Source: Saccostrea cucullata (Eukaryota). Taken from it: a DNA stretch of 64,000 nucleotides. The position numbers and the translations under genes were made by a program. The DNA lies in contig NW_026940558.1 of assembly GCF_032062105.1 (NCBI RefSeq), forward strand, positions 1 to 64,000. Reading direction: 5' to 3'. The notes beneath the pieces were generated by a model that did not search any database, had not been told where the DNA came from, and saw nothing but the letters and a program-made list of their open reading frames with translations. This document shows, piece by piece, positions 1 through 64,000 of the stretch; the first letter of the stretch is position 1; each line of letters starts with the position of its first letter.

Positions 1-3000
1 AAGGTGATATTCCAGATTTTGTACAAATTGTACAATCAGCACCGCGTTCGACAAGCATTTTCAATACAATGATGGATGGATTCTCGCTATCGACTGTCTT
101 ATACAGCGCCGTCTCCCCTTCTTGATTTTGTAAATTGACGTTAGCACCAGCTTCAAGCACCACCTTCACTGTGTTTGCATTATGCCCTGTACATGCTGCT
201 ATCAAAGGCGTATTCCATAATGTGCTTCGATTGATTTGAGCTCCAGCATTTAATAGTTCTTTTACAACATCAACATTTTCCAAATGGCATGCGGCAGTCA
301 GAGGAGTGCTATATTTACCCTGTAAATTAACATCAGCCCCCGCTTCAATCAGTTCCTTTACAATATTTATGCTTCCATACTTACATGATATTATCAGTGG
401 CATATTATCTTCATCAGCATCATGGTGTAAATTGACGTCTGCTCCAGCCTCTATCAACTCCTTCACTACATTCAAATGTCCCCCTTTACATGCAGCTGTC
501 AGTGGAGTGCTATATCTACTCTGTAGTTTGACATCAGCCCCCTTTTTAAGTAATTCTTTCACCACATCTCCGAATCCATTTGTGCACGCAGCTACCAATG
601 GTGTATTATATGCACCCTGTGGATTAACAACTGCTTTTGCATTCAAAAGCTCTTTAACCATTTCTAATTTTCCTCTCTTACAGGCAACTGTCAACGGTGT
701 TTTGTATTTATTTGGTTTCCTTGGATGCCAAGGATTGAAATTGACTTTGGCTCCAAATTTCAGCAATTCCTTCAAAACATCCAATCGTCTACATTTACAA
801 GCAGTAATTAATGGTGTTTTCCATACATACTTTGGATTAACATCAGCCCCTTTTTGAAGCAGTTCTCTCACCATGATCAGATTGCCATTTAGACATGCAG
901 CTGTCAGTGGTGTTGTATGATGATAACCCGGTCCATTCGCTAGGAACCCCGAAATTGTCTCTGGATTGATGTAAATGCCGAAAGAAGATGCGATTAATCG
1001 AACCATCTGTATATATTTTAAACGATCAATCCATATTTGCTGTGGATTAACCGAAGCCCCCATTTCAAGAAGATCTCTCACAAGGTTTAAATCTCCATCT
1101 AAACAAGCAGCAGTCAGTGGTGTATACCATTCTTTATTGTGTTGATTGATATCAGCACCAGCCTCAATTAGATATTTTATTAAACTTTTATCCTTTTTTC
1201 GTCTAACAGAACTTAATAATGGTGTATTCCCATCATCATCTTGCTGGTTGACATCAGCTTTTGCTTCAAGAAGTTCTTTTATTAACGACAAATTTGGATG
1301 AATTCTTGAACATGCATTTATCAGTGCTGTACCGGTCAAACGCAATGAATTGACATCGGCCCCAACTCGTAGCAGTTCAATGACTACATCGGAATGATTT
1401 TCACGACATGCAGCATTTAATGGTGAATCATACAGACCCTGAGGATTAACTTTTGCTCCTTTCTTCAGTAGTTCTGTCACCACAGAAATGTGTCCTCCTT
1501 TACATGCAGCTGTCAATGCATCCATTGTACATATACTTCCACATTGTAAATTAATGTTGGCCCCAGCTTTTAAAAGTTCCCTCACTATAACCAATTCACC
1601 ACAACTACATGCAGATATCAGAGGGTTATTGAAATCCTTTTTTTGATTGACAATGGCCCCTGATTGCAGCAATATTTGTACTACATTTAGATGTCCATTT
1701 TCACATGCAGCTATAAGTGGTAAATTACTTGCAGACTCTAAATTTGTTGAAGCTCCACAAGTAATCAGCTCCTTTACAATACCTGAATATCCACCTTTGC
1801 ATGCTTTTACTAGTGGTGTATCGAAATTACACTCTAAATTGACATTTGCATCCATTTTGCAAAGTTCTCTCACAACACTCAAATGTCCAGCACTGCATGC
1901 TGCTGTCAGTGGTGTATGACTATGACCCAGTTTGTTAACATCAGCTCCTACACCTATCAACTCATTTACAACAGAAACATGACCAAATAAACACGCTGCT
2001 ACTAGAGGGGTATTTTTTCTAAATAAAATTCCCCTAGAACGCACTGCCCAATGAGAGTAGACATGTGGCGTTCTGTTGATTGAGTAGTTTAAATCGACAT
2101 GTTTCAGTAAGATCCTAACAGTCTCCACATCGCCCCCATAACAACTGAGAACAAGTAAGCGGGTTTGTTCTACCGCAGAGTTTTGAATGTTTTCCTTTTC
2201 ATACAAGGATGCAAAGCTAACTTTTAGAGAGTCTGAAACAAGTATTTCATCAAAATCATCTATCACTTTATTTATATCACTAGCATTGGTTCCCTGTTTC
2301 GATGTTTGACCAAGATTTATAAGATCAGAATTCAAATTTCCAAATAGTGCAGACGATGTTTCGTTGTGTAGTTCAGTTTGATGTATGATGTACCTAAGGA
2401 TTTGGTGATGTCCATAGTAAATAACCCAACTGATCACTCTCACATAGCATACTAATGGCATCAAAAACATGTGTCGTCTGTCTAGCAGTAGATCCTCTAT
2501 ACAATCTTTAAACTCGTTGTTCTTTTTCTTATCATTTCCATCTTCTTCCCTTTTGAGTATTTTAGACATTTTCTCCAGTTTACTTAGAAAGAGTTTTTTT
2601 AATTCTACATATGTATGTTTCTCTAGTACATTAATAAATGCTTTACACAACTGGTTGTCCTTTAAAGCATTATTCATAAACACGTCATACAGTTCATAAT
2701 TTTCTATATCTTTGTACAGTCTCTTAGCTAACATTGGATACAGGTTAATAGACACCCTTATACACAGATCTGTACCCTCCCTGTTTTCAGTCTTTTCTTC
2801 ACTGCTTATATCAGTTGCCTCCACTTTTGTTTCCATGTTTTTCTGTTTTTGTGTTTCACATGTCTGAAGTTTTACATAGTTTGCAATATAACTACTTTTC
2901 ATATATTCTATAATCAACTCTGGAAACTGTCTACCAAAGTGATATGCTGTTATTTCAAACATGGAGTCATGAACAAAAGTGAACTCTCTACCACGACGTT

Positions 3001-4027
3001 TTGTGTATGTCCCCTCCATTGCTGACAAAGCTTTCACAAACTTAAATGTATCTGTTGAACTTGTAACTTCACAGCTTTCTAACACCCTGTGCTTCATTTC
3101 CCGAAAACATTTATTTTTCTCATCTTTTAGAATGTCTTCAGAAAGCATGTTGTTATACGTTTTGTGTATGTCCCCTCCATTGCTGACAAAGCTTTCACAA
3201 ACTTAAATGTATCTGTTGAACTTGTAACTTCACAGCTTTCTAACACCCTGTGCTTCATTTCCCGAAACATTTATTTTTCTCATCTTTTAGAATGTCTTCA
3301 GAAAGCATGTTGTTATTCAACGTGCACAACACCAAAGTTGCATAGAATAAACCGTTTCTTTGTTGCATTTTGTCGAATTCCTCGACAATGCATTGGATGG
3401 GACTGATAAAAAAGCGTTCACCAGTGATTCTAAATTTTTCCTCATTGGAATATAGTTTACACAATAAAGGAAACATGCGAGAGGCTTCAGTAAGCATTGC
3501 AGGAGACAACAAATCTCTGTCTAACCCATGCTTTTCAAGAATCTTTCTTTGGTCTTCTTCATTCAATTCATTCTCAGAGCTATGAAGCTTAATAGTATTT
3601 TGTGCATTAGTTAAAAAGGATTTGTTGCATTGGTTAAAAAGGGTTTTTCTGCATGTCAAGAGAACCTTTGTTTTCACAAAAGACGGTTTTTTTAATTTTT
3701 CCACGTACTCTAAAAACGATTCTAACTTTGCTTTGTTAACACCCAATACACCTACGACATCATTGATAACAAAAACCTGTGGATTCTGAGGATCACAATA
3801 CTGTGTGAGGTCTCTAAAGTCCAACATAGGTACCACTTCGTATTCTTCCTTCTGGAGAAGAAGAGCTATATGCTGAACTGTGGCGGATTTGCCGGATCCC
3901 GGGACACCAACAAAAGTCACATATGGTTGTTCTCTCACCCTCTGTAGCATTTCAGGGAACCCATGAGTTTCAACAAAAACCGAATCTTCTTCTTTCCATT
4001 TTTTGATATATTCTGTCTCGTGTTGTG
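1..4027 (-). CDS. Large exon: nSTAND3-like P-loop NTPase, helical region and ~20 ankyrin repeats; open at window edge; frame broken by duplication at 2996-3316
   Basis: Acceptor atcttttag ends at 4028 and is in frame with ORF 3255..3950: Walker A GVPGSGKS, Walker B VFVINDVVG, sensor-1 LLTCR. After the duplication the frame resumes (FTFVHDSMFEITAYHFG). The ATG at 3097 is in frame with the codons at the window edge, with repeated TPLxAACxxGHxxVVxELxxxGADVN units from ~2170 to 1. Confidence 0.85.
2996..3316. repeat. Tandem duplication of coding sequence (161 bp + 160 bp)
   Basis: 2996-3156 and 3157-3316 are identical except cccgaaaacat vs cccgaaacat. Confidence 0.95.
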
Positions 4028-4383
4028 CTAAAAGATATTTAGTTTATTTAATAAAATATTTTTTTATAATATATGCAGAAATACTTTATTTATTTGGAGT
4101 TAAACTCTCCACATTTTTCATATTGTTGAACGGTTTAAAATTTCTTTGGCATTTTCTCATAACGATTTTTAAATATATATGTATACAGTATAATATTTTT
4201 TCCAAACTATTACATAAAAAAGTGCTGAAAGGTTTGTTTCCATTATTTACTCTTTTGATCTAATAAAATATAATCAGATAACACTTAACTTCAAAGTACA
4301 AAATAAAAAGACATATTTCATGGCTAGATGCAATGGTATTGAATAAAAACATGCATATAATCAGAACTAATGTATTAACATAC

Positions 4384-4428
4384 CTTTAACATGTGCAGGG
4401 ATCACGCAGTGTAGACTTTTAATGTCAT
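4384..4428 (-). CDS. 45-nt linker exon (DDIKSLHCVIPAHVK) of HEPN-nSTAND-ankyrin gene
   Basis: Acceptor ttggtttttcag and donor AAG|GTATGT. Phase 1-1, and it keeps the frame between the HEPN exon and the NTPase exon without stops. Confidence 0.75.
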
Positions 4429-4750
4429 CTGAAAAACCAATCCGTCATTATGAAACCATGAAAAATGACTTTTTCTCAATGATTTTTCGAATTTCAGAAT
4501 AAAAAAAAAATTTGAATACAGAACTGCAAATTTACTGTTATCATTTTTATTTAAAAGAGAACCCTTTACAAAACATTTAAGCAAAAACCATGTTATTTAT
4601 TTACTGTTTACCGTACTGTTTACCACCATTCAATAGAACCAGAGCCAAATTTCAGATATAAGTAAATCGAAATTAACTAGTTCTGAATTGTAAAACAATA
4701 ATTTACGGCTAAGAATCTCCCACTTCTAATCAACAATACTTAATACTTAC

Positions 4751-5378
4751 CTGAAAGGTTTTCAACCGTCTTTTGTAATTCGTCAATCACTAAAAGTTTA
4801 TCGATGTATTTTTTCTCCAACTCTGGATCCATTGAGCATGTTTTGATTTCGTCAACAGAGTCCTGAAGAGACGTGTTTGTTCCAAGGTAACCCTCTAACT
4901 CTACAATTATGTAACGAATATTCCTCCATTCTTGTCTAAAATCCGACTCCTTTAAAGAAAAATCTGACGTGTGTCCATAGTATTTGTTCCTAATTAGTCG
5001 AATCCTTTCAATGTAAGCAGACACACTTCTATCTCCGGGGTTTGGCTGATTTCCCCATCCCGCTGCATGTTCTGTAACATTGCACACGTTACGTAAAAGT
5101 AAATATAGAATTGTGACGTCAAAGTCTGAATAATCTCCGCAATATTGTTTCGTAAAAGGCGGGAAAATGAGATCTGTCTGTTGTTTGGAAAGAGGATTTT
5201 TTGCCTTCTGGTTCTTAAGGTGATCTATCCAGGTCCTAACCGTACTTGATAAAGTAGAGGGGGGTATTTCTTTACCGAGAATGTCCCTCAACACATCGGT
5301 ACAAGGACCCAAGAGAAGTCTAGCCACTCGTGCTAGGTTTGTTGTTTCTGTTGTGGATGTATATTTTGACAGAGACAT
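4751..5378 (-). CDS. First coding exon of HEPN-nSTAND-ankyrin gene; DZIP3/hRUL138-like HEPN domain
   Basis: ORF 4740..5378 has SDFDVTILYLLLRN, GWG..P and IERIRLIRNKYYGH (R-x5-H HEPN motif). Acceptor tttttttatccag lies just upstream (exon starts 5394, short 5'UTR). Donor CAG|GTAAGT at 4751/4750 is phase 1. Confidence 0.85.
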
Positions 5379-6762
5379 TGTAGACCTTTTACACCTGGAT
5401 AAAAAAAGATAATATATTGCGTAAAACCTACTAGTATCACCTCTTTTGATGGAAACATTCTTTTATTTTTTTTAAACAGTCATAAAATAAGTTTATGTAA
5501 AACATCACTTAAGGATATGTGAACCTGACGTTTTTGAATCCACCGCGCAACTCGAACTGCGGAAGATGGGAACGGTCAATGTCGTGATCATAGAACATAT
5601 AATTTTGCTAAAACACAAGTTTAAAGGATTTAACAGCGGTTAAATAGTAAAATATGCCAAATTAATCAACATTGCATGAATTTTATTAATTTTGGCTGTT
5701 TGACTGTTCCAACCCCGATAATTTACGACATTACTCCCTAGCCGATTTGCGACGCCATGTTTTGTAGAGAAGGACGCAACGATGCATTTGCAAGGAAAAA
5801 AACAGTTTATACGCCGAAAATAGATTATACGGTTATATTTAGACGAAAATATACAGATTGGTGCCGTTCGGTTTCATGTAACAACTGCACAAGCGATGTC
5901 ACACTCACCCCGAATGCAGTTCCACGATGTACTTCATTGTTTTTCACGTAAGTAAAAGTAGGCCTAAACTAACAGCAGAATAAACATGCACCAAACACAT
6001 GGATAACCGGAGTTTACCTGACACCTTAATATACATTTATTTATTATTAGGTTGTAATTTATAGCTGTATAGCATCATCGAAATTCAATTTACTCTGTTT
6101 CCAGCCGGGATCAACAATGATTCGAATATTAGCCTACAGAAAATTTGCACAATTTTCACATATATATCCAATAAAAATTTTCATGAGGTATTTATTGGAT
6201 TTACTTTTTGTTTACCAGTGTCAAATTACCAAATTAGGCAAATACTGAAATAGCAATTCGCTGGCCAAGTAACCAAATTACATTATAGACAAATCAGTTT
6301 GGCATACTTATATATACATGTATTTACACCATCTCTGTTGGGTTTTCGACGAAATCCTGACTTACGATAGGTTGGAGTCTGTCAAGCTATTAAAGGAGGT
6401 AGATTATTTATATCTAGTCAATTGTAAATCAATACAAGGTCGATGTAAAGTTCTTTTGGAACACTTTGAACAACTCAAATTCACAAGCTTAATATTTTTA
6501 GTGTTTGCAGTTGGCAAGGTTAAAGTTATACATGTAAGTAGCATAAATAATGAGAGAAACATTTTCTTCTTTACTGAAAACCTATAACACATACTGATTA
6601 GTTCATCATTTTAGCACGAAAACAACATTACAAAACTAACACAACGTGATGTCATAATATGTACTATATAAGCATGATGAAGCATGTAGCAGAGAAAAAC
6701 ATTTATAAACCACAGATAATACATAAATGTTTCATTGGTGGGGGTAAATTCGTTGCATACGG

Positions 6763-6877
6763 TAGTATTTTAGTGACAGAGTGCGGGATGATACCTAGTC
6801 AGTAGACTCGGCTCCGCCTCGCCAGGTATAAAATATACTAAGCAGGTATCATTGCATACCCTGTCACTAAAACACTA
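6763..6877. repeat. Small imperfect inverted repeat / MITE remnant
   Basis: tagtattttagtgacagagtgcgggatgatacct pairs imperfectly with aggtatcattgcataccctgtcactaaaacacta. Confidence 0.55.
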
Positions 6878-6950
6878 TGTAATTTATAGTCTGTGCAGTG
6901 CAAAATTTGTCTTATTTTAAAATGATGTACTATTTAAGATATGACATTAA

Positions 6951-7363
6951 AGCTGAACATTTCTCTTAAATAGACACTGTCAGACGGTGTATATAAACTG
7001 TTTGATTTCGTTACACCCGATTGCACACTCGAAACTCGTGGCCGAGATGTAGTACTCCTATCGTTGTGTTGGATTTTTTGCGTTTATTTCTTGTTTGTAT
7101 GTGCATTTTCTGTTTGTAAATAATGTATTGACCTGCATATTTCATGATACTTAAGTCCTGTTTCGGAAAAAATGCGTAAAATTTGATATTTTCATCCATA
7201 TTGAGTAGCACGCTTTGTAAGATATGCGTCTACACTCGTCGGATATCTATAGTGAAATACATTGAACTGACTGGCGATCTGCTCCTTATATACGAGTTGT
7301 AGGGAGAGCGTTGAAGAACGGGAAATATGGCGGACTATGCCTATTTACGAGTAGTGTTCAGCT
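6951..7363. mobile_element. Kolobok-like MITE nested in the larger element
   Basis: TTAA|agctgaaca ... tgttcagct|TTAA. Confidence 0.65.
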
Positions 7364-8184
7364 TTAATGTGTAAAATGTTGACCAATTTATTCCTTCAAA
7401 ATTGAATAATTTTGTGACATATTTGTTATTTGAACAGGTATAGAGAAGGAAAAGAATCAACATATGTCAGCAGTTAAAATCCACCTACTCAACTCTAGAT
7501 AGCTGTTCCTGTGGATCCAAATGAATGAAAAGATCTCTGTGTGTTGCAAACAATAGAATGGGTAGGAGTGAATGAAAAAATTGTTTTTTAAGATTAAAAA
7601 ATGAGGAAGTGATCTTCGACATGCATTTGATTCTGATTGTGATTGTGTGAAGGGTGGTATATTTAGTTTCTTGCCTTGATATGGACAGAATATGAAGTGT
7701 CAGATTTTTTTTTCCAAGATCACAAGAGACAAATTATGACAGATTATTTTGTTTCATTAAAAATATTATATGTGAGGGGGAGAGCTTCATTGTAGAGAAC
7801 AATGTACATATTCCAGTGTAAATATTCTAAGGTCAAATTAATTCCAATATCTATTCTCAGAATCAAATGGTCCTCCCTTTACATGTAACTTTTAAATATG
7901 ATAATAGAAAATCCAGTAGTATAATATTTTGAAATTTCAATAGTCTAGTAGTCAATCCTTATAAATTCATGTATCAGTAACTGCAAAGGCTTCAAATTCA
8001 TAAACTGATTGACAATAAAGTAACAATTCAAGTTTTAAATAACCCTGGTAGATATTACATGTACTTATTTACATGTTTACTATATATATCCATACACACC
8101 ATTAAGACATGAAGTTTAAAACTAAAATGAAATTTATTTTCTAGGCTAAGAATGGTATTGTTGTGTCAAAGCCTGAAATTTGCA

Positions 8185-8430
8185 TGGCACAGTTGTTAGA
8201 GCAGCTCTCTATTTTCTCAAAGTAAGGAGCACTGTGGAACATGGAGGCCAGTCCTTTGGATGAAACTGCATAAACTGAGATCCCCTTGCAGTAGATGTTG
8301 GCATGAAAAAGATCCCTCACAGCTCAACGTCCATAAGTACCGAGTATAGGTATGAAGTTGCAGCCCTCCACCAGCAAGTGGTAGCGTCTTCATATGAGTG
8401 AAAAAAATTCTTGAGAGGGACATAACACAA
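8185..8430 (+). mobile_element. Degenerate tRNA-derived SINE (Meta-type central domain likely)
   Basis: A-box-like tggcacagttgttagagc. Central gttggcatgaaaaagatccctcacagctcaa and 3' catatgagtgaaaaaaattcttgagagggac resemble common bivalve SINEs (recognition from memory). Confidence 0.5.
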
Positions 8431-8539
8431 AGCAAAGGCTGAAGTATTTGCTTCAGAAAAGACCTACAACTACAGTGATCATTATTTGAACAAAGTATGT
8501 GACAAAAAAAGCTTGCAGTTGAAAGGCAAAGAAAAGAAT

Positions 8540-9861
8540 CAGGGCTCTCACACCCATTTTTGGTACTGGGGCCGGGGCCAATGAAATTGGGAAAAAAGCG
8601 ATGTTTTTATAAAAAATTGGGAAATTTTTACCAGTCATTATTTAAACTCTTACAATTAACAAGAAAAATCAAATAAACACAGTGTAATTATAGTAACTGA
8701 AACGAATCATTATCATCGTCTTCCTCTTAGTAGAAATATTTTTTTTCTACACTGACTTTAATACTGCAGGGATCAAAATTAATTAACTTTTTTTTTTTAC
8801 CACAAGCAAATATCAGCTAGTGGGTTTATTTTTACTAGCAAATTGTAATATTGAACTATTTAAATGAACTTTCACTAGCATTTTTTCTCCTCATAGTAAT
8901 TAACATAAGATTTAAATAATTTAAAAAAAATAATTTTATTTCACCTCTTGGAAGCAATTAGGCCGTTTTATAAATGATGAAATCTTAACATCTATACAGA
9001 GGTGTGTAATTAAAAAAACTCCATATAAAAAACTCAATCTGATTAAAATCAGATTGATAAAAAACTCATCCTATTTAAAATTTAATCAGTAAATACACTG
9101 AAAATATATTTTATGGAAAATCACATAACACTTTTCCTCTATTTGATTAAGTGATCATAAATAATCTAATGGAATATCTAACCTTACATTTACATGTATT
9201 TACCATAAACAAAGGAATGGAGGAAATTCGGATTATAAAAAACGATCTTTTTTGGAAGTTAATAAATCAGGTTGTTCTGCAAAATTAATAAGATCCTTAA
9301 GATTTACGAATTGTAGGAGCATGCTTAATTTTTGTTCATTGTTAGGGAATCTAATAGCAAAACAGTGAATAAAATACCTGTAGTACTTTTCATTGGTAAT
9401 CTTAATTTTTAAGACCTTTTTTTACTCGCGAAAAAGGTGGCGACCACAGGTCGCTTTTAACTCCCAATTTCTGTTTTTAATTCGCATATTAAGAGTATTT
9501 TCCGTTATTTCGAGCCCTGACATGATAGTTTTTCACATTATGCGGCATGTTGTGAATAAACAAGTCGTACCTAAGAGAATTTGTAATTTACTACAGACGA
9601 CTTTTGTTTGAGTGACTTTTGTGACCTAGGCTAAACTGGTTCCAGCATATAAACGAAACTACCAGTTCATAACACGAACATGATTCCTTCATATCTTCAC
9701 AGTGCTTATACGACTGTCAAAGATATGCTCTTTTTACGTACTAAATTTCAAGCAATCATACATTGGGAATTTTTACACTCAAATTTGGGAAAAAGGGGGC
9801 CTTTTTCACGTTGGGAACGGGGCCGAATATCGGCCCCAATTAAAGAGAATCGAGAGCCCTG
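8540..9861. mobile_element. Non-autonomous TIR element, CAGGG termini, 5-bp TSD
   Basis: AGAAT|cagggctctc ... gagagccctg|AGAAT. A second CAGGG-ended element probably lies inside at 8767-9519, without a clear TSD. Confidence 0.7.
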
Positions 9862-10360
9862 AGAATTCATTATGACAGGAAAGCTAGCTTTTATAGAACA
9901 CACTGTACATGTAGAAACTTTTGTCAAGGTTAAAAAAATAATTCTGTTTGACAAGAACAAACAGTTCTCTTTTTTGTGTTTTATTTTTAGATGGTGTCCA
10001 ATATCTCCATACGTTGTACATTCTAATATTAATTACATTGGCAATTAGATCTGTGCCAAAATATGTCATTGTAATGTTAGTTTTATTGTGTGGCCTTTTT
10101 CTAACCATGTAAACCTTAGTGCATATAGATTATGAAATTTTTTTATTTTGTTTTTTTTAAATTTTTTATAAAATATTTATTTAAACATGTTACAGCAAAA
10201 TTCTATTAGTGCAAACACGGAAATAGCAAATCCATGGATATATTTTAGATCCCCAGCTATATAAATTTAACGAATTTGTTACATGGATATAGCGAATTAT
10301 GGTTATAGCGAAGTAATTTTATAGGTCTTAGTGACTTCATTAAAACAGAGTTTTACTAAA

Positions 10361-12610
<2,250 letters not shown>

Positions 12611-14904
12611 GGCTTATTAATTATTATTTTTATTGGAAAAAATATGAATAGTATGTTTATGCACCAATCTTTCATGTTATAGCAAATAAATTAATTTGAA
12701 CTGCAATTTATAAGTTTTTTATGACTTTCTTTAATTTTAGTGTAATTTTATATATCGTTTTAAACTTTGAAAACATGGTCATCTTCAGGGACTGTTGCCA
12801 TGGAAACGAACTCATGTACATATATCAAAATTGTTGTTTTTTGATCAAGGAACTTGTCCTCTATCTGTTGATACCCATTTTATAATTTTCCAATTACTTT
12901 TTTGTCAGGTTCACATATCCTTAACCAATTGAAAATGTTTCTATGCAATAACTACGTTTGCCATCTGACATTGTAAAAAAGGGTCAACATTTGGTCAATC
13001 AATTGTTAAAGCTGACATGAATTCTTAAAAACGCAACATTTTCATCTATGTACGACTTGTTTTATACCAACTATAGCCGTATTCCGCCATATTTCTTTCA
13101 GATACCTTGTCTCATTGTAACGATATATACCCGAAAGCGCTCGTTACAGTTGAATGATTTTTTGGTTTGGGTATCGACTTGTGCACATCTCCGATGGTAA
13201 AGCATATGAGAACACATGAGGAAATCAAGACATTTCTAAACCACAATAAGCATAATAATCATATTTCTGAATAATTATTGATTTGAATCAAATGTAATTC
13301 AAAAAAGAAAGAAAATGTAAGTTTGAAAGAAAGTTTTAGTTGCACGAGTACGCATTTTTACACTGCGCCAATTTATGCAGAATAAACATGAAATAAAAAA
13401 GCACTAAAACGCGTAAACACACTTTGAAATTACTATTATTTGAATAGAACAAAACAACCAGTGTCTTTGATTTGCAGGTTTTATGCAGACTTTGATGCAT
13501 ATCGAGAAAACGCGTCGAACGCTGTAAATGTACCCATACCTGGTAATAAGAACTCTGCATCGGTTCGAAGATGTGCACAAGTCAAGTGATATACACCCTG
13601 AATTCCATTTATTGATAAATGCAACACAAAAAAGAAATAAACTCCATAAAAATTCAAAAGTAAACACACTGTGACTACTCCGTTCAGCCTAGCACATCAA
13701 AACACTTAGTCCGTGCTGATCAGATTTTGGTCAGGGAAAATATCACAAGTGGAAAAGAGAATTTATTTGATATTTGCGCAGCTAAAAGGGGGGGGGGGGG
13801 GCTAAAGTATAATCATAACGACTTTATAAGGTACAACTGAAAATTGTCTATCTAGTTCTAATAAACATTCTATATATAGTCTGCAAAATTCATTTGTCAA
13901 TTACAACTGATTATTTTAGTACTAATCTCAAATCTAAACCAAGTAATTTGATATACGGTAATTATTTAGTTTAAGACTTAAAAGCATTTAACCAGAATAC
14001 AAAATTTTACGTGTAATTTGTTTGTTCTTTAACACACACGCGAAAAAAACATCCCTTGTTTAGATTGACATTAAGGCATTTGTATTTTTAAGGGGGGGGG
14101 GGCAGAAATAATTAACACGACCGTTACCTAAATAGTCTTGGAAGACAGACATCTCTGCCAAATCCATTTTTCGAGATTTTTTATTGCCTCACTCCGACCA
14201 CATTTAGTATGTGCATTTTTGCGGAATGTGGCTGTTTTATGATTATTACAGAAAGTCTTTCGAGATTCAGTATCCCTGTCTGAAAGTCTAGCTTTTTTTT
14301 CAAATAAAAATAATTTCTGTTGCAATATTTGGGAGATGTTTTTAAAAAGTAGGATAGGGATACTTGAAACCTGGTTGAATACAGATAATTTATAATCACT
14401 TTTTTATTCATTGAACTCTCTTTCTTCTCCTGTAACCAACAGTAAGCGCAATAAGAGATATAAAATCATATGCATTTTGTGCTGTACCATTTATTAGATC
14501 GTGGGACAGGTCAAGAATTTTTTTCAGGCGGGGATGTCGAAACTTGAAATAATTGAAATTGAAATTGAAATAATAATTTTACTTTTGACAAGAAAAATAA
14601 ACCTAAACGCCGAAATTGAAAGGGAAATAAACGTCAAATCTACATCAAAGGAATGGGAACATTGGGAACTTTCTCAAATACCTTCTAGCTCAGGTAAGGA
14701 ATCTGGACAAAATTAATTAAGACAAGAGGTATAAAAAAGCTAATTTTTGGAAGAATGTGGGACTCTCATCGGCAGTTTGCTATCCTTTCCTATATGCTTC
14801 GACTATTAACATTTTATGTCAAGAAATATAACTCACATTCAATTCCAGGGGCGGATTCAGCCATTTTTAGAAAGGGGGGATTCCAGGTCGGTGCCCTCAG
14901 CACT

Positions 14905-15383
14905 CAGGCGCAGATCCAAAATTTTTCAGGGGGGGGGGTGGGGGGTCCAACTCAGTTCCAAAAAAATCTAACCCAGAAATTTGCTGACAAGCAAAAAAAA
15001 AAACTAAAATAAAAACAGACTCGTAAACTCGCCCAAACTTCAATAACCTATTTCGTGGGAGGGGGGAGTCGATGACTTCTAATTAGAATTAGAGTTAGAA
15101 TATTTATTCAATCAATTTCGGCCCACAGTGATGCATATAGTACAATGTACAAAATCATTACAGTTATACATACAAAAACAGAACAAAACAAACATTGTAT
15201 AAATAAGCTTCGAATCTTAGACTTTTCATCCAATTTAACATAAATTCGCATTTACCAGGGAGTCTGCGTTTTCCGAGGGGGGTTCAACGTAAACTTTTTT
15301 CCTTCCTTTAGTATATAAATCTAATAACCTTGCAAATCCCGGGGGATGGGGGTGGTCCTGACCCCGCACTAGATCCGCGCATG
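14905..15383. mobile_element. MITE with CAGG/CATG termini and 5-bp TSD
   Basis: GCACT|caggcgcagatcc ... agatccgcgcatg|GCACT. It sits inside a related remnant starting caggggcggattc at 14846. Confidence 0.7.
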
Positions 15384-16269
15384 GCACTCATGCCTAGAAT
15401 CACACCACAGCCACTTCAATTTGTATTGACGGGGGACCTCCAAATTCAGTTGACAAGCAAAAAAAAAAAAAACAAACAAACAAACAAGCAAATAAACACA
15501 AAAACACTTTTAAAAAAACCCTATGTATCACACTCTAATATCCATTTTTTTGGTAGAGGATAGAGGGGGGCTTCCTGTAACTTTTTTGTTCGGTATATCA
15601 CTTTTAAAAATGCTTGAATCTGCGCATTTTCCGCCAACAAAAAATGTGGATGGAGCTTCCAAATCAAAATATTATTTAAAACATTATCATTAGAAAAGCC
15701 CCCTCCATTTGCATACTACGGGGACATTTGAAACCTTTATCTTCACTGAAACGAAATATTTCATGTATATTTCATGTATACTTCTAAAAGTTAGTTACTT
15801 CTGAGGTTGGTCCAAAAATGGTATAGCCAAAGTTCGCTGGAACCTACCTTGCATGTCACTGGTGGGTGATCGGAGCCCTTAGCCAGGGTTACCAAGACAA
15901 GATAAAAGAACTTGGAGATGAGTTTCAATACATACTAAAGTGCAGCTCGTTACTTTCAGAAAGAATGCTATTGCTTAACAGAAAAAAAGCATAAAATTTC
16001 AGAATGTAATTAATTCTTAACACATTATGAGTAACAATAGATACTGTTTTCTGTGAAAATTGTGCTCGTTTATAAAGAAAAAAAAAATAAAATATGCCCC
16101 CGGCCTAAATTCCCATACTTCACATGTATAGCAACGTACAATTTTTTTGTTTAGTTTCTTATTCACGCATGCTTTATAGATCTACTGTTATGTATAAAAT
16201 CACCTATATATTTTGTGATCTCTGTATACTGTTGTAAAATGGTGAAGAGATTCAAATAAATGACTGAAA

Positions 16270-16885
16270 AATGATTGAAGGTACAAAGAGGAAAGCAAAT
16301 CCGCGAAAATCTACAGATCTAGCGAACAGAAAGGACAAAGGAGATTTTTTTTAATTCTTCAAATTATATCTATCTTTTATTACACTATTCAAGATCAAGA
16401 ATCCATGAAACAATATACAAAATAGGAACACAGCAAACATTCCAAAACATGAGAGGTGGGGTCAAGTGGCATAAAGGATTGAATGAGCATCTCCTGCCGA
16501 CCGGTCACATCAGCAGTGAGCTTTTTGTCAAGATCGGGAAATACTGGGACAATTCGTTGTTTAACCAGTGTATAAATAAAAGACAAATAATTTGTATGAA
16601 AAACGCCAGTAAGCATTTGACTCAATGATAAATTGTATTTGCTGACAATGTCATTGCATGGACCATAGAAATTAGGAAATGATGACTTTAAACCAGACTG
16701 TTGCATGATATTCTTGTTTCATCAACTTGTTTCGCAATGATTAACCTCGTTTTAGAAAATGTTCATACGTAGAGCATGCTCTTGCGTATAGAAACAACTG
16801 AAATATATAGACTCTGTATGAAGGTGTTAAAGATATAATGCTGCATAAGTAAGTTAAGTGGACGATTGAAAAGAAATGATGAATT
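16270..16885 (-). mobile_element. Degenerate 3' fragment of Penelope-like (Naiad-type) retroelement
   Basis: Minus translation ...QLFLYARACSTYEHFLKRG*SLRNKLMKQEY...LKSSFPNFYG. Homologous to 61245-61690, including the gtgaccggtcggcagg 3' motif. Confidence 0.65.
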
Positions 16886-17013
16886 TAAATAATAATGCTG
16901 ACAGTCACATTCATGAACTTGCTCGCCGAAAGCTTACCTTGTTTCATTAATTGTCCGTTCATAGAAAATGCATATGGATTTAACTAGGAGCAAAAACATA
17001 AGAATTGTGATAA

Positions 17014-17330
17014 TGTAGTAGTGTAAGATACATGGCATCCTACTAGTTTGGGCTAGAGGGTTAAACCTTTAGCTCAATTGGTAGAGCACTGAACTGGCAA
17101 GCAAGAGGTACAGGTTTCAGTCCCCAGCAGAGGCACAAAATTGATCCTGTTACATTTGGAGCCCAGGTTTGGGCCAGAAAGTTCTCTTCTCAAGCGGATG
17201 AATGCCCCTAAAACTTCGCCCTACAGGTGTAGGCACTCCAAAAGTGAGTTTAGATGAGGATATTTCATTCTCTGGAGGGGGCAATGTAGTAGTGTAAGAT
17301 ATATGGCATTCTGCCAGCTTGGGCTAGTGG
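17014..17330 (+). mobile_element. Miniature non-autonomous LTR element with tRNA-like sequence inside the LTR (Ajax-like TRIM)
   Basis: LTR TGTAG...TTACA (17014-17154) contains A-box tagctcaattgg and B-box-like ggtttcagtcc. PBS-like tttggagccc follows. Internal region is ~130 bp, with PPT ggagggggcaa at 17274-17284. The second LTR starts at 17285 and is truncated after ~46 bp. Confidence 0.75.
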
Positions 17331-17847
17331 AAATGAAGTGAAGTTTATGGTGTTATAAATGCATTTTTGTCCGTCTGTAGTATATTAGATATACATATTG
17401 TCGTCTGTCATTACCGATATGTCATTTCTAGATCATAACAGACATTGACCTCCAATAAGCAGAGACTGGATCAGAGGTAAAACATGAAATATTAATTTCA
17501 ATGAATTTCAAGATTTGTTTTGAATCTGTAATGCAATAAGTAACTATAAGATCACCTGAAATGTGACTGACATGAACATGTGTAAATGTGCGTAGATCTG
17601 TCCAGAATTTGCGAAAAGTAACACATTATCTAGTTGAAAAAAGAATGCCAGGGTTTGTTTTTGATGAGTCTGTACTAGAACTTGTTTTCATTGTTGTGTT
17701 TAACGAAAATATTTAATATTTTAAACTTAAATTCTATTAGGACTTTCAACAGAGTGATAGTCATGGTAATATCTGGGATTGAGGGGAGATCTAGACGTGT
17801 GTTTAAACAAACACGAACTGTATTGTCATATGCTTGATACTCAGATA

Positions 17848-18054
17848 CTGTAAATCACTTTTTATTCGCAAGAACTTAATTTTCGCGTAATTACGCGAGA
17901 CGGTATGCTCGCGAAAATTTCATTCTCGCGTACAAGAGAATTCCTTTAGATTATATAGAGCAATGACCACAATTCGTGAAATATTGTCCCGCTTATAAAG
18001 TGTCAATGACTATCTCGCAATAATAAGGCATCGCGAAAATTAAGTGATCTACAG
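17848..18054. mobile_element. Tc1/mariner-type MITE
   Basis: TA|ctgtaaatcactt ... aagtgatctacag|TA. Confidence 0.75.
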
Positions 18055-19079
18055 TATTTTGACATATTATCCTCAGGGGGTAAACATGTATTCCAGTAAG
18101 GTTTATTAACTACCGCTGTTAGTGTAATGAAATCAAGTGCAAGGTTTAAAATCAGTTATGGTAAATATATATGCATAAAAACGTTAAATTAAATATCTAA
18201 AGATAATCAATGATGTTCCAGGCCACAGAGAGTTTAAAAAGATATCGATCAGTTTAAGATAACTGTTTATTGTTACTCATGATGTTGACAGAAATGGGAA
18301 TGTTTATATTCTGATTATTTTTGTCCAAACTGTCTTAATAATAGATGATTTTCTCATATAGATATGTTCTTATTTAATTATTTTAAAATCATGACATGTG
18401 GAGATTTTTGTTAAGTCACACTTTACGAGTGCTCTAGATTTTCACAACAAAGATCATGAAATATGAAATTGGGAAGACGAACGTAGAATTATTTGCTAGA
18501 TTAAAATGATTAATACTTTTATCTTAAATTTTGTGACGTATCAGATATTGATTCCATTTCTACTTCCTTGTGTAGGGTTAGTGAAATGAATTTAATATAA
18601 TGGATAAATAATTTTTCATATACGAGGGCTGTTCAATAAATAATGTCCTGGACTATATGAGATTGACATACAATACAGATATCATGTAACATTAAACTTG
18701 ACTTTCCCTCATTACTGAATCTTGTATGAATTAATAACAGTTTATGTGACCAGTTTTCATCACATAGTTTCATCGTGAGAAGCTGGGAAGCAAGCAATTT
18801 TCGAGACACTGCATTATAAATATATATGGTAAAGAATCAATAAACTAGATTGAAAATAAAAGCTTCATTTAAGCTGCTGTAAAGCTTGTTAAAAATCCCA
18901 AAGAAACATTCACTGAAATATGTGACATTTACAGCAACCAATGCCTGCTTTATAGACAAAAGAGGAGGTGGATTTCAATGTTAAAAATTATATAATGGGC
19001 ATCAAAAATTGGTACCCTCCTTGCAAACAAAAATTATAAAAACTTATGTACTATTTGCCAAATTTCAACAAATAATATA

Positions 19080-19752
19080 TATAGCGAGCGCAGCGAGCTC
19101 AATATAGACTAATGTGTATGAACAGAGGAAATTCGGATTGAAATCTGTACATATGTCAGCAAAATTTCTCTCTGCAACCTTCCCAGAATTCCTGCACTAT
19201 CCAATGTCCTTTGCGCGAATAAATCAAAAATAGTAAAAAATTTAAAGGAACATTGTTTCAATTCTTACCGAAATTTTAACGAAATGATTTTGCCTTACCT
19301 TATTCAAAAAAATACCCCCATGTCACAACACCGGCCTTCACCTTGCCCTTCGGAAATGATACAAATGACGTCACCGGAAACTTACGAATTTTGACGAAGT
19401 TATATCGGTTGCTTCCGTGACACTTGGCTAAAACATAGCAACAACTTACATGAAAAGAACGATTTAATGCAATCTCTTCTCCATAAAACTAGATTTTGCA
19501 TTCTAAGTCAACAGAACTTTTTTATTTCATTCTGACGTCAGACTTTCGTCACTTCAACGGTTCGGGTATTTCCGATTTTGTCGGAAACTTCCGAGAATTT
19601 TCGTATCTTGATCCCGATGCTTGGGAAATGATTTCTTTTTTATGTTTTGTTTTATTCTTTTTGCCTCGTTTTTCTTGAATGATAGACAGTACATGTGTAT
19701 AGGTGTATAGATAGTAAATAAACTGCGCTCGCCCCAACGGTCACACCGTAAA
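19080..19752 (+). mobile_element. Helentron/HINE-like non-autonomous element
   Basis: SubTIR gcgagcgcag / ctgcgctcgc followed by 3' hairpin acggtcacaccgt. Confidence 0.5.
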
Positions 19753-21815
19753 ACATATTATGATTGACTTTAAGACACATAGCAAATTTAAAAGACATCA
19801 CATCGGGAGTAGTTTACATTGTATTTAAGAAACGTTTGACGGTTAAAAGGCTTGATACACAAAGGTCATCCTATATTTTGAAAAATGAGTGAAAATGACA
19901 GCGTGTTCGAAATTCTTAACAATTACTTTAAAATATCAGTTATTGTAGTTATCTACGTTTGTTTTATTTTCAAAAGGATATTGGAACATGAATCCATTGC
20001 TTAAAACCCTAAAACCCTAAAACCTAATTTACCATAAGATGTACTTGATAAAAACGGCGAATGTCTGACAAGTGCACAAGTCTGCAAGAGCACAAAGACA
20101 AAGAAGATGGGCGCATTTGACGGGTGATCTGCAGGAATCTTTTGTACGAAACATTTATGGTTTAAATGTCCATGATTTGGTTGGCTGAACATACCTGGTC
20201 AGATTTTACAAACACGTCCATGGTTTTTTTTTTCATTTAGTTTGAAAGACATTGTGAAATTGTAACATTTATATCCATTTTTTTTTAGGAGGTACTATAA
20301 AATAATAATATTTCACAAAAAATAAAACCTAAAATATATTTAATACATAGATGCATGATACGTGTACATGTACATTATAAAATAGACGATTAGAATTGAT
20401 TTCGCTTGAGAACCAAAATTTATCTAATTCAAAATTTTAATACATCAGTACATAAAACGAAATTGACAAAAAAAATTGGTTGCTTGCCTGAATAAAAATT
20501 AACGCCCCATGCCAGGCTCGAACCAAAAACTATTTGCGCCGAGTGCACTGAACAGATAGCTTAACTTTCTGAGCTATCACTGCTTCACACATTTACGATT
20601 GTCTTTAAAAGGACAAATACGCACCACATTGACACATTTGGATTTTTGGGGAAAAGTTCATTTTTCGTGGTCTCTGGGTCTTCTCTCCATTTTTAAAAAA
20701 AATGTAATCGTTTCTTTGAATTAAAATACACACAAATAACGTTTCAAATTCATGGAGAGAAGACCCAGACATAGAAAATTTTTAGATAAATGTGTTTCAA
20801 AACGTACAATTTTGTACCAAATGTCTGATATGGCCAATTTTCAAGTTTTTTTTTTAGCAAATCAAAGCTCAATTTCGGGAAAATATTTTTCGTTTCTGTT
20901 GCACAGGAACCCGATAAATTAAAAAAATGCTAAAATTTCATGTGACATTTCAATAAAATTTTCACTTTTCAATTACGCCCAGGTTCCTGCCGAATGCGCA
21001 ATCAAAAGCGCCCTCGTTCTTTATATATAATTTTCTTAAACATTAGCAGTATTGTTTTTCGAAATCGTATTCGAAGAGACAATTTAATTTCTGGACGAGT
21101 CTAAAAAGCACTTCTTTGGCCAAAAAATCAAAAGGTTTATTAGAGGAAGGACCCAAATTCAGGAATCCACTACAATGAATTTCTTTAAGACAGCGTCCAA
21201 ACCCGCATGCCCTGAAGAGTGAAAGGGTTTTAGGGATAAACAGAAAGCTAATGTTTTTTTCACATTGTAATATATCACTTGATTTTAAAATATTATGCGG
21301 TCGTCCAGTTCTCATTCTTGTTAAATTTATGCTCAACATGTGCCTGCCAGAAAAGTTGTTCGTTTACGATTTTATTGAAAATAATATGTCAGCTTATCTA
21401 GATTTTAGTAATAGCTATTATCATCATAATTAACCTGTTGTCGCTTCATGTAATGTCGTAGGAGTTATAATATCGGGGAATAGAGGGTGAATTTTACATT
21501 TCATGTTTTGGAAGCCATCATACTTTACTCGGATCGTCATTTCCGGTTTGGTGACCTAAATGCGTTTACTAGTAATGCATTGTTCTATTGAAGTTATGAA
21601 TATGGGATCGTATTCTACTTTTTAGTTTGAGTTGTTTTGTGATTTGAAGCTACAAGTTGTTATTTATTGTTAGCATTCACTTTATAATCAGTCAGGTTTA
21701 TCCAGACTACATTTGTGTACGCTAGTGTAGGTTGTTACGATATTTATGTAATGTTATTTACGTACATTTAGCCTAATTAGAAATCTCCTACCACACTGGA
21801 CGACCTAAACTTGTG

Positions 21816-23102
21816 CATACCTGTCAACATGGCCAAAATTTTTCGGGGGAGAAAACGCGCGACGACCTTTTGATAATACAAAAAGTCGCGCATTTCACTG
21901 TTTTATAGAACAAAAATAAACAACTTAAAAGATAAAATTTTATTATTAATATTAACATTATCATTAATTCATAAAATTTACTGTAACAGTTTATTCATAC
22001 ATTGTTTAGAAACTTGTACAAATTGTGATTTAATTTTGAAATTATATAAATTTATGTTCACTATCTATTCTGCCTGTCCATAAGAGCATTATTTATATAA
22101 TATTCATGTCAAATGTTGTAGTTTAAATTGGCAATTACAAAAATTAATAAGGTACTGCAGACAGTCTGTGTTTCCAGCTTTTAATAGATGTATGAATGGA
22201 ATTTTCTCACTAAGTCTAAGGAACATGAGTTGTGTCCTTGATTTAAAGATCTGAAATTGAAATAATTGTCAAAACTTCATGCTTATATTCTCAAAATAAT
22301 GCATAATCTAGTATGAATGAAATACATGGACCCTGTAATTTTTTTTCTTTTAATCTCATAGCATATATATCTGACAGAATCTTTAAATATAATAATTTAT
22401 TTTAGCAATGTTCTAATTTTATATTTTTATCTAGAAATGTATTACCCTGTTTAGCTTTTTAAAGAAGTCTTCTAAAGACACTGTCTTGTTGCTCTGTAGT
22501 TTCAGGGGCTGTTATATGCTGATGTTGATGCAGGATTTACTTAAACATTGAATCTCAAAATCTGTTGGAAGATCTTCAGACTCTTCATTTATATAAGCTT
22601 CCATGGAATTGTTTCCCTCTCCTTGTTAAATTATTAAAGAGTACTGTAGCTACATCTTTCCTGATCACTGTATTGTTTATGAGAAATAGTTTTGTATGAG
22701 GCACTTGTAAACTTATTTGCAGCAAAGTATCAAGTACTTCCATATCGTTATTTACCGTCATGTTCTGTAAAAATTTTCACATCTGGCAACTCTGTCTTTG
22801 ATAATATACACTTTTATCGAGAATAAGGAGTAATTACAACTGCAATTACATCTGCTAGCACAGTTGACACCTTGTTGATTACCTGTTATCAGTGGCAATA
22901 AACAGATTAGCTAAGGAGAAACACTGCATGACCTCCATTTTTGTGTTGACTAGTCGGTATTTTACGAACCCAAGTAGGTAAAAAATCCGGATTTCTTCAA
23001 AATCGGTAGAAACGGCAGTTTAAAAAAAAATCGGTAGACAGTCAGTAGGGATGGTTAAAAATCGGTAGACTCCCGATAAATTCGGGAGAGTTGACAGGTA
23101 TG
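21816..23102. mobile_element. Non-autonomous TIR element with 6-bp TSD (hAT-like)
   Basis: CTTGTG|catacctgtcaac ... gttgacaggtatg|CTTGTG. Confidence 0.8.
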
Positions 23103-23463
23103 CTTGTGTTTCTGAAGAATCAGCTCTTTTATATTGATGTTTACATATTGTATCGTTATGATTATGAGATGCTGCACATACAAATAAATGCTGAGTATGA
23201 CTGATCAATCATCTTGAGTATCATTCAACAAAGAATCTACACAGAGTGGTGCCTGGTTGTTTAACATATTAGAACAAATTTAATTACTGGTACATCCTAA
23301 CAAAAGATGATTTATTTAGAAGATAAACTATGGCCTAAATAAATGCTGAGGATTGAGAAATACTATCCACCTCTGGGGTAGCTTACAACATTAACAATAT
23401 TCGCCAATTCTTTGACCTTTTGACTTGTTTCTATTTCCAAGCTTAAAAACACCTTTCAGAAAG

Positions 23464-24054
23464 TAGTCTCGTTCAACCAGACCCTCGGCTGTCTCCGTAA
23501 ATCTCCGACCACCCAGAGGGTCTGGTAAAGATACGTGATATTGATTGTAACGCCAAAACGAGGTTTACCAAAATTCTGGTAAAGTTTTTGATTGGCTGAA
23601 AAGAACACACCTACGCGATTTAAATAAATACATGATAAATCAGCAGAAAAATAACATAAAGATGTGAAAATTATGTGTCTAAAAGTTAAAGATGCTAGAT
23701 AGGAATTATTTACGGTAATGCCCACCAGTTATAGGTAAGAGTGTTTCATTATGTCATGCAAATATTCTGTACGAAAGCAAAAGTGAAAGCAGAGTAGCCC
23801 GACCTGCGTAATACACATTCCTTTGAATGATATTGTTATTTCTCGTTTGGAGTCCCAAATTAAAGATTAGTTTATCAATATAAAGTCACAATCCAGAAGA
23901 AGAAACACGTTTAACATTTGTTTTCAAAAAAGATCTTCAAATTGAAAACAAGATAGCGCCCTCTGACGGTTACAAACGCTTACGTGTTTCTTTACCAGAC
24001 TCTCTGCTGGTCGGAGTTTACGGAGACAGCCGAGCGTCTGGTTGATCGAGACTA
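23464..24054. mobile_element. AcademH-like MITE
   Basis: TTCAGAAAG|tagtctcg ... cgagacta|TTCAGAAAG: ~70-bp imperfect TIRs, TAG..CTA termini and a 9-bp TSD. Inserted in the mariner transposase relic. Confidence 0.75.
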
Positions 24055-25596
24055 TTCAGAAAGAAGAAACAAGTCCGGGAAAACATTGGATCTGCCATTT
24101 TCCAGTTTGCTAAGGGTCATACCCAAAAATGAGTTCTACAAACGATCGGAAATTAGATAAAAAAAAATGTTACGGACATGTATGTTACTTAGAAGAGATA
24201 AATAATAAGAAGAAATCATTGAAAAGAGTCTTTTGCTTCTTTCTGAGCACCGAGAACATTATTTATGAACAGCCCTCGTATTTTAATGAATTCAATCGAT
24301 ACCAGAGAAACAGATTATGATTTCAGGGTCATAAGGTAGTTTAAACAAAAGTAAAATTAACTATTTTGATGGTACACAATAAAAAGCATATTATATTAAT
24401 CAAAAAATATTTACCTGTTAGGTAAGGTGAATCTCAACAATGTTATTTAAATCCGATGAAACAGTTTTTTTTTTTCGTTTTCGTTTTCAACATTTTGTCC
24501 TTATAAACTCCCAACAAATCTCCATTTTGTTAACACCATTACCTGCGTCAGATTTTTTTTGTAGTTATGAATTGACAAATTGCGTTTGTAAATGTCCGCC
24601 ATTTTGAAATGCCAGTGAACTTCCTTTTTAAAAAGGTATACATGATAGATTTTTTTTTTCAAATTTTCAAACGAAATAGTACAACATTTACCTCTGAATG
24701 GCGTATACTTTTTAGTGAACCGACTTATATTGATTTCATATTTTATGGTCAGTGATCTATTCTAAACCAATGGCCACTTTTTTATCGCTAAACTTGTCCG
24801 AAAACTCTGTCAAAACTATTTTTAAGCGTATACACAGGAAAATATGTATCTATTGAACTATATAATTTTTCATATCAAGTCAAAAATTAAAAAAATCAAT
24901 TGGAGATATGCAATGTAATTCTTAATTATATTTTCATAGGGACCTTACATTAGGATTTGAGGGGGAAGGGTGTTCTTGTCGGAAGAACAAGGTTCACGTA
25001 TGGCATTTTTGGCCCTGTGAATTTCTATACAAATATGAAACTGCTTAATTTTAGTTACTATAAACTAAATATCTTTTAAACCAAGGATGATTGCATGTCT
25101 ATAGAAGTGTATCGTAGATTTACAAGACATTTCTTTTTTAGATCAGAGGGTGCGCCCATGTTATTTTTCTTCTCTGAAAGTTATCAAATATACCTGTTTA
25201 CAATAAAATTCAAGAACTGCATCATTTAAAAGGCACAAATTCTTCGACAGGTTTAGATATTTGGAAGGTGTCATAGTATTTACAGAAATTCGGAATATAA
25301 AATGACGAAAGAGAAACAAACAGCCACCTTCATTGCATTAAGATTTATTCTGTTCCTAGTTTGTATTGTGTCAATCAAAATTAGCATGCTTCTGTTCGTT
25401 TTCTTCATATTTTAGTTTTTCATGCAAGAGATGTCAATGCTGAAAGTGAACATCATTAAAGGTAAACATAAATTTCAAAAAGTGGTGAATCTGTGTGCGT
25501 TTTTGCTGAAAATATTTTGCCAAGAACTAGCGCATGTTTTTGAAGAAATTTCTAATTAAACTGTAGATGATTTAGCACAAGGCAGGCTTTCACTCT

Positions 25597-27126
25597 GTGA
25601 AAGCAGGCAACTACAGACTGATATCCATTCTTCCAACATTATCAAAATTATTTGAAAAACACATAGCCAATCAGATATGTAACTTTAACTCTAGCTATGA
25701 TCTCTTATTTAAATCACAATCTGGATTTCGAGAATTTCACTCATGTCAAATGGCTCTAACAAAACCCACAGATAATTGGCTACAAGCTAAGGACCAAGGA
25801 AATTTAGTAGGCATAACTTTCGTCAATTTTAGCAAGGCATTTGATTTGGTTAATGATGATATCCTTATAAATAAACTTCAATCATATCACTTTGACCAAA
25901 TGGCTATTAAATGGTTTCATTCTTATTTAACTTCAAGGTCTCAGTGTGTAAAAATAGGTACATACTCCTCTGATTTTTTGCCCGTCACAGCAGGAGTGCC
26001 CCAAGGATCTATCTTAGGTCCCCTATTATTTTTATTTTATATAAATGATCTCCCTTTACATGTAAAAAGAACAAATATTGATATGTTTGCTGATGATTCA
26101 ACCTTACATACATATCATAAAAATATAGAAGGTATTGAGAATGCCCTAAAGTTTGATTTGTGTAATATAGAAAATTGGTGTTTCAAAAATCAAATGGTGT
26201 TAAATATCAAGACAAAATGTATGCTCATGGGAACTCAACAAAGAAAATCAAGAATAAATTCTACTGAACTAAATTTAAATGCTTCAAACAAATTAATTGA
26301 AAATGTTTAATCTGAAAAGCTTTTGGGAGTAGATATTGGCCATTCATTGCGCTATAAGTATCATATCGACTCAGTTTGTAAATCTTTGACTTATAAATTG
26401 AATACTTTACGCAGAATTGAAAATTTTCTTCCCTTACACAGGAGAAACCTTTTTTATAATGCAAACATTCTGCCTTCTTTGAATTATTGTCTTACTATTT
26501 GGGATAATGCGCCAGATGCTAGCATAGACAGAGTTTTTAGATTGCAAAAAAGGGCAGCCCGGATTATTTAAGATATGGCTTATGATGCCCCTTCACTACC
26601 ATTATTATAAAAACTTGGATGGCTGACAATATATGAGTTAATTGTTTTTCATAAATATATATTACTGCACAAAACACTTCATGCTATGGCACCAACTTAT
26701 TTAAGAGATTCCTTTGAATTTATTTCTTCTAATAATTATGTTCTTAGATCTGAAACAAACTATGATCTTCATCTACCGAAATATCGAACAAATCAATTTA
26801 AGAATTCTTTTCATTATTCTGGTGTTCATTTATGGAACAAATTACCCTTGCATATCCATTTTTCACCAACTGTACAAACTTTTCGTAAAAAAGTAGAAAA
26901 ATTCATTATAACATGTCGCAACTAAAAGTTATTTGATTCCATGTTCTTCTATTGATCTGTATATGTCCTTGTATTTTCACGTCATGTTGTATTATTTATT
27001 ATAATATTGTACAATGTTTTTGTAATTGTATTATTGTAAATGTGTTTAGTGGGCCCCGAGGAAGACTAGTGCATTGCACTAATCGGGTTACCCTCTTTAA
27101 ATAAAGTATTAATATTATTATTATTA
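25597..27126 (+). mobile_element. 5'-truncated CR1/L2-group LINE with disabled RT ORF
   Basis: NYRLISILPTLSK, GVPQGSILGPLLF, YINDL and FADD motifs, in-frame stops, 3' aataaa followed by a (tat)n tail. Same family as 61691-64000. Confidence 0.9.
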
Positions 27127-28404
27127 AAGTTATGAAAAGTTATGCAAGTTGTAAACACCATGAACCAGTGTCTTGGCTATGCAAAATTAAAGAGGAAATA
27201 GGTCTATTTTGCCTATTTCAGACAATATGGTATGTTCTTGCAAAGCACAAAAATATCAACATTGTATTTAACAAATGGAAATGTAACAAGTTCAATGTTA
27301 AAGTTGGAATAACGGTGTAAAGGTGTTAAATTGCAAAGAGCACTGTAGCAACCTCTAATGATAAAACGCCGCTTAATGATAGAAATAACAATAAGCGTTG
27401 CAATTGCAACTCTTAATGCCATAAATTATTGCATTAATAGCTGACATCATCAACCGCTAATGCTAAATCGCCGCTTAATGATAGAATTAAATCATTAAGC
27501 GTCATAAATGCATTGCAACATCGACGCTTAATGAAACAAGCAAATATCGACATATTCGACGCTTAATGATACACACTTGTGTATCATTAAGCGTTGCAGT
27601 TGCGACCCTTAATGATATAAAATTTAGAAATCGCTTGTAATATCTAAGAGAAAAACACATCCACCTTTCCTGAACAATGAGATATCACTTGTCAAAATGT
27701 TTATATATACCCTTGTGCTATATAAATGGTCATTATTGAAGTTTTACTGTGTTTTCTATTTTGTCAAGGGAACGTCGTTAAGCCCCGGATGTTTAAAGAG
27801 ACAGATAGTCAGATAGTTAGAAGAAAGAGATACAAACAAAGGGATAAATAAAACGATATTCAAGTCCTTTTAAAAGAACCATTTTTTTTACTAAAAATAC
27901 AGAACCAAACAAGCAATTAAATTCCTTTTAATTTGATACAATGATTTTAATACTCATCCTAAAATAAAATATATCAAAATATTCCAAACTTTGTATTTTA
28001 GATTTGATACAGCTTAACATATGTCACTGTTAACGTTTCAGATATACGTATCGAGAAATAAGTTTATAATTTTCACTTCAATTGTATTTTTAATCTGCTT
28101 CGCTTCTCCAAATTTCGATAAAGAGAGACATCAATATTGACAATTTATTTTTAAGTATATTAAACACAAAGAATTCAAATGAATGCAATATACCGGTATA
28201 TTAAATAATATATTATTTTGAGCAAAGGTTAATTCATCTTTTATTTGTTATCAGTTTTACTTAAATATATTACTGTGGCATGATTATTTTAGAATCAATT
28301 TTGAAAACTAGTACATGTATATAATTATCAAATTATGAAAAATATGTCGAATGAAGTAGATGAAGCTGATGTTTTTAAAATTCTAAATGACGCATACTTC
28401 ATTT

Positions 28405-29045
28405 TGTAGTATATTTGCCTGTCTGTCTGTCCGTCTGTCTGTAAACAATTTTTTTAAAATGCTACTCCTTCTGCAGTTTTGGTCTGATTTTTATATAACT
28501 TGGCACACAGAAGACTACTATAGATACTTAATTTTTGCATCGGTTTTTGATTTGTGCCTTAGTTACTAAAGATATAAATAATATAATAAAATGCTACTTA
28601 TCCAATATTTCTTGTCTGATTTCAAAATAACTTAGCTCACATGTAGACTACAATTAAAGATAGAGGTTTTGGATTTCGATCAAAGATGTTGCTTTGGTTA
28701 CTAAAATAGAAATTTCTTTGAAATTCATTCAAAATGCTACTCCTCTATGATATAATTTGGCATGCAAGTAATCTATACTGGCAAGCACTATTATCAATTT
28801 CGTGTTTTTGAGTTTGTTGTTTGATGTTACCATGATAACTAAAATTGAAAATTCTGTAAAATTTTATTGAAAGCTATTACTACAGTTGTAGTTTTATTGC
28901 AACCTTGCCACAAAAATAGATTTAATTAAGGTCTGTCATTCTATTGATTGCTTTTATAAAGTTTTAAGCCCCAATTGCTACTTTTTTCTTCCTTTATTTT
29001 AGGTAAGTACAGACGAGTAGAGCTACAGTCTCGACAGAGATGTAT
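28405..29045 (+). mobile_element. Degenerate HINE-like insertion in the left arm; a related copy lies in reverse orientation near 30290-30645
   Basis: ctgtctgtctgtccgtctgtctgtaaaca microsatellite and repeated aaaatgctactcct units. The segment is absent from the right arm. Confidence 0.5.
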
Positions 29046-32000
29046 TTTTTCTTTCGATATATAAGACTAAGTTTACATCTGACTAATATTAAAAAATAGA
29101 TTAAAATGGATAGTTTTTTTTTCGGTAAAAGAGAGACCCTTTCTATCAATGCATGTACTAGTATTTATTTCTTGTATATAATTTTTTTTTTCATAAAAAT
29201 GGTCCTGTTCCTAAAAAAATGTTGGAACCTTTTTCTTCATTTTAACCTTGAAATGTAATGAAATATTAAGAATAGGAATCAAAACAATTACATCAAAGTT
29301 TCAAAGTCTTTACTATTGTTAATTAAATTCCAAAGTTTTAACTGTAGTAAATCAAAGTTTCAAAGTTTTTACTATAGCAAATCAAAGTTCCAAAGTTTTC
29401 ACGATAAATGGTAAATTTAAGTTCTAAATGTTTACTTTGGTACTATAGTTAACTAAAGTAAACTATAGTTTACTGTAGTATTTTTTTAAGGATGTGTATG
29501 GATTTTCTTTACACCAGCCGTGAAATTATCCTATAAATTTTAGTTTGTCGTGCAATGTAACATCACCGACTTTCTCTTCACAATAAAACAAAAAGCCGAT
29601 CAAACTACGTTGTAGTTTAATGGAAGTTTTCAATTTAAGGCGAAGTAATGAGACAAAGTATGTTTGTAAGCGTCGGGATGGGATGGGGAACGGGTTATTT
29701 ATATTAATAAATATTTTATGATGTTTTAGGTAGGATTCTTCTCACATTTCTTGTCTTTAAAAATTAATGAAATGTTCACAGAATCAAGAGGACAATACGC
29801 ATTTGTGATGCTATCAGTTAGAATAGATTTGACTGTTTTATATTAGAGGCAAGGTCAGGTCGAGGTCATTTCCTTTTTCTTTTTTTAATAATATGTTTTG
29901 TATCTCTTGGAATAAGATACAAAATATTCATATTTGACATTCTCTTCTGATTTCTACATTGTTTTCAAAATGTTTTAAAATAAAGGTACACCAAAAAATG
30001 GTGAGATAAACCGTTCAGAGGATTATCCATAAGGGTTATATAAGAAATATGAACCTTTGGTATCTTGTCCAAATGGTTTGTAAGGTATCCTTTTTTGCGA
30101 GGAATTTTATTTAAGTACCTACTACTCAATGACAATCTCTTAAGAAAAATTATATATTTTTGAGGAACGTGTCGTCTGACCTCAACATTAAACCAGAAAT
30201 CTCTGTCAAGACTGTAGCTAAACTGGTTCGTACTTATAACAAAGGATCAGAAAAGAAGCCATTACCATCAGACCAAATCTGTAGAGGGAGTAGCGTTTTA
30301 AAGGAATTTCACAGAAATTTCTATTTTTACTAATCATGGCAACCTTGTTCTTTAAAATAAAAAAAACTGATGCACTATTTTATGTATCTAAGTGTAGTCT
30401 ACTTGTGTGCCAAGTTATATCGAAATCAAACAAAAATTGAAGGACAAGAAATACTGTTCATCGAAATCAAAAACCGATGAAATATCTTATGTATCTTTGT
30501 GTGCCAAGTTATTTTGAAATCAGACCAAAACTGCAGTCGGAGTAACGTTTAAAAAAATGTTTACAGACAGACGGACAGCTAGACGGACGGGCGTATAACT
30601 ATCGCAAAAGCTCTTCTATAGTCTCTGAACAGTAGACCTAAAAATTACTGTTTCCAATAATGCAATCCCTACTTGTACTTCAAAAGATTATTTTTTTTAT
30701 CTTTGCACAAAAAGATACTACCATATATAGCCTATAAGATCATATTATCAAATTGACAATTTAAGTAAAATGGAAATATGCTAATCAGAATATCCTCTAT
30801 TTTTCCTAAATTTTTAGGATTTATTAGTTATTTTTATGTACTTCCTATACATGTATTTAAATTTTTCCAATTTTCACATATAGTAAAGTTGGCACATAAA
30901 GGCACAAAATGATACAACAATTATCAGTTTTGATCGTCTACAAAAATAACACCTTTTACGGATTTTTTGGCTCAATTCTGTTCTTGGATTTGAAGCATTT
31001 AAAAGGAAACATAGTTCTAGTATGTGGGAAAAATCTTATTTATTTGATATATTTTGAAACTTTATTCCCTTATTATTAATTTAACTTACATTTGAAAATT
31101 TCGTCTAGTCTTTGATTGCGTAAAAATTATAGCTAAACTCAATGTTCTAAAATAATTTTGAGAGACAGAAAAGAAGATATTTCATACGCCACTATTCAGC
31201 CAAAAATATAGTCCCTGCTAGTTTTCAAACGCAGTTTACCATTTCTATTTCAAGTTGTATAATTATAATGAAGAAAGAAAAATATGGTCTTTTAAGCCTC
31301 TTACATTTAAATATATGACATATCAACAAATATACTTCGAATATTCTATCTAGTAAAAAACCAGAGAAGAACCCTTCTTAAGTTAAATCTATATTTAATG
31401 TTTTGGGGAAGATAACTGATTTTTTATTCTCCATTTTTGAAGTCCTTCCTCTATACTTGGAAAAGTTTGCCACAGACTTGTGTTGATATGCAACTTACGT
31501 TTCTTTTTATCATCTAAATTACATGTGGTACCCAATGGTCTTAAAGTAACTATTTCTAATCAAAGTATTTCTTTATAACGATAAAAAAATGAAAATTAAA
31601 TAAATGTCATTGCAATAAAAAATCTAGCTCGTGCTTATTTTTGCCAACTAGACAGCACATAGAAAAACTTCTGTGTTTCTTTCTTTCCTTGTATTTGTGC
31701 TACTTTTTATGTATAGAATCAGATGAGCTTGTGACCATGTGGAATCGATTTAACATTAAATTATGGAGTGCCCAGAATACCATATGCCTTAAATACCAAG
31801 AGTCCAAGCATATCAAAGTTTTGTACTTTATGTTTGGAATAATTAGAAAAATAATGTCTTATATTATTCAAAAATCTATTCTATTCCTAACCAGAAAGAT
31901 TTCAGTCTGTCTTCACTGCAATTGTCAGTTTAGAATAATCTATTTCGGTATACATGTACCATTTATACTCGCCTGTTAGTGGTTTTTGCTTAATGTAAGT

Positions 32001-32439
32001 CTGAAATTTAGACAGTTTTTTTCACTCATGGCTGATGTTAGATAGCAGACATGTCCCTAACAAAAAAAAATACTACAGAAAACTTCATAGTTTACTGTAG
32101 TTTAATATAATCAAGTAGAGAAGCAAAGTAAAAACTTTGGAACTTTGATTTGCCAAAGTGAAAACTTTGGAACGTCGCTAACCACTGTCAAAATGTACGA
32201 TCCTCTCCCAATCTGGCTGTAGTTGCATGTCGAAAATATTTTGTAGCTCATTAAAGTAATCAACGCAAGTAAAACATAGTCCGACTTTTCATGCGACCTT
32301 TCAATACCCATTCGCAGTGAACGAAACACTTCTGATGGATATTAGTATTAATAGAGAGGGTCTCTCTTGTACCGAAAAAAGAACTATATTCATTTAAATC
32401 TATTTCATTTTAATATTAGTCAGATGTAAACATAGTCTT

Positions 32440-32977
32440 CAGGGGCGGATCCAGCCATTTTTGAAAGGAGGGGTTCCAGGGTTGTGCCCCTTTAACCCCC
32501 CCCCCCTTACACACTTCCTTTGAAAAGGTACCCCCAGTCAAATAAAATAAGAAACACATTTGAAAAACTACTGAAGCCTAAAAATTGAATGGATTTGCAG
32601 CATTTCCTTAGATTACAAAGAATTTATTTTTCTTCCAGAATTTGAAAAACTTTTTCGGGGTTGGGTGCGGTTGAGGTTAAAAAAAAAGAGTTACATGTTA
32701 GTTCCTTCGAAAGATATAATAAAAAAAAACCGGTACATTAGATAGCCAAGACATGCAGCTAAAATTCGCGGGAATCTAATATCAAATTAAATTTCGCATG
32801 TTACATATATGTAAGGTATATAAAAATAAGTAGAATATTTTCTACCATTCTTTCATTAAAAAAAGTAATGGTGAAGGTGAATGGAGGAAACTAAATGTAT
32901 GAGATTCAGAATATATCTATTCAATATATACGACGTATAAATATTTATTCTCTGAAAATGTTTACTCTCTCTCTCTT

Positions 32978-33042
<65 letters not shown>

Positions 33043-33100
33043 TTGGCAAAAAATAAAGGGGGGTTCCAACCCCCGGAACCCCCCTCTGGATCCGCCAATG
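32440..33100. mobile_element. MITE with 5-bp TSD carrying a (CT)n microsatellite
   Basis: GTCTT|caggggcggatccag ... ctggatccgccaatg|GTCTT. (CT)n at ~32965-33038. The left arm of the foldback shows the empty site. Confidence 0.85.
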
Positions 33101-35677
33101 GTCTTGTATATCATGTATATCGAAAGAAAAAAAAAATACCTCAAATGAAATATGTGTCATTTAGAAATTAAAAAAAAAATACAGCCTCTTCAACCTCAGT
33201 CAAAATGTATATTGTAATTTGATAAAAACTAGAATTCAAAATTGATTCTAAAATAATCATGCAACAGTGATGTATTCAAGTAACACGGCTCACTTTTAAA
33301 GCATAAATGAACCTTTTTTCTCAACACGATATATATTATTCTATGTTTTTCATGTACTTGTATTCTTTGTTATATATCCTTAAACATAAGTTGTCAATAT
33401 TGATTACTATCTTTTTGGAATTTGAAGAAACGAAGCAATAGTAAAAATCTTGATACGTATATCTGAAACGTTAACAGTGATATGTGTTACGTTGTATCAA
33501 ATCTAAAACATATATATATTTCAGGTTGACTATTCAAATCATTGTATAAATTTAAAAAGAATTTAATTGCTTGTTTACCTCTGTATTTTCATTTTAATAA
33601 AATGGTTCTTTGAAGGATTTGAATATCATTTTATTTATCTCTTTGTTTGTATCTCTTTCTTCGAGCTATCTCTAAAACACCCGTGGGTTAAAGATGTTCC
33701 CTTGACTAAATAGAAAACACATGCAGAAAAACTTCAATAATTACCATTTACATTTGTATATAGAACAAGGGCGTTTATAAATATTTTGACAAGTGATATC
33801 TCATTGTTCAGGAAAGTTGGATTTGTGTTTCTCTTAGATATTACAAGCAATTTCTAAATTTTATATCATTAAGGGTCGCAACTGCAACGCTTAATGATAC
33901 ACAAGTGTGTATCATTAAGCGTCGAATATGTCGATATTTGCTTGTTTCATTAAGCGTCGATGTTGCACTGCATTTTTGACGCCTAATGATATAATTCTAT
34001 CATTAAGCGGCAATTTAGCATTAGCGGTTGATGATGTCAGCTATTAATGCAATAATTTATGGCATTAAGCGTTGCAATTGCAACGCTTAATGCTATTTCT
34101 ATCATTAAGCGGCGTTTTAAGTAATTGTAGAATCCTGACTTTCTTCTGATAAATGTTTTACAAGCTATGCCACCATAACTTTTTGATAGAAGCATTATAT
34201 TACAATCGGTGCTTTACATACTAGATCAACATTTAGAGTGTGAAAATGGCTTTTGCTATAGGTGGTAGTTCTTGCTTTTAATGACAGTGCTACACTTTTA
34301 TGTAATCTATAATTCAGGTGATTTAGGGTATGTTTCTCGAAATGATTTATCATAGGTCTCTGAATGTTTCCTTTTGTTAGCCACAATATAAGATCTTTCA
34401 AATAAATAAACAAGAGATTTATCCAGGATTGGAAGATATTGCTAACAAACAAACAAGAAATCCCAAATCTTCTACCTAAATTTTGAAATTGTAGTCGAAG
34501 ATTAAGCCTAATCAATGTTTATAAAACTTCAATGGGAAGTGAATATGGTTTCAGTAGTGCTCACCATGCACCTTTATCAATTCAACCATTGAAGAAAGAA
34601 CAGTGAGCGATACTTTCAGTATTAAAAACATAATTTTTCTCTGTGCAAATCTGAAATGCTGAGGGCTCATGACAAGTTTGAGTACCTACATTTTTTAAAG
34701 TGTAAAATTGTACGCATGATCATTTAAAGCATGCATAGACTATGTTTAACAATTGATTGAGATTTGTAGGTGACACAGGACTCTCCCTGTTAATGGATAT
34801 GTTGTGTCTGAGTAGAGGCTGAGGTACTCATCGTATGAACTAGTGCATCTAAAGCGGAACTTTTACTCCACAACTCTCTGCAGCAGATCCAAAAACTTAC
34901 CCCTTCATCCTGAAATTCACATGCCCCATCGGGTACTTTTTGCCTGCATTTGATGTATAACAGTTTTCCTTATGCCATTGGTTTACCGATTTAAATGCAT
35001 AAATTTACAACCATACACATTAATGAAAATCTATTGAAAAGTCACAGACCTTTGAATACTGCAATGGTGATGAACGCCATCTTGAAAACTGTAAAGGTAT
35101 TTTTGAATGCAAACAAAAACTGGTGATAAATGAATGACAATCAAATATACAACTAGTTGTTTGTAATTGCAAACTGTATATTCACATAGACGTTTGACAA
35201 ATACTGAGCTATTTGTAATTGATCCTGGTATAATTTTAACTTTTAGTAATTAGCATATGTTTTGTATAGTTTTTTTCATGTTGTGTATATGTTGTGTATA
35301 TGAAAAAGTTTATTGTCATTTTGCTAATAAACGACAAATTTCGATTCTACTATGTGTTTGAGTTTAATAAATTGAAAATCACACGGGCAGAATCATTTTG
35401 AAGAAAAAAAGGTTAACAAAAATTAACATCATTGAAAAAATTAATGAGAAAATCTATAAAATTAAAAACAATAACTCATTGTCTTATCCTAGAAAAAGCT
35501 GGGGTCAGGGTTCAGCACTGTTGGGCAATATACAATATGTATTGTGACTGGTTAGTGGTGCTATATTTAGCAACATCATCCCATATTTGACGTAGAAAAA
35601 CTATGTCAATCAATAGTATATTTAATTTCATTTCATTTCTTTTAGAGGAAAGGTCCTTTGTTCACAAAATTAAAATA

Positions 35678-36898
35678 CAAGGGCCGTTTAAAAACTACGC
35701 GGACGGTGCTATTATCCACTCTTACAGACGGCATAAAGTTATGAAATTTCACAGAAATATGTATCGTAAAGACTCCAATAACTTTTTGGCAGAATTTCTG
35801 TATTCTAAAAAAAATTCTACTAGAATTATCGGTATGTTGACATCACTGATGGAGAGGTACGAAGCACGAAAAAAATTTGAAGCAAAAGCATGCGGAATCC
35901 AAAATTTCACTCACTAATTTTCTATAATTCGCGATATTCTTCGACCATTTTCTAAAATGTATCTTTAAATTGTTCTATTAGTATGTATTTAGATTTCTGA
36001 CATGATGTTTGAAGTATTATCAGAAATATAGTGATTTTTCTCTGATGCGATTCCCGTGAAAATGACTGTGAAAATGACGTCTCCTGAATTGACGGCGCAC
36101 CACACTTTTGTTATATTATGTGAAATGCTCGAGATATCGCCAACATAGATCCACAATATGCATAACATAACATGTAGTAAACTAGGGTATTCGTTACCAT
36201 CGTCCACAAATAGTAAATTGTAATTTTAGACCTTTAGATATTTATTTGTTTACCTCTTTAACTGCTTCTATATGATCGCGCCCACGTGTGCTATCTCCGC
36301 CAAGTTAATTACGCTGAGCTGACCAGTACAAATTCATCCGTTATCTTCTTCTTTTATCTTCTTATTTTTAGTGCAATTTTTGTTATGATACCTCTGTAAA
36401 AAGGCTATACGAGAGGACGGGAAGAAGATTATCGACGAAAACCTTATCCGGACTGTAAAGAACGTGATTTACAGTCACCAATATCACACTATATCTTATA
36501 AATACCTGGAGTTTTTGGTTTTAAAACAAAAAAAAAAAAAAGAATATTCTTTACTTGTTTTATAGATTTTAAGCTTGACAAGAAATGGTGTTTGGATGTT
36601 GAGTAGATAAGATAACTCAAACTGTACAGGAACTCTTGGGAAAATGTTGAGAAAATGAAATCTCAATAACATATTTTTTTATAATGCCTTTGACGTCGAC
36701 GATTTTGCTGCTCTGTGACTCAATGATATGTCCTGAAAAATCACTCAAACTTGATATCAATTTACAAAATTTTGATTTGAAATTTTGAAGACTATATAAG
36801 TAAAGATTATTTTATATTATGTGTAACATTTTGCCCGATTATGTCGTCAAATATTTTTTTCTGTGCAACAAGTCCGGGTAATTTTTAAACGGCCCTCG
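35678..36898. mobile_element. Non-autonomous mariner-type element
   Basis: TA|caagggccgtttaaaaactacgcggac ... gtccgggtaatttttaaacggccctcg|TA. Confidence 0.8.
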
Positions 36899-37470
36899 TA
36901 TATGCATAACACAAAACAGAAGGAGTCTTATTGAACACGGATCACTACTCCAATTATTTTATAGATCTGTACTTCTGAAGTCTTATCTATCATTTATACA
37001 AGTCGGTATTATTTTGCCACAAACATATGTACTTAATCATTTTTAATGTAAAACTGTTGTGTTTTTTATTTTACATTTGTGTTAATTGATAAATACATCA
37101 TATTAGTTTAATAATGTAAACTGGCAAAGACAAAATTGCTCTTGTATTGACAACATGGAGTCTTCATTTGTAATGAATTTAATGTTGTAATGCACCTTAG
37201 TATATATTTTCTGTGCACAATTGGCAGTTGATGGTTTCGATTCTTTACTGAATTTCACCATAAAGTAAGCTTTTTTTATCTATACATTTGAAAAATAATT
37301 ATTTTTGTTCTTAGTGTCACAAAATGTAAATCCTTCAGAAATGTTTTACTGAAGTCAGTATAATGGAAAGTTTCCTGTTTTGATTACACTCTTTGCTTTC
37401 ATATATAAACCTCTCTTCTTTACATTTGAAAGTTAAATATTTAACCTTGATACATTTTAGATATTTTTTT

Positions 37471-37989
37471 AGTCCCCTACCGGTGAAACCGGGGGGGGGG
37501 GGGGGGGGGCGGCTATAGGTTTCCTCTGCGTCCGTCCGTCCGTCTGTCTGTCCCCGTCAGTCTGTCCCACTTGGTTTTCCACACTTTTTTTCTAAACGCT
37601 TGCAGATATTGAGCTGAATTTTGGTATGTGTCTTATTCTGTATCTTAATGAGTTACAGATCAAGTTTGAATTTCACTTCGCTTCAATGATTTTTGACAGA
37701 ATTTTGGCATTTGAATATTTTTCATAATCACTTAATTAAGATCGGGTTCGCCATGCGCTTACTTCGATTGTTGACGAAAATACGAAGCGAAGAAAAGACG
37801 GTGGAGAAATGAGTTGAATTTTCGTCCTAATGTGGATTATTTTATTGGTTTTAAGGCATTTACAACTTGAAAATCTTTCAGTTTTACCTTGGACATGGCT
37901 TTTTCATATTATAAAATGACACCCTAAAGAAAAAGGGGAACCCGGTAGGGGACATGTATTGCTTATGCAATACTCTCAGAATGCTTGTT
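37471..37989 (+). mobile_element. HINE (Helentron-associated) element
   Basis: SubTIR gtcccctaccgg / ccggtaggggac, (gtcc/gtct)n microsatellite, 3' hairpin gtattgcttatgcaatac, cttgtt end. Same family as 44849-45880. Confidence 0.8.
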
Positions 37990-38799
37990 ATATATCATTT
38001 GCTTTATTTCAAAAGTTGTGTGTAACAATCACTATTGAACTTGCATATATAATTTGTATTTCCCGCGTTTTGTTCCTATGCTTATTTTACCCATAAGTCC
38101 TTGCAAAATAGCTTAGCCGACCAGAACAATTGAGGCCTGGTCATTCCCAGCAGAGAAACGTAGCTGCAGACACGTTTTCTATTTTCGAAGCAGCTAGTAT
38201 ATGTACATAGCAGCAGTACATGCAATATTTTGACAATGGCACGGAGACAGGTTTGTGGTAAGTATTACTTATAATATTATGACATTATTTGCTTTGTATA
38301 TAATTTTTAATTTTTAGGCAAATTCGTTATTGAGTACAACTTCGTTCTTATTTCGGAACTTGGCCAGCTCTCACCATTTTACCTGTTGTTCACTCATGTG
38401 TGACGGTTAGCGAGAGTGTTCGAGTGGCTGTTGTATTATATCGATAACGTTTAAAGTTCTCATTGTTAAATGTTCGTTATTTTCTTGTACTCAGTTTTGT
38501 TACTTTGTGTAGAATATTTCGTCCATTTAAATTTTGGTTTAAATGTCTGGGCGGAAGTGAATGACCGGAAGTTGAAATTAAGGTGCGCCATATTGCCAAT
38601 ATTTTGTTTTGACTGTTGTTAACTGGTAACCATTATACTTAGTACTTTTTAATTATTTTTATATTGAGAATGAACTGCCAAACATAGTGGTATTGCCAAA
38701 TATATGTAGTGAAACATGTGACTTATTAATATGCATCACTGTAGTGTCAGAGATATTGGTACTGGATATTGGGTACATGCACTAAGCTGAGGGGATCGT

Positions 38800-39135
38800 A
38801 ATAATAATAATAATGAATGGATTTATATAGCGCTTTTCTAGCATAAATGCTACTCAAAGCGCTTTACAATCATTATTATCCCAGCAGACCTAAACAATCC
38901 AGAATCTTTCTCAGTGCAAGCTTCCGTAATCAGCGCTAGAACACTAACATTCTGACAAGATTTTTCACCGTCTATAGCCAGGTACCCCTTTTACACTTGG
39001 GTGGAGTGAGGAAATTCGTGTAAAGTGCCTTTCCAAAGGACACAACGTCGACTTGCCGCGGCCAGGATTCGAACTCACAACCTTTCGGTTTGGAGTCCGG
39101 CACCTTAACCACTAGACTACCGACGCCAAACGTCT
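38800..39135 (-). mobile_element. Full-length tRNA-derived CORE-type SINE with L2-like tail
   Basis: Minus strand: A-box tagtctagtgg, B-box gttcgaatcc, CORE-like tgtgtcctttggaaaggcacttt...ccacccaagtgtaaaaggggtacc, tail aaagcgctttgag...aagcgctatataaat followed by (att)n. TSD GATCGT. Confidence 0.8.
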
Positions 39136-39581
39136 GATCGTGGTGACACAGCGAAAGGTTCCAGGACTAAAGCCTGGAAGGATGTTGTGTGTGTGATCAA
39201 GACTCGGTGATAGTTGACAGACACAGATAAGTCAAACCACGTAACGTTATAGTTCGTTAGATGAACACTATGGCAAACCTGACATAGTTTTATTTATATG
39301 ATGATCATAAGGATGATGGTGATGATGGCGATGAGGATGATGATCGATGATACGGAGACGATCACTACATTGGGAAATGTTTGGCAATAATTGAGACATT
39401 GATAACTGAGATATATACCCAGGGTTGGTTGATTGTTAATTGGATAATTGGCTACCAATTTATACTTAGTACTATAATCATGTGACGTCACTTGTGATGA
39501 TGTCACAAGTGATGAATATTGCTTTTGGTTGTGTTTGTGTTTTGTAGACATTTTGACCTTGAACAAAACATCTTTTTAAAT

Positions 39582-40822
39582 CCCGTACGAAACAGTCCGG
39601 GCGGTTTAGACACGGCTCAGGCACGGATTCCGTCTCCAGAAACCTGTGCTTCAGCATTCCGTGCTCCTATGTAAAGTATGTATGGAAAGCCGTGCCTAAA
39701 TGTGGTCGAGGCACAGACACGGCATGGGATATTGGTGGAATTATTTAAATGAGATCACACAGTTTTATAAAACCCATGTCAGGAAGCCGTGCTAGTTTCC
39801 ATATATGGACTCACGGATTCAGTAAACCCGTGTCTGAAACCCGTGTCGTTCTCCATATATGGCGACACGGTTTTTTGGAAACCCGTGTCAAAAAAAGCCG
39901 TGCCATATACCATATAAGGAGTCATGGGATCTGTGCATTCGTCTAGATCTAGGTCATGGCCTTCAGAGAATCTCCTTACGTTACTGTGAATGCCAAAATG
40001 GTGACTGAAACCAAACTAACTTCACATTGCTTTAAATTAATGCTTAGTTTTAGAATTTTAAAAGCTAAAAATCTTATATAAATGTGTCCATTTACTTTCT
40101 GTTCAAGATTTACTTTATCAGTTACTTGTCCATGTTAGCTTTTAATTAATATTTCAATGATAATGTACCATATTTAATTGTAATTATAATCTAATCTAGT
40201 AGCTAAGTTTGCACAATATGAGAAAGAATTTAGTTTAAATAAAACTTTCAATAGCACAGGTTGTCACATAAATTATATACTATAAAGATTAGTGAAAGTC
40301 CAGCTAAAGAAGTCATTCAAGTAATTTTAAACTATTTCATCATGTTCATTGTCAACATTGCAATAAGGAAGATCATGGAAATCGAAAAATTGACTTATTT
40401 ATTTTAGATTACACTTACTGCATTTAGTTCAAAAGTGAAGATATTATCCCAGACTGACATAAATACAATTCCAACTGACGTCTGTTAGTTTAATATATCC
40501 TTTAACTAAAGCAAAACACACATTCTTAGCTCATGACCATGAATCCCTCCAATTTTATATTCAAATGAAGGAAGTTATGATTGAGCATGCTCAGTAAAAA
40601 GCCGTGAGATATAAATAAATAGTTTGAAGCAAAACCCGCCTCAGTTAAAAACCGTCTCTCTGGGTCACGGATTCCGTGCCTCCGCACGGGTTTCTGTGAG
40701 CGAGGATTCCTTACTTTCAGACACGGAAGCCGTGTCCGTGTCTTGGACATGCAGAACCCGTGCGGCCGTGTGTCTTAGCCGTGCCCAAGCCGTGCCTATT
40801 CCACCTCGAACTTTCGTACGGG
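39582..40822. mobile_element. EnSpm/CMC-like non-autonomous element
   Basis: AT|cccgtacgaaa ... tttcgtacggg|AT: 2-bp TSD and many subterminal ccgtg/cacgg repeats at both ends. Confidence 0.75.
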
Positions 40823-41834
40823 ATAATTTGTCAGTATTAATTTGTGTTCTATGGACTAAGATGTCTTCATGAAAGTTAACAGAAAAAACCAGGTTGCAGG
40901 TTTTAACAAATCAAATTTATGTGGGAGCATCTTCATGGCATAAATTCAGATTAGTTAAAATCATTAAGAGTTCACATTTTTTTTCTGATCACATTTTGTC
41001 CGTCCGTCCGTCTGTCTAGCTATCCTTACGTAAACTTTTCACATCTTCGACTTCTTCTCAAGAACCAATGGACCAATTTTTACCAAACTTGGTACAAAGC
41101 ATCTTTTTCAATAAATTGTCATAATTACTATAATTATTATGTGTTCTATGGACTGCGGTATCATTCCGAATATTGACAGAAAAACCAAGGTTGACAAATG
41201 AAATTTATGTGTTCAAATCATAAAGAGTTCACATTTTTTACAAAAAAAGACTGCTGCTGCAAACCAGGTTACATGCAGGGTTGACAAATCAAATTTATGT
41301 TGGAACATCCTCATATGGCGATAATTCAAATAAGTTCAAATCATAAAGAGTTAAAAACAGCATATGTCAATGTCATTCATGACATATTAATTTGCATTCT
41401 CTGTAAGCAACAAAATTCGTAAAACAAGTTTCTCCTATTTTGATGAAAATTGCAATAGGTGACACATTCCCTCAATTCTAATTTTTATGGTTAGGTAATT
41501 ACCGTAATGTAAAACCAATAAGGTAACAATTTGAAGTTCCTTAAAACATGTAAAGAAGTAACATATATACTAGTTGTCTCGGTTGCACAAATTTATCATG
41601 CATGATGGCGCTGTATCTCGTTTTTTTTTTAAATCCACTCAAGAATTTACTAAGACATCATTTTAGACATACAGAGTGTATTTTGTAAATTGAATATGTA
41701 AAGGAAGTGATGTATAAATTCTTTTCTTCCTGCTGAATTGTCATGAATGAAATAAGTTATTTTTTAGATCCTTTATGTTCTTCATGACCAGAAGCTATGT
41801 CTTTTTTCTGTCACCCTCCTACCGTCTGCTAATT

Positions 41835-43009
41835 TTTAGGTCACCTAGGTGACCTATTGCTACTGTTTTCGTACGTCGTTCATCGGTCGTAAACTTTTGA
41901 ACATTTTAGCTTCTTCACTGGAACCACTGAACCAATTTCAACCAAATTTGGTATACAGCATCTATGGGTAAATGGGGAACAAAAATTAAAAATTTCATGA
42001 TCCCTTGGGCCTGAGGGGTGGGGCCAAAACTACTAAAATTAATGCAATCCCAAAAATCTTCTTCTTCACTCCTGGACATCAAGCAGTCGAACTATTGACA
42101 TGATTGTAATCATCATTGAGTCCTACCAAAAATTTGAAATTCATCAGGGGTCAGGGGTTCTGGTGTTTCTGGCAGGGGGCTAGATAGATTATAAAGTTAA
42201 AGTTTATTCTTTCTTTGAAAATCTTCTTCTCTGCTCCTGGGTATAAAACAAACTAACCAAGGACATAGTTATGATGACCAAGACTGCCTCTTCGAAAATT
42301 GTGAATTTCATGGCCCCTGGGTCAGGGGCTCTGATGTTAAGGTTGTACACTATTGATTATATTGTGAAAATGCATTAATTCTTAGAAAATATTCTTCTCT
42401 TCTTATAGGTATTAAATAAACCAACTAAGTAAATAGTCATGATGAGCAAGAGTGTCTCTTCCAAAATTGTGAATTTTTTGGCCCCAAGGTCAAAGGTTCT
42501 GGTGTTAAAGCGGGGCTCTATTGATTATATAGTGAAAATGCATTATTTCTTTGAATATCTTCTTCTCTGCTCCTGATCATGAGTATTAAATAAACTAAGT
42601 ACATAGTTATAATGAGCAAGAGTACCTTTACCAAAATTGTGAATTTTATGGCCCCATGGTCAGGGGTTATGGTGTTAGGGCGGAGCTCTTTTGATTATAA
42701 TGTGAAAATGCATTAATTCTTTGAAAAATCTTCTCTGCTGCTCCTGGGTATTAAACAAAATAATTAAGTACATAGCTCTTCCAAATTTGTGAATTTTATG
42801 GCCTTTTGGTCAGGGGTTCTGGTGTTAGGGCAGGGCTCTATTGATTATATAGTGATAATACTAGTACATTGATTCTTTGAAAATCTTCTTCACTGCTCCT
42901 GGGCATTAAACCAATGAACTATGAACATACTTATGATTAAGAAATCAAAATTGTCAATTTCATGGCCCCTGGGTCGGGTGTTCTGGTGTTAGGGTGGGGT
43001 TCTATTGAT
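41835..43009 (+). mobile_element. HINE element with ~166-bp tandem array (about 6 units), 3' end missing
   Basis: 5' ttttaggtcacct..aggtgacctattg, with repeated aaaattgtgaatttcatggcccctgggtcaggggttctgg units. Cut at 43010 by another element end (cagacctggggtcaattac). Confidence 0.8.
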
Positions 43010-44848
43010 CAGACCTGGGGTCAATTACTTTGAAATGTAATGCATTAAATTACAATTTCTTTAGAATTTTTATCATTACAATTAAAATTACCATTACTCT
43101 CATTCAGAAAAGTAATTAATTGAATTACAATTACTTTGTTAAAGTAATGAATTACATTACATATTACATTTTATAAGAGAAAAACACAAAACGTATGACC
43201 ACACAACTTATACCTATAAATTAAATTTCACAGTTTGTGCTCGATTTTAAATACACTCTCCCTCAGATCTATTAATCTGAGCGGTATTAGGAGTTTTTAT
43301 TCATGTATCTGTTTATGTAGTTTATTAATCCAATATACAGTTGACAAAGAAAGTGGATCAGAACACTTTCTACAATATTGTAGTTTTGTTCAATATAAAT
43401 CAAGTATTAAAAAACTTAATGGATTAATTAGCACTTCTAATTAACTAAACAGGTTTATTCATTCTTTCATTTATTCTCTCAAAAAAACATATACATGGTA
43501 CAAGAGGTACATATATACATATTTACAATAACTATGGACGAACAGAAGTTACAGAAGGACAGAGTCAAAAAAATTGGTAATAAATATACACAATTTTCGT
43601 AAAAATGATGGATCTGTACTTGTCATCAAGTTACAAAATTTAATCATATTTGGATTTACATAGTATTTCTGCAACAAAAAATCCTTTCGGGTACTATTTA
43701 ATGCATTTTATTAAAGTAAATTATGGAATTCGTCTCCTATCTGATTATTATTACATAAATTGCACACTCTTTCATTTCTTCCAACATTTTTCCATCTACT
43801 CATCTTTATTGGAAGACAATGGTTACATGTTCTGAATTTTGAAAGGATATTTCTAAATTTTCTTGGTAGAATAGTTAAATATTTTTCACATTCAAACTTT
43901 GTTTTAAAAATTCTATATGTAATACCTTTACTGGAATTATTCATATCACTATACCATTTTTGTAAAAACTGGTCTTTGAGCTTTTGGTTTATTGTGGTTG
44001 CAATCCATTTAACACTATGAAAAGTTTGATTAGTCCAAATATTACAGAGCCCCTTTGTATTTTAAAAGAATATTCTGTATGAAAGATATCCAAGGATTAC
44101 TAATCCCATTTTTAGTGTATTTATTATAAAGATGTAAATAAATAAATCTAAAGATCTTATTCTCATTTCCATGTATCAAATTTCCCCAGTAAGATATCAT
44201 TCTTGTATAAATGCGCACATGCCTCGGGTAACATAACGTCCAGTTTCCCCGTATACCATAAAACTCGGTGTAATTCTACTCGATTTTAAGTTTAAAATAT
44301 ATTTCAAAAATCTTAAATGTAGACGTTCGATTTCGATATATAAATATTTTCAAATCCCCATATTTCACATCCATAAAACAAAACAGGAACAACAACTTTT
44401 TCAAAGAGATCTAGCTGACAGTCCAGAGATAGATTATATAAACGATTTTTTCTTATAATGCCGTACATTGCCTTTTGCGCTTGGTTACGTAAGTGTTTCT
44501 TGGCCTTTGAAAAAGACCCTGATCTTGTGAATAAAATACCTAGGTAATTGAAATCTTTAACAGTTTCTAAAACATCGTCATTGTATTTAAATGTATTTTT
44601 GGGGGGTTGTCCTTTTGAAAAAATGACAATTTTTGTTTTCTTAACATTAACATGGAGTTTCCACGTTTTGCAATATACAGAAAATTCATTTAATGCATGT
44701 TGTAAATTATTTGCGGTTTCAGCTAAAATAACCGTATCATCAGCATAAAATAAAATAAACAGCTTGATAAAAATGTTAAAATTATCCTCAATCTCTTTTG
44801 AAAAATTCTCTAAACCGTTAACATTCTTAGTTATTGATATACAATGAA

Positions 44849-45880
44849 AACAAGCATTACGAAAGTATTTCATAAGCAATACATGTCCCCTACCGGGTTC
44901 CCCTTTTCTCTTCGGGGTTTCATTTATTAGAGCCTGTGTATGAAAAATTGTTACTTAAATATGGACATGTCAGTTATTACTTGAATATGAATGAAATGTA
45001 TTGGATCTGCTTTACAAGGAAAGACTCGTGACGTCTTTGAATGCTATTTGACACACACACACATGCTTTGATCAGAACAGCTGAGTTTACATGGTTGAAC
45101 AACAATTTTGTTCCAGAAAAAAATCAATCTTGATCTATATTTGTCACTATAAATGTATCCAGCAAGTTTCAAATCATGATAATCTCGTTTAGAACATTAA
45201 TGCAGTAGTGCATCACGACATTAATTTAGTGCATCACGAACCCTTTTGTGAATCCAATTATTAAATAAAAAAAATAAAAATACCACAATTCCTTCAGAAA
45301 TGAATGAAGTAGAACGAAATGCAAACTTGATCTATAACTTATCAATATATAAAAGCTATCCAGCAAGTTTCAATTCATGACAATCTCGTTTAAAAACATA
45401 AATTGAGTGCATCACGACATTAATTTAGTGCATCACGAACCCTACATGTATATTTAACCCAATGATAAAATTAAAAAAAAAAAAAAACAAAAAAAAAAAA
45501 ACATAATTCTTTCAAAAATCAATTAAGCAGAACGAAATGCAAACTCGATCTATAACTAATTAAGGTAAAGTCTCATACTAAAAACCAGCTCAATATTTGT
45601 AAGCGTCAAGGAGAAAAGTGCGGAAAACCCTTAAAAATTGAAAAGGCCGTAATTCCGTAAAAAATCATTGAATCGGAACGATATTCATATTTGATCTGTA
45701 ACTTATCAAGATACACCCACGTACCAAAAATCAGCTCAATTTCTGCCAGCGTTTAGAATAAAAGCGTGGAAAACCAAGTGGGACAGACTGACAGGCAGAC
45801 GGGGACAGACAGCTAGACAGACAGACGGACAGACGCAGAGGAAACCTATAGTCCGCTCCGGTTTCACCGGTAGGGGACTA
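44849..45880 (-). mobile_element. HINE element inserted into the LINE RT
   Basis: Reverse-orientation copy of the 37471-37989 family, with internal tandem units. Confidence 0.8.
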
Positions 45881-48215
45881 ATAAAAAAGGTGAAAGATTT
45901 TCACCAAGTCTAACCTTAACATTGCAGTTGAAAAATTCAGAAGACACACCATTCACGTTAACTCTTGACTTTATGCCTGCATACATATTTCTAATATAGT
46001 TGAAACACTTCCCACTAACACCGTTTGAAAATAATTTGTACCAAAGATCGTCTTTCCATACAGTGTCCTGTTTACAGACAGAAATCCTGTTTAGAATCGA
46101 TGAACGCACAGTATAACCTTTTTTGCTATTTATATGGGCTTGTGACAGAAAATGCATTATCAATATATAGTCTAAAGTAGAATATCTCTTTCTGAAACCT
46201 GTTTGACTCTCATTTATCAGAATGATATTTTCTGCATAGATTTCTAATCGTTTTTTCAAAATACTCGTAAAGAGTTTCCCTTAGCAGCTCAACAATGTGA
46301 TCGGCGATAGTTCTCAGGTTGTGTCGGATCTCCTTTATTTTTATAAATAGTTTTACTTCCGGTGTAACGACGAAAAGTGACCCCCGTAGAATATTGACCA
46401 GGGGGTCATTTTTCTACGTAGAAAAATGACCCAGGGTCAATATTCTACGACAAATGGGGTCATTTTTCGACCGTAGAAAACCATTCCAGACCAGTAATTC
46501 TACGACTACACACACGTTGAAAAATGACCCCCATAGAAATTTGACCCCCTCCATTTTTATAAAATAATAAAACTTTACATCTGTGTCTCCTGAGATTTTG
46601 TTATACTTTCAAATGTAAGGAGGAGGGGTGTACTTTACTCCTTTCATCATATTTGATGGCATAAATTTAAAATGGCATCGTATTAAATCGATGTACCTGG
46701 TATGGAGGGTTTTTTGTTTGCATAATCTCAATGAATAATACTATTAATTTATTGAAGAGCATTAATTTATGACTATATTCTGTGTGTTTTTTCTCAATCA
46801 AAGATTCTGTTCCTATTCTGGTATGATGCGTATGTATCTGATAACCATAAGCTTGTACAAAGGCCGCCGAAATTAGCACTTTTCATCATTTGAATTCAAT
46901 TTTGAAATATTTACAAAACCAAAAAAGATCGTATAGAAGTTAGAAAAGCAATGCACTACATAAAATCAATTCCCTTAGTTCTTACATTTAACTTACATAG
47001 GATTGGATGCATTCTGCTTTAAAATCACAGGCACTAGTTTGACCCATAGTATAATAACACAAGGTATCTAACTCCGATTTACACCGAGTACCCCCCTCCC
47101 TTACAATCGCGCTCGTGTACACTTTCAGAGGAAATGCACGGGTAAACTGTTTATACCTATGTCTTCAACGATAATTTATCTACACAACCATATCTGACAT
47201 GCTTGTCTTTATTTTCTTTTATCTCCGTAATCAGCGGCAAAACTCTGCTCGTCGAGTGGAAAGTAAAACTGTACAATATAATTGGATGTTCTAATCTCGG
47301 GCAAACAGAAAAATTAAAAAAAAAAATTTTGCCTATTTAGGTAGTTTAATATACACTTCTTGGTATGGATAGTGTAACTCTTTTGTAACATCATACCCAA
47401 AACCGTGAGCGCTACGGGCTGTATCCTGTTGTTTTCCTATCAATCAAAATTGTTTTTAAGCATTATATGTAATATTTTAAATAGTTAATTTAAAAAATAC
47501 TATAGTAATATAATTCAGCAATAATAAAATTTGTTAAAGTCTTTATAAATATAGCAGAGCAGACCTGCATATAACTGAATTGCAGCATTGTATCCCGTAT
47601 CAGACTCGGCTACAGACAAATATATAGTTTCGCTCCCTATTGATGAGATTTTTTGGCAGGAACATACTGCACGATTTCGTTTTTCCCCTTTAGAAAAAAA
47701 AAAAATTGATGCTCATTTTTCGAAATTTCAAAAACAAATGTTTGGGTATTAATATGTATTATTTGAGTGGGTTAGGGGAGATTTTTGTGTAAAAATCTAT
47801 AGATAGAATTTACCATAAAATTGTAAGATCTTAGAAAGGTTGTAATTAGTACACTGTACTTCACTTATAATTACTTATATGGCAATTCCATATAATTATG
47901 GTTAAAACGAATGGAATTTAAAAGTTTACGTGTATATAATTCAGAGAAGAGTACTCCGCTTTACGGGTTATTTCTTAGCTAGAGATCTGCCGTATGCTTA
48001 ATGAGTGACAATTTTGAACCCAACACATTTTTCAACAGTAATAGGTTTGTGTGTGCCGTGTGGTGAAAGGACTTAGCATGATTTTTTTTTCAGTGACAAT
48101 TACTTCACATCAACAGTAATATCCCTTGCTTAAAATGCTTGTAAAATTGGATGGCCACGTGGAACACCGTATTGTCATTACAATGCAGAAATTTTGATAG
48201 AAGTTGGAATCTGTC

Positions 48216-51200
48216 TGTGCGGAAATAGTTAACCATTAAACACACACCCGTGTTTTGAAAGGACAGGTACTGGTTAATTCAACCCAAAAATTATTCGTAT
48301 GATAAGCATCACACTCCCCGCCTGAATTGTAAGTAAGTACAATTCACATGTACATAAAACTCAATGCAAAAATTCTTAAACAAAATGTCAGTTAAACCAA
48401 CAGATACAGTCTGCATAGCAATAAACACTGTCAATACATAGAAACAAGAGGTACAATCTGTGTTACTGGTCTAATGTATAAAGATGTCTTTCCATCTTTC
48501 ACAGTCTTTACTTGAACCTTTCGAACGCGTTTGTCCTCACTTGGAAATGTTTTCACCACAATTGACAAAGGCCATTGATTTCTAGCACAGTTTGGATCGT
48601 TCAAAAGAACTATGTCCCCTTCGCAGACGGAGGGTTCATCAGATTTCCATTTTCGACGTGGTTGAAGATTGTGCAAATATTCACATTTCCAGCGAGACCA
48701 GAAAGTATCGGCTAAACTCTGTACGCGTTTCCACTCGCTCTTCAGAATGTCCTTTGAACTGAATGATCCAATAGTGTCTCCAACATCATAATTGTGAGAC
48801 TTCTGCGTGAGTAATAGCGATGGTGATAGTACGGTGGGGTTATCTGGATCACAAGATACAGAGGTAAGAGGTCTGGCATTAACAATGGCTGATACCTCAG
48901 CCATCAGAGTGTTCAATAGATCATGAGTCAAAGTATGCTGATTTGACAGCATCGAGTTAAGAATCCTCTTCACCACCCCAATCAATCGTTCCCATGCTCC
49001 ACCATAATGTGCAGAATGTGGTGGGTTGAATATCCACTTAGAGTTGGATGATATTAAGAACCTCTGCACAGAGTCCTCCTCAACATTTACACGGTCAATG
49101 GCTAGATCATCTAAGGCCCCAATAAAATTTGTGCCTCTGTCAGACCGAAAAATCTTCACTGCACCACGCATAGCAATGAAGCGTCGTAGTGCGTTTATGA
49201 AGGCAGCTGAACTCATGGAGTCGACTAGCTCAATATGTATAGCTCTGGTCACCAGACACGTAAACAGAATTCCCCAACGCTTAGAATTTGCACTGCCCCC
49301 GCGAGTCTTTCGTGTCACTACTTGGTAAGGCCCGAATGCGTCTACCCCAACATTTGAAAATGGCGGTCCTGGTTCTAAGCGGTCCGCTGGCAAGTCAGCC
49401 ATCTTTTGTGTGGAAAGGCGACCCCTCATTTTGCGACAAGGTACACAAGCTGATATCACGGAAGATATCAATCGCTTACATCGAGTTATCCACAATCCAG
49501 CAGAACGAATGACACCTTCGGTAAAGAGTCGGCCTTGATGGGAAACTTCATGATGGTAGTGTCTGACCAATAGCTCAGATATGTGATTCCGACCAGGGAG
49601 AAGTATCGGATGTTTAGATTCAAATGAGAGGAGGGATTTTGCTAAACGTCCACCAACCCTGATAAATCCATCGTTGTCCAGGTATGGATCTAAAGATGAT
49701 ATCTGACTAGTTTTTGAAACAGCTTTGCCAGTCTGGAGGCAACAGATTTCTTCTGGGAATGCTTCCTTCTGAAATTCTTTGAGCACATGATCATGCGCCT
49801 CATGGCGAATATCCACAATACACACAGTCTCACATGGCTGTAAATTTCCCTGACTTCGACGATTTTTCCACTGACGCACAAAAAGCTTCAATCGAGCTAT
49901 CGCATTGACAACAGACTTCCAACGTGAAAAACGCTTGAATCGGGATATACCGAGTCCATGAGTTGGTGCAACACTTGTCATCAGACAACTAGTTCGAATT
50001 TCTTTGTCGGAATCTGGATTTAGCAACTCAAAGGAAACTGGTTCCTTGTCGGTTTCAACAGATGGTGTTGGTCCTCTTAACCATGCACTATTTTGCATAG
50101 CATGGGCGTCAATTGATCGTGTACCATCATCTGCAGGATTCTTGTCTGTGGGTATGTAACTCCATTGGTGTGGAGATGTGGTTGAGTGAATTCTAGCGAC
50201 ACGATTTGCAACGTATGTGTGAAAACGGCGTGATGTATTAAAAATGTACCCAAGTACAATCTTGCTGTCTGTATGGAAACGAAAGTCCTGTAGAGATATA
50301 TCTAAGTGTTGAGAGATTGTTTCAGCAATTTCTACTGCAAGAACTGAGGAACAAAGTTCAAGCCGTGGAACAGTATGACCTTTCAAAGGCGCAACCTTTG
50401 CTTTTCCGAGAATGAACCCCATATGTGTTGGGTCTGTAAGATCAGTAAGATAGGCAACAGCGGCTATTGCCTTCTCGGAGGCATCGCAGTAGATATGAAC
50501 TTCCTTCTGATCGCAACCAGAATACGACACTGGTAAGTATGGTCGAGGAATTCGCACATCATAAAGATCGAGCAATGAACTTCTCCAACGATCCCACTCT
50601 GAAAATAACTCTTCCGGAAGTGGTTCATCCCAGTCAACAGTTCCATGGATCAAGTCTCTGAGCAGGAGTTTCCCTTTGATCACAACAGGTGCCATGAAGC
50701 CCAACGGATCATAAATACTATTTATCGTGGACAAAACACCCCTTCTTGTAAACTGCTGTTTGTCATGGGAAGAACGAAACAAGAATGAATCGGTACCTAG
50801 ATCCCATTTAATGCCCAAACTCGCCTGAACTGGAAGACAATCCTTCCGCAAGTCAAGGTCCTTAATGTCTTTGGCTAGATCGTCAGTGGGAAACGCAGCC
50901 ATGACTTCATGGTTGTTGGACGCGATTTTATGCAAGCGAATATTGCCACCTTGCATCAGAGCTGTTTGTGCATCCTTGACAAGAGTAATCGCACTACTAG
51001 GTGTGGGAAGCGATGCGAGTCCATCATCCACATAAAAATCCTTGTGAATGTACTCAACAACTTTGGGTTCCGCATCTTGAACGCAAAGTCTTAAGCCATA
51101 GGTGGCAACGGAGGGCGAAGGCCGGTTCCCGAATACATGTACACACATTCGATATTGCACAAGGGGCTTGTTCAAATCACAGTCCTCATGCCAAAGAAAT

Positions 51201-54200
51201 CGTAGATAATTTCTATGTTTCGGCTCAACGCGGAAGCAAAAGAACATTTGCTGGATATCTGCGAGTATGGCTACGGGTTCTCTTCTGAATCGCATCAAGA
51301 CTCCAAGAAGACTATTAACCAGATCCGGTCCAGTCAACAGAACATCATTTAACGAAAGTCCATTGAACTTAGCGGAAGAGTCAAATACTACACGTGCCTG
51401 GCCTGGCTTCTGGGGATGGTAGACAGCAAAGATTGGCAGAAACCAACATTCTTCCTCTGGTTGTAACGGAGGAGCCCTCTCTGCATGACCGTTTTTGAGT
51501 ATCTTTTGCATGAATTCAATGAAGTGTGAGGCCTTGACAGAATCGTGCAGTAGACTCCTTTGCAAGTTTCTGGCTCGCTTGAATGCCATTGAATAGTTGT
51601 TGTCCAGTCTAGGTCGATCAGGTCGAAATGGTAGAGGTGATGTCCAGAATCCTTGTTCATCCTTATAGAATCCTGCTCCAACTATGTCTAGAAATTGTCG
51701 ATCCTCCACAGACATGCCCTCTTTCTCATCAAAAGGTGTTTTCAGGAAAACAGGATCGTCGTTCAAACGAAGAACACTCTGACAAGGCTCCATATAGGTA
51801 GGACGTCCATTTGATAATATTTGTGTCTTCAACACGTTGATGCGAGGTGGGACGTGACAACTTCCAAGGCAGGTTTCTCCCACTATGGTCCAGCCTAGAG
51901 GTAATCTCTGTGCAATTGGTTCAATGTCGGAACCAGTACGTTGTTCAAGCACATGGTGTGCCTTCAAAAGGTCTCTTCCAATCAATAAGGAGATGCTGGC
52001 CTTAGGATCTAATGGTGGTATGAACACTTCAATGTCAGAAAGATGTGAGTATGCTCGTGCAACTTCCGGTGTTGGGATCTCACTTCTGTTCTCTGGTATG
52101 AATTCACACTCGGTTACTATTGGCAGATCAAGGCAAACTGTTCTGTCCAAAGATTCTACGACTAGTCCAGATACACGTCTCCCCCATGTGTTAACTTTGC
52201 CTGTGCATGTAGACAAAATGTACGGAGACTGGGTACAGCCAACATCGAGCTTATCAAAGAGATATGGGGTGCCTAAAGTACTGGTACTCTGGTCGTCAAT
52301 AACAACGTAAGTCTTAAACGCATGTTCTACATGATCTTTAGGGTAGATCCACACTAACTGTATCTTCGCACATGATTTGCCAGAGAATCCCTCGCCACAG
52401 ACTGTGGTGCATGCTGCCACAACTTCATCAGCCACTGCTTTAGGTTGAGTCTCCCCGCCATGCGAAGTTGGTAAGTTATGACAGTCACTGTAAGTAGACC
52501 TCTTATCAAAAACTCCGTCCTCATGAAGAGCTGTAGGATGTGCACGCTGACAAACGCTACAAGTAACCTTCTTTTAACACTTTCGAAAGTCATGTTTTTG
52601 AATTTCACAGCATTTCAAACATATCGTTTTTGAACGTAGAAATTGTCTGCGTTTTTCAATTGTCAAAGAGCGAAAGGCACGGCACTGATTGAGAGTGTGG
52701 TTCGAACTCTCATGATAAGGACAGGAAGCTAGCTTGGTATGCAGTTCGGTCTCTTCGGTATCCTTAGTAACTGATGTCTTTTTAGCGGCTACATGTATTT
52801 GCTGTAAAGTCTGTGTTTTCGCCTTCGTCTGCTGACCATAAGTTTGCTGCGATTCATACATAAATGATGGATTATTCTTAATCCTTGCCATTTCCTTCAC
52901 AAACATCAAAAACTCTCTGAATGGAGGATACACAGCACGATAAGTGGTCTGATATTTTGCGGCTCTGTTTGTCCATTTTTCTTGGAGAGATGGCGGTAAT
53001 TTACAAACAATTGGCTTGATCCCCGATGAAGAGTCATAGTACGCAAACTGACTGGCATTAACTGGGTCATCTTTTAAAGAGGCTACTTCAGACAGTAGAT
53101 CTGCCAACTCGTAAAGTCTCTTGGGATCCTTGAGAGTTATTTTCGGAAAATCACTAATACGCAATTTTAAAGCTGATTCTAACATTTCAGGTGTTCCATA
53201 ACACTCGTCAAGCCTCTCCCAAATCAGTCTAAGTGCTCGGCTTGGATTGTGAGGATTTGCATTACGTATACGTAGAGCGGAAACCTTGGATTTACTTCCT
53301 AAGTAGCGAATCATGAGGTCAGCTTGATCAGTCTCATCCACATCCATATCTCTCATAGATCTCAAAAAGTTCGATTTCCAAACTTGGTATGATTCAGCAG
53401 TATCGTCAAATTCCCATTTTCGCTTTGACAACAACTCTTTCTTTAACATGAAAGTGACAAAGTCATTGGCGTGATCAGTCGAAGCACGATGTAGTGAATA
53501 ATCCAAATTTGTAGAGTCCAGTTGACGTGGAGGTTCAAAGGATGCAGTAGTTCGTTGTAGGTAAGGGTGAAATGTTGGGGCTTCTGGTCTTAGTGTTGAG
53601 CCGGAGTTGTCTTTGGTGCTTCTGATTCCGTTAATACGCCTCTGTTCTTCCAAGTGACTTTGGGCAAGTTCAGATTTCACAGTATTGCCATCTAAGGCAT
53701 CTGCAGCAGCGTCAGCCATGGCAGCCTCCTTTTTAAGAGATACACGACGAAGTTCAGTTTCAATGTCCAAAGCTTTCCTTTTAAGTGCGGCTTCCTCTTC
53801 CAAAAACTCCATGGCAGCCCTTGCCGCCTCTGCCCTAGCTCGCTTGTCTTCTGATGAACGATTCGATGATCTTCCATTGACACTACTGCGAGTGTGTAGC
53901 GAATCAATTTCTAGTCTAGCTTTAGCACGCTCCAGCTTCATCAAGGTTCTCTCCACTAGAATATTTTTCAAAGTTCGATCATCTTGGACCCTCTGGTAAA
54001 GCTCTAAACTTTCTTTTGTGTAGCACTTATTTAAATAGTCAAGGTGATGATCTATGAGATCAAAACACTTTCGGGACTCCGCATTTAGTCCAAGCTCTGT
54101 TATATATGGGTCATCACTTTCATTATAGTTAATGAATGACGTCACAATTGTCCATTGATCCTTGATCTGTTGATCAACCCGATTAACACGCGACTGGAAT

Positions 54201-54731
54201 TCCTCATTCTTTTTTCCTGTAAATACTCTGAGACGTTTACTTTCTGTACCTTCTACAGATTCTAACTGATGTGAGGTATCAGCTGTAGAGGGTTGAATGT
54301 TATCCGAGGTTGGATCCATTTTGGCTGATTGGCTCATAATAAGTCCTTTTACTGTGCTGGTATAGTCGGGGACGTCACAGCCAGTTAACCATTAAACAAG
54401 GAACACACATGGATTTGAAAACTGTATTGAATAGGTTTGTGTGTGCGTGTGCGTGTGGTAAAAGGACTGTATGTATGAAACACTTCTAAATTTAAAAGGT
54501 TCAAATACAATGAAACAAGAAATTCATCAAATATAATGCTTGTACAACGCACAAGAAATTAGGTGAATTCCAGCAATTTCAATTTTGACAGCAAACAATA
54601 TGTGCATTTACCTGAAGCTAATAAACATTCAAAAGAGACTAATTTTAATGCAAAAATATAAAAACAAACAAACCCTTTTTACAGGTACTGGTTAATTCAA
54701 CCCAAAAATTATTCGTATGATAAGCATCACA
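48216..54731 (-). mobile_element. Bel-Pao LTR retrotransposon
   Basis: 5' LTR 54353-54731 (TG..CA), shortened and garbled 3' LTR 48216-48313 (51 nt identical to the 5' LTR start), PPT caggcggggag, 5-bp TSD CTGTC at 48211-48215 and 54732-54736. Confidence 0.9.
48431..54337 (-). CDS. Bel-Pao gag-pol polyprotein (gag, Zn knuckles, protease, RT, RNase H, integrase) with one in-frame TAA at 52574-52576
   Basis: ORFs 52574..54337 and 48431..52435 share a frame (CLKCCEIQKHDFRKC*KKVTCSVCQRAHPTALH..SHGGE). Motifs: IDDQS, FYVDDGL, YCDASEKA, TVPRLEL, GVDAFGP, SDRGTNF, GGAWERL. Confidence 0.9.
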
Positions 54732-56805
54732 CTGTCTCTTGTCATGACTTCCGAAAATCCCGGTGTCCGGAATAGCCAAGAATTTTCGGACTGCTGCCAG
54801 TAGGTTTCTGTGCTGGGTTTTTTGACAACACCCATCGAAAGAAACAATCCTAAATAAGCAGACATTTCCTCGGCATCCGTTAAGTACCATCCATGTGTTC
54901 TAGAGTTTGGTTTTATAAGATGGATCTGTTAAAAATTGTTCTGCATACAATTCGTTTCATCTACGAGAATGTCGATAAGTCCTTTTCTGTCCTCTGGATT
55001 GGAAAGTTTTCTGAAATATTCTATTGGATGAGCCTCTATGTCCGTTGGGTCAACGGGACCCATATGCCGTGAGAACGGAAGGATATTGTGCGGATAGTCA
55101 AAATTTCCACATACCGTACGTTTGTCCACAATCTATTGATTTCTGGAATATTTTATTTATATCTGCATCACTTTCTGCGTCTGAATCTTCGGAAATATAA
55201 TCATAATCAGACTCATTGTCTGAAGCAGAATCCATATTGTCCAAATCACGCAAAATGACGTAAGAATGCCGATGACGTCATTTTGGACAATTTTTACGGG
55301 AACTTGTGTGTCTTGAGTATCATTATATAAGTTATAATACTGCTAGTTTAGTATAAAATATTTGATGCAAAATAATATTTTTTCAATTAATTTAAATATT
55401 AGATTTTTTTCAATGTATTATCATGAAAATTTATTTAAAAAACCCAAAATTTCAAAAGATGATTATGCCTGAAAATTGATAAAAATAGATCTCAAGTTGG
55501 TTTCTTTATAAAATAAGTGATATAGATCCTATATGGATAAAGTGTTAATTTCCTTAAAAAATGTACTAGTGTATTAAATGCTACGTAAATTCAATAACAC
55601 TATAATAAAGTATTTGTATACTAGCTCAATTATTTTTAATAAACCAAAGAGATTTTATTTCAATTGACAAGTGATACTAGTAATCAGAATTTAATTGGTA
55701 TGTAAAATTAAAATTAAACCAGATCCGAAAAAGTATGAACTTTCCTTAAGCTTACAGAAATGATCACATCATATTATAAGCTTACCTGTGTGCATTCGCC
55801 TAACAAGAATATTTCTACCAAAACGAATGTTTTTGCATCAAAAAATGACAAGGAGTCATTATTCTACGGGGTCATTTTTCTACAACACACACGGAGAAAA
55901 ACGACCCCAAGACCATAATTTCTACAGAAAAGGGGGTCATTTTTCTATGTAGAATATTGACCAGGGGGTCAAATTTCTACGTAGAAAAATGACCCCCGTT
56001 CAATATTCTACGGGGGTAACTTTTCGTCGTTACACCGGTACTATCCCAGAGTCAAAGATAAAATTAAATAATTTTTCGTATATAGACAGGAACAAAGAAA
56101 TGGTGGTACTAATATGTTCGTTTAGAATATGATCACTTCCGGGAGATTTGTTGTTTTTTTAGGTCTTTCACTGCCGACAAAATTTCATCTTGCGTAATTG
56201 GACAATCAAGTGTTTCATTATATCTACTTTGCTCAGTGAAATTAATTGAATCTGTTTCCTCTAAATCGACCTCATTGATATTTTTGAAGAAGTTAAATAG
56301 ATTGTTCAAATCAGCTTTACATGTGTCATTTTTATTTTGGCTATTTAATATTTTCCAGTATTCCTTTGTGTTGTTTGTTCGCAGTTTTTTAATTTTCTGA
56401 GATAGATCTTGTCTGTACTCAAGTATTGATGAATCCATTACTTTTTTATACTCTTTGCTAGCTAGTTTTAGATTCTTTTTAGATTCTTGGGTTTTAATTC
56501 TATTATGCATTCGTTTAGCTATTTTTTTTTCTCGCTGTTCTGCAATAACGATTGAACCAAGGTTTATCGGGTTTTTTCTTTGCATTTGGAATTTTATGTT
56601 TAATCCCAAACGATTCTTTGATTGTGCTTAAAAACACACTGCAAAGTTTTGACATTACATTACTCTAATGCTCTTTTTCCAGCCCATTTTCCAAATTTTT
56701 CTTCTTTAATTTTCGCAGTGTATATTTATAGCGATCTATACTAGCACGAAAATCGTCTGCTTTGTTTGCACACCATAATTTCACACTTGGCTGATCTTGT
56801 GTTTT

Positions 56806-57324
56806 TATGCGCCCGGATCGATAGCTCCAGGGCGTATATTGTTTTTGTCCTGTCTGTCTGTCTGTCTGTTTGTTTGTTTGTCTCGAACTTTAACCTTCAC
56901 CATAACTTTTGAACCATGAAAGATAGAGACTTCATATTAAGTATGCATACTCCACTAATCAAGTTTTTTCAAATGACACCAAGTTCAATGACCTTGTGAC
57001 CTTGACTGGGACCTATATGATAAACAAAGCTTTTTTTCTGCAAACTTTAACCTTCGCCATAACTTTTGAACCATTAAAGATAGAGACTTGTGACCTTGAC
57101 TATGACCTGTGTGACGAAAATAGCTCTTTTGAACCCTCACTATAACTTTTGAACCATGAGAGATTGAGATTTCATATTTGATAAGCATACTCCATTAATC
57201 AAGCTCTTTCACATAACACCATTGTCAATGACCTTGTGACCTGGACTGTGACCTTAATCCTAAAATTAGCTTTTTCCAAAAATGTTGCTGCCTGGCGGAT
57301 AGTGTTTCACAAATACATCTTGTT
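56806..57324 (+). mobile_element. HINE element
   Basis: 5' tttttatgcgcccgg, (tgtc)n, internal repeats (ccataacttttgaacca; tgaccttgtgaccttgac) and 3' gtgtttcacaaatacatcttgtt. Confidence 0.7.
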
Positions 57325-57689
57325 TCCTTTGTATAGCTACTTTGAAGACATTGAGATACTGTTTCACTGAATAAAAGGGAATTGTGTGCGTCAGAATATA
57401 AATTACAAAAATCTACAATTTTAAATTTGCTTAAAAAATTAATTTAGTGTACACTGCATATCACATAATCAAAGGTACATTTGTTCTTGCATGTAAGAGC
57501 ACCTGTAGATTTGTCACTTCCATATCGACTGTTAAGAATAAAAAGATTTTTATTGACACAAAAATCTACTAATTTGTAACCAAAATTATTGACTTTTACA
57601 TCTTTAACTGTCCTGGCCAGTAGAATTCCAAAAGTTTCTAATAAATTAAGATCTGTATTTACACTTTGAGTAACATTATGCAGTTTTGG

Positions 57690-60522
57690 ACATTTTGAAC
57701 ATTTAGACAGATTGAGGATGGTATTTCAAAGACTCAAGGATTGTGGGATAAAGTTATCGCCCAAGAAGTGTTCCTTGTTCAAGAGGAGAGTGAAATATGT
57801 GGGTCACATTGTCTCAGCTGAGGGAATAGATCCTGATGACGACAAAGTTCAGAAGGTCAAGGAGTGGCCTACACCCACAAAACCAGAAGAGGTCAGAAAG
57901 TTTTTAGGATTTGTAGGGTACTACCGGAAATTTATTAAGGACTTTTCCAAAATAGCTCGACCCCTCACAAATCTTATACCATCCACCACCAGGTCAAAGA
58001 CAACAATGAAGAAGAAAACAAGGATTCCTGAGTGGCATTGGGATCAAGAGCAGGAAGAAGCTTTCCAGACACTGAAGCAATGTTTGTCATCCCCACCCAT
58101 ATTATCCTACCCTAATTTTGATCTACCTTTTGAAATCCATACTGATGCCAGTTCAGTTGGATTAGGAGCCATCCTATATCAGAAACAGGAAGGAATCAAC
58201 CATGTGATTGCCTATGCGAGTAGAGGATTGAGTAAATCAGAACGCAACTATCCGGCTCATAAATTAGAATTTTTGGCGCTGAAATGGGCAATCACAGAGA
58301 AATTTCAGGATTACTTATTTGGCAAGAAATTTACAGTCATAACAGACAATAATCCTTTAACGTATGTACTATCCTCAGCAAAACTGGACGCGACAGGGCA
58401 TCGATGGGTGGCAGCATTGGCAGCGTTCGACTTTGATATACTCTACAGACCAGGACGTAACAACTCAGACGCAGACGCGCTCTCAAGGTTACCTGCTGTA
58501 GATCATAAGGATTACCTGCCAATCTCACAAGACTGTATAAGGACCATAGCAAGCATCCATGCTCAGCCTAAAAAACCATACATAGAGAGCTTAAGCTTCA
58601 ACCATGAAACTCTTCAGAGCTTAATGTCAGTACAATGCCAACATATTCAGCATATTGATATTGAGAAGGCACAACATCAGGATTCTATCATAAGAGACTG
58701 GCTATACTTTGTAGACCAGAAGCGATTTCCTAGAAAGCATGAATTACCACCAACACAAGAATCAACAATATTCCGGAAAAACTTCGACAAATTCAAGATC
58801 ATTGACAACAAGCTCTATCGTGAAACAACGATAGATTCGGGGACACAATTACACAACTTGTGGTACCACCTGGCCTTGTAAATGAAGTTTTAAAGTACTC
58901 CCATAATAACATCGGTCATCCGGGGAGAGACAAGACAACATCATTTATAAGAGAGCGATTCTTTTGGCCCGGTATGACATATGATATCGAGGAATGGATT
59001 CGAGGTTGCAAAAGGTGCCTGTTAAGAAAATCACCAACAAATGATAGAGCTCCTTTAGTGAACATTCAAACATCAGAACCATTGGAATTAGTTTGTCTGG
59101 ATTACCTAACATTAGAAACATCAAAAGCGGTTACCAACACATTTTAGTTATTACAGACCACTTTACGAAATATGCCGTTGCTGTACCAACTAGAAATCAA
59201 ACTGCTAAGACTACTGCTGAAATTTTCTATACCAACTTTATTCTTCATTATGGACTTCCAAAACGTTTACACTCAGACCAAGGAGCAAATTTCGAGTCGA
59301 ATATTATAAAGGAACTTTGTCATCTCATGGGAATTGAAAGATCAAGAACTACACCATATCATCCCATGGGAAATGGTTTAACAGAAAGATTCAACCGCAC
59401 CTTACTTCAGATGTTAGGAACACTATCAACAGAACAGAAACAGAATTGGAGGAAGTATGTTGGTCCAATGGTTCATGCATACAACTCATTAAGACAGGAC
59501 ACCACTGGCCATACTCCCTACTTCCTAATGTTTGGACGACAACCCCGGTTACCTGTAGACATAGCTTTTGGATTAAACACCGCCAATACCAAGAAACAAC
59601 CAATGACCAGCTATGTTACAGATTTACAGAAAAGGCTAGAAACAGCTCACAAATTGGCATTAACAGCTACCAAGAAAGCGCAAAATAACCAGAAAAGAAT
59701 TATGACCAAAGAGTAAGAGGTAGTACGATCAATGTCGGAGACACTTTTCTAGTGAAGATCTTGGCTTTTGATGGAAAGCATAAGCTCTCAAATAAATGGG
59801 AAGAAGATCCTTATGTTGTTGTGGCGCAGCCAAATCCTGAAGTCCCTGTCTTTACTGTAAAGAAGGAAAATGGCTTAGGGAGGCAACGCACTCTTCATAG
59901 GAATCTTTTACTCCCAATATCAACTTTAAACCCTGATGACCAGGAGAAAAATCCCAAACCAAAGCCTGTTCCAGCTCCAAGGAGGAAAAGAAATGTCCAT
60001 AACAACAAAGAACCAGAAGTTCTTGAGTTGAATGAGGATCATGATTCAGATGATGAATCTATTATTGTTGTTTCCTCCAAGAAAGTGCCTAGGCCAACAG
60101 TAACTACAAGTTTCCCTCTTGATCAGACTGGTGACGACCAGAACGACAAGAGTGGACAGGATATGGACACTGAGAGGGACGCTTCTCATTCCGCAATGAA
60201 GGAAACAAATTCCATACCTGAAGATACCAGTATCGAAAGTACAGATAGTACAGACTCATCTATAGATGAAGTTAGTGCTGGAGCTGCAGAAGTAGGTTCA
60301 TCTTCAATGGAACCTGCAGAACAGGATGAACAGGATGATCATGAGGATCAAGGAAGGATTGGGAATGATTCAAAGAACTCGGTCAGCTTAACACCTTTAC
60401 CTCCCCCTCGCAGATCCAAGAGAACTACAAAACCACCCCAGTGGATGCGAGATGGGGAATATGCAGTAAATATGGTATGCAGGGCAATGTTGAGTGCAAT
60501 TTTAGATAAAGATTCAGAGTAA
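57690..60522 (+). mobile_element. Gypsy/Ty3 pol, 5'-truncated: RT C-terminal part, RNase H, integrase; three frameshifts
   Basis: KLSPKKC, FLGFVGYYRKFI, HTDASSVGLGA, TDNNPL, GHPGRDKT..C..C, TDHFTKY, HSDQGANFES, GLTERFNRTL across ORFs 57712, 58860, 59093 and 59752. Confidence 0.92.
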
Positions 60523-60624
60523 GTATATGTTTTTGATTCCGATGTTTTTAATTACAGGTACTATATGCTCCACTATATGCTCCAAGTAAATGACGAGGAC
60601 GTCATTTTGTATGGAGGGGGCATA

Positions 60625-61244
60625 TGTGATAGGGTGATATTTTATTTATTTTATTATGTGAATATTATTTAATTAACTCAGCTACTTAATATTCATGCGT
60701 ATTTCATTTTATTTTTAGAATCGCACAACGTTCCGATATTCGCGGAGTTTTTGCGCGCACCGCAATAAAATACAACACTACTTGGTTTTTAATTTTACTT
60801 ATGTTCTAGATATTATTGGTCAGTTCTAATAACCAAGGTTGCGATTGGCTCGGGACGTTTTCCCGCCGATCTCTTTGTTTGATCTTTTAGACAGAGATAG
60901 ACCATTGAGAGAGTTAGATCTATATTTTGGTCACCATATTTATTTACATATTTACATCAGTGTATATTGATAATTTTGAGACGAGACCTCAGGACAGAGA
61001 CTGTAAGTTGACTTCTTTTTCTTTTATCTAATCTAATTCTATATTTTCCGATAATTCATCGTCTTTGATTTTTAATGTAATTTTATGAGGATATACTGAG
61101 TTCAACTTTTTCATTATTACCTGAAGCTTAAAGTATAAATTCTTTGAGTATGTGAATAAAACATCAGTAATGCAGTAGTGTATATAGAGTGTAATTATTG
61201 TTTAATACGAGATACCTGCTATTATTTTCTTTTAATTGTGTGTG
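60625..61244 (+). repeat. Gypsy 3' LTR (right end interrupted)
   Basis: PPT ggaggggg at 60613-60620, then cata|TGTGATAGG. It ends at a (tg)n tract where the Penelope-like fragment begins. Confidence 0.6.
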
Positions 61245-61690
61245 TATGAAGGATATGAAAATAACGAACAGTATTCAATCTCAACGTCCATTAAACAAAT
61301 ATACAAAATAAGAGCAGAGCAAACACGGACCTCCGAAACATCAGAGGTGGGATCAGGTGCCATGGAGGAGTGAGCATCCCCTGCCGACCGGTCACACCCG
61401 CCGTGTGCTCGTTGTCATGATCAAGAAATAACGGGAAAAATCCGTGGTCAATTCAGTGTATAAATAATGGACTAACAACTGGTATGAAAAACGTCAGTCA
61501 GCATTTCATTCAATGATACATTGTATTTGCTGACAAGGTCATTGTATCGACCATAAAATTTTCGAAATTATGACTTTAAACGAGACTGTTGATATTCTTG
61601 TTTCATCAACTTGCTTGTCAATAATTTACCTCGTTTAAGAAATTGTTCATACGTAGAGCATGCTCTTGCGTATCGAATCAACTGAGATAT
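61245..61690 (-). mobile_element. 3' part of Penelope-like (Naiad-type) retroelement
   Basis: ISQLIRYARACSTYEQFLKRGKLLTSKLMKQEYQQSRLKS*FRKFYGRYND. The 3' end abuts a TG microsatellite, and the element is interrupted by the LINE tail at 61691. Confidence 0.7.
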
Positions 61691-64000
61691 AAATAATAAT
61701 AATAATAATAATAATAAAACTTTATTTAAAGAAGGTAACCTGGTTAGTGCATGCACTATTCTTCCCCAGGGCCCTCTATATATATGTACATATATCAAAT
61801 ACAAAATATATACACTTCATCAAGATACAATTCATCATATTCACATACAATTTAGTACATATTATATAGGTTTGAGAATTACAATCACTGAATTATGAAT
61901 AGAGTGTTCAAATACAGACACATCTTAACAATAACAGTACAATATACGATAATGAACTCTTATTATGCTCAAATGATTGTACGACAGCTGATAATGTAAT
62001 TTTCCACATTACGCTTGAATGTTTGTAGAGAATGAGAGAATCTAATTTGTTGGGGAAGTTTATTCCACAGATGTACACCTGAATACTGAAAAGAGGTCTT
62101 GAATAAGTTTGTACGAAATTTTGGTAATCTAAGATCATAATTAGTTTCGGATCGCAGGTTATAAGAAGTTGAAGACTGAAATTCAAATAAATTACGAAGA
62201 TATTCGGGAGTCATTCCACTGAAAATTTTGTATAATAATATGTATTTGTATAGATCAACTAGTTCATAAACTGTTAACCACCCAAGTTTCTCAAACAGAG
62301 GTTTAGAAGAAGAATCAGGACTTGCATCAAGGATAATCCTTGCTGCCCTTTTCTGTAATTTAAATAGTCTGTCCATGTCCTGCTTGGGGGCATTACCCCA
62401 AACAGTCAAACAATAGTTAATAGATGGTAAAATATAAGCATTGTAATAAAGTTTCCTGGTATGAAGAGGGAGAAATGTCTTAATCCTACGAAGCGTAAAT
62501 AACTTATAATTAACCGTTTTACAAACCGAGTCAATATGATTTGCATACTGTAACTTATCATCAATATGTACACCAAGAATTTTTCCAGTTTCAACAATTT
62601 CAATTGTTTTGTCTGAGGCATAAAGTTGTAAATTTGGATTATCTAATTTTGATTTTCTTTGCTTTGTTCCCATTAACATACATTTTGTTTTATCTACATT
62701 TAAAACCATTTGATTTTGAACACACCATTTTTCAATCTCACAAAGATCGGCATTTAGCGTATTTTCTAAACATCGTGCATTATGATTATTTGAATACAGA
62801 GTAACATCATCAGCAAACATATCAATATTTGAATTGTTTACATGGAATGGAAGGTCATTTATGTACAATAAAAATAAAAGAGGGCCCAGAATTGACCCTT
62901 GTGGCACTCCTGCTGTGACGGGTTGAATATTGGAGACACATGTTCCAAATTTAACACACTGGGTCCTGTCGTAAAGATATGACTTAAACCATTTTATAGC
63001 TGTTTGATCAAATTTGTAATGATTTAATTTCTCTAGAAGAATATCGTGACTCACCAAATCAAAAGCTTTACTAAAATCTATAAATCTAATGCCGATTAGT
63101 TCACCACAATCCATTGCATTAAGCCAACTTTCTGTTAGTTTTGTAAGTGAAGTTTGACAAGAATGGAGTTCCCTAAATCCCGACTGGGATTGTGTTAGTA
63201 GATCAAATTCATTAGTGAAGTTTTGTATTAGCTTAGCTACATGTTTTTCTATCAGTTTAGATATAGTTGGTAAAATAGAAATGGGTCGATAATTGTTTGG
63301 GTCAGCTTTGTCACCTTTCTTAAATATAGGTGTTACTTTGGCTTGTTTTAAATTTGTCGGGAAAATACCACTTACAATGCTAGCATTAATAAGATGAGTT
63401 AAAGGTTTACATATATATTTGGATGCGACTTTTAGAAGACGCGGCCCAATAAAGTCAATGCCAGCTGATTTATTGATATTTAGAGAATTTAGCATGTTAA
63501 AAACTTCACTTTCCTCAATTTGATGAATACTAAAGATGGTTTCTTCATCAAGCTTAGACCTTACAAAATTACATAATATATTAGGATCATAATCATGTTT
63601 AGGCAATTTCATCAGAAGCTTATTAGAGATATCCGTAAAGTGGTTATTAAAAGTATTTGCAATATCCTGTAAATTATCAACAATTTCCCCATTAGAAAAC
63701 ACATGAGATGGTGTTACGTTCTTTGAGTTACATGTTAATTGATTAAGATAGTTCCACATTTCTTTGGGATTTGAACTTTGTTCAATAGCTGTTTTATAGT
63801 AAGACGATTTTGATTTGTCTATAAGGAGACTAACTTTGTTACGATAAATTCTATAGTTCTCCATATCTCCTTCTTTATGGTAAGAGTCCCGTAAATGTCT
63901 AGCATTGTTTATTTCTTGCGTCATCCATTTAGGGCGGATTTCACTCTTTACGCGTTTTGTTTTAACCTTTGCATGCTGGTCAAGTATACTATTAAATAAA
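61691..64000 (-). mobile_element. CR1/L2-group LINE with intact RT ORF (61969..63924, continuing beyond window)
   Basis: 651-aa open frame with NYRPISILPTISK, DFSKAFD, GVPQGSILGPLLF and FADD. 3'UTR stem-loop, aataaa and (tta)n tail. Confidence 0.93.

Follow-up and report, generated by a model that had tools for sequence, protein, structure and literature searches.

We found that a gene on the minus strand (positions 1-5394) of a 64,000-nucleotide stretch of Saccostrea cucullata DNA (the window; GCF_032062105.1, contig NW_026940558.1, positions 1-64,000) is probably a member, broken as assembled, of a very large family of NLR-like HEPN-nSTAND3-ankyrin proteins in oysters, in which oligomerisation would switch on a HEPN RNase. 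A sequence-only reading had proposed that three spliced exons join an effector, a STAND NTPase and a repeat sensor. For the family, this architecture stands computationally, on profiles, the conserved R and H, purifying selection and the fold matches of a S. echinata relative, among them Avs5, Avs4, NLRP2/7, ZAR1 and CED-4. It fails for the locus as assembled, where a frameshift parts the effector and the switch from the sensor.

The gene was searched for Pfam domains exon by exon, and HEPN, nSTAND3 and ankyrin profiles all scored above their cut-offs. Exon A matches the DZIP3-type HEPN profile PF18738 over positions 2-144 of 144 (E 3e-31, 108.5 bits against a cut-off of 27), and its RNKYYGH is the intact R-x5-H motif that had been read from the letters; it also has the Rx4-6H form with Asn after Arg that marks DZIP3-like HEPN domains. 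The predicted P-loop STAND NTPase matches the nSTAND3 profile PF20720 (E 1.5e-23, 83.6 bits against 27.2), with the proposed GVPGSGKS, LLTCR and VHDS motifs all located. The F-x-HD (hHD) motif is kept in most homologues, and in the contig copy it sits beyond the frameshift. The suggested array of about 20 divergent ankyrin repeats was borne out by PF00023 (343 bits, 16 stretches), with 16 canonical and about four degenerate repeats. NACHT or NB-ARC membership was rejected, as Pfam scores were below the cut-off (NACHT, 18.5 bits against 26.7) or there was no match. With an nSTAND3 NTPase, and with ankyrins as its repeats instead of LRRs, the protein lies outside the NACHT-type NLRs in the strict animal sense. 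The features of the locus are listed in Table 1.

Table 1. Coordinates of the gene and its parts within the window.
Feature	Position	Strand	Basis or remark
Exon A	4751..5394	-	acceptor AG 5396-5395; ATG 5378; phase-1 donor past 4751
DZIP3-type HEPN domain core (exon A)	5258-4806	-	PF18738
HEPN R-x5-H catalytic-type motif RNKYYGH	4971..4991	-	sequence
Microexon, 45 nt, phase 1-1, 15-residue linker	4384..4428	-	sequence; paralogue copies; RNA-type contig joint
Exon C frame 1: nSTAND3 NTPase and helical domain 1	3258..4027	-	PF20720
Walker A GVPGSGKS	3908-3885	-	sequence, exon C frame 1
Walker B FVIND	3773-3759	-	sequence, exon C frame 1
Sensor-1 motif (T-x-R) LLTCR	3662-3648	-	sequence, exon C frame 1
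Tandem duplication	2996..3316	.	units 2996-3156 (161 nt) and 3157-3316 (160 nt)
Premature stop TGA	3255..3257	-	end of the HEPN-NTPase frame; codon 482 when the three exons are joined
Exon C frame 2: winged-helix region and helical arm	2108..3154	-	sequence; relative's model against Avs5/Avs4
MHD-like VHDS	2974-2963	-	sequence, exon C frame 2
Ankyrin repeats, ~20	1..2107	-	open frame leaving the contig end; PF00023

The three exons are present as proposed, and both introns are GT-AG and in phase 1 (intron 2, 4383-4028). Copies of the microexon, 86-87% identical, occur in two paralogues (L002 and L003). The gene runs off the contig, as window position 1 is contig position 1, and judged against the closest paralogue about 200 codons are missing from the C-terminal end. 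The window is rich in retrotransposons, and a high-copy repeat begins about 100 nt upstream of exon A. Removal of intron 2 is seen in one RNA-type contig (X5; joint 4027/4384, CT..AC), which extends into intron 1; splicing of intron 1 was not seen in the RNA-type contigs. Separate RNA-type contigs cover all parts of the gene, including 4840-5360 in exon A and 113-1301 in the ankyrins (at 97%), with no single piece across the whole gene. Two deep RNA runs from 2026 with the same species label gave essentially no reads at the locus. A close allele or paralogue of the locus is transcribed.

What did not survive is the single open protein. The two units of the tandem duplication differ by no more than a single base within a run of A's. 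The duplication shifts the frame and so produces the TGA, which falls after the NTPase core and before the VHDS motif and ankyrins. As assembled, the product would thus be a stub of 481 aa that has HEPN and NTPase but neither winged helix nor ankyrins, and the effector, STAND module and repeat sensor do not share one open frame. A large exon read as a single frame was therefore rejected, as was an intron spanning the duplication, since the relatives hold one unit in one frame; neither the S. echinata relative nor any of the other scored copies in the genome has the duplication. The RefSeq model P0001 ('ankyrin repeat domain-containing protein 17-like, partial', Saccostrea cucullata) is the same locus at 100% identity and omits HEPN residues 35-102, the microexon and 3708-3196, which contain the sensor motif and the duplication. 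The frameshift is thereby hidden. We did not accept this 1286-aa model as evidence of an intact gene, because it passes the break by skipping conserved HEPN and NTPase sequence, and its RefSeq name is a mislabel.

The copy as assembled cannot make a full receptor, and a recently broken allele and a local assembly error are about equally probable causes. In our judgement there is slightly less than an even chance that the animal itself carries an unbroken gene, for a full receptor of ~1,700 residues like the closest paralogue. The near identity of the units down to one homopolymer base would suit such an error, as would the position of the gene at a contig end in an assembly of 23,869 contigs. 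Other samples show the four-A form at 3264 in their DNA and RNA-type contigs, dN/dS carries no sign of decay, and the 1051 codons downstream of the TGA contain no further stop. On the other hand, real recent breaks are frequent in the family, since the open frame falls below 1000 codons in all but 24 of the 47 best NTPase matches, and the ankyrin part of the S. echinata relative is split across several frames. None of the contigs listed bridges the duplication in either form.

We assessed the paralogues from match tables, 30 short loci and public proteins. The count raised by the sequence-only reading gave genome-wide exon matches of at least 150 for HEPN and at least 148 for NTPase, many of them clustered in tandem, and the family is also present in other oysters. 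The closest paralogue (94%) has an open NTPase-ankyrin frame of 1496 codons. Both R and H of the HEPN motif, whose conservation had been named as a check, are retained by 29 of the 30 copies nearest to this one in the genome, and R130, N131 and H136 are invariant in 34 aligned HEPN domains that are otherwise ~40% identical. Among 103 public homologues, 39 combine the HEPN motif with Walker A; many are three-domain proteins, and many other models, often fragments, are without HEPN. The dN/dS values of HEPN (0.15-0.23) and NTPase (0.14-0.20) indicate that these domains of the family are under purifying selection. The post-NTPase helical part reaches 0.48. Positive selection in the ankyrins, which the earlier reading had raised, did not appear: values above 1 were not seen in the testable blocks, and the single alignable ankyrin block gave 0.31. 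Ankyrin repeat number varies widely among paralogues, and HEPN identity is decoupled from NTPase identity; the two modules look swapped between paralogues. Such variable repeat numbers and decoupled identities are as expected under host-pathogen conflict.

The Walker B of the contig copy is FVIND instead of the family FVIDD. DD is found in 86 of 92 homologues, and the six with FVIND form one clade (100/100 support) with members from two Saccostrea species. The contig copy and its clade thus lack the hhhhDD of nSTAND3 proteins, with its Mg-binding Asp, which makes a normal switch less likely but leaves nSTAND3 ancestry unaffected. In EfAvs5, changing the Mg-binding Asp to Ala abolishes defence (PMC11897194). 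It is improbable, in our estimate, that the switch of this clade is disabled or altered, its proteins serving as a decoy, a partner or a nucleotide-independent sensor, and that the 481-aa stub, if made, could be auto-active or dominant-negative. The support and two-species span of the clade would fit this, as would the sensor-less HEPN-nSTAND3 models among the homologues (P0023, P0034, P0047 and P0051). However, EfAvs5 requires ATP binding and has no ATPase activity (PMC11897194), so Asn may be tolerated; moreover, the NTPase of the clade is under purifying selection, and transcripts of the duplicated allele are not in evidence.

The AF2 model of the HEPN domain (pLDDT 86) gave no Foldseek match. 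Its best VIA matches were Csm6 (Z 8.0), AF0298 (7.1) and sacsin (6.6), intermixed with unrelated bundles. With residues 1-800 of the S. echinata relative, EfAvs5 came third in Foldseek (TM 0.24, 918 columns, E 1.5e-4), followed further down by NLRP2/7, ZAR1, CED-4, SAMD9 and Avs4. Beyond the NBD, the same model matched Avs5 over 255 residues (Z 11.0) and Avs4 over 384 residues (Z 10.9). These structural matches of its STAND are weak and common to ordinary AAA+ ATPases, NSF being first in both lists. A sequence search against solved structures returned P-loop matches only, which were weak.

Starting from the observed domains, motifs and fold class, we infer ligand sensing, oligomerisation, RNase activity and an immune role for the family by analogy with Avs/NLR proteins and HEPN biochemistry. 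In intact members, the ankyrin array would most likely fold back onto the STAND module with its bound nucleotide. When the ankyrins bind a foreign or damage-linked protein, the STAND modules would be released and may then oligomerise as a ring or an Avs5-like filament. Clustered HEPN domains could pair to form a composite R-x4/5-H RNase site, and the cutting of viral or host RNA would lead to translation halt or cell death.

It is rather unlikely that the proteins are NLR-like but their HEPN is an RNA-binding or scaffolding domain or an onward signaller instead of the executing RNase. Non-catalytic RNA binding is known for some HEPN domains (PMC3710099), and the domain is missing from many homologue models, though many of these are fragments. 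The invariance of R, N and H in otherwise divergent domains is hard to explain without catalysis and argues for an RNase. We consider very improbable a non-immune role, such as in stress or RNA quality control, or a family that is mobile DNA cargo. The retrotransposon-dense surroundings and the nearby high-copy repeat would suit the latter, but the gene has no transposase, RT or terminal repeat of its own, and it is spliced, tandem-clustered and under purifying selection. Invertebrate immune receptors typically show lineage-specific expansion with birth and death, the pattern of this family.

The idea of such immune receptors is not new, as oyster HEPN-STAND-repeat expansions were already described computationally in 2013 (PMC3710099) and 2022 (PMC9646362). 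The sequence-only reading knew of no functional description; likewise, experiments on DZIP3-type HEPN-STAND proteins were not found in the literature searched, and a search on HEPN, oyster and STAND NTPase returned nothing. Descriptions of this build date back to 2013 with no experimental trial since, so the gain lies in the experiment. The contig copy is a poor choice for it: its frame is shifted in the assembly, the contig end truncates it and its Walker B is atypical. More tentatively, and with somewhat greater risk of being wrong than right, we propose that oysters have hundreds of Avs5-type (nSTAND3) receptors that carry out immunity directly through a built-in RNase. They would form a class of animal NLRs with a nuclease as effector and interchangeable modules, and new pairings of HEPN exon and NTPase-ankyrin exon, exchanged across phase-1 introns, would renew the repertoire. 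If our picture of the family is right, bivalves own a large set of single-chain sensor-nucleases nearer to bacterial anti-phage Avs proteins than to vertebrate NLRs, with a bearing on oyster virus and Vibrio resistance and on the history of STAND immunity.

RNase L is a known case of an ankyrin sensor controlling a HEPN-type RNase that is active on dimerisation. The oyster protein likewise pairs ankyrins with a HEPN-type domain (the KEN of RNase L is classed as HEPN; PMC3710099), but relative to ankyrin - pseudokinase - KEN/HEPN the domain order is reversed and a STAND switch replaces the kinase domain. There is no evidence of 2-5A binding, and the resemblance is an analogy only. The oyster protein has the same HEPN as the DZIP3/hRUL138-like family (PF18738), for which fusions to ankyrin, NACHT ATPase, TPR, CARD, DEATH and LRR were listed (Anantharaman 2013; PMC3710099 Table 1), along with lineage-specific expansions in Nematostella, oyster and Capsaspora in which the motif is mostly conserved (PMC3710099). 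The ATPase in that list is NACHT, whereas the oyster NTPase is nSTAND3 (83.6 against 18.5 bits for NACHT). HEPN-NACHT-repeat proteins of pearl oyster and cnidarians were proposed as intracellular sensors and RNases (PMC9646362, PMC8260672), and as bivalve NLRs with RNase activity (PMC9646362). They share the N-terminal DZIP3 HEPN with Rx4-6H, the central STAND NTPase, the C-terminal repeats, and large expansions with copy-number variation. They differ in having NACHT with LRR, TPR or WD40 in place of nSTAND3 with ankyrins, and the Saccostrea layout of HEPN exon, microexon and one large exon is unlike theirs. Avs membership was rejected, as none of the PADLOC 2.0 Avs profiles matched and the oyster protein has HEPN and ankyrins. 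PADLOC PDC-S73 matches the NTPase (E 1e-10), and a literature search on it found nothing. Prokaryotic Avs5 (AVAST type 5) is a Sir2-nSTAND3-repeat protein (bioRxiv 10.1101/2025.07.08.663546) activated by filament assembly (PMC11897194), with a Sir2 NADase and TPR/Sel1/PPR repeats where the oyster protein has HEPN and ankyrins, at 10-12% identity. Both nevertheless carry an enzyme effector, an nSTAND3 with the T-x-R sensor motif and a helical repeat sensor in a single chain, and the Avs5 structures 9jap and 9nc9 are among the better STAND matches of the oyster relative.

We found that each domain named in the sequence-only reading was recovered when the spliced gene model was compared with profiles exon by exon. 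The minus-strand gene lies at the start of the window, which covers the opening 64 kb of contig C22695 in a 1.17-Gb assembly of 23,869 contigs. Its exon A encodes a HEPN domain with the proposed R-x5-H motif (HEPN_DZIP3, 108.5 bits over the full profile; cut-off 27). Exon C, starting at 4027, encodes the expected P-loop STAND NTPase, an nSTAND3 domain (83.6 bits; cut-off 27.2) in which Walker A reads GVPGSGKS, Walker B FVIND and the sensor LLTCR. NACHT was rejected for this region, scoring 18.5 bits (cut-off 26.7) against the 83.6 of nSTAND3. A winged-helix region with VHDS and a helical arm follow, and then the ankyrin array (Ank, 343 bits), whose 16 canonical and about four degenerate repeats agree with the roughly 20 predicted. 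Both introns have GT-AG borders and are in phase 1. The ankyrin frame is open to the contig end at position 1, and the closest paralogue is about 200 codons longer. About 35 non-ankyrin residues sit between two repeats at 910-1030 (minus strand). An RNA-type contig shows two gaps here, one of them a single missing base at 984; the frame of this stretch may vary among alleles. A high-copy repeat (5498-8539; 86-95% copies on dozens of contigs; nested insert near 6950-7365) begins upstream of exon A, roughly 100 nt from its acceptor; a promoter or non-coding exon of the gene may lie on the far side of this repeat. The Bel-Pao element elsewhere in the window looks young.

Features of the HEPN-nSTAND3-ankyrin gene and of mobile or repeated DNA in the window
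Feature	Position	Strand	Details
Exon A	acceptor 5396-5395, ATG 5378, donor after 4751	-	209 residues coded
HEPN motif	4991-4971	-	RNKYYGH
Microexon	4428-4384	-	45 nt, between exon A and exon C
Walker B Asp-to-Asn	3759-3773	-	small Saccostrea clade P0001-P0005, P0053
Tandem duplication	2996-3316		units 161 + 160 nt, differing by one base, in an A run
Tandem array	10764-11523		~4.5 copies of 166-nt unit, 87% alike
LINE-type reverse transcriptase frame	25597-26310	+
LINE-type reverse transcriptase frame	44313-46259	-
Bel-Pao LTR retrotransposon	48431-54337	-	open gag-like (587 aa) + pol (1334 aa: Pao peptidase, integrase, DUF5641)
LINE-type reverse transcriptase frame	56133-56609	-
Gypsy-type pol, in pieces	57712-60522	+	RT/RNase H, integrase-like
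LINE-type reverse transcriptase frame	61969-63924	-	RVT_1, 651 aa

The proposal that three exons encode one HEPN-NTPase-ankyrin protein holds for the domains, but the frame of exon C is broken. The NTPase-side frame ends at a TGA (3257-3255) and VHDS and the ankyrins are read in another frame, so the three exons yield 481 residues (HEPN, NBD and helical domain 1). The best protein match, at 100% identity, is the RefSeq model of this locus (P0001, 'ankyrin repeat domain-containing protein 17-like, partial', Saccostrea cucullata). The break is invisible there because the model skips HEPN residues 35-102, the microexon and 3708-3196, including the sensor motif.

The frameshifting duplication could be a recent null allele or, with a nearly equal chance, an assembly error that conceals a gene intact in the animal. 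An error is suggested by how alike the two units are and by the fragmentation of the assembly. On the other hand, broken relatives are frequent, which argues for real birth and death: among the 47 best NTPase matches, 24 keep an open frame of at least 1000 codons, although frames are also cut short by introns and contig ends. In the S. echinata relative P0002, a single unit lies inside one 597-codon frame. The junction was absent from the other genome copies scored, each of which aligns to one side only. In public runs, the longer form of the A run at 3264 appears in one DNA and one RNA-type contig, and none of the contigs listed spans the duplication. The best DNA run contains just 27% of the words and thus probably represents a different haplotype. 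The copy in the window can act as a receptor only if the duplication is an assembly error. The S. echinata relative may be broken as well: at its locus (L031:7600-10900) the ankyrin region is split over several frames and modelled with many short introns. Its last 170 residues matched no Pfam family.

Some samples contain spliced transcripts of a close allele or paralogue at a low level, seen in separate pieces. In one run, guessed to be RNA, contigs mostly 95-99% identical cover the HEPN exon, NTPase and ankyrins, and one RNA-type contig has intron 2 excised exactly (joint 4027/4384), whereas two deep oligo-dT runs of 2026 gave no real coverage of the locus. The spliced contig extends into intron 1 and does not contain the exon A-microexon joint; no single RNA-type piece in this run covers the whole gene.

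The gene belongs to a large family. The S. cucullata genome holds at least 150 scored matches to the HEPN exon (874 candidates) and at least 148 to the NTPase exon (522 candidates), several of them further along C22695 and on contig C17934. On the latter lies the closest paralogue, in which 8103-11002 is collinear with the ankyrin part (94% identity; frame of 1496 codons). Its identity to the window gene is 99% at 11002-11258, 94% over the ankyrins and 86% (protein) in HEPN, a mosaic pointing to gene conversion or an alternative haplotype. Those public homologues that carry a source name are from Saccostrea, Ostrea, Crassostrea and Magallana; as anticipated, many have all three domains under names such as 'uncharacterized protein'. 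In one S. cucullata model (P0033), which may be a fused gene model, a fibrinogen C domain (PF00147) is joined to HEPN-nSTAND3-ankyrin.

Pairwise dN/dS values (HEPN, 0.15-0.23; NTPase, 0.14-0.20; helical region after the NTPase, 0.48; one ankyrin block, 0.31) indicate purifying selection on these sequences, more relaxed towards the sensor. Positive selection in the ankyrins was not proven in the one block measured. Across 764 repeats, the residues that vary lie in the loop preceding the TPL motif and at the ends of both the first helix and the repeat; such positions make up the surfaces with which ankyrin arrays bind.

Among homologues, identity in HEPN does not go along with identity in the NTPase: for P0008 and P0012 the values are 45% (HEPN) and 84% (NTPase), for P0012 and P0049 they are 88% and 50%, and Ostrea behaves likewise. 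Together with the phase-1 introns between modules, this suggests that paralogues have exchanged exons, although the data are automatic gene models, which may fuse exons of tandem neighbours. Among P0006-P0051, Rx4H and Rx5H HEPN types occur on near-identical NTPases.

We also compared predicted structures. The AlphaFold2 model of the window HEPN (pLDDT 86) best matched Csm6 (Z 8.0), AF0298 (7.1) and sacsin (6.6) in a wide structure search, with AbiF, Cas13 and LsoA near Z 6 in a list mixed with unrelated helical bundles; Foldseek gave no match. For the S. echinata relative, residues 1-800 were modelled (pLDDT 75), and the NBD matches AAA+ ATPases. Longer-span matches are bacterial EfAvs5 (E 1.5e-4), the AVAST5 filament (255 residues, Z 11.0), Avs4 (384 residues, Z 10.9), NLRP2/7, ZAR1, CED-4 and SAMD9. 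These predictions support a STAND module without singling out Avs5. The PADLOC candidate PDC-S73 matches the window NTPase (E 1e-10); our literature search found no paper on it.

For intact members, an NLR-like sensor-effector is the reading we moderately favour. A ligand that is foreign or linked to damage would be bound by the ankyrins, after which the STAND module would build a ring or filament, and the HEPN domains, once paired, would make an RNase site. Each of these functional steps is inferred from the biochemistry of Avs, NLR and HEPN proteins; what we observed is the domains and motifs, their conservation and the fold class. Computationally, the reading holds for the family, but not for the frame-broken copy as assembled. 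A rival is that HEPN is non-catalytic or signalling; its R and H are retained in 29 of the 30 closest genome copies, and the one exception also carries a stop. Another rival makes decoys of the members with Walker B FVIND (ND). DD is found in 86 of 92 homologues and ND in six; those ND homologues included in the tree form a single clade (support 100/100) with members from two Saccostrea species. In EfAvs5, the Walker B Asp, Asn in the ND clade, binds Mg, and D426A abolishes defence in a protein without ATPase activity (PMC11897194). A non-immune role for the family is a further rival. We regard the domains and family as real and the sensor-effector mechanism as plausible, in a build already of a known kind.

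Our search, from which subscription literature was mostly absent, found no paper naming or assaying a molluscan HEPN-nSTAND3-ankyrin combination. Fusions of the DZIP3/hRUL138 HEPN domain with ankyrin, NACHT and further immune domains were described by Anantharaman et al. 2013 (PMC3710099, Table 1), with expansions in Nematostella, oyster and Capsaspora. In Crassostrea, the domains named as variable in immune expansions include STAND, HEPN and ankyrins (PMC8195603). The pearl oyster genome encodes more than 50 HEPN-NACHT proteins, proposed as NLR-like sensors with the RNase motif pointed out (PMC9646362), and cnidarians have 17-83 (PMC8260672). Whereas those proteins combine HEPN with NACHT, the window gene combines it with nSTAND3. 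Avs5 has a Sir2-nSTAND3-repeat architecture (bioRxiv 10.1101/2025.07.08.663546); in the oyster family, by contrast, HEPN and ankyrins surround nSTAND3.

What the first reader, a model, noticed from the sequence alone, without database searches (positions are those of the whole stretch)
54342..54500. Bel-Pao element with an apparent self-priming PBS (Tf1-like), not a tRNA PBS
Seen: on the element strand the 5' LTR ends ...AGCACA and is followed immediately by GTAAAAGGACT (54352-54342), with no TGG tRNA-type PBS. Its exact 11-nt complement AGTCCTTTTAC lies in the LTR (54468-54458), starts in an initiator-like CAGT, and has TTTTAAAT about 22-29 nt upstream and AATACA downstream. The 3' end of this 11-mer would pair with the first base after the LTR, so extension would start exactly at the LTR edge. 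Established: Tf1/sushi-group Gypsy elements prime from the first ~11 nt of their own RNA. Inference: the same mechanism operates in a Bel-Pao lineage, where I do not know it to be demonstrated. Caveat: the CAG could instead be a splice acceptor of an LTR intron (donor-like GTAAAT upstream).
Basis: partly seen in the sequence, partly recalled or inferred. Interest (0 to 1): 0.75.

Follow-up and report, generated by a model that had tools for sequence, protein, structure and literature searches.

The report
Retrotransposon self-primer assembled by LTR splicing
This window holds a damaged copy of a Bel-Pao retrotransposon whose relatives seem to start reverse transcription with a piece of their own RNA instead of a tRNA, and in intact relatives that piece only becomes continuous after an intron inside the LTR is spliced out.

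Summary
AGTCCTTTTAC (54468-54458, minus strand) is the exact complement of the 11 bases that follow the 5' LTR (54352-54342), and there is no tRNA-type PBS. The proposed TATA/initiator context is specific to this copy. Full-length LTRs of the family carry about 115 more bases at that spot, and the window copy is defective (unequal LTRs, in-frame stop).

The self-priming idea holds up and extends across a clade. I examined 13 Bel-Pao lineages in this genome. In each, the bases right after the LTR complement two separate LTR pieces:
- the last 2-5 bases before a GTAAGT/GTAAAT donor-like site;
- the first 7-9 bases after a T-rich tract plus YAG, 244-529 nt downstream.

Both pieces covary with the PBS, giving ten different PBS sequences, so the PBS reads as the complement of a predicted exon-exon junction.

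One young element (target-site duplication on both sides) keeps this GT...AG segment in its 3' LTR and lacks exactly that segment in its 5' LTR.

No tRNA match was found. RNA reads showed no spliced junction, but the 5' leader was almost uncovered, and the transcription start is unknown.

Best reading: Tf1-like self-priming in Bel-Pao, with the primer assembled by splicing of an LTR intron.

The parts
54353..54731 (-). 5' LTR of the window copy (379 nt, TGTGATGC...CCAGCACA). It is shortened relative to the ~613-nt family LTR by deletions. One of ~79 nt removed the end of the exon-1-like part and the GTAAGT donor. One of ~115 nt removed the 3' end of the intron-like part.
54458..54468 (-). AGTCCTTTTAC, the exact complement of the PBS. 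It is continuous here only because of the ~115-nt deletion. In full LTRs AGT sits before the donor and CCTTTTAC sits after the acceptor.
54353..54457 (-). Stretch between the primer sequence and the PBS (rest of R plus U5). It holds AATACA (54428-54423) and a hairpin CTGGCTG...CCAGCACAG next to the PBS.
54342..54352 (-). PBS GTAAAAGGACT, starting at the first base after the LTR.
52574..54337 (-). gag-like ORF (587 aa) ending at an in-frame stop at 52574-52576 (..DFRKC*KKVTC..). No Pfam hit.
48431..52435 (-). pol part in the same frame as gag (1334 aa as listed): Pao peptidase (aa 563-724), integrase core (aa 1052-1141), DUF5641 (aa 1234-1330).
48314..48323 (-). Polypurine tract AGGCGGGGAG.
48030..48313 (-). 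Remnant of the 3' LTR. The first ~50 nt are identical to the 5' LTR; the rest is diverged or rearranged. It has no intron-like part and no LTR end, and carries a continuous 10-of-11 copy AGTCCTTTCAC at 48073-48063. The lower boundary is approximate.
54734..54928 (-). Flank: fragment of a piggyBac-type transposase ORF (DDE_Tnp_1_7) that stops where the LTR begins. This is the insertion target, not part of the element.

Best explanation
The window holds a defective member of a clade of Bel-Pao LTR retrotransposons that prime minus-strand DNA synthesis with their own RNA, not with a tRNA.

In intact members the LTR contains a spliceosomal-type intron (GTAAGT ... T-rich tract + YAG; 244-529 nt in full copies). 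Splicing joins the last 2-5 nt of a short first exon to the first 7-9 nt of the second exon. The resulting 11-13-nt junction sequence is the exact complement of the PBS, which starts at the first base after the LTR.

Inferred mechanism, by analogy with Tf1:
- The spliced leader folds back or pairs in trans, forming the junction/PBS duplex.
- The RNA is cut at the 3' end of the duplex (...UAC|C).
- The new 3' OH is extended through U5 and the rest of R.
- The strong-stop DNA moves to the 3' R. There the intron is still present, so it is passed on to the progeny LTRs.
- Plus-strand synthesis copies the primer back into the PBS. This would keep PBS and junction matched.

Shown: the sequence architecture, the covariation, and one DNA copy with the intron precisely removed. 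Inferred: the cleavage, cis versus trans priming, the transcription start, and that splicing is obligatory.

In the window copy the donor and the acceptor are both deleted and the 11-mer is continuous in the DNA. With an in-frame stop and a truncated 3' LTR, it is a relic and not a working example.
For: 1. Bel-Pao identity. The window pol has Peptidase_A17 (E 1.3e-43), DUF5641 and rve. Relatives were found by gag homology. The C-terminus of L044's polyprotein aligns with the window's DUF5641 end.

2. LTR ends are fixed independently of the PBS:
- family A by many copies;
- family B by an LTR pair 99.5% identical over 630 nt;
- family F by a pair 99.7% identical over 662 nt, with TSD CTATT;
- family K by a pair 94% identical;
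- family L by TSD TCGAT.
In all of these the PBS starts at the first base after ..CA (..TA in family L).

3. Junction rule. I examined 21 5'LTR-PBS junctions from 13 lineages.
- In 18, a head of 7-9 nt lies directly after AG, and a tail of 3-5 nt lies directly before GTAAGT or GTAAAT. Together they complement 11-13 nt of the lineage's own PBS.
- Junction and PBS by lineage: AGT|CCTTTTAC / GTAAAAGGACT (A); AGT|CTTTTTAC / GTAAAAAGACT (B-E); CATAA|TCTTTTAC / GTAAAAGATTATG (F); AAAT|CTTTTTAC / GTAAAAAGATTT (G); ACACT|TTCTTTAC / GTAAAGAAAGTGT (H); AGC|TTCTTTTAC / GTAAAAGAAGCT (I); TAGA|TTTCTTAC / GTAAGAAATCTA (J); AAGA|TTTCCAC / GTGGAAATCTT (K); TGGA|TTTTTTAC / GTAAAAAATCCA (M).

4. Control.
- Tails match the lineage's own PBS by 3-5 nt in 12 of 12 lineages.
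- Against other lineages' PBS, 3 of 112 pairs reach 3 nt and 0 of 112 reach 4 nt.
- AG precedes the head in 12 of 12.
- The pyrimidine fraction at -20..-4 is 0.71-0.82, against a background of 0.55.

5. Position in R. A canonical AATAAA lies between head and LTR end in 12 of 13 lineages (AATACA in A), so the primer sequence lies in R.

6. DNA trace of splicing. Element C14103 has a 2003-aa frame, TSD TCGAT on both sides and a PPT.
- Its 3' LTR reads ..CCCACAAT|GTAAGT...301 nt...TTGTAG|CTTTTCACC..
- Its 5' LTR reads ..CCCACAAT|CTTTTCACC.., with flanks 99.4% and 98.8% identical to the 3' LTR.
- Its PBS GTGAAAAGATT complements AAT|CTTTTCAC.

7. No host primer found.
- The 14-mer complement of the PBS has 19 exact sites in 1.17 Gb. 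Three are element PBSs and none of the 16 others is in a tRNA gene. ARAGORN found 0 tRNAs in the 19 loci scanned (the 16 others plus 3 one-mismatch sites).
- A pattern for an anticodon arm plus T arm gave 1 hit that is not tRNA-like, against 9 in the control.
- Ten different PBS sequences in one genome do not fit a host RNA.

8. Folding.
- The 11-mer/PBS duplex is in the MFE and centroid folds of the window leader (z -2.36) and of the naturally intron-less C14103 leader (z -1.25).
- With the head alone, the head-PBS helix appears in 9 of 13 MFE folds.
- By my reading of the dot-bracket strings, a hairpin ending 2-5 nt before the PBS appears in 12 of 13.
Against: - No spliced read or contig was seen when 4 RNA runs were laid on the young family-B element (no joints; 67 and 32 raw reads; 13 and 9 contigs).
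- The intron-like part was covered at depth about 6-17 in X22. One contig in X2 runs unbroken from the PPT through the unspliced LTR into PBS and gag. Splicing is therefore at best a minority event in those samples.
- The leader just past the LTR had depth under 1, so the 5' copy was essentially not sampled.
- The transcription start is unknown. The first-exon length is therefore unknown, and no cleavage product is shown.
- All lineages come from one genome and are related. A-E share one junction type.
- There are 3 exceptions among the 21 junctions:
  - L006 has non-compensated changes in head and PBS, and its gag has stops.
  - L078 has no donor with a fitting tail in about 700 nt, and its frame is only 210 aa.
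  - The C14103 5' LTR is continuous.
- One of the 12 fetched upstream regions (L110) could not be read.
- The standard strand-transfer scheme gives two identical LTRs. The unequal LTRs of C14103 need an extra event: a heteroduplex, copying of a second spliced RNA, or later conversion by a cDNA.
- A poly(A) signal between primer and PBS has to be bypassed in the 5' copy.
Confidence: 0.72

Rival explanations
1. Self-priming without splicing. The PBS pairs with unspliced RNA. Either only the 7-9-nt head is used (with a start near the YAG, classic Tf1 style), or head and tail act as two arms of a three-way junction across the intron-like segment. Any splicing that occurs is unrelated to priming.
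For: No junction reads or contigs were seen. The head alone already pairs with the PBS in 9 of 13 MFE folds. AT-rich stretches lie 15-31 nt upstream of the YAG.
Against: The tails covary with PBS positions 9-13 and always abut GTAAGT/GTAAAT, while the heads always abut a T-rich tract plus AG. This is what contiguity after splicing predicts. C14103 shows the two halves joined in DNA exactly at GT..AG. A three-way junction is not excluded by sequence alone.
Confidence: 0.13
2. The junction/PBS complementarity has another role, such as control of splicing, translation (gag ATG lies 10-44 nt after the PBS start in the 12 lineages where it was located) or packaging. Priming would use something not yet recognised.
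For: The duplex lies close to the gag start codon. No priming intermediate has been seen.
Against: The complementarity starts at the first base after the LTR in every lineage, including those whose LTR end is fixed by LTR pairs and TSDs. The primer's 3' end must sit exactly there, because that position defines the LTR edge. No other candidate PBS (TGG...) is adjacent.
Confidence: 0.08
3. A host RNA is the primer, for example a 5' half of a tRNA-Lys(UUU) cut in the anticodon loop as copia does with tRNA-iMet, or another small RNA. The LTR motif would merely resemble it.
For: C[C/T]TTTTAC could be read as an anticodon loop with UUU (my reading). Half-tRNA priming is known for Ty1/copia lineages (PMC6317226, passages).
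Against: Ten different PBS sequences occur among lineages of one genome. No tRNA gene lies at any of the 16 exact non-element sites of the 14-mer. No tRNA-like hit came from the arm pattern. The full tRNA set of the genome could not be collected.
Confidence: 0.03
4. The window match is chance in an AT-rich LTR.
For: The perfect 11-mer is specific to this copy.
Against: (0 of 100 shuffles reach the observed count) and the clade-wide rule.
Confidence: 0.01

Closest known systems
Tf1/Tf2 of Schizosaccharomyces pombe and the Tf1/sushi group (Ty3/gypsy chromoviruses): self-primed reverse transcription
   Same: There is no tRNA PBS. The sequence right after the 5' LTR pairs with an upstream stretch of the element's own RNA lying in R. 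The duplex is about 11 nt, and further helices lie between primer and PBS. [quoted passage not shown]
   Different: The superfamily differs: Bel-Pao here, with Pao peptidase and DUF5641. In Tf1 the primer is the continuous 5' end of the mRNA. Here it is split in the DNA by an intron-like segment and spans a predicted exon junction. Cleavage and the pretzel structure were not tested here.
Predicted self-priming in plant Tcn1 chromoviruses and in Ty1/copia TAR (Houba, Osr-1)
   Same: Self-priming was inferred from sequence complementarity outside the founding group (PMC6317226, passages).
   Different: Those cases are not Bel-Pao, and the passages I read describe no intron in the primer.
Canonical Belpaoviridae (Bel/Pao, genus Semotivirus)
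   Same: The gene content, LTRs and PPT match.
   Different: [quoted passage not shown] That is not the case here.
Half-tRNA priming (copia; plant Osser, Bryco, Bianca)
   Same: The PBS lacks TGG and the primer 3' end is internal to an RNA.
   Different: No tRNA match was found, and the PBS varies between lineages together with the LTR.
RT-mediated precise intron loss (recalled concept, not looked up)
   Same: The C14103 5' LTR lacks exactly the GT..AG segment that its 3' LTR keeps.
   Different: Here the loss sits inside an LTR of a retroelement and creates a continuous primer sequence.

Membership tests
Bel-Pao / Belpaoviridae | Pao-type aspartic peptidase (Peptidase_A17) in pol | tested here: met
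   PF05380, E 1.3e-43, 149 bits (cut-off 22.3)
Bel-Pao / Belpaoviridae | Integrase core followed by a DUF5641 C-terminal domain | tested here: met
   DUF5641 at 92.7 bits (over cut-off); rve at 26.1 bits (under its cut-off of 32.6)
Bel-Pao / Belpaoviridae | LTRs TG..CA with a polypurine tract before the 3' LTR | tested here: met
   The 3' LTR of the window copy is truncated.
Bel-Pao / Belpaoviridae | [quoted passage not shown] | tested here: not met
   no TGG and no tRNA at matching sites. PMC8742986 passages give the expected feature.
Tf1-type self-primed LTR retrotransposons (mechanism class) | Sequence directly after the 5' LTR complementary (about 11 nt) to an upstream part of the element's own transcript | tested here: met
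   window, 11 of 11; 11-13 nt across 13 lineages, counting the two halves
Tf1-type self-primed LTR retrotransposons (mechanism class) | Complementarity maintained by compensatory change in related families | tested here: met
   own-PBS tails of 3-5 nt in 12 of 12 lineages. Against foreign PBS, >=3 nt in 3 of 112 pairs and >=4 nt in 0 of 112. Heads covary as well.
Tf1-type self-primed LTR retrotransposons (mechanism class) | Primer is the first 11 nt of the mRNA | tested here: inconclusive
   One search shows no start cluster. Architecture puts 131-202 nt of LTR before the donor, so a start upstream of the donor is likely but unmapped.
Tf1-type self-primed LTR retrotransposons (mechanism class) | Primer released by RNase H cleavage of the RNA duplex | not testable with these tools
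   Needs biochemistry or sequencing of intermediates.
Tf1-type self-primed LTR retrotransposons (mechanism class) | Extra helices around the primer/PBS duplex (pretzel, U5-IR-like stem) | tested here: inconclusive
   a hairpin ending 2-5 nt before the PBS in 12 of 13 single-sequence folds (my reading of the strings). No covariation test was run.
Tf1/sushi group (phylogenetic membership) | Ty3/gypsy chromovirus pol with chromodomain integrase | tested here: not met
   Bel-Pao domains and no chromodomain
Spliceosomal intron | GT..AG ends with consensus-like donor and a pyrimidine tract before the acceptor | tested here: met
   GTAAGT in 11 lineages, GTAAAT in 2; YAG after a T-rich tract in 13
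Spliceosomal intron | Spliced RNA observed | tested here: not met
   no joints in 4 runs (low depth, 3'-biased). Indirect DNA trace only.

The most novel reading that the evidence does not exclude
Splicing is an obligatory licensing step for replication of this Bel-Pao clade. Only a leader whose LTR intron has been removed carries the continuous 11-13-nt self-primer. The intron survives because the 3' LTR copy of the same RNA stays unspliced and templates the new LTRs. The PBS is rewritten from the exon junction in every cycle, so junction and PBS drift together. This would be a retroelement that needs spliced, not unspliced, RNA to begin reverse transcription.
Probability: 0.5. Interest if true: 0.92.

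Novelty: new variant of a known kind. Interest (0 to 1): 0.85.

Why it matters
Self-priming is documented for Tf1/sushi elements and predicted for a few plant lineages. Bel-Pao elements are described as tRNA-primed (PMC8742986). A Bel-Pao clade that self-primes would add a third superfamily and suggest the mechanism arose more than once or is older than thought.

A primer that exists only after splicing ties two processes that retroelements normally keep apart, since spliced RNAs are usually not the replicating ones. It also raises a concrete question: how can one RNA be spliced in its 5' repeat and not in its 3' repeat?

There is a practical consequence. LTR annotation pipelines that demand a tRNA PBS will mislabel these elements. 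Conversely, the junction rule gives a sequence-only way to recognise them and to predict their splice sites.

The claim can be tested directly by 5' end mapping and by sequencing natural intermediates.

Tried and rejected
- tRNA half idea. C[C/T]TTTTAC can be read as a Lys(UUU) anticodon loop. Rejected: no tRNA at genome sites of the PBS complement, the arm pattern gave 1 non-tRNA hit against 9 in the control, and ten PBS types exist.
- Rfam tRNA search of the genome.
- Abundant repeat carrying ATAAGTCCTTT[TC]AC followed by TTCGGAGTTCCGAATGAC. It explains most genome hits of the 14-mer. It is not a tRNA and has no link to the element.
- L030, which seemed to keep the LTR motif with a different 'PBS'. 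The sequence after its LTR is another repeat, also seen upstream in L045, so it is a solo or 3' LTR and not a counter-example.
- Bulge model for family A (AG-CCTTTTAC pairing with one bulged A). Dropped once tails other than AGT were seen next to donors.
- Intron-less LTR copies in the genome. The window stretch ACAGTCCTTTTACC has 7 exact sites. The 6 others and 1 one-mismatch site are unrelated. About 480 further one-mismatch sites were not examined.
- Prediction for the CCCTTTAC subfamily (L015, L024). The pattern found nothing, and two guessed 5' LTR positions were wrong. No result either way.
- Public collections. Viral contigs gave 8 hits, all chance. Metagenome contigs gave 0 hits and then 3 chance hits. 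No relatives outside this genome could be examined. Genome contigs was not scanned because it holds prokaryotes.
- Earlier findings of the scan: two look-ups, both empty.
- Window 3' LTR remnant as a clean spliced LTR. The alignment shows that the intron-like part is absent. However, the 31 nt before AGT|CCTTTCAC do not match the family's exon-1 end, so I make no claim.
- The continuation of the piggyBac-type ORF beyond the element was not found in 44000-48100. The 3' boundary of the insertion stays undefined.
- Literature. Searches found no open paper linking Bel-Pao with self-priming or describing a primer split by an LTR intron. The BEL/Pao survey PMC3118150 has 0 occurrences of PBS, tRNA, primer binding or intron in its main text. 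This covers only the held library, and supplements were closed.
- I did not build, fold or search a joined exon-1/exon-2 sequence. The two halves were compared with the PBS separately. The only continuous forms used are those that occur naturally in the window and in L109.
Full report
**What is in the window**

On the minus strand lies a Bel-Pao element.
- The 5' LTR spans 54731-54353 (TGTGATGC...CCAGCACA).
- The PBS-position sequence GTAAAAGGACT spans 54352-54342.
- The gag ATG is at 54337, and a gag-like frame runs to an in-frame stop at 52574-52576.
- The same frame continues as pol to 48431, with Pao peptidase, integrase core and DUF5641.
- A polypurine tract AGGCGGGGAG lies at 48323-48314.
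- A 3' LTR starts at 48313. It is identical to the 5' LTR for only about 50 nt, then diverges, and it has no recognisable end.
- Upstream, the LTR interrupts a piggyBac-type transposase frame.

The copy is therefore old or rearranged, and it is broken in at least three ways.

**The observation**

AGTCCTTTTAC at 54468-54458 is the exact complement of the 11 bases after the LTR. These are the only two exact sites in the window. The count with one mismatch (6) exceeds all 100 shuffles.

**Why the proposed start site does not hold**

The genome (1.17 Gb) has a small family of these elements. I aligned eleven other LTR copies.
- The full LTR is about 613 nt.
- The window LTR lacks about 79 nt, including a block ..TTTGGCCTACTACAGTGTAAGTTTTGAC.
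- It also lacks about 115 nt between ..CATACATACGCAGTATTTT and ..TTGTAG|CCTTTTACC.
- The TATA-like motif and the 11-mer are therefore neighbours only in this copy.
- In full LTRs the motif reads TAG|CCTTTTAC, which is 8 contiguous complementary bases.
- How the window junction (CATACATAC-AGT-CCTTTTACC) arose is ambiguous. Either reading needs two events.

**The clade-wide pattern**

Two distant relatives were found with the gag N-terminus (29-30% identity).
- Both have ...ACA|GTAAAAAGACT after the LTR.
- In the LTR both have a T-rich tract, CAG, then CTTTTTACC.
- About 320-420 nt further upstream both have ..ACAGT|GTAAGT.

Read as donor and acceptor, the joined ends give AGT|CTTTTTAC. In the window family they give AGT|CCTTTTAC. 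Each is the exact complement of that family's own PBS.

Pattern searches with open positions found further lineages and no mixed combinations:
- 4 of 4 hits were elements, control 0;
- 7 of 10 hits were elements, control 1;
- 3 of 4 hits were elements, control 3.

A gag search with the family-B protein gave 104 matches, many with open frames of 1900-2060 aa. I fetched 931 nt upstream of gag for 12 of them. Eleven could be read, and they add eight lineages.
- Heads: TCTTTTAC, CTTTTTAC, TTCTTTAC, TTCTTTTAC, TTTCTTAC, TTTCCAC, TTTTTTAC and CTTTTCAC.
- Tails: CATAA, AAAT, ACACT, AGC, TAGA, AAGA, TGGA and AAT.
- In the seven lineages whose 5' LTR keeps the intron, each head directly follows AG and each tail directly precedes GTAAGT or GTAAAT; in the eighth (L, C14103) this holds in the 3' LTR, while the 5' LTR has the two halves joined (see 'A DNA trace of splicing').
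- Together each pair complements 11-13 nt of the PBS.

**Controls and exceptions**

In the cross-lineage matrix:
- Tails match the lineage's own PBS by 3-5 nt in 12 of 12 lineages.
- Among 112 foreign pairings (A-E among themselves left out, since they share AGT), 3 reach 3 nt and none reaches 4 nt.
- Pyrimidines make up 0.71-0.82 of positions -20..-4 before the heads, against a background of 0.55.

Of 21 junctions, 18 follow the rule. The exceptions are:
- L006, with uncompensated changes and stops in gag;
- L078, with no fitting donor and a 210-aa frame;
- the C14103 5' LTR, treated below.

L110 was unreadable and is not among the 21.

LTR ends were checked independently by LTR pairs and target-site duplications for families B, F, K and L, and by many copies for A. 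The PBS always begins at the first base after the LTR. AATAAA lies between head and LTR end in 12 of 13 lineages, so the primer sequence is in R.

**A DNA trace of splicing**

Element C14103 has a 2003-aa frame and the target-site duplication TCGAT on both sides.
- Its 3' LTR reads ..CTCTGCCCACAAT|GTAAGT..(301 nt)..CTATTGTAG|CTTTTCACCG..
- Its 5' LTR reads ..CTCTGCCCACAAT|CTTTTCACCG..
- The shared parts are 99.4% (172 nt) and 98.8% (84 nt) identical.

The missing piece is exactly the GT...AG segment. The PBS GTGAAAAGATT complements AAT|CTTTTCAC. Precise removal at these borders is what splicing does. The matching duplications show one insertion and not a recombinant of two elements.

The usual strand-transfer scheme yields equal LTRs. 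This copy therefore needs an extra step, such as copying of a spliced leader of a second RNA with a heteroduplex LTR, or later conversion by a cDNA. That part is inference.

**Host primer**

The complement of the PBS has 19 exact 14-mer sites in the genome.
- Three are element PBSs.
- Most of the others belong to an unrelated repeat.
- ARAGORN finds no tRNA in the 19 loci scanned: the 16 other exact sites plus 3 one-mismatch sites.

A pattern joining the primer sequence to a T arm found one sequence that is not tRNA-like, against nine in the control. A full tRNA set could not be gathered. Ten PBS types in one genome argue against any host RNA.

**RNA data**

RNA runs hold 0.77-0.84 of the sampled words of the young family-B element, so it is transcribed. 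I laid two contig runs and two raw oligo-dT runs on L044:487-3570.
- No joint was seen.
- Reads enter the LTR from the PPT side (6 reads), so they come from the 3' LTR.
- The intron-like part is covered at depth about 6-17 in X22.
- Depth over PBS and the gag start is under 1.
- No cluster of starts appears in the LTR.
- One X2 contig runs unbroken from pol through the unspliced LTR into gag.

Splicing was therefore not observed. The 3' copy is mostly unspliced, as the model needs. The 5' leader was not sampled well enough to decide. This is the main weakness of the case.

**Structure**

- The primer/PBS helix is in the MFE and centroid folds of the window leader (z -2.36, 3 of 200 shuffles as good).
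- It is also in the folds of the natural intron-less leader of C14103 (z -1.25, 24 of 200).
- With heads alone it appears in 9 of 13 folds.
- A hairpin ends 2-5 nt before the PBS in 12 of 13 folds by my reading.
- This recalls the extra helices that Tf1 needs (PMC10085805 passages; the title of Lin and Levin 1998 in the reference list of PMC4600332), but it was not tested for covariation.

**Promoter side**

In the four lineages with a known LTR start, 131-202 nt precede the donor. They share TTCCGG/TTTCCGC-like and GGCCAT-like motifs. From memory these resemble ETS and YY1 sites of TATA-less promoters. This is a lead only.

**Comparison with the literature**

- Self-priming is established for Tf1/Tf2 and inferred for the Tf1/sushi group, plant Tcn1 and copia TAR (passages in PMC5341516, PMC4600332, PMC10085805, PMC6317226, PMC6934838).
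- The ICTV profile states tRNA priming for Belpaoviridae (PMC8742986 passages).
- My searches and the BEL/Pao survey gave no report of self-priming in Bel-Pao or of a primer interrupted by an intron. This covers only the held open library.

**Verdict**

The proposed start site is an artefact of a deletion in a defective copy. The more interesting finding is that in intact relatives the self-primer is encoded in two pieces flanking an LTR intron.

I did not search or fold any joined exon model. The halves were scored apart.

Noticed in passing
window 54734-54928 (minus strand): A 65-codon open stretch matches the piggyBac-type transposase family DDE_Tnp_1_7 (E 3.4e-10, profile positions 30-80). 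It ends where the LTR begins, so the element inserted into a piggyBac-like gene. The continuation was not found in 44000-48100.
   Followed up: partly
G000, about 1000 sites; examples L047, L050, L053-L056, L060, L061, L063: An abundant interspersed repeat contains ..AAAAAGATAAGTCCTTT[T/C]AC followed by TTCGGAGTTCCGAATGACAATGAAGACTGAACG... It accounts for most genome hits of the PBS complement. It is not a tRNA by ARAGORN. Its nature is unknown.
   Followed up: partly
window 44313-44879 and 45864-46259 (minus strand): Two ORFs contain reverse-transcriptase-like motifs (..FYADDTVILAE..). From memory these look like fragments of a non-LTR retrotransposon. Not tested.
   Followed up: no
window 134-2007: Fourteen copies of a 74-nt unit at mostly 96-105-nt spacing (60-70% identity). 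This looks like the coding repeats of a repeat protein on the minus strand.
   Followed up: no
window 10592-12650 and 41027-43023: Tandem arrays with periods of about 166-172 nt and 377 nt. A GGCCCCTGGGTCAGGGG-like core recurs in the upstream part of locus L076.
   Followed up: no
window 46386-46449 and 55917-56012: Palindromic 64-nt units (GTAGAATATTGACC..GGGTCAATATTCTAC) lie on both sides of the element, 9.5 kb apart. They could be ends of a DNA transposon or a MITE.
   Followed up: no
L044 (C18271) 787-790 and L107 (C6013) LTR start: In two elements the first 4-7 bases of the 5' LTR differ from the TGTA.. start of their 3' LTR, although the rest is 94-99.5% identical.
   Followed up: no
L003 and L005 (C1921, C21973): Two nearly identical family-A copies keep donor, acceptor and PBS but have an intron-like part of only 127 nt because of an internal deletion. 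They may be the same locus assembled twice.
   Followed up: no
all 13 lineages, first bases after the primer head: The base after the predicted primer 3' end is C in 12 of 13 lineages (..TAC|C..). A GGTTA(A/T)C-like motif recurs in U5 and could pair with ..TTACC. This may be a further helix.
   Followed up: no
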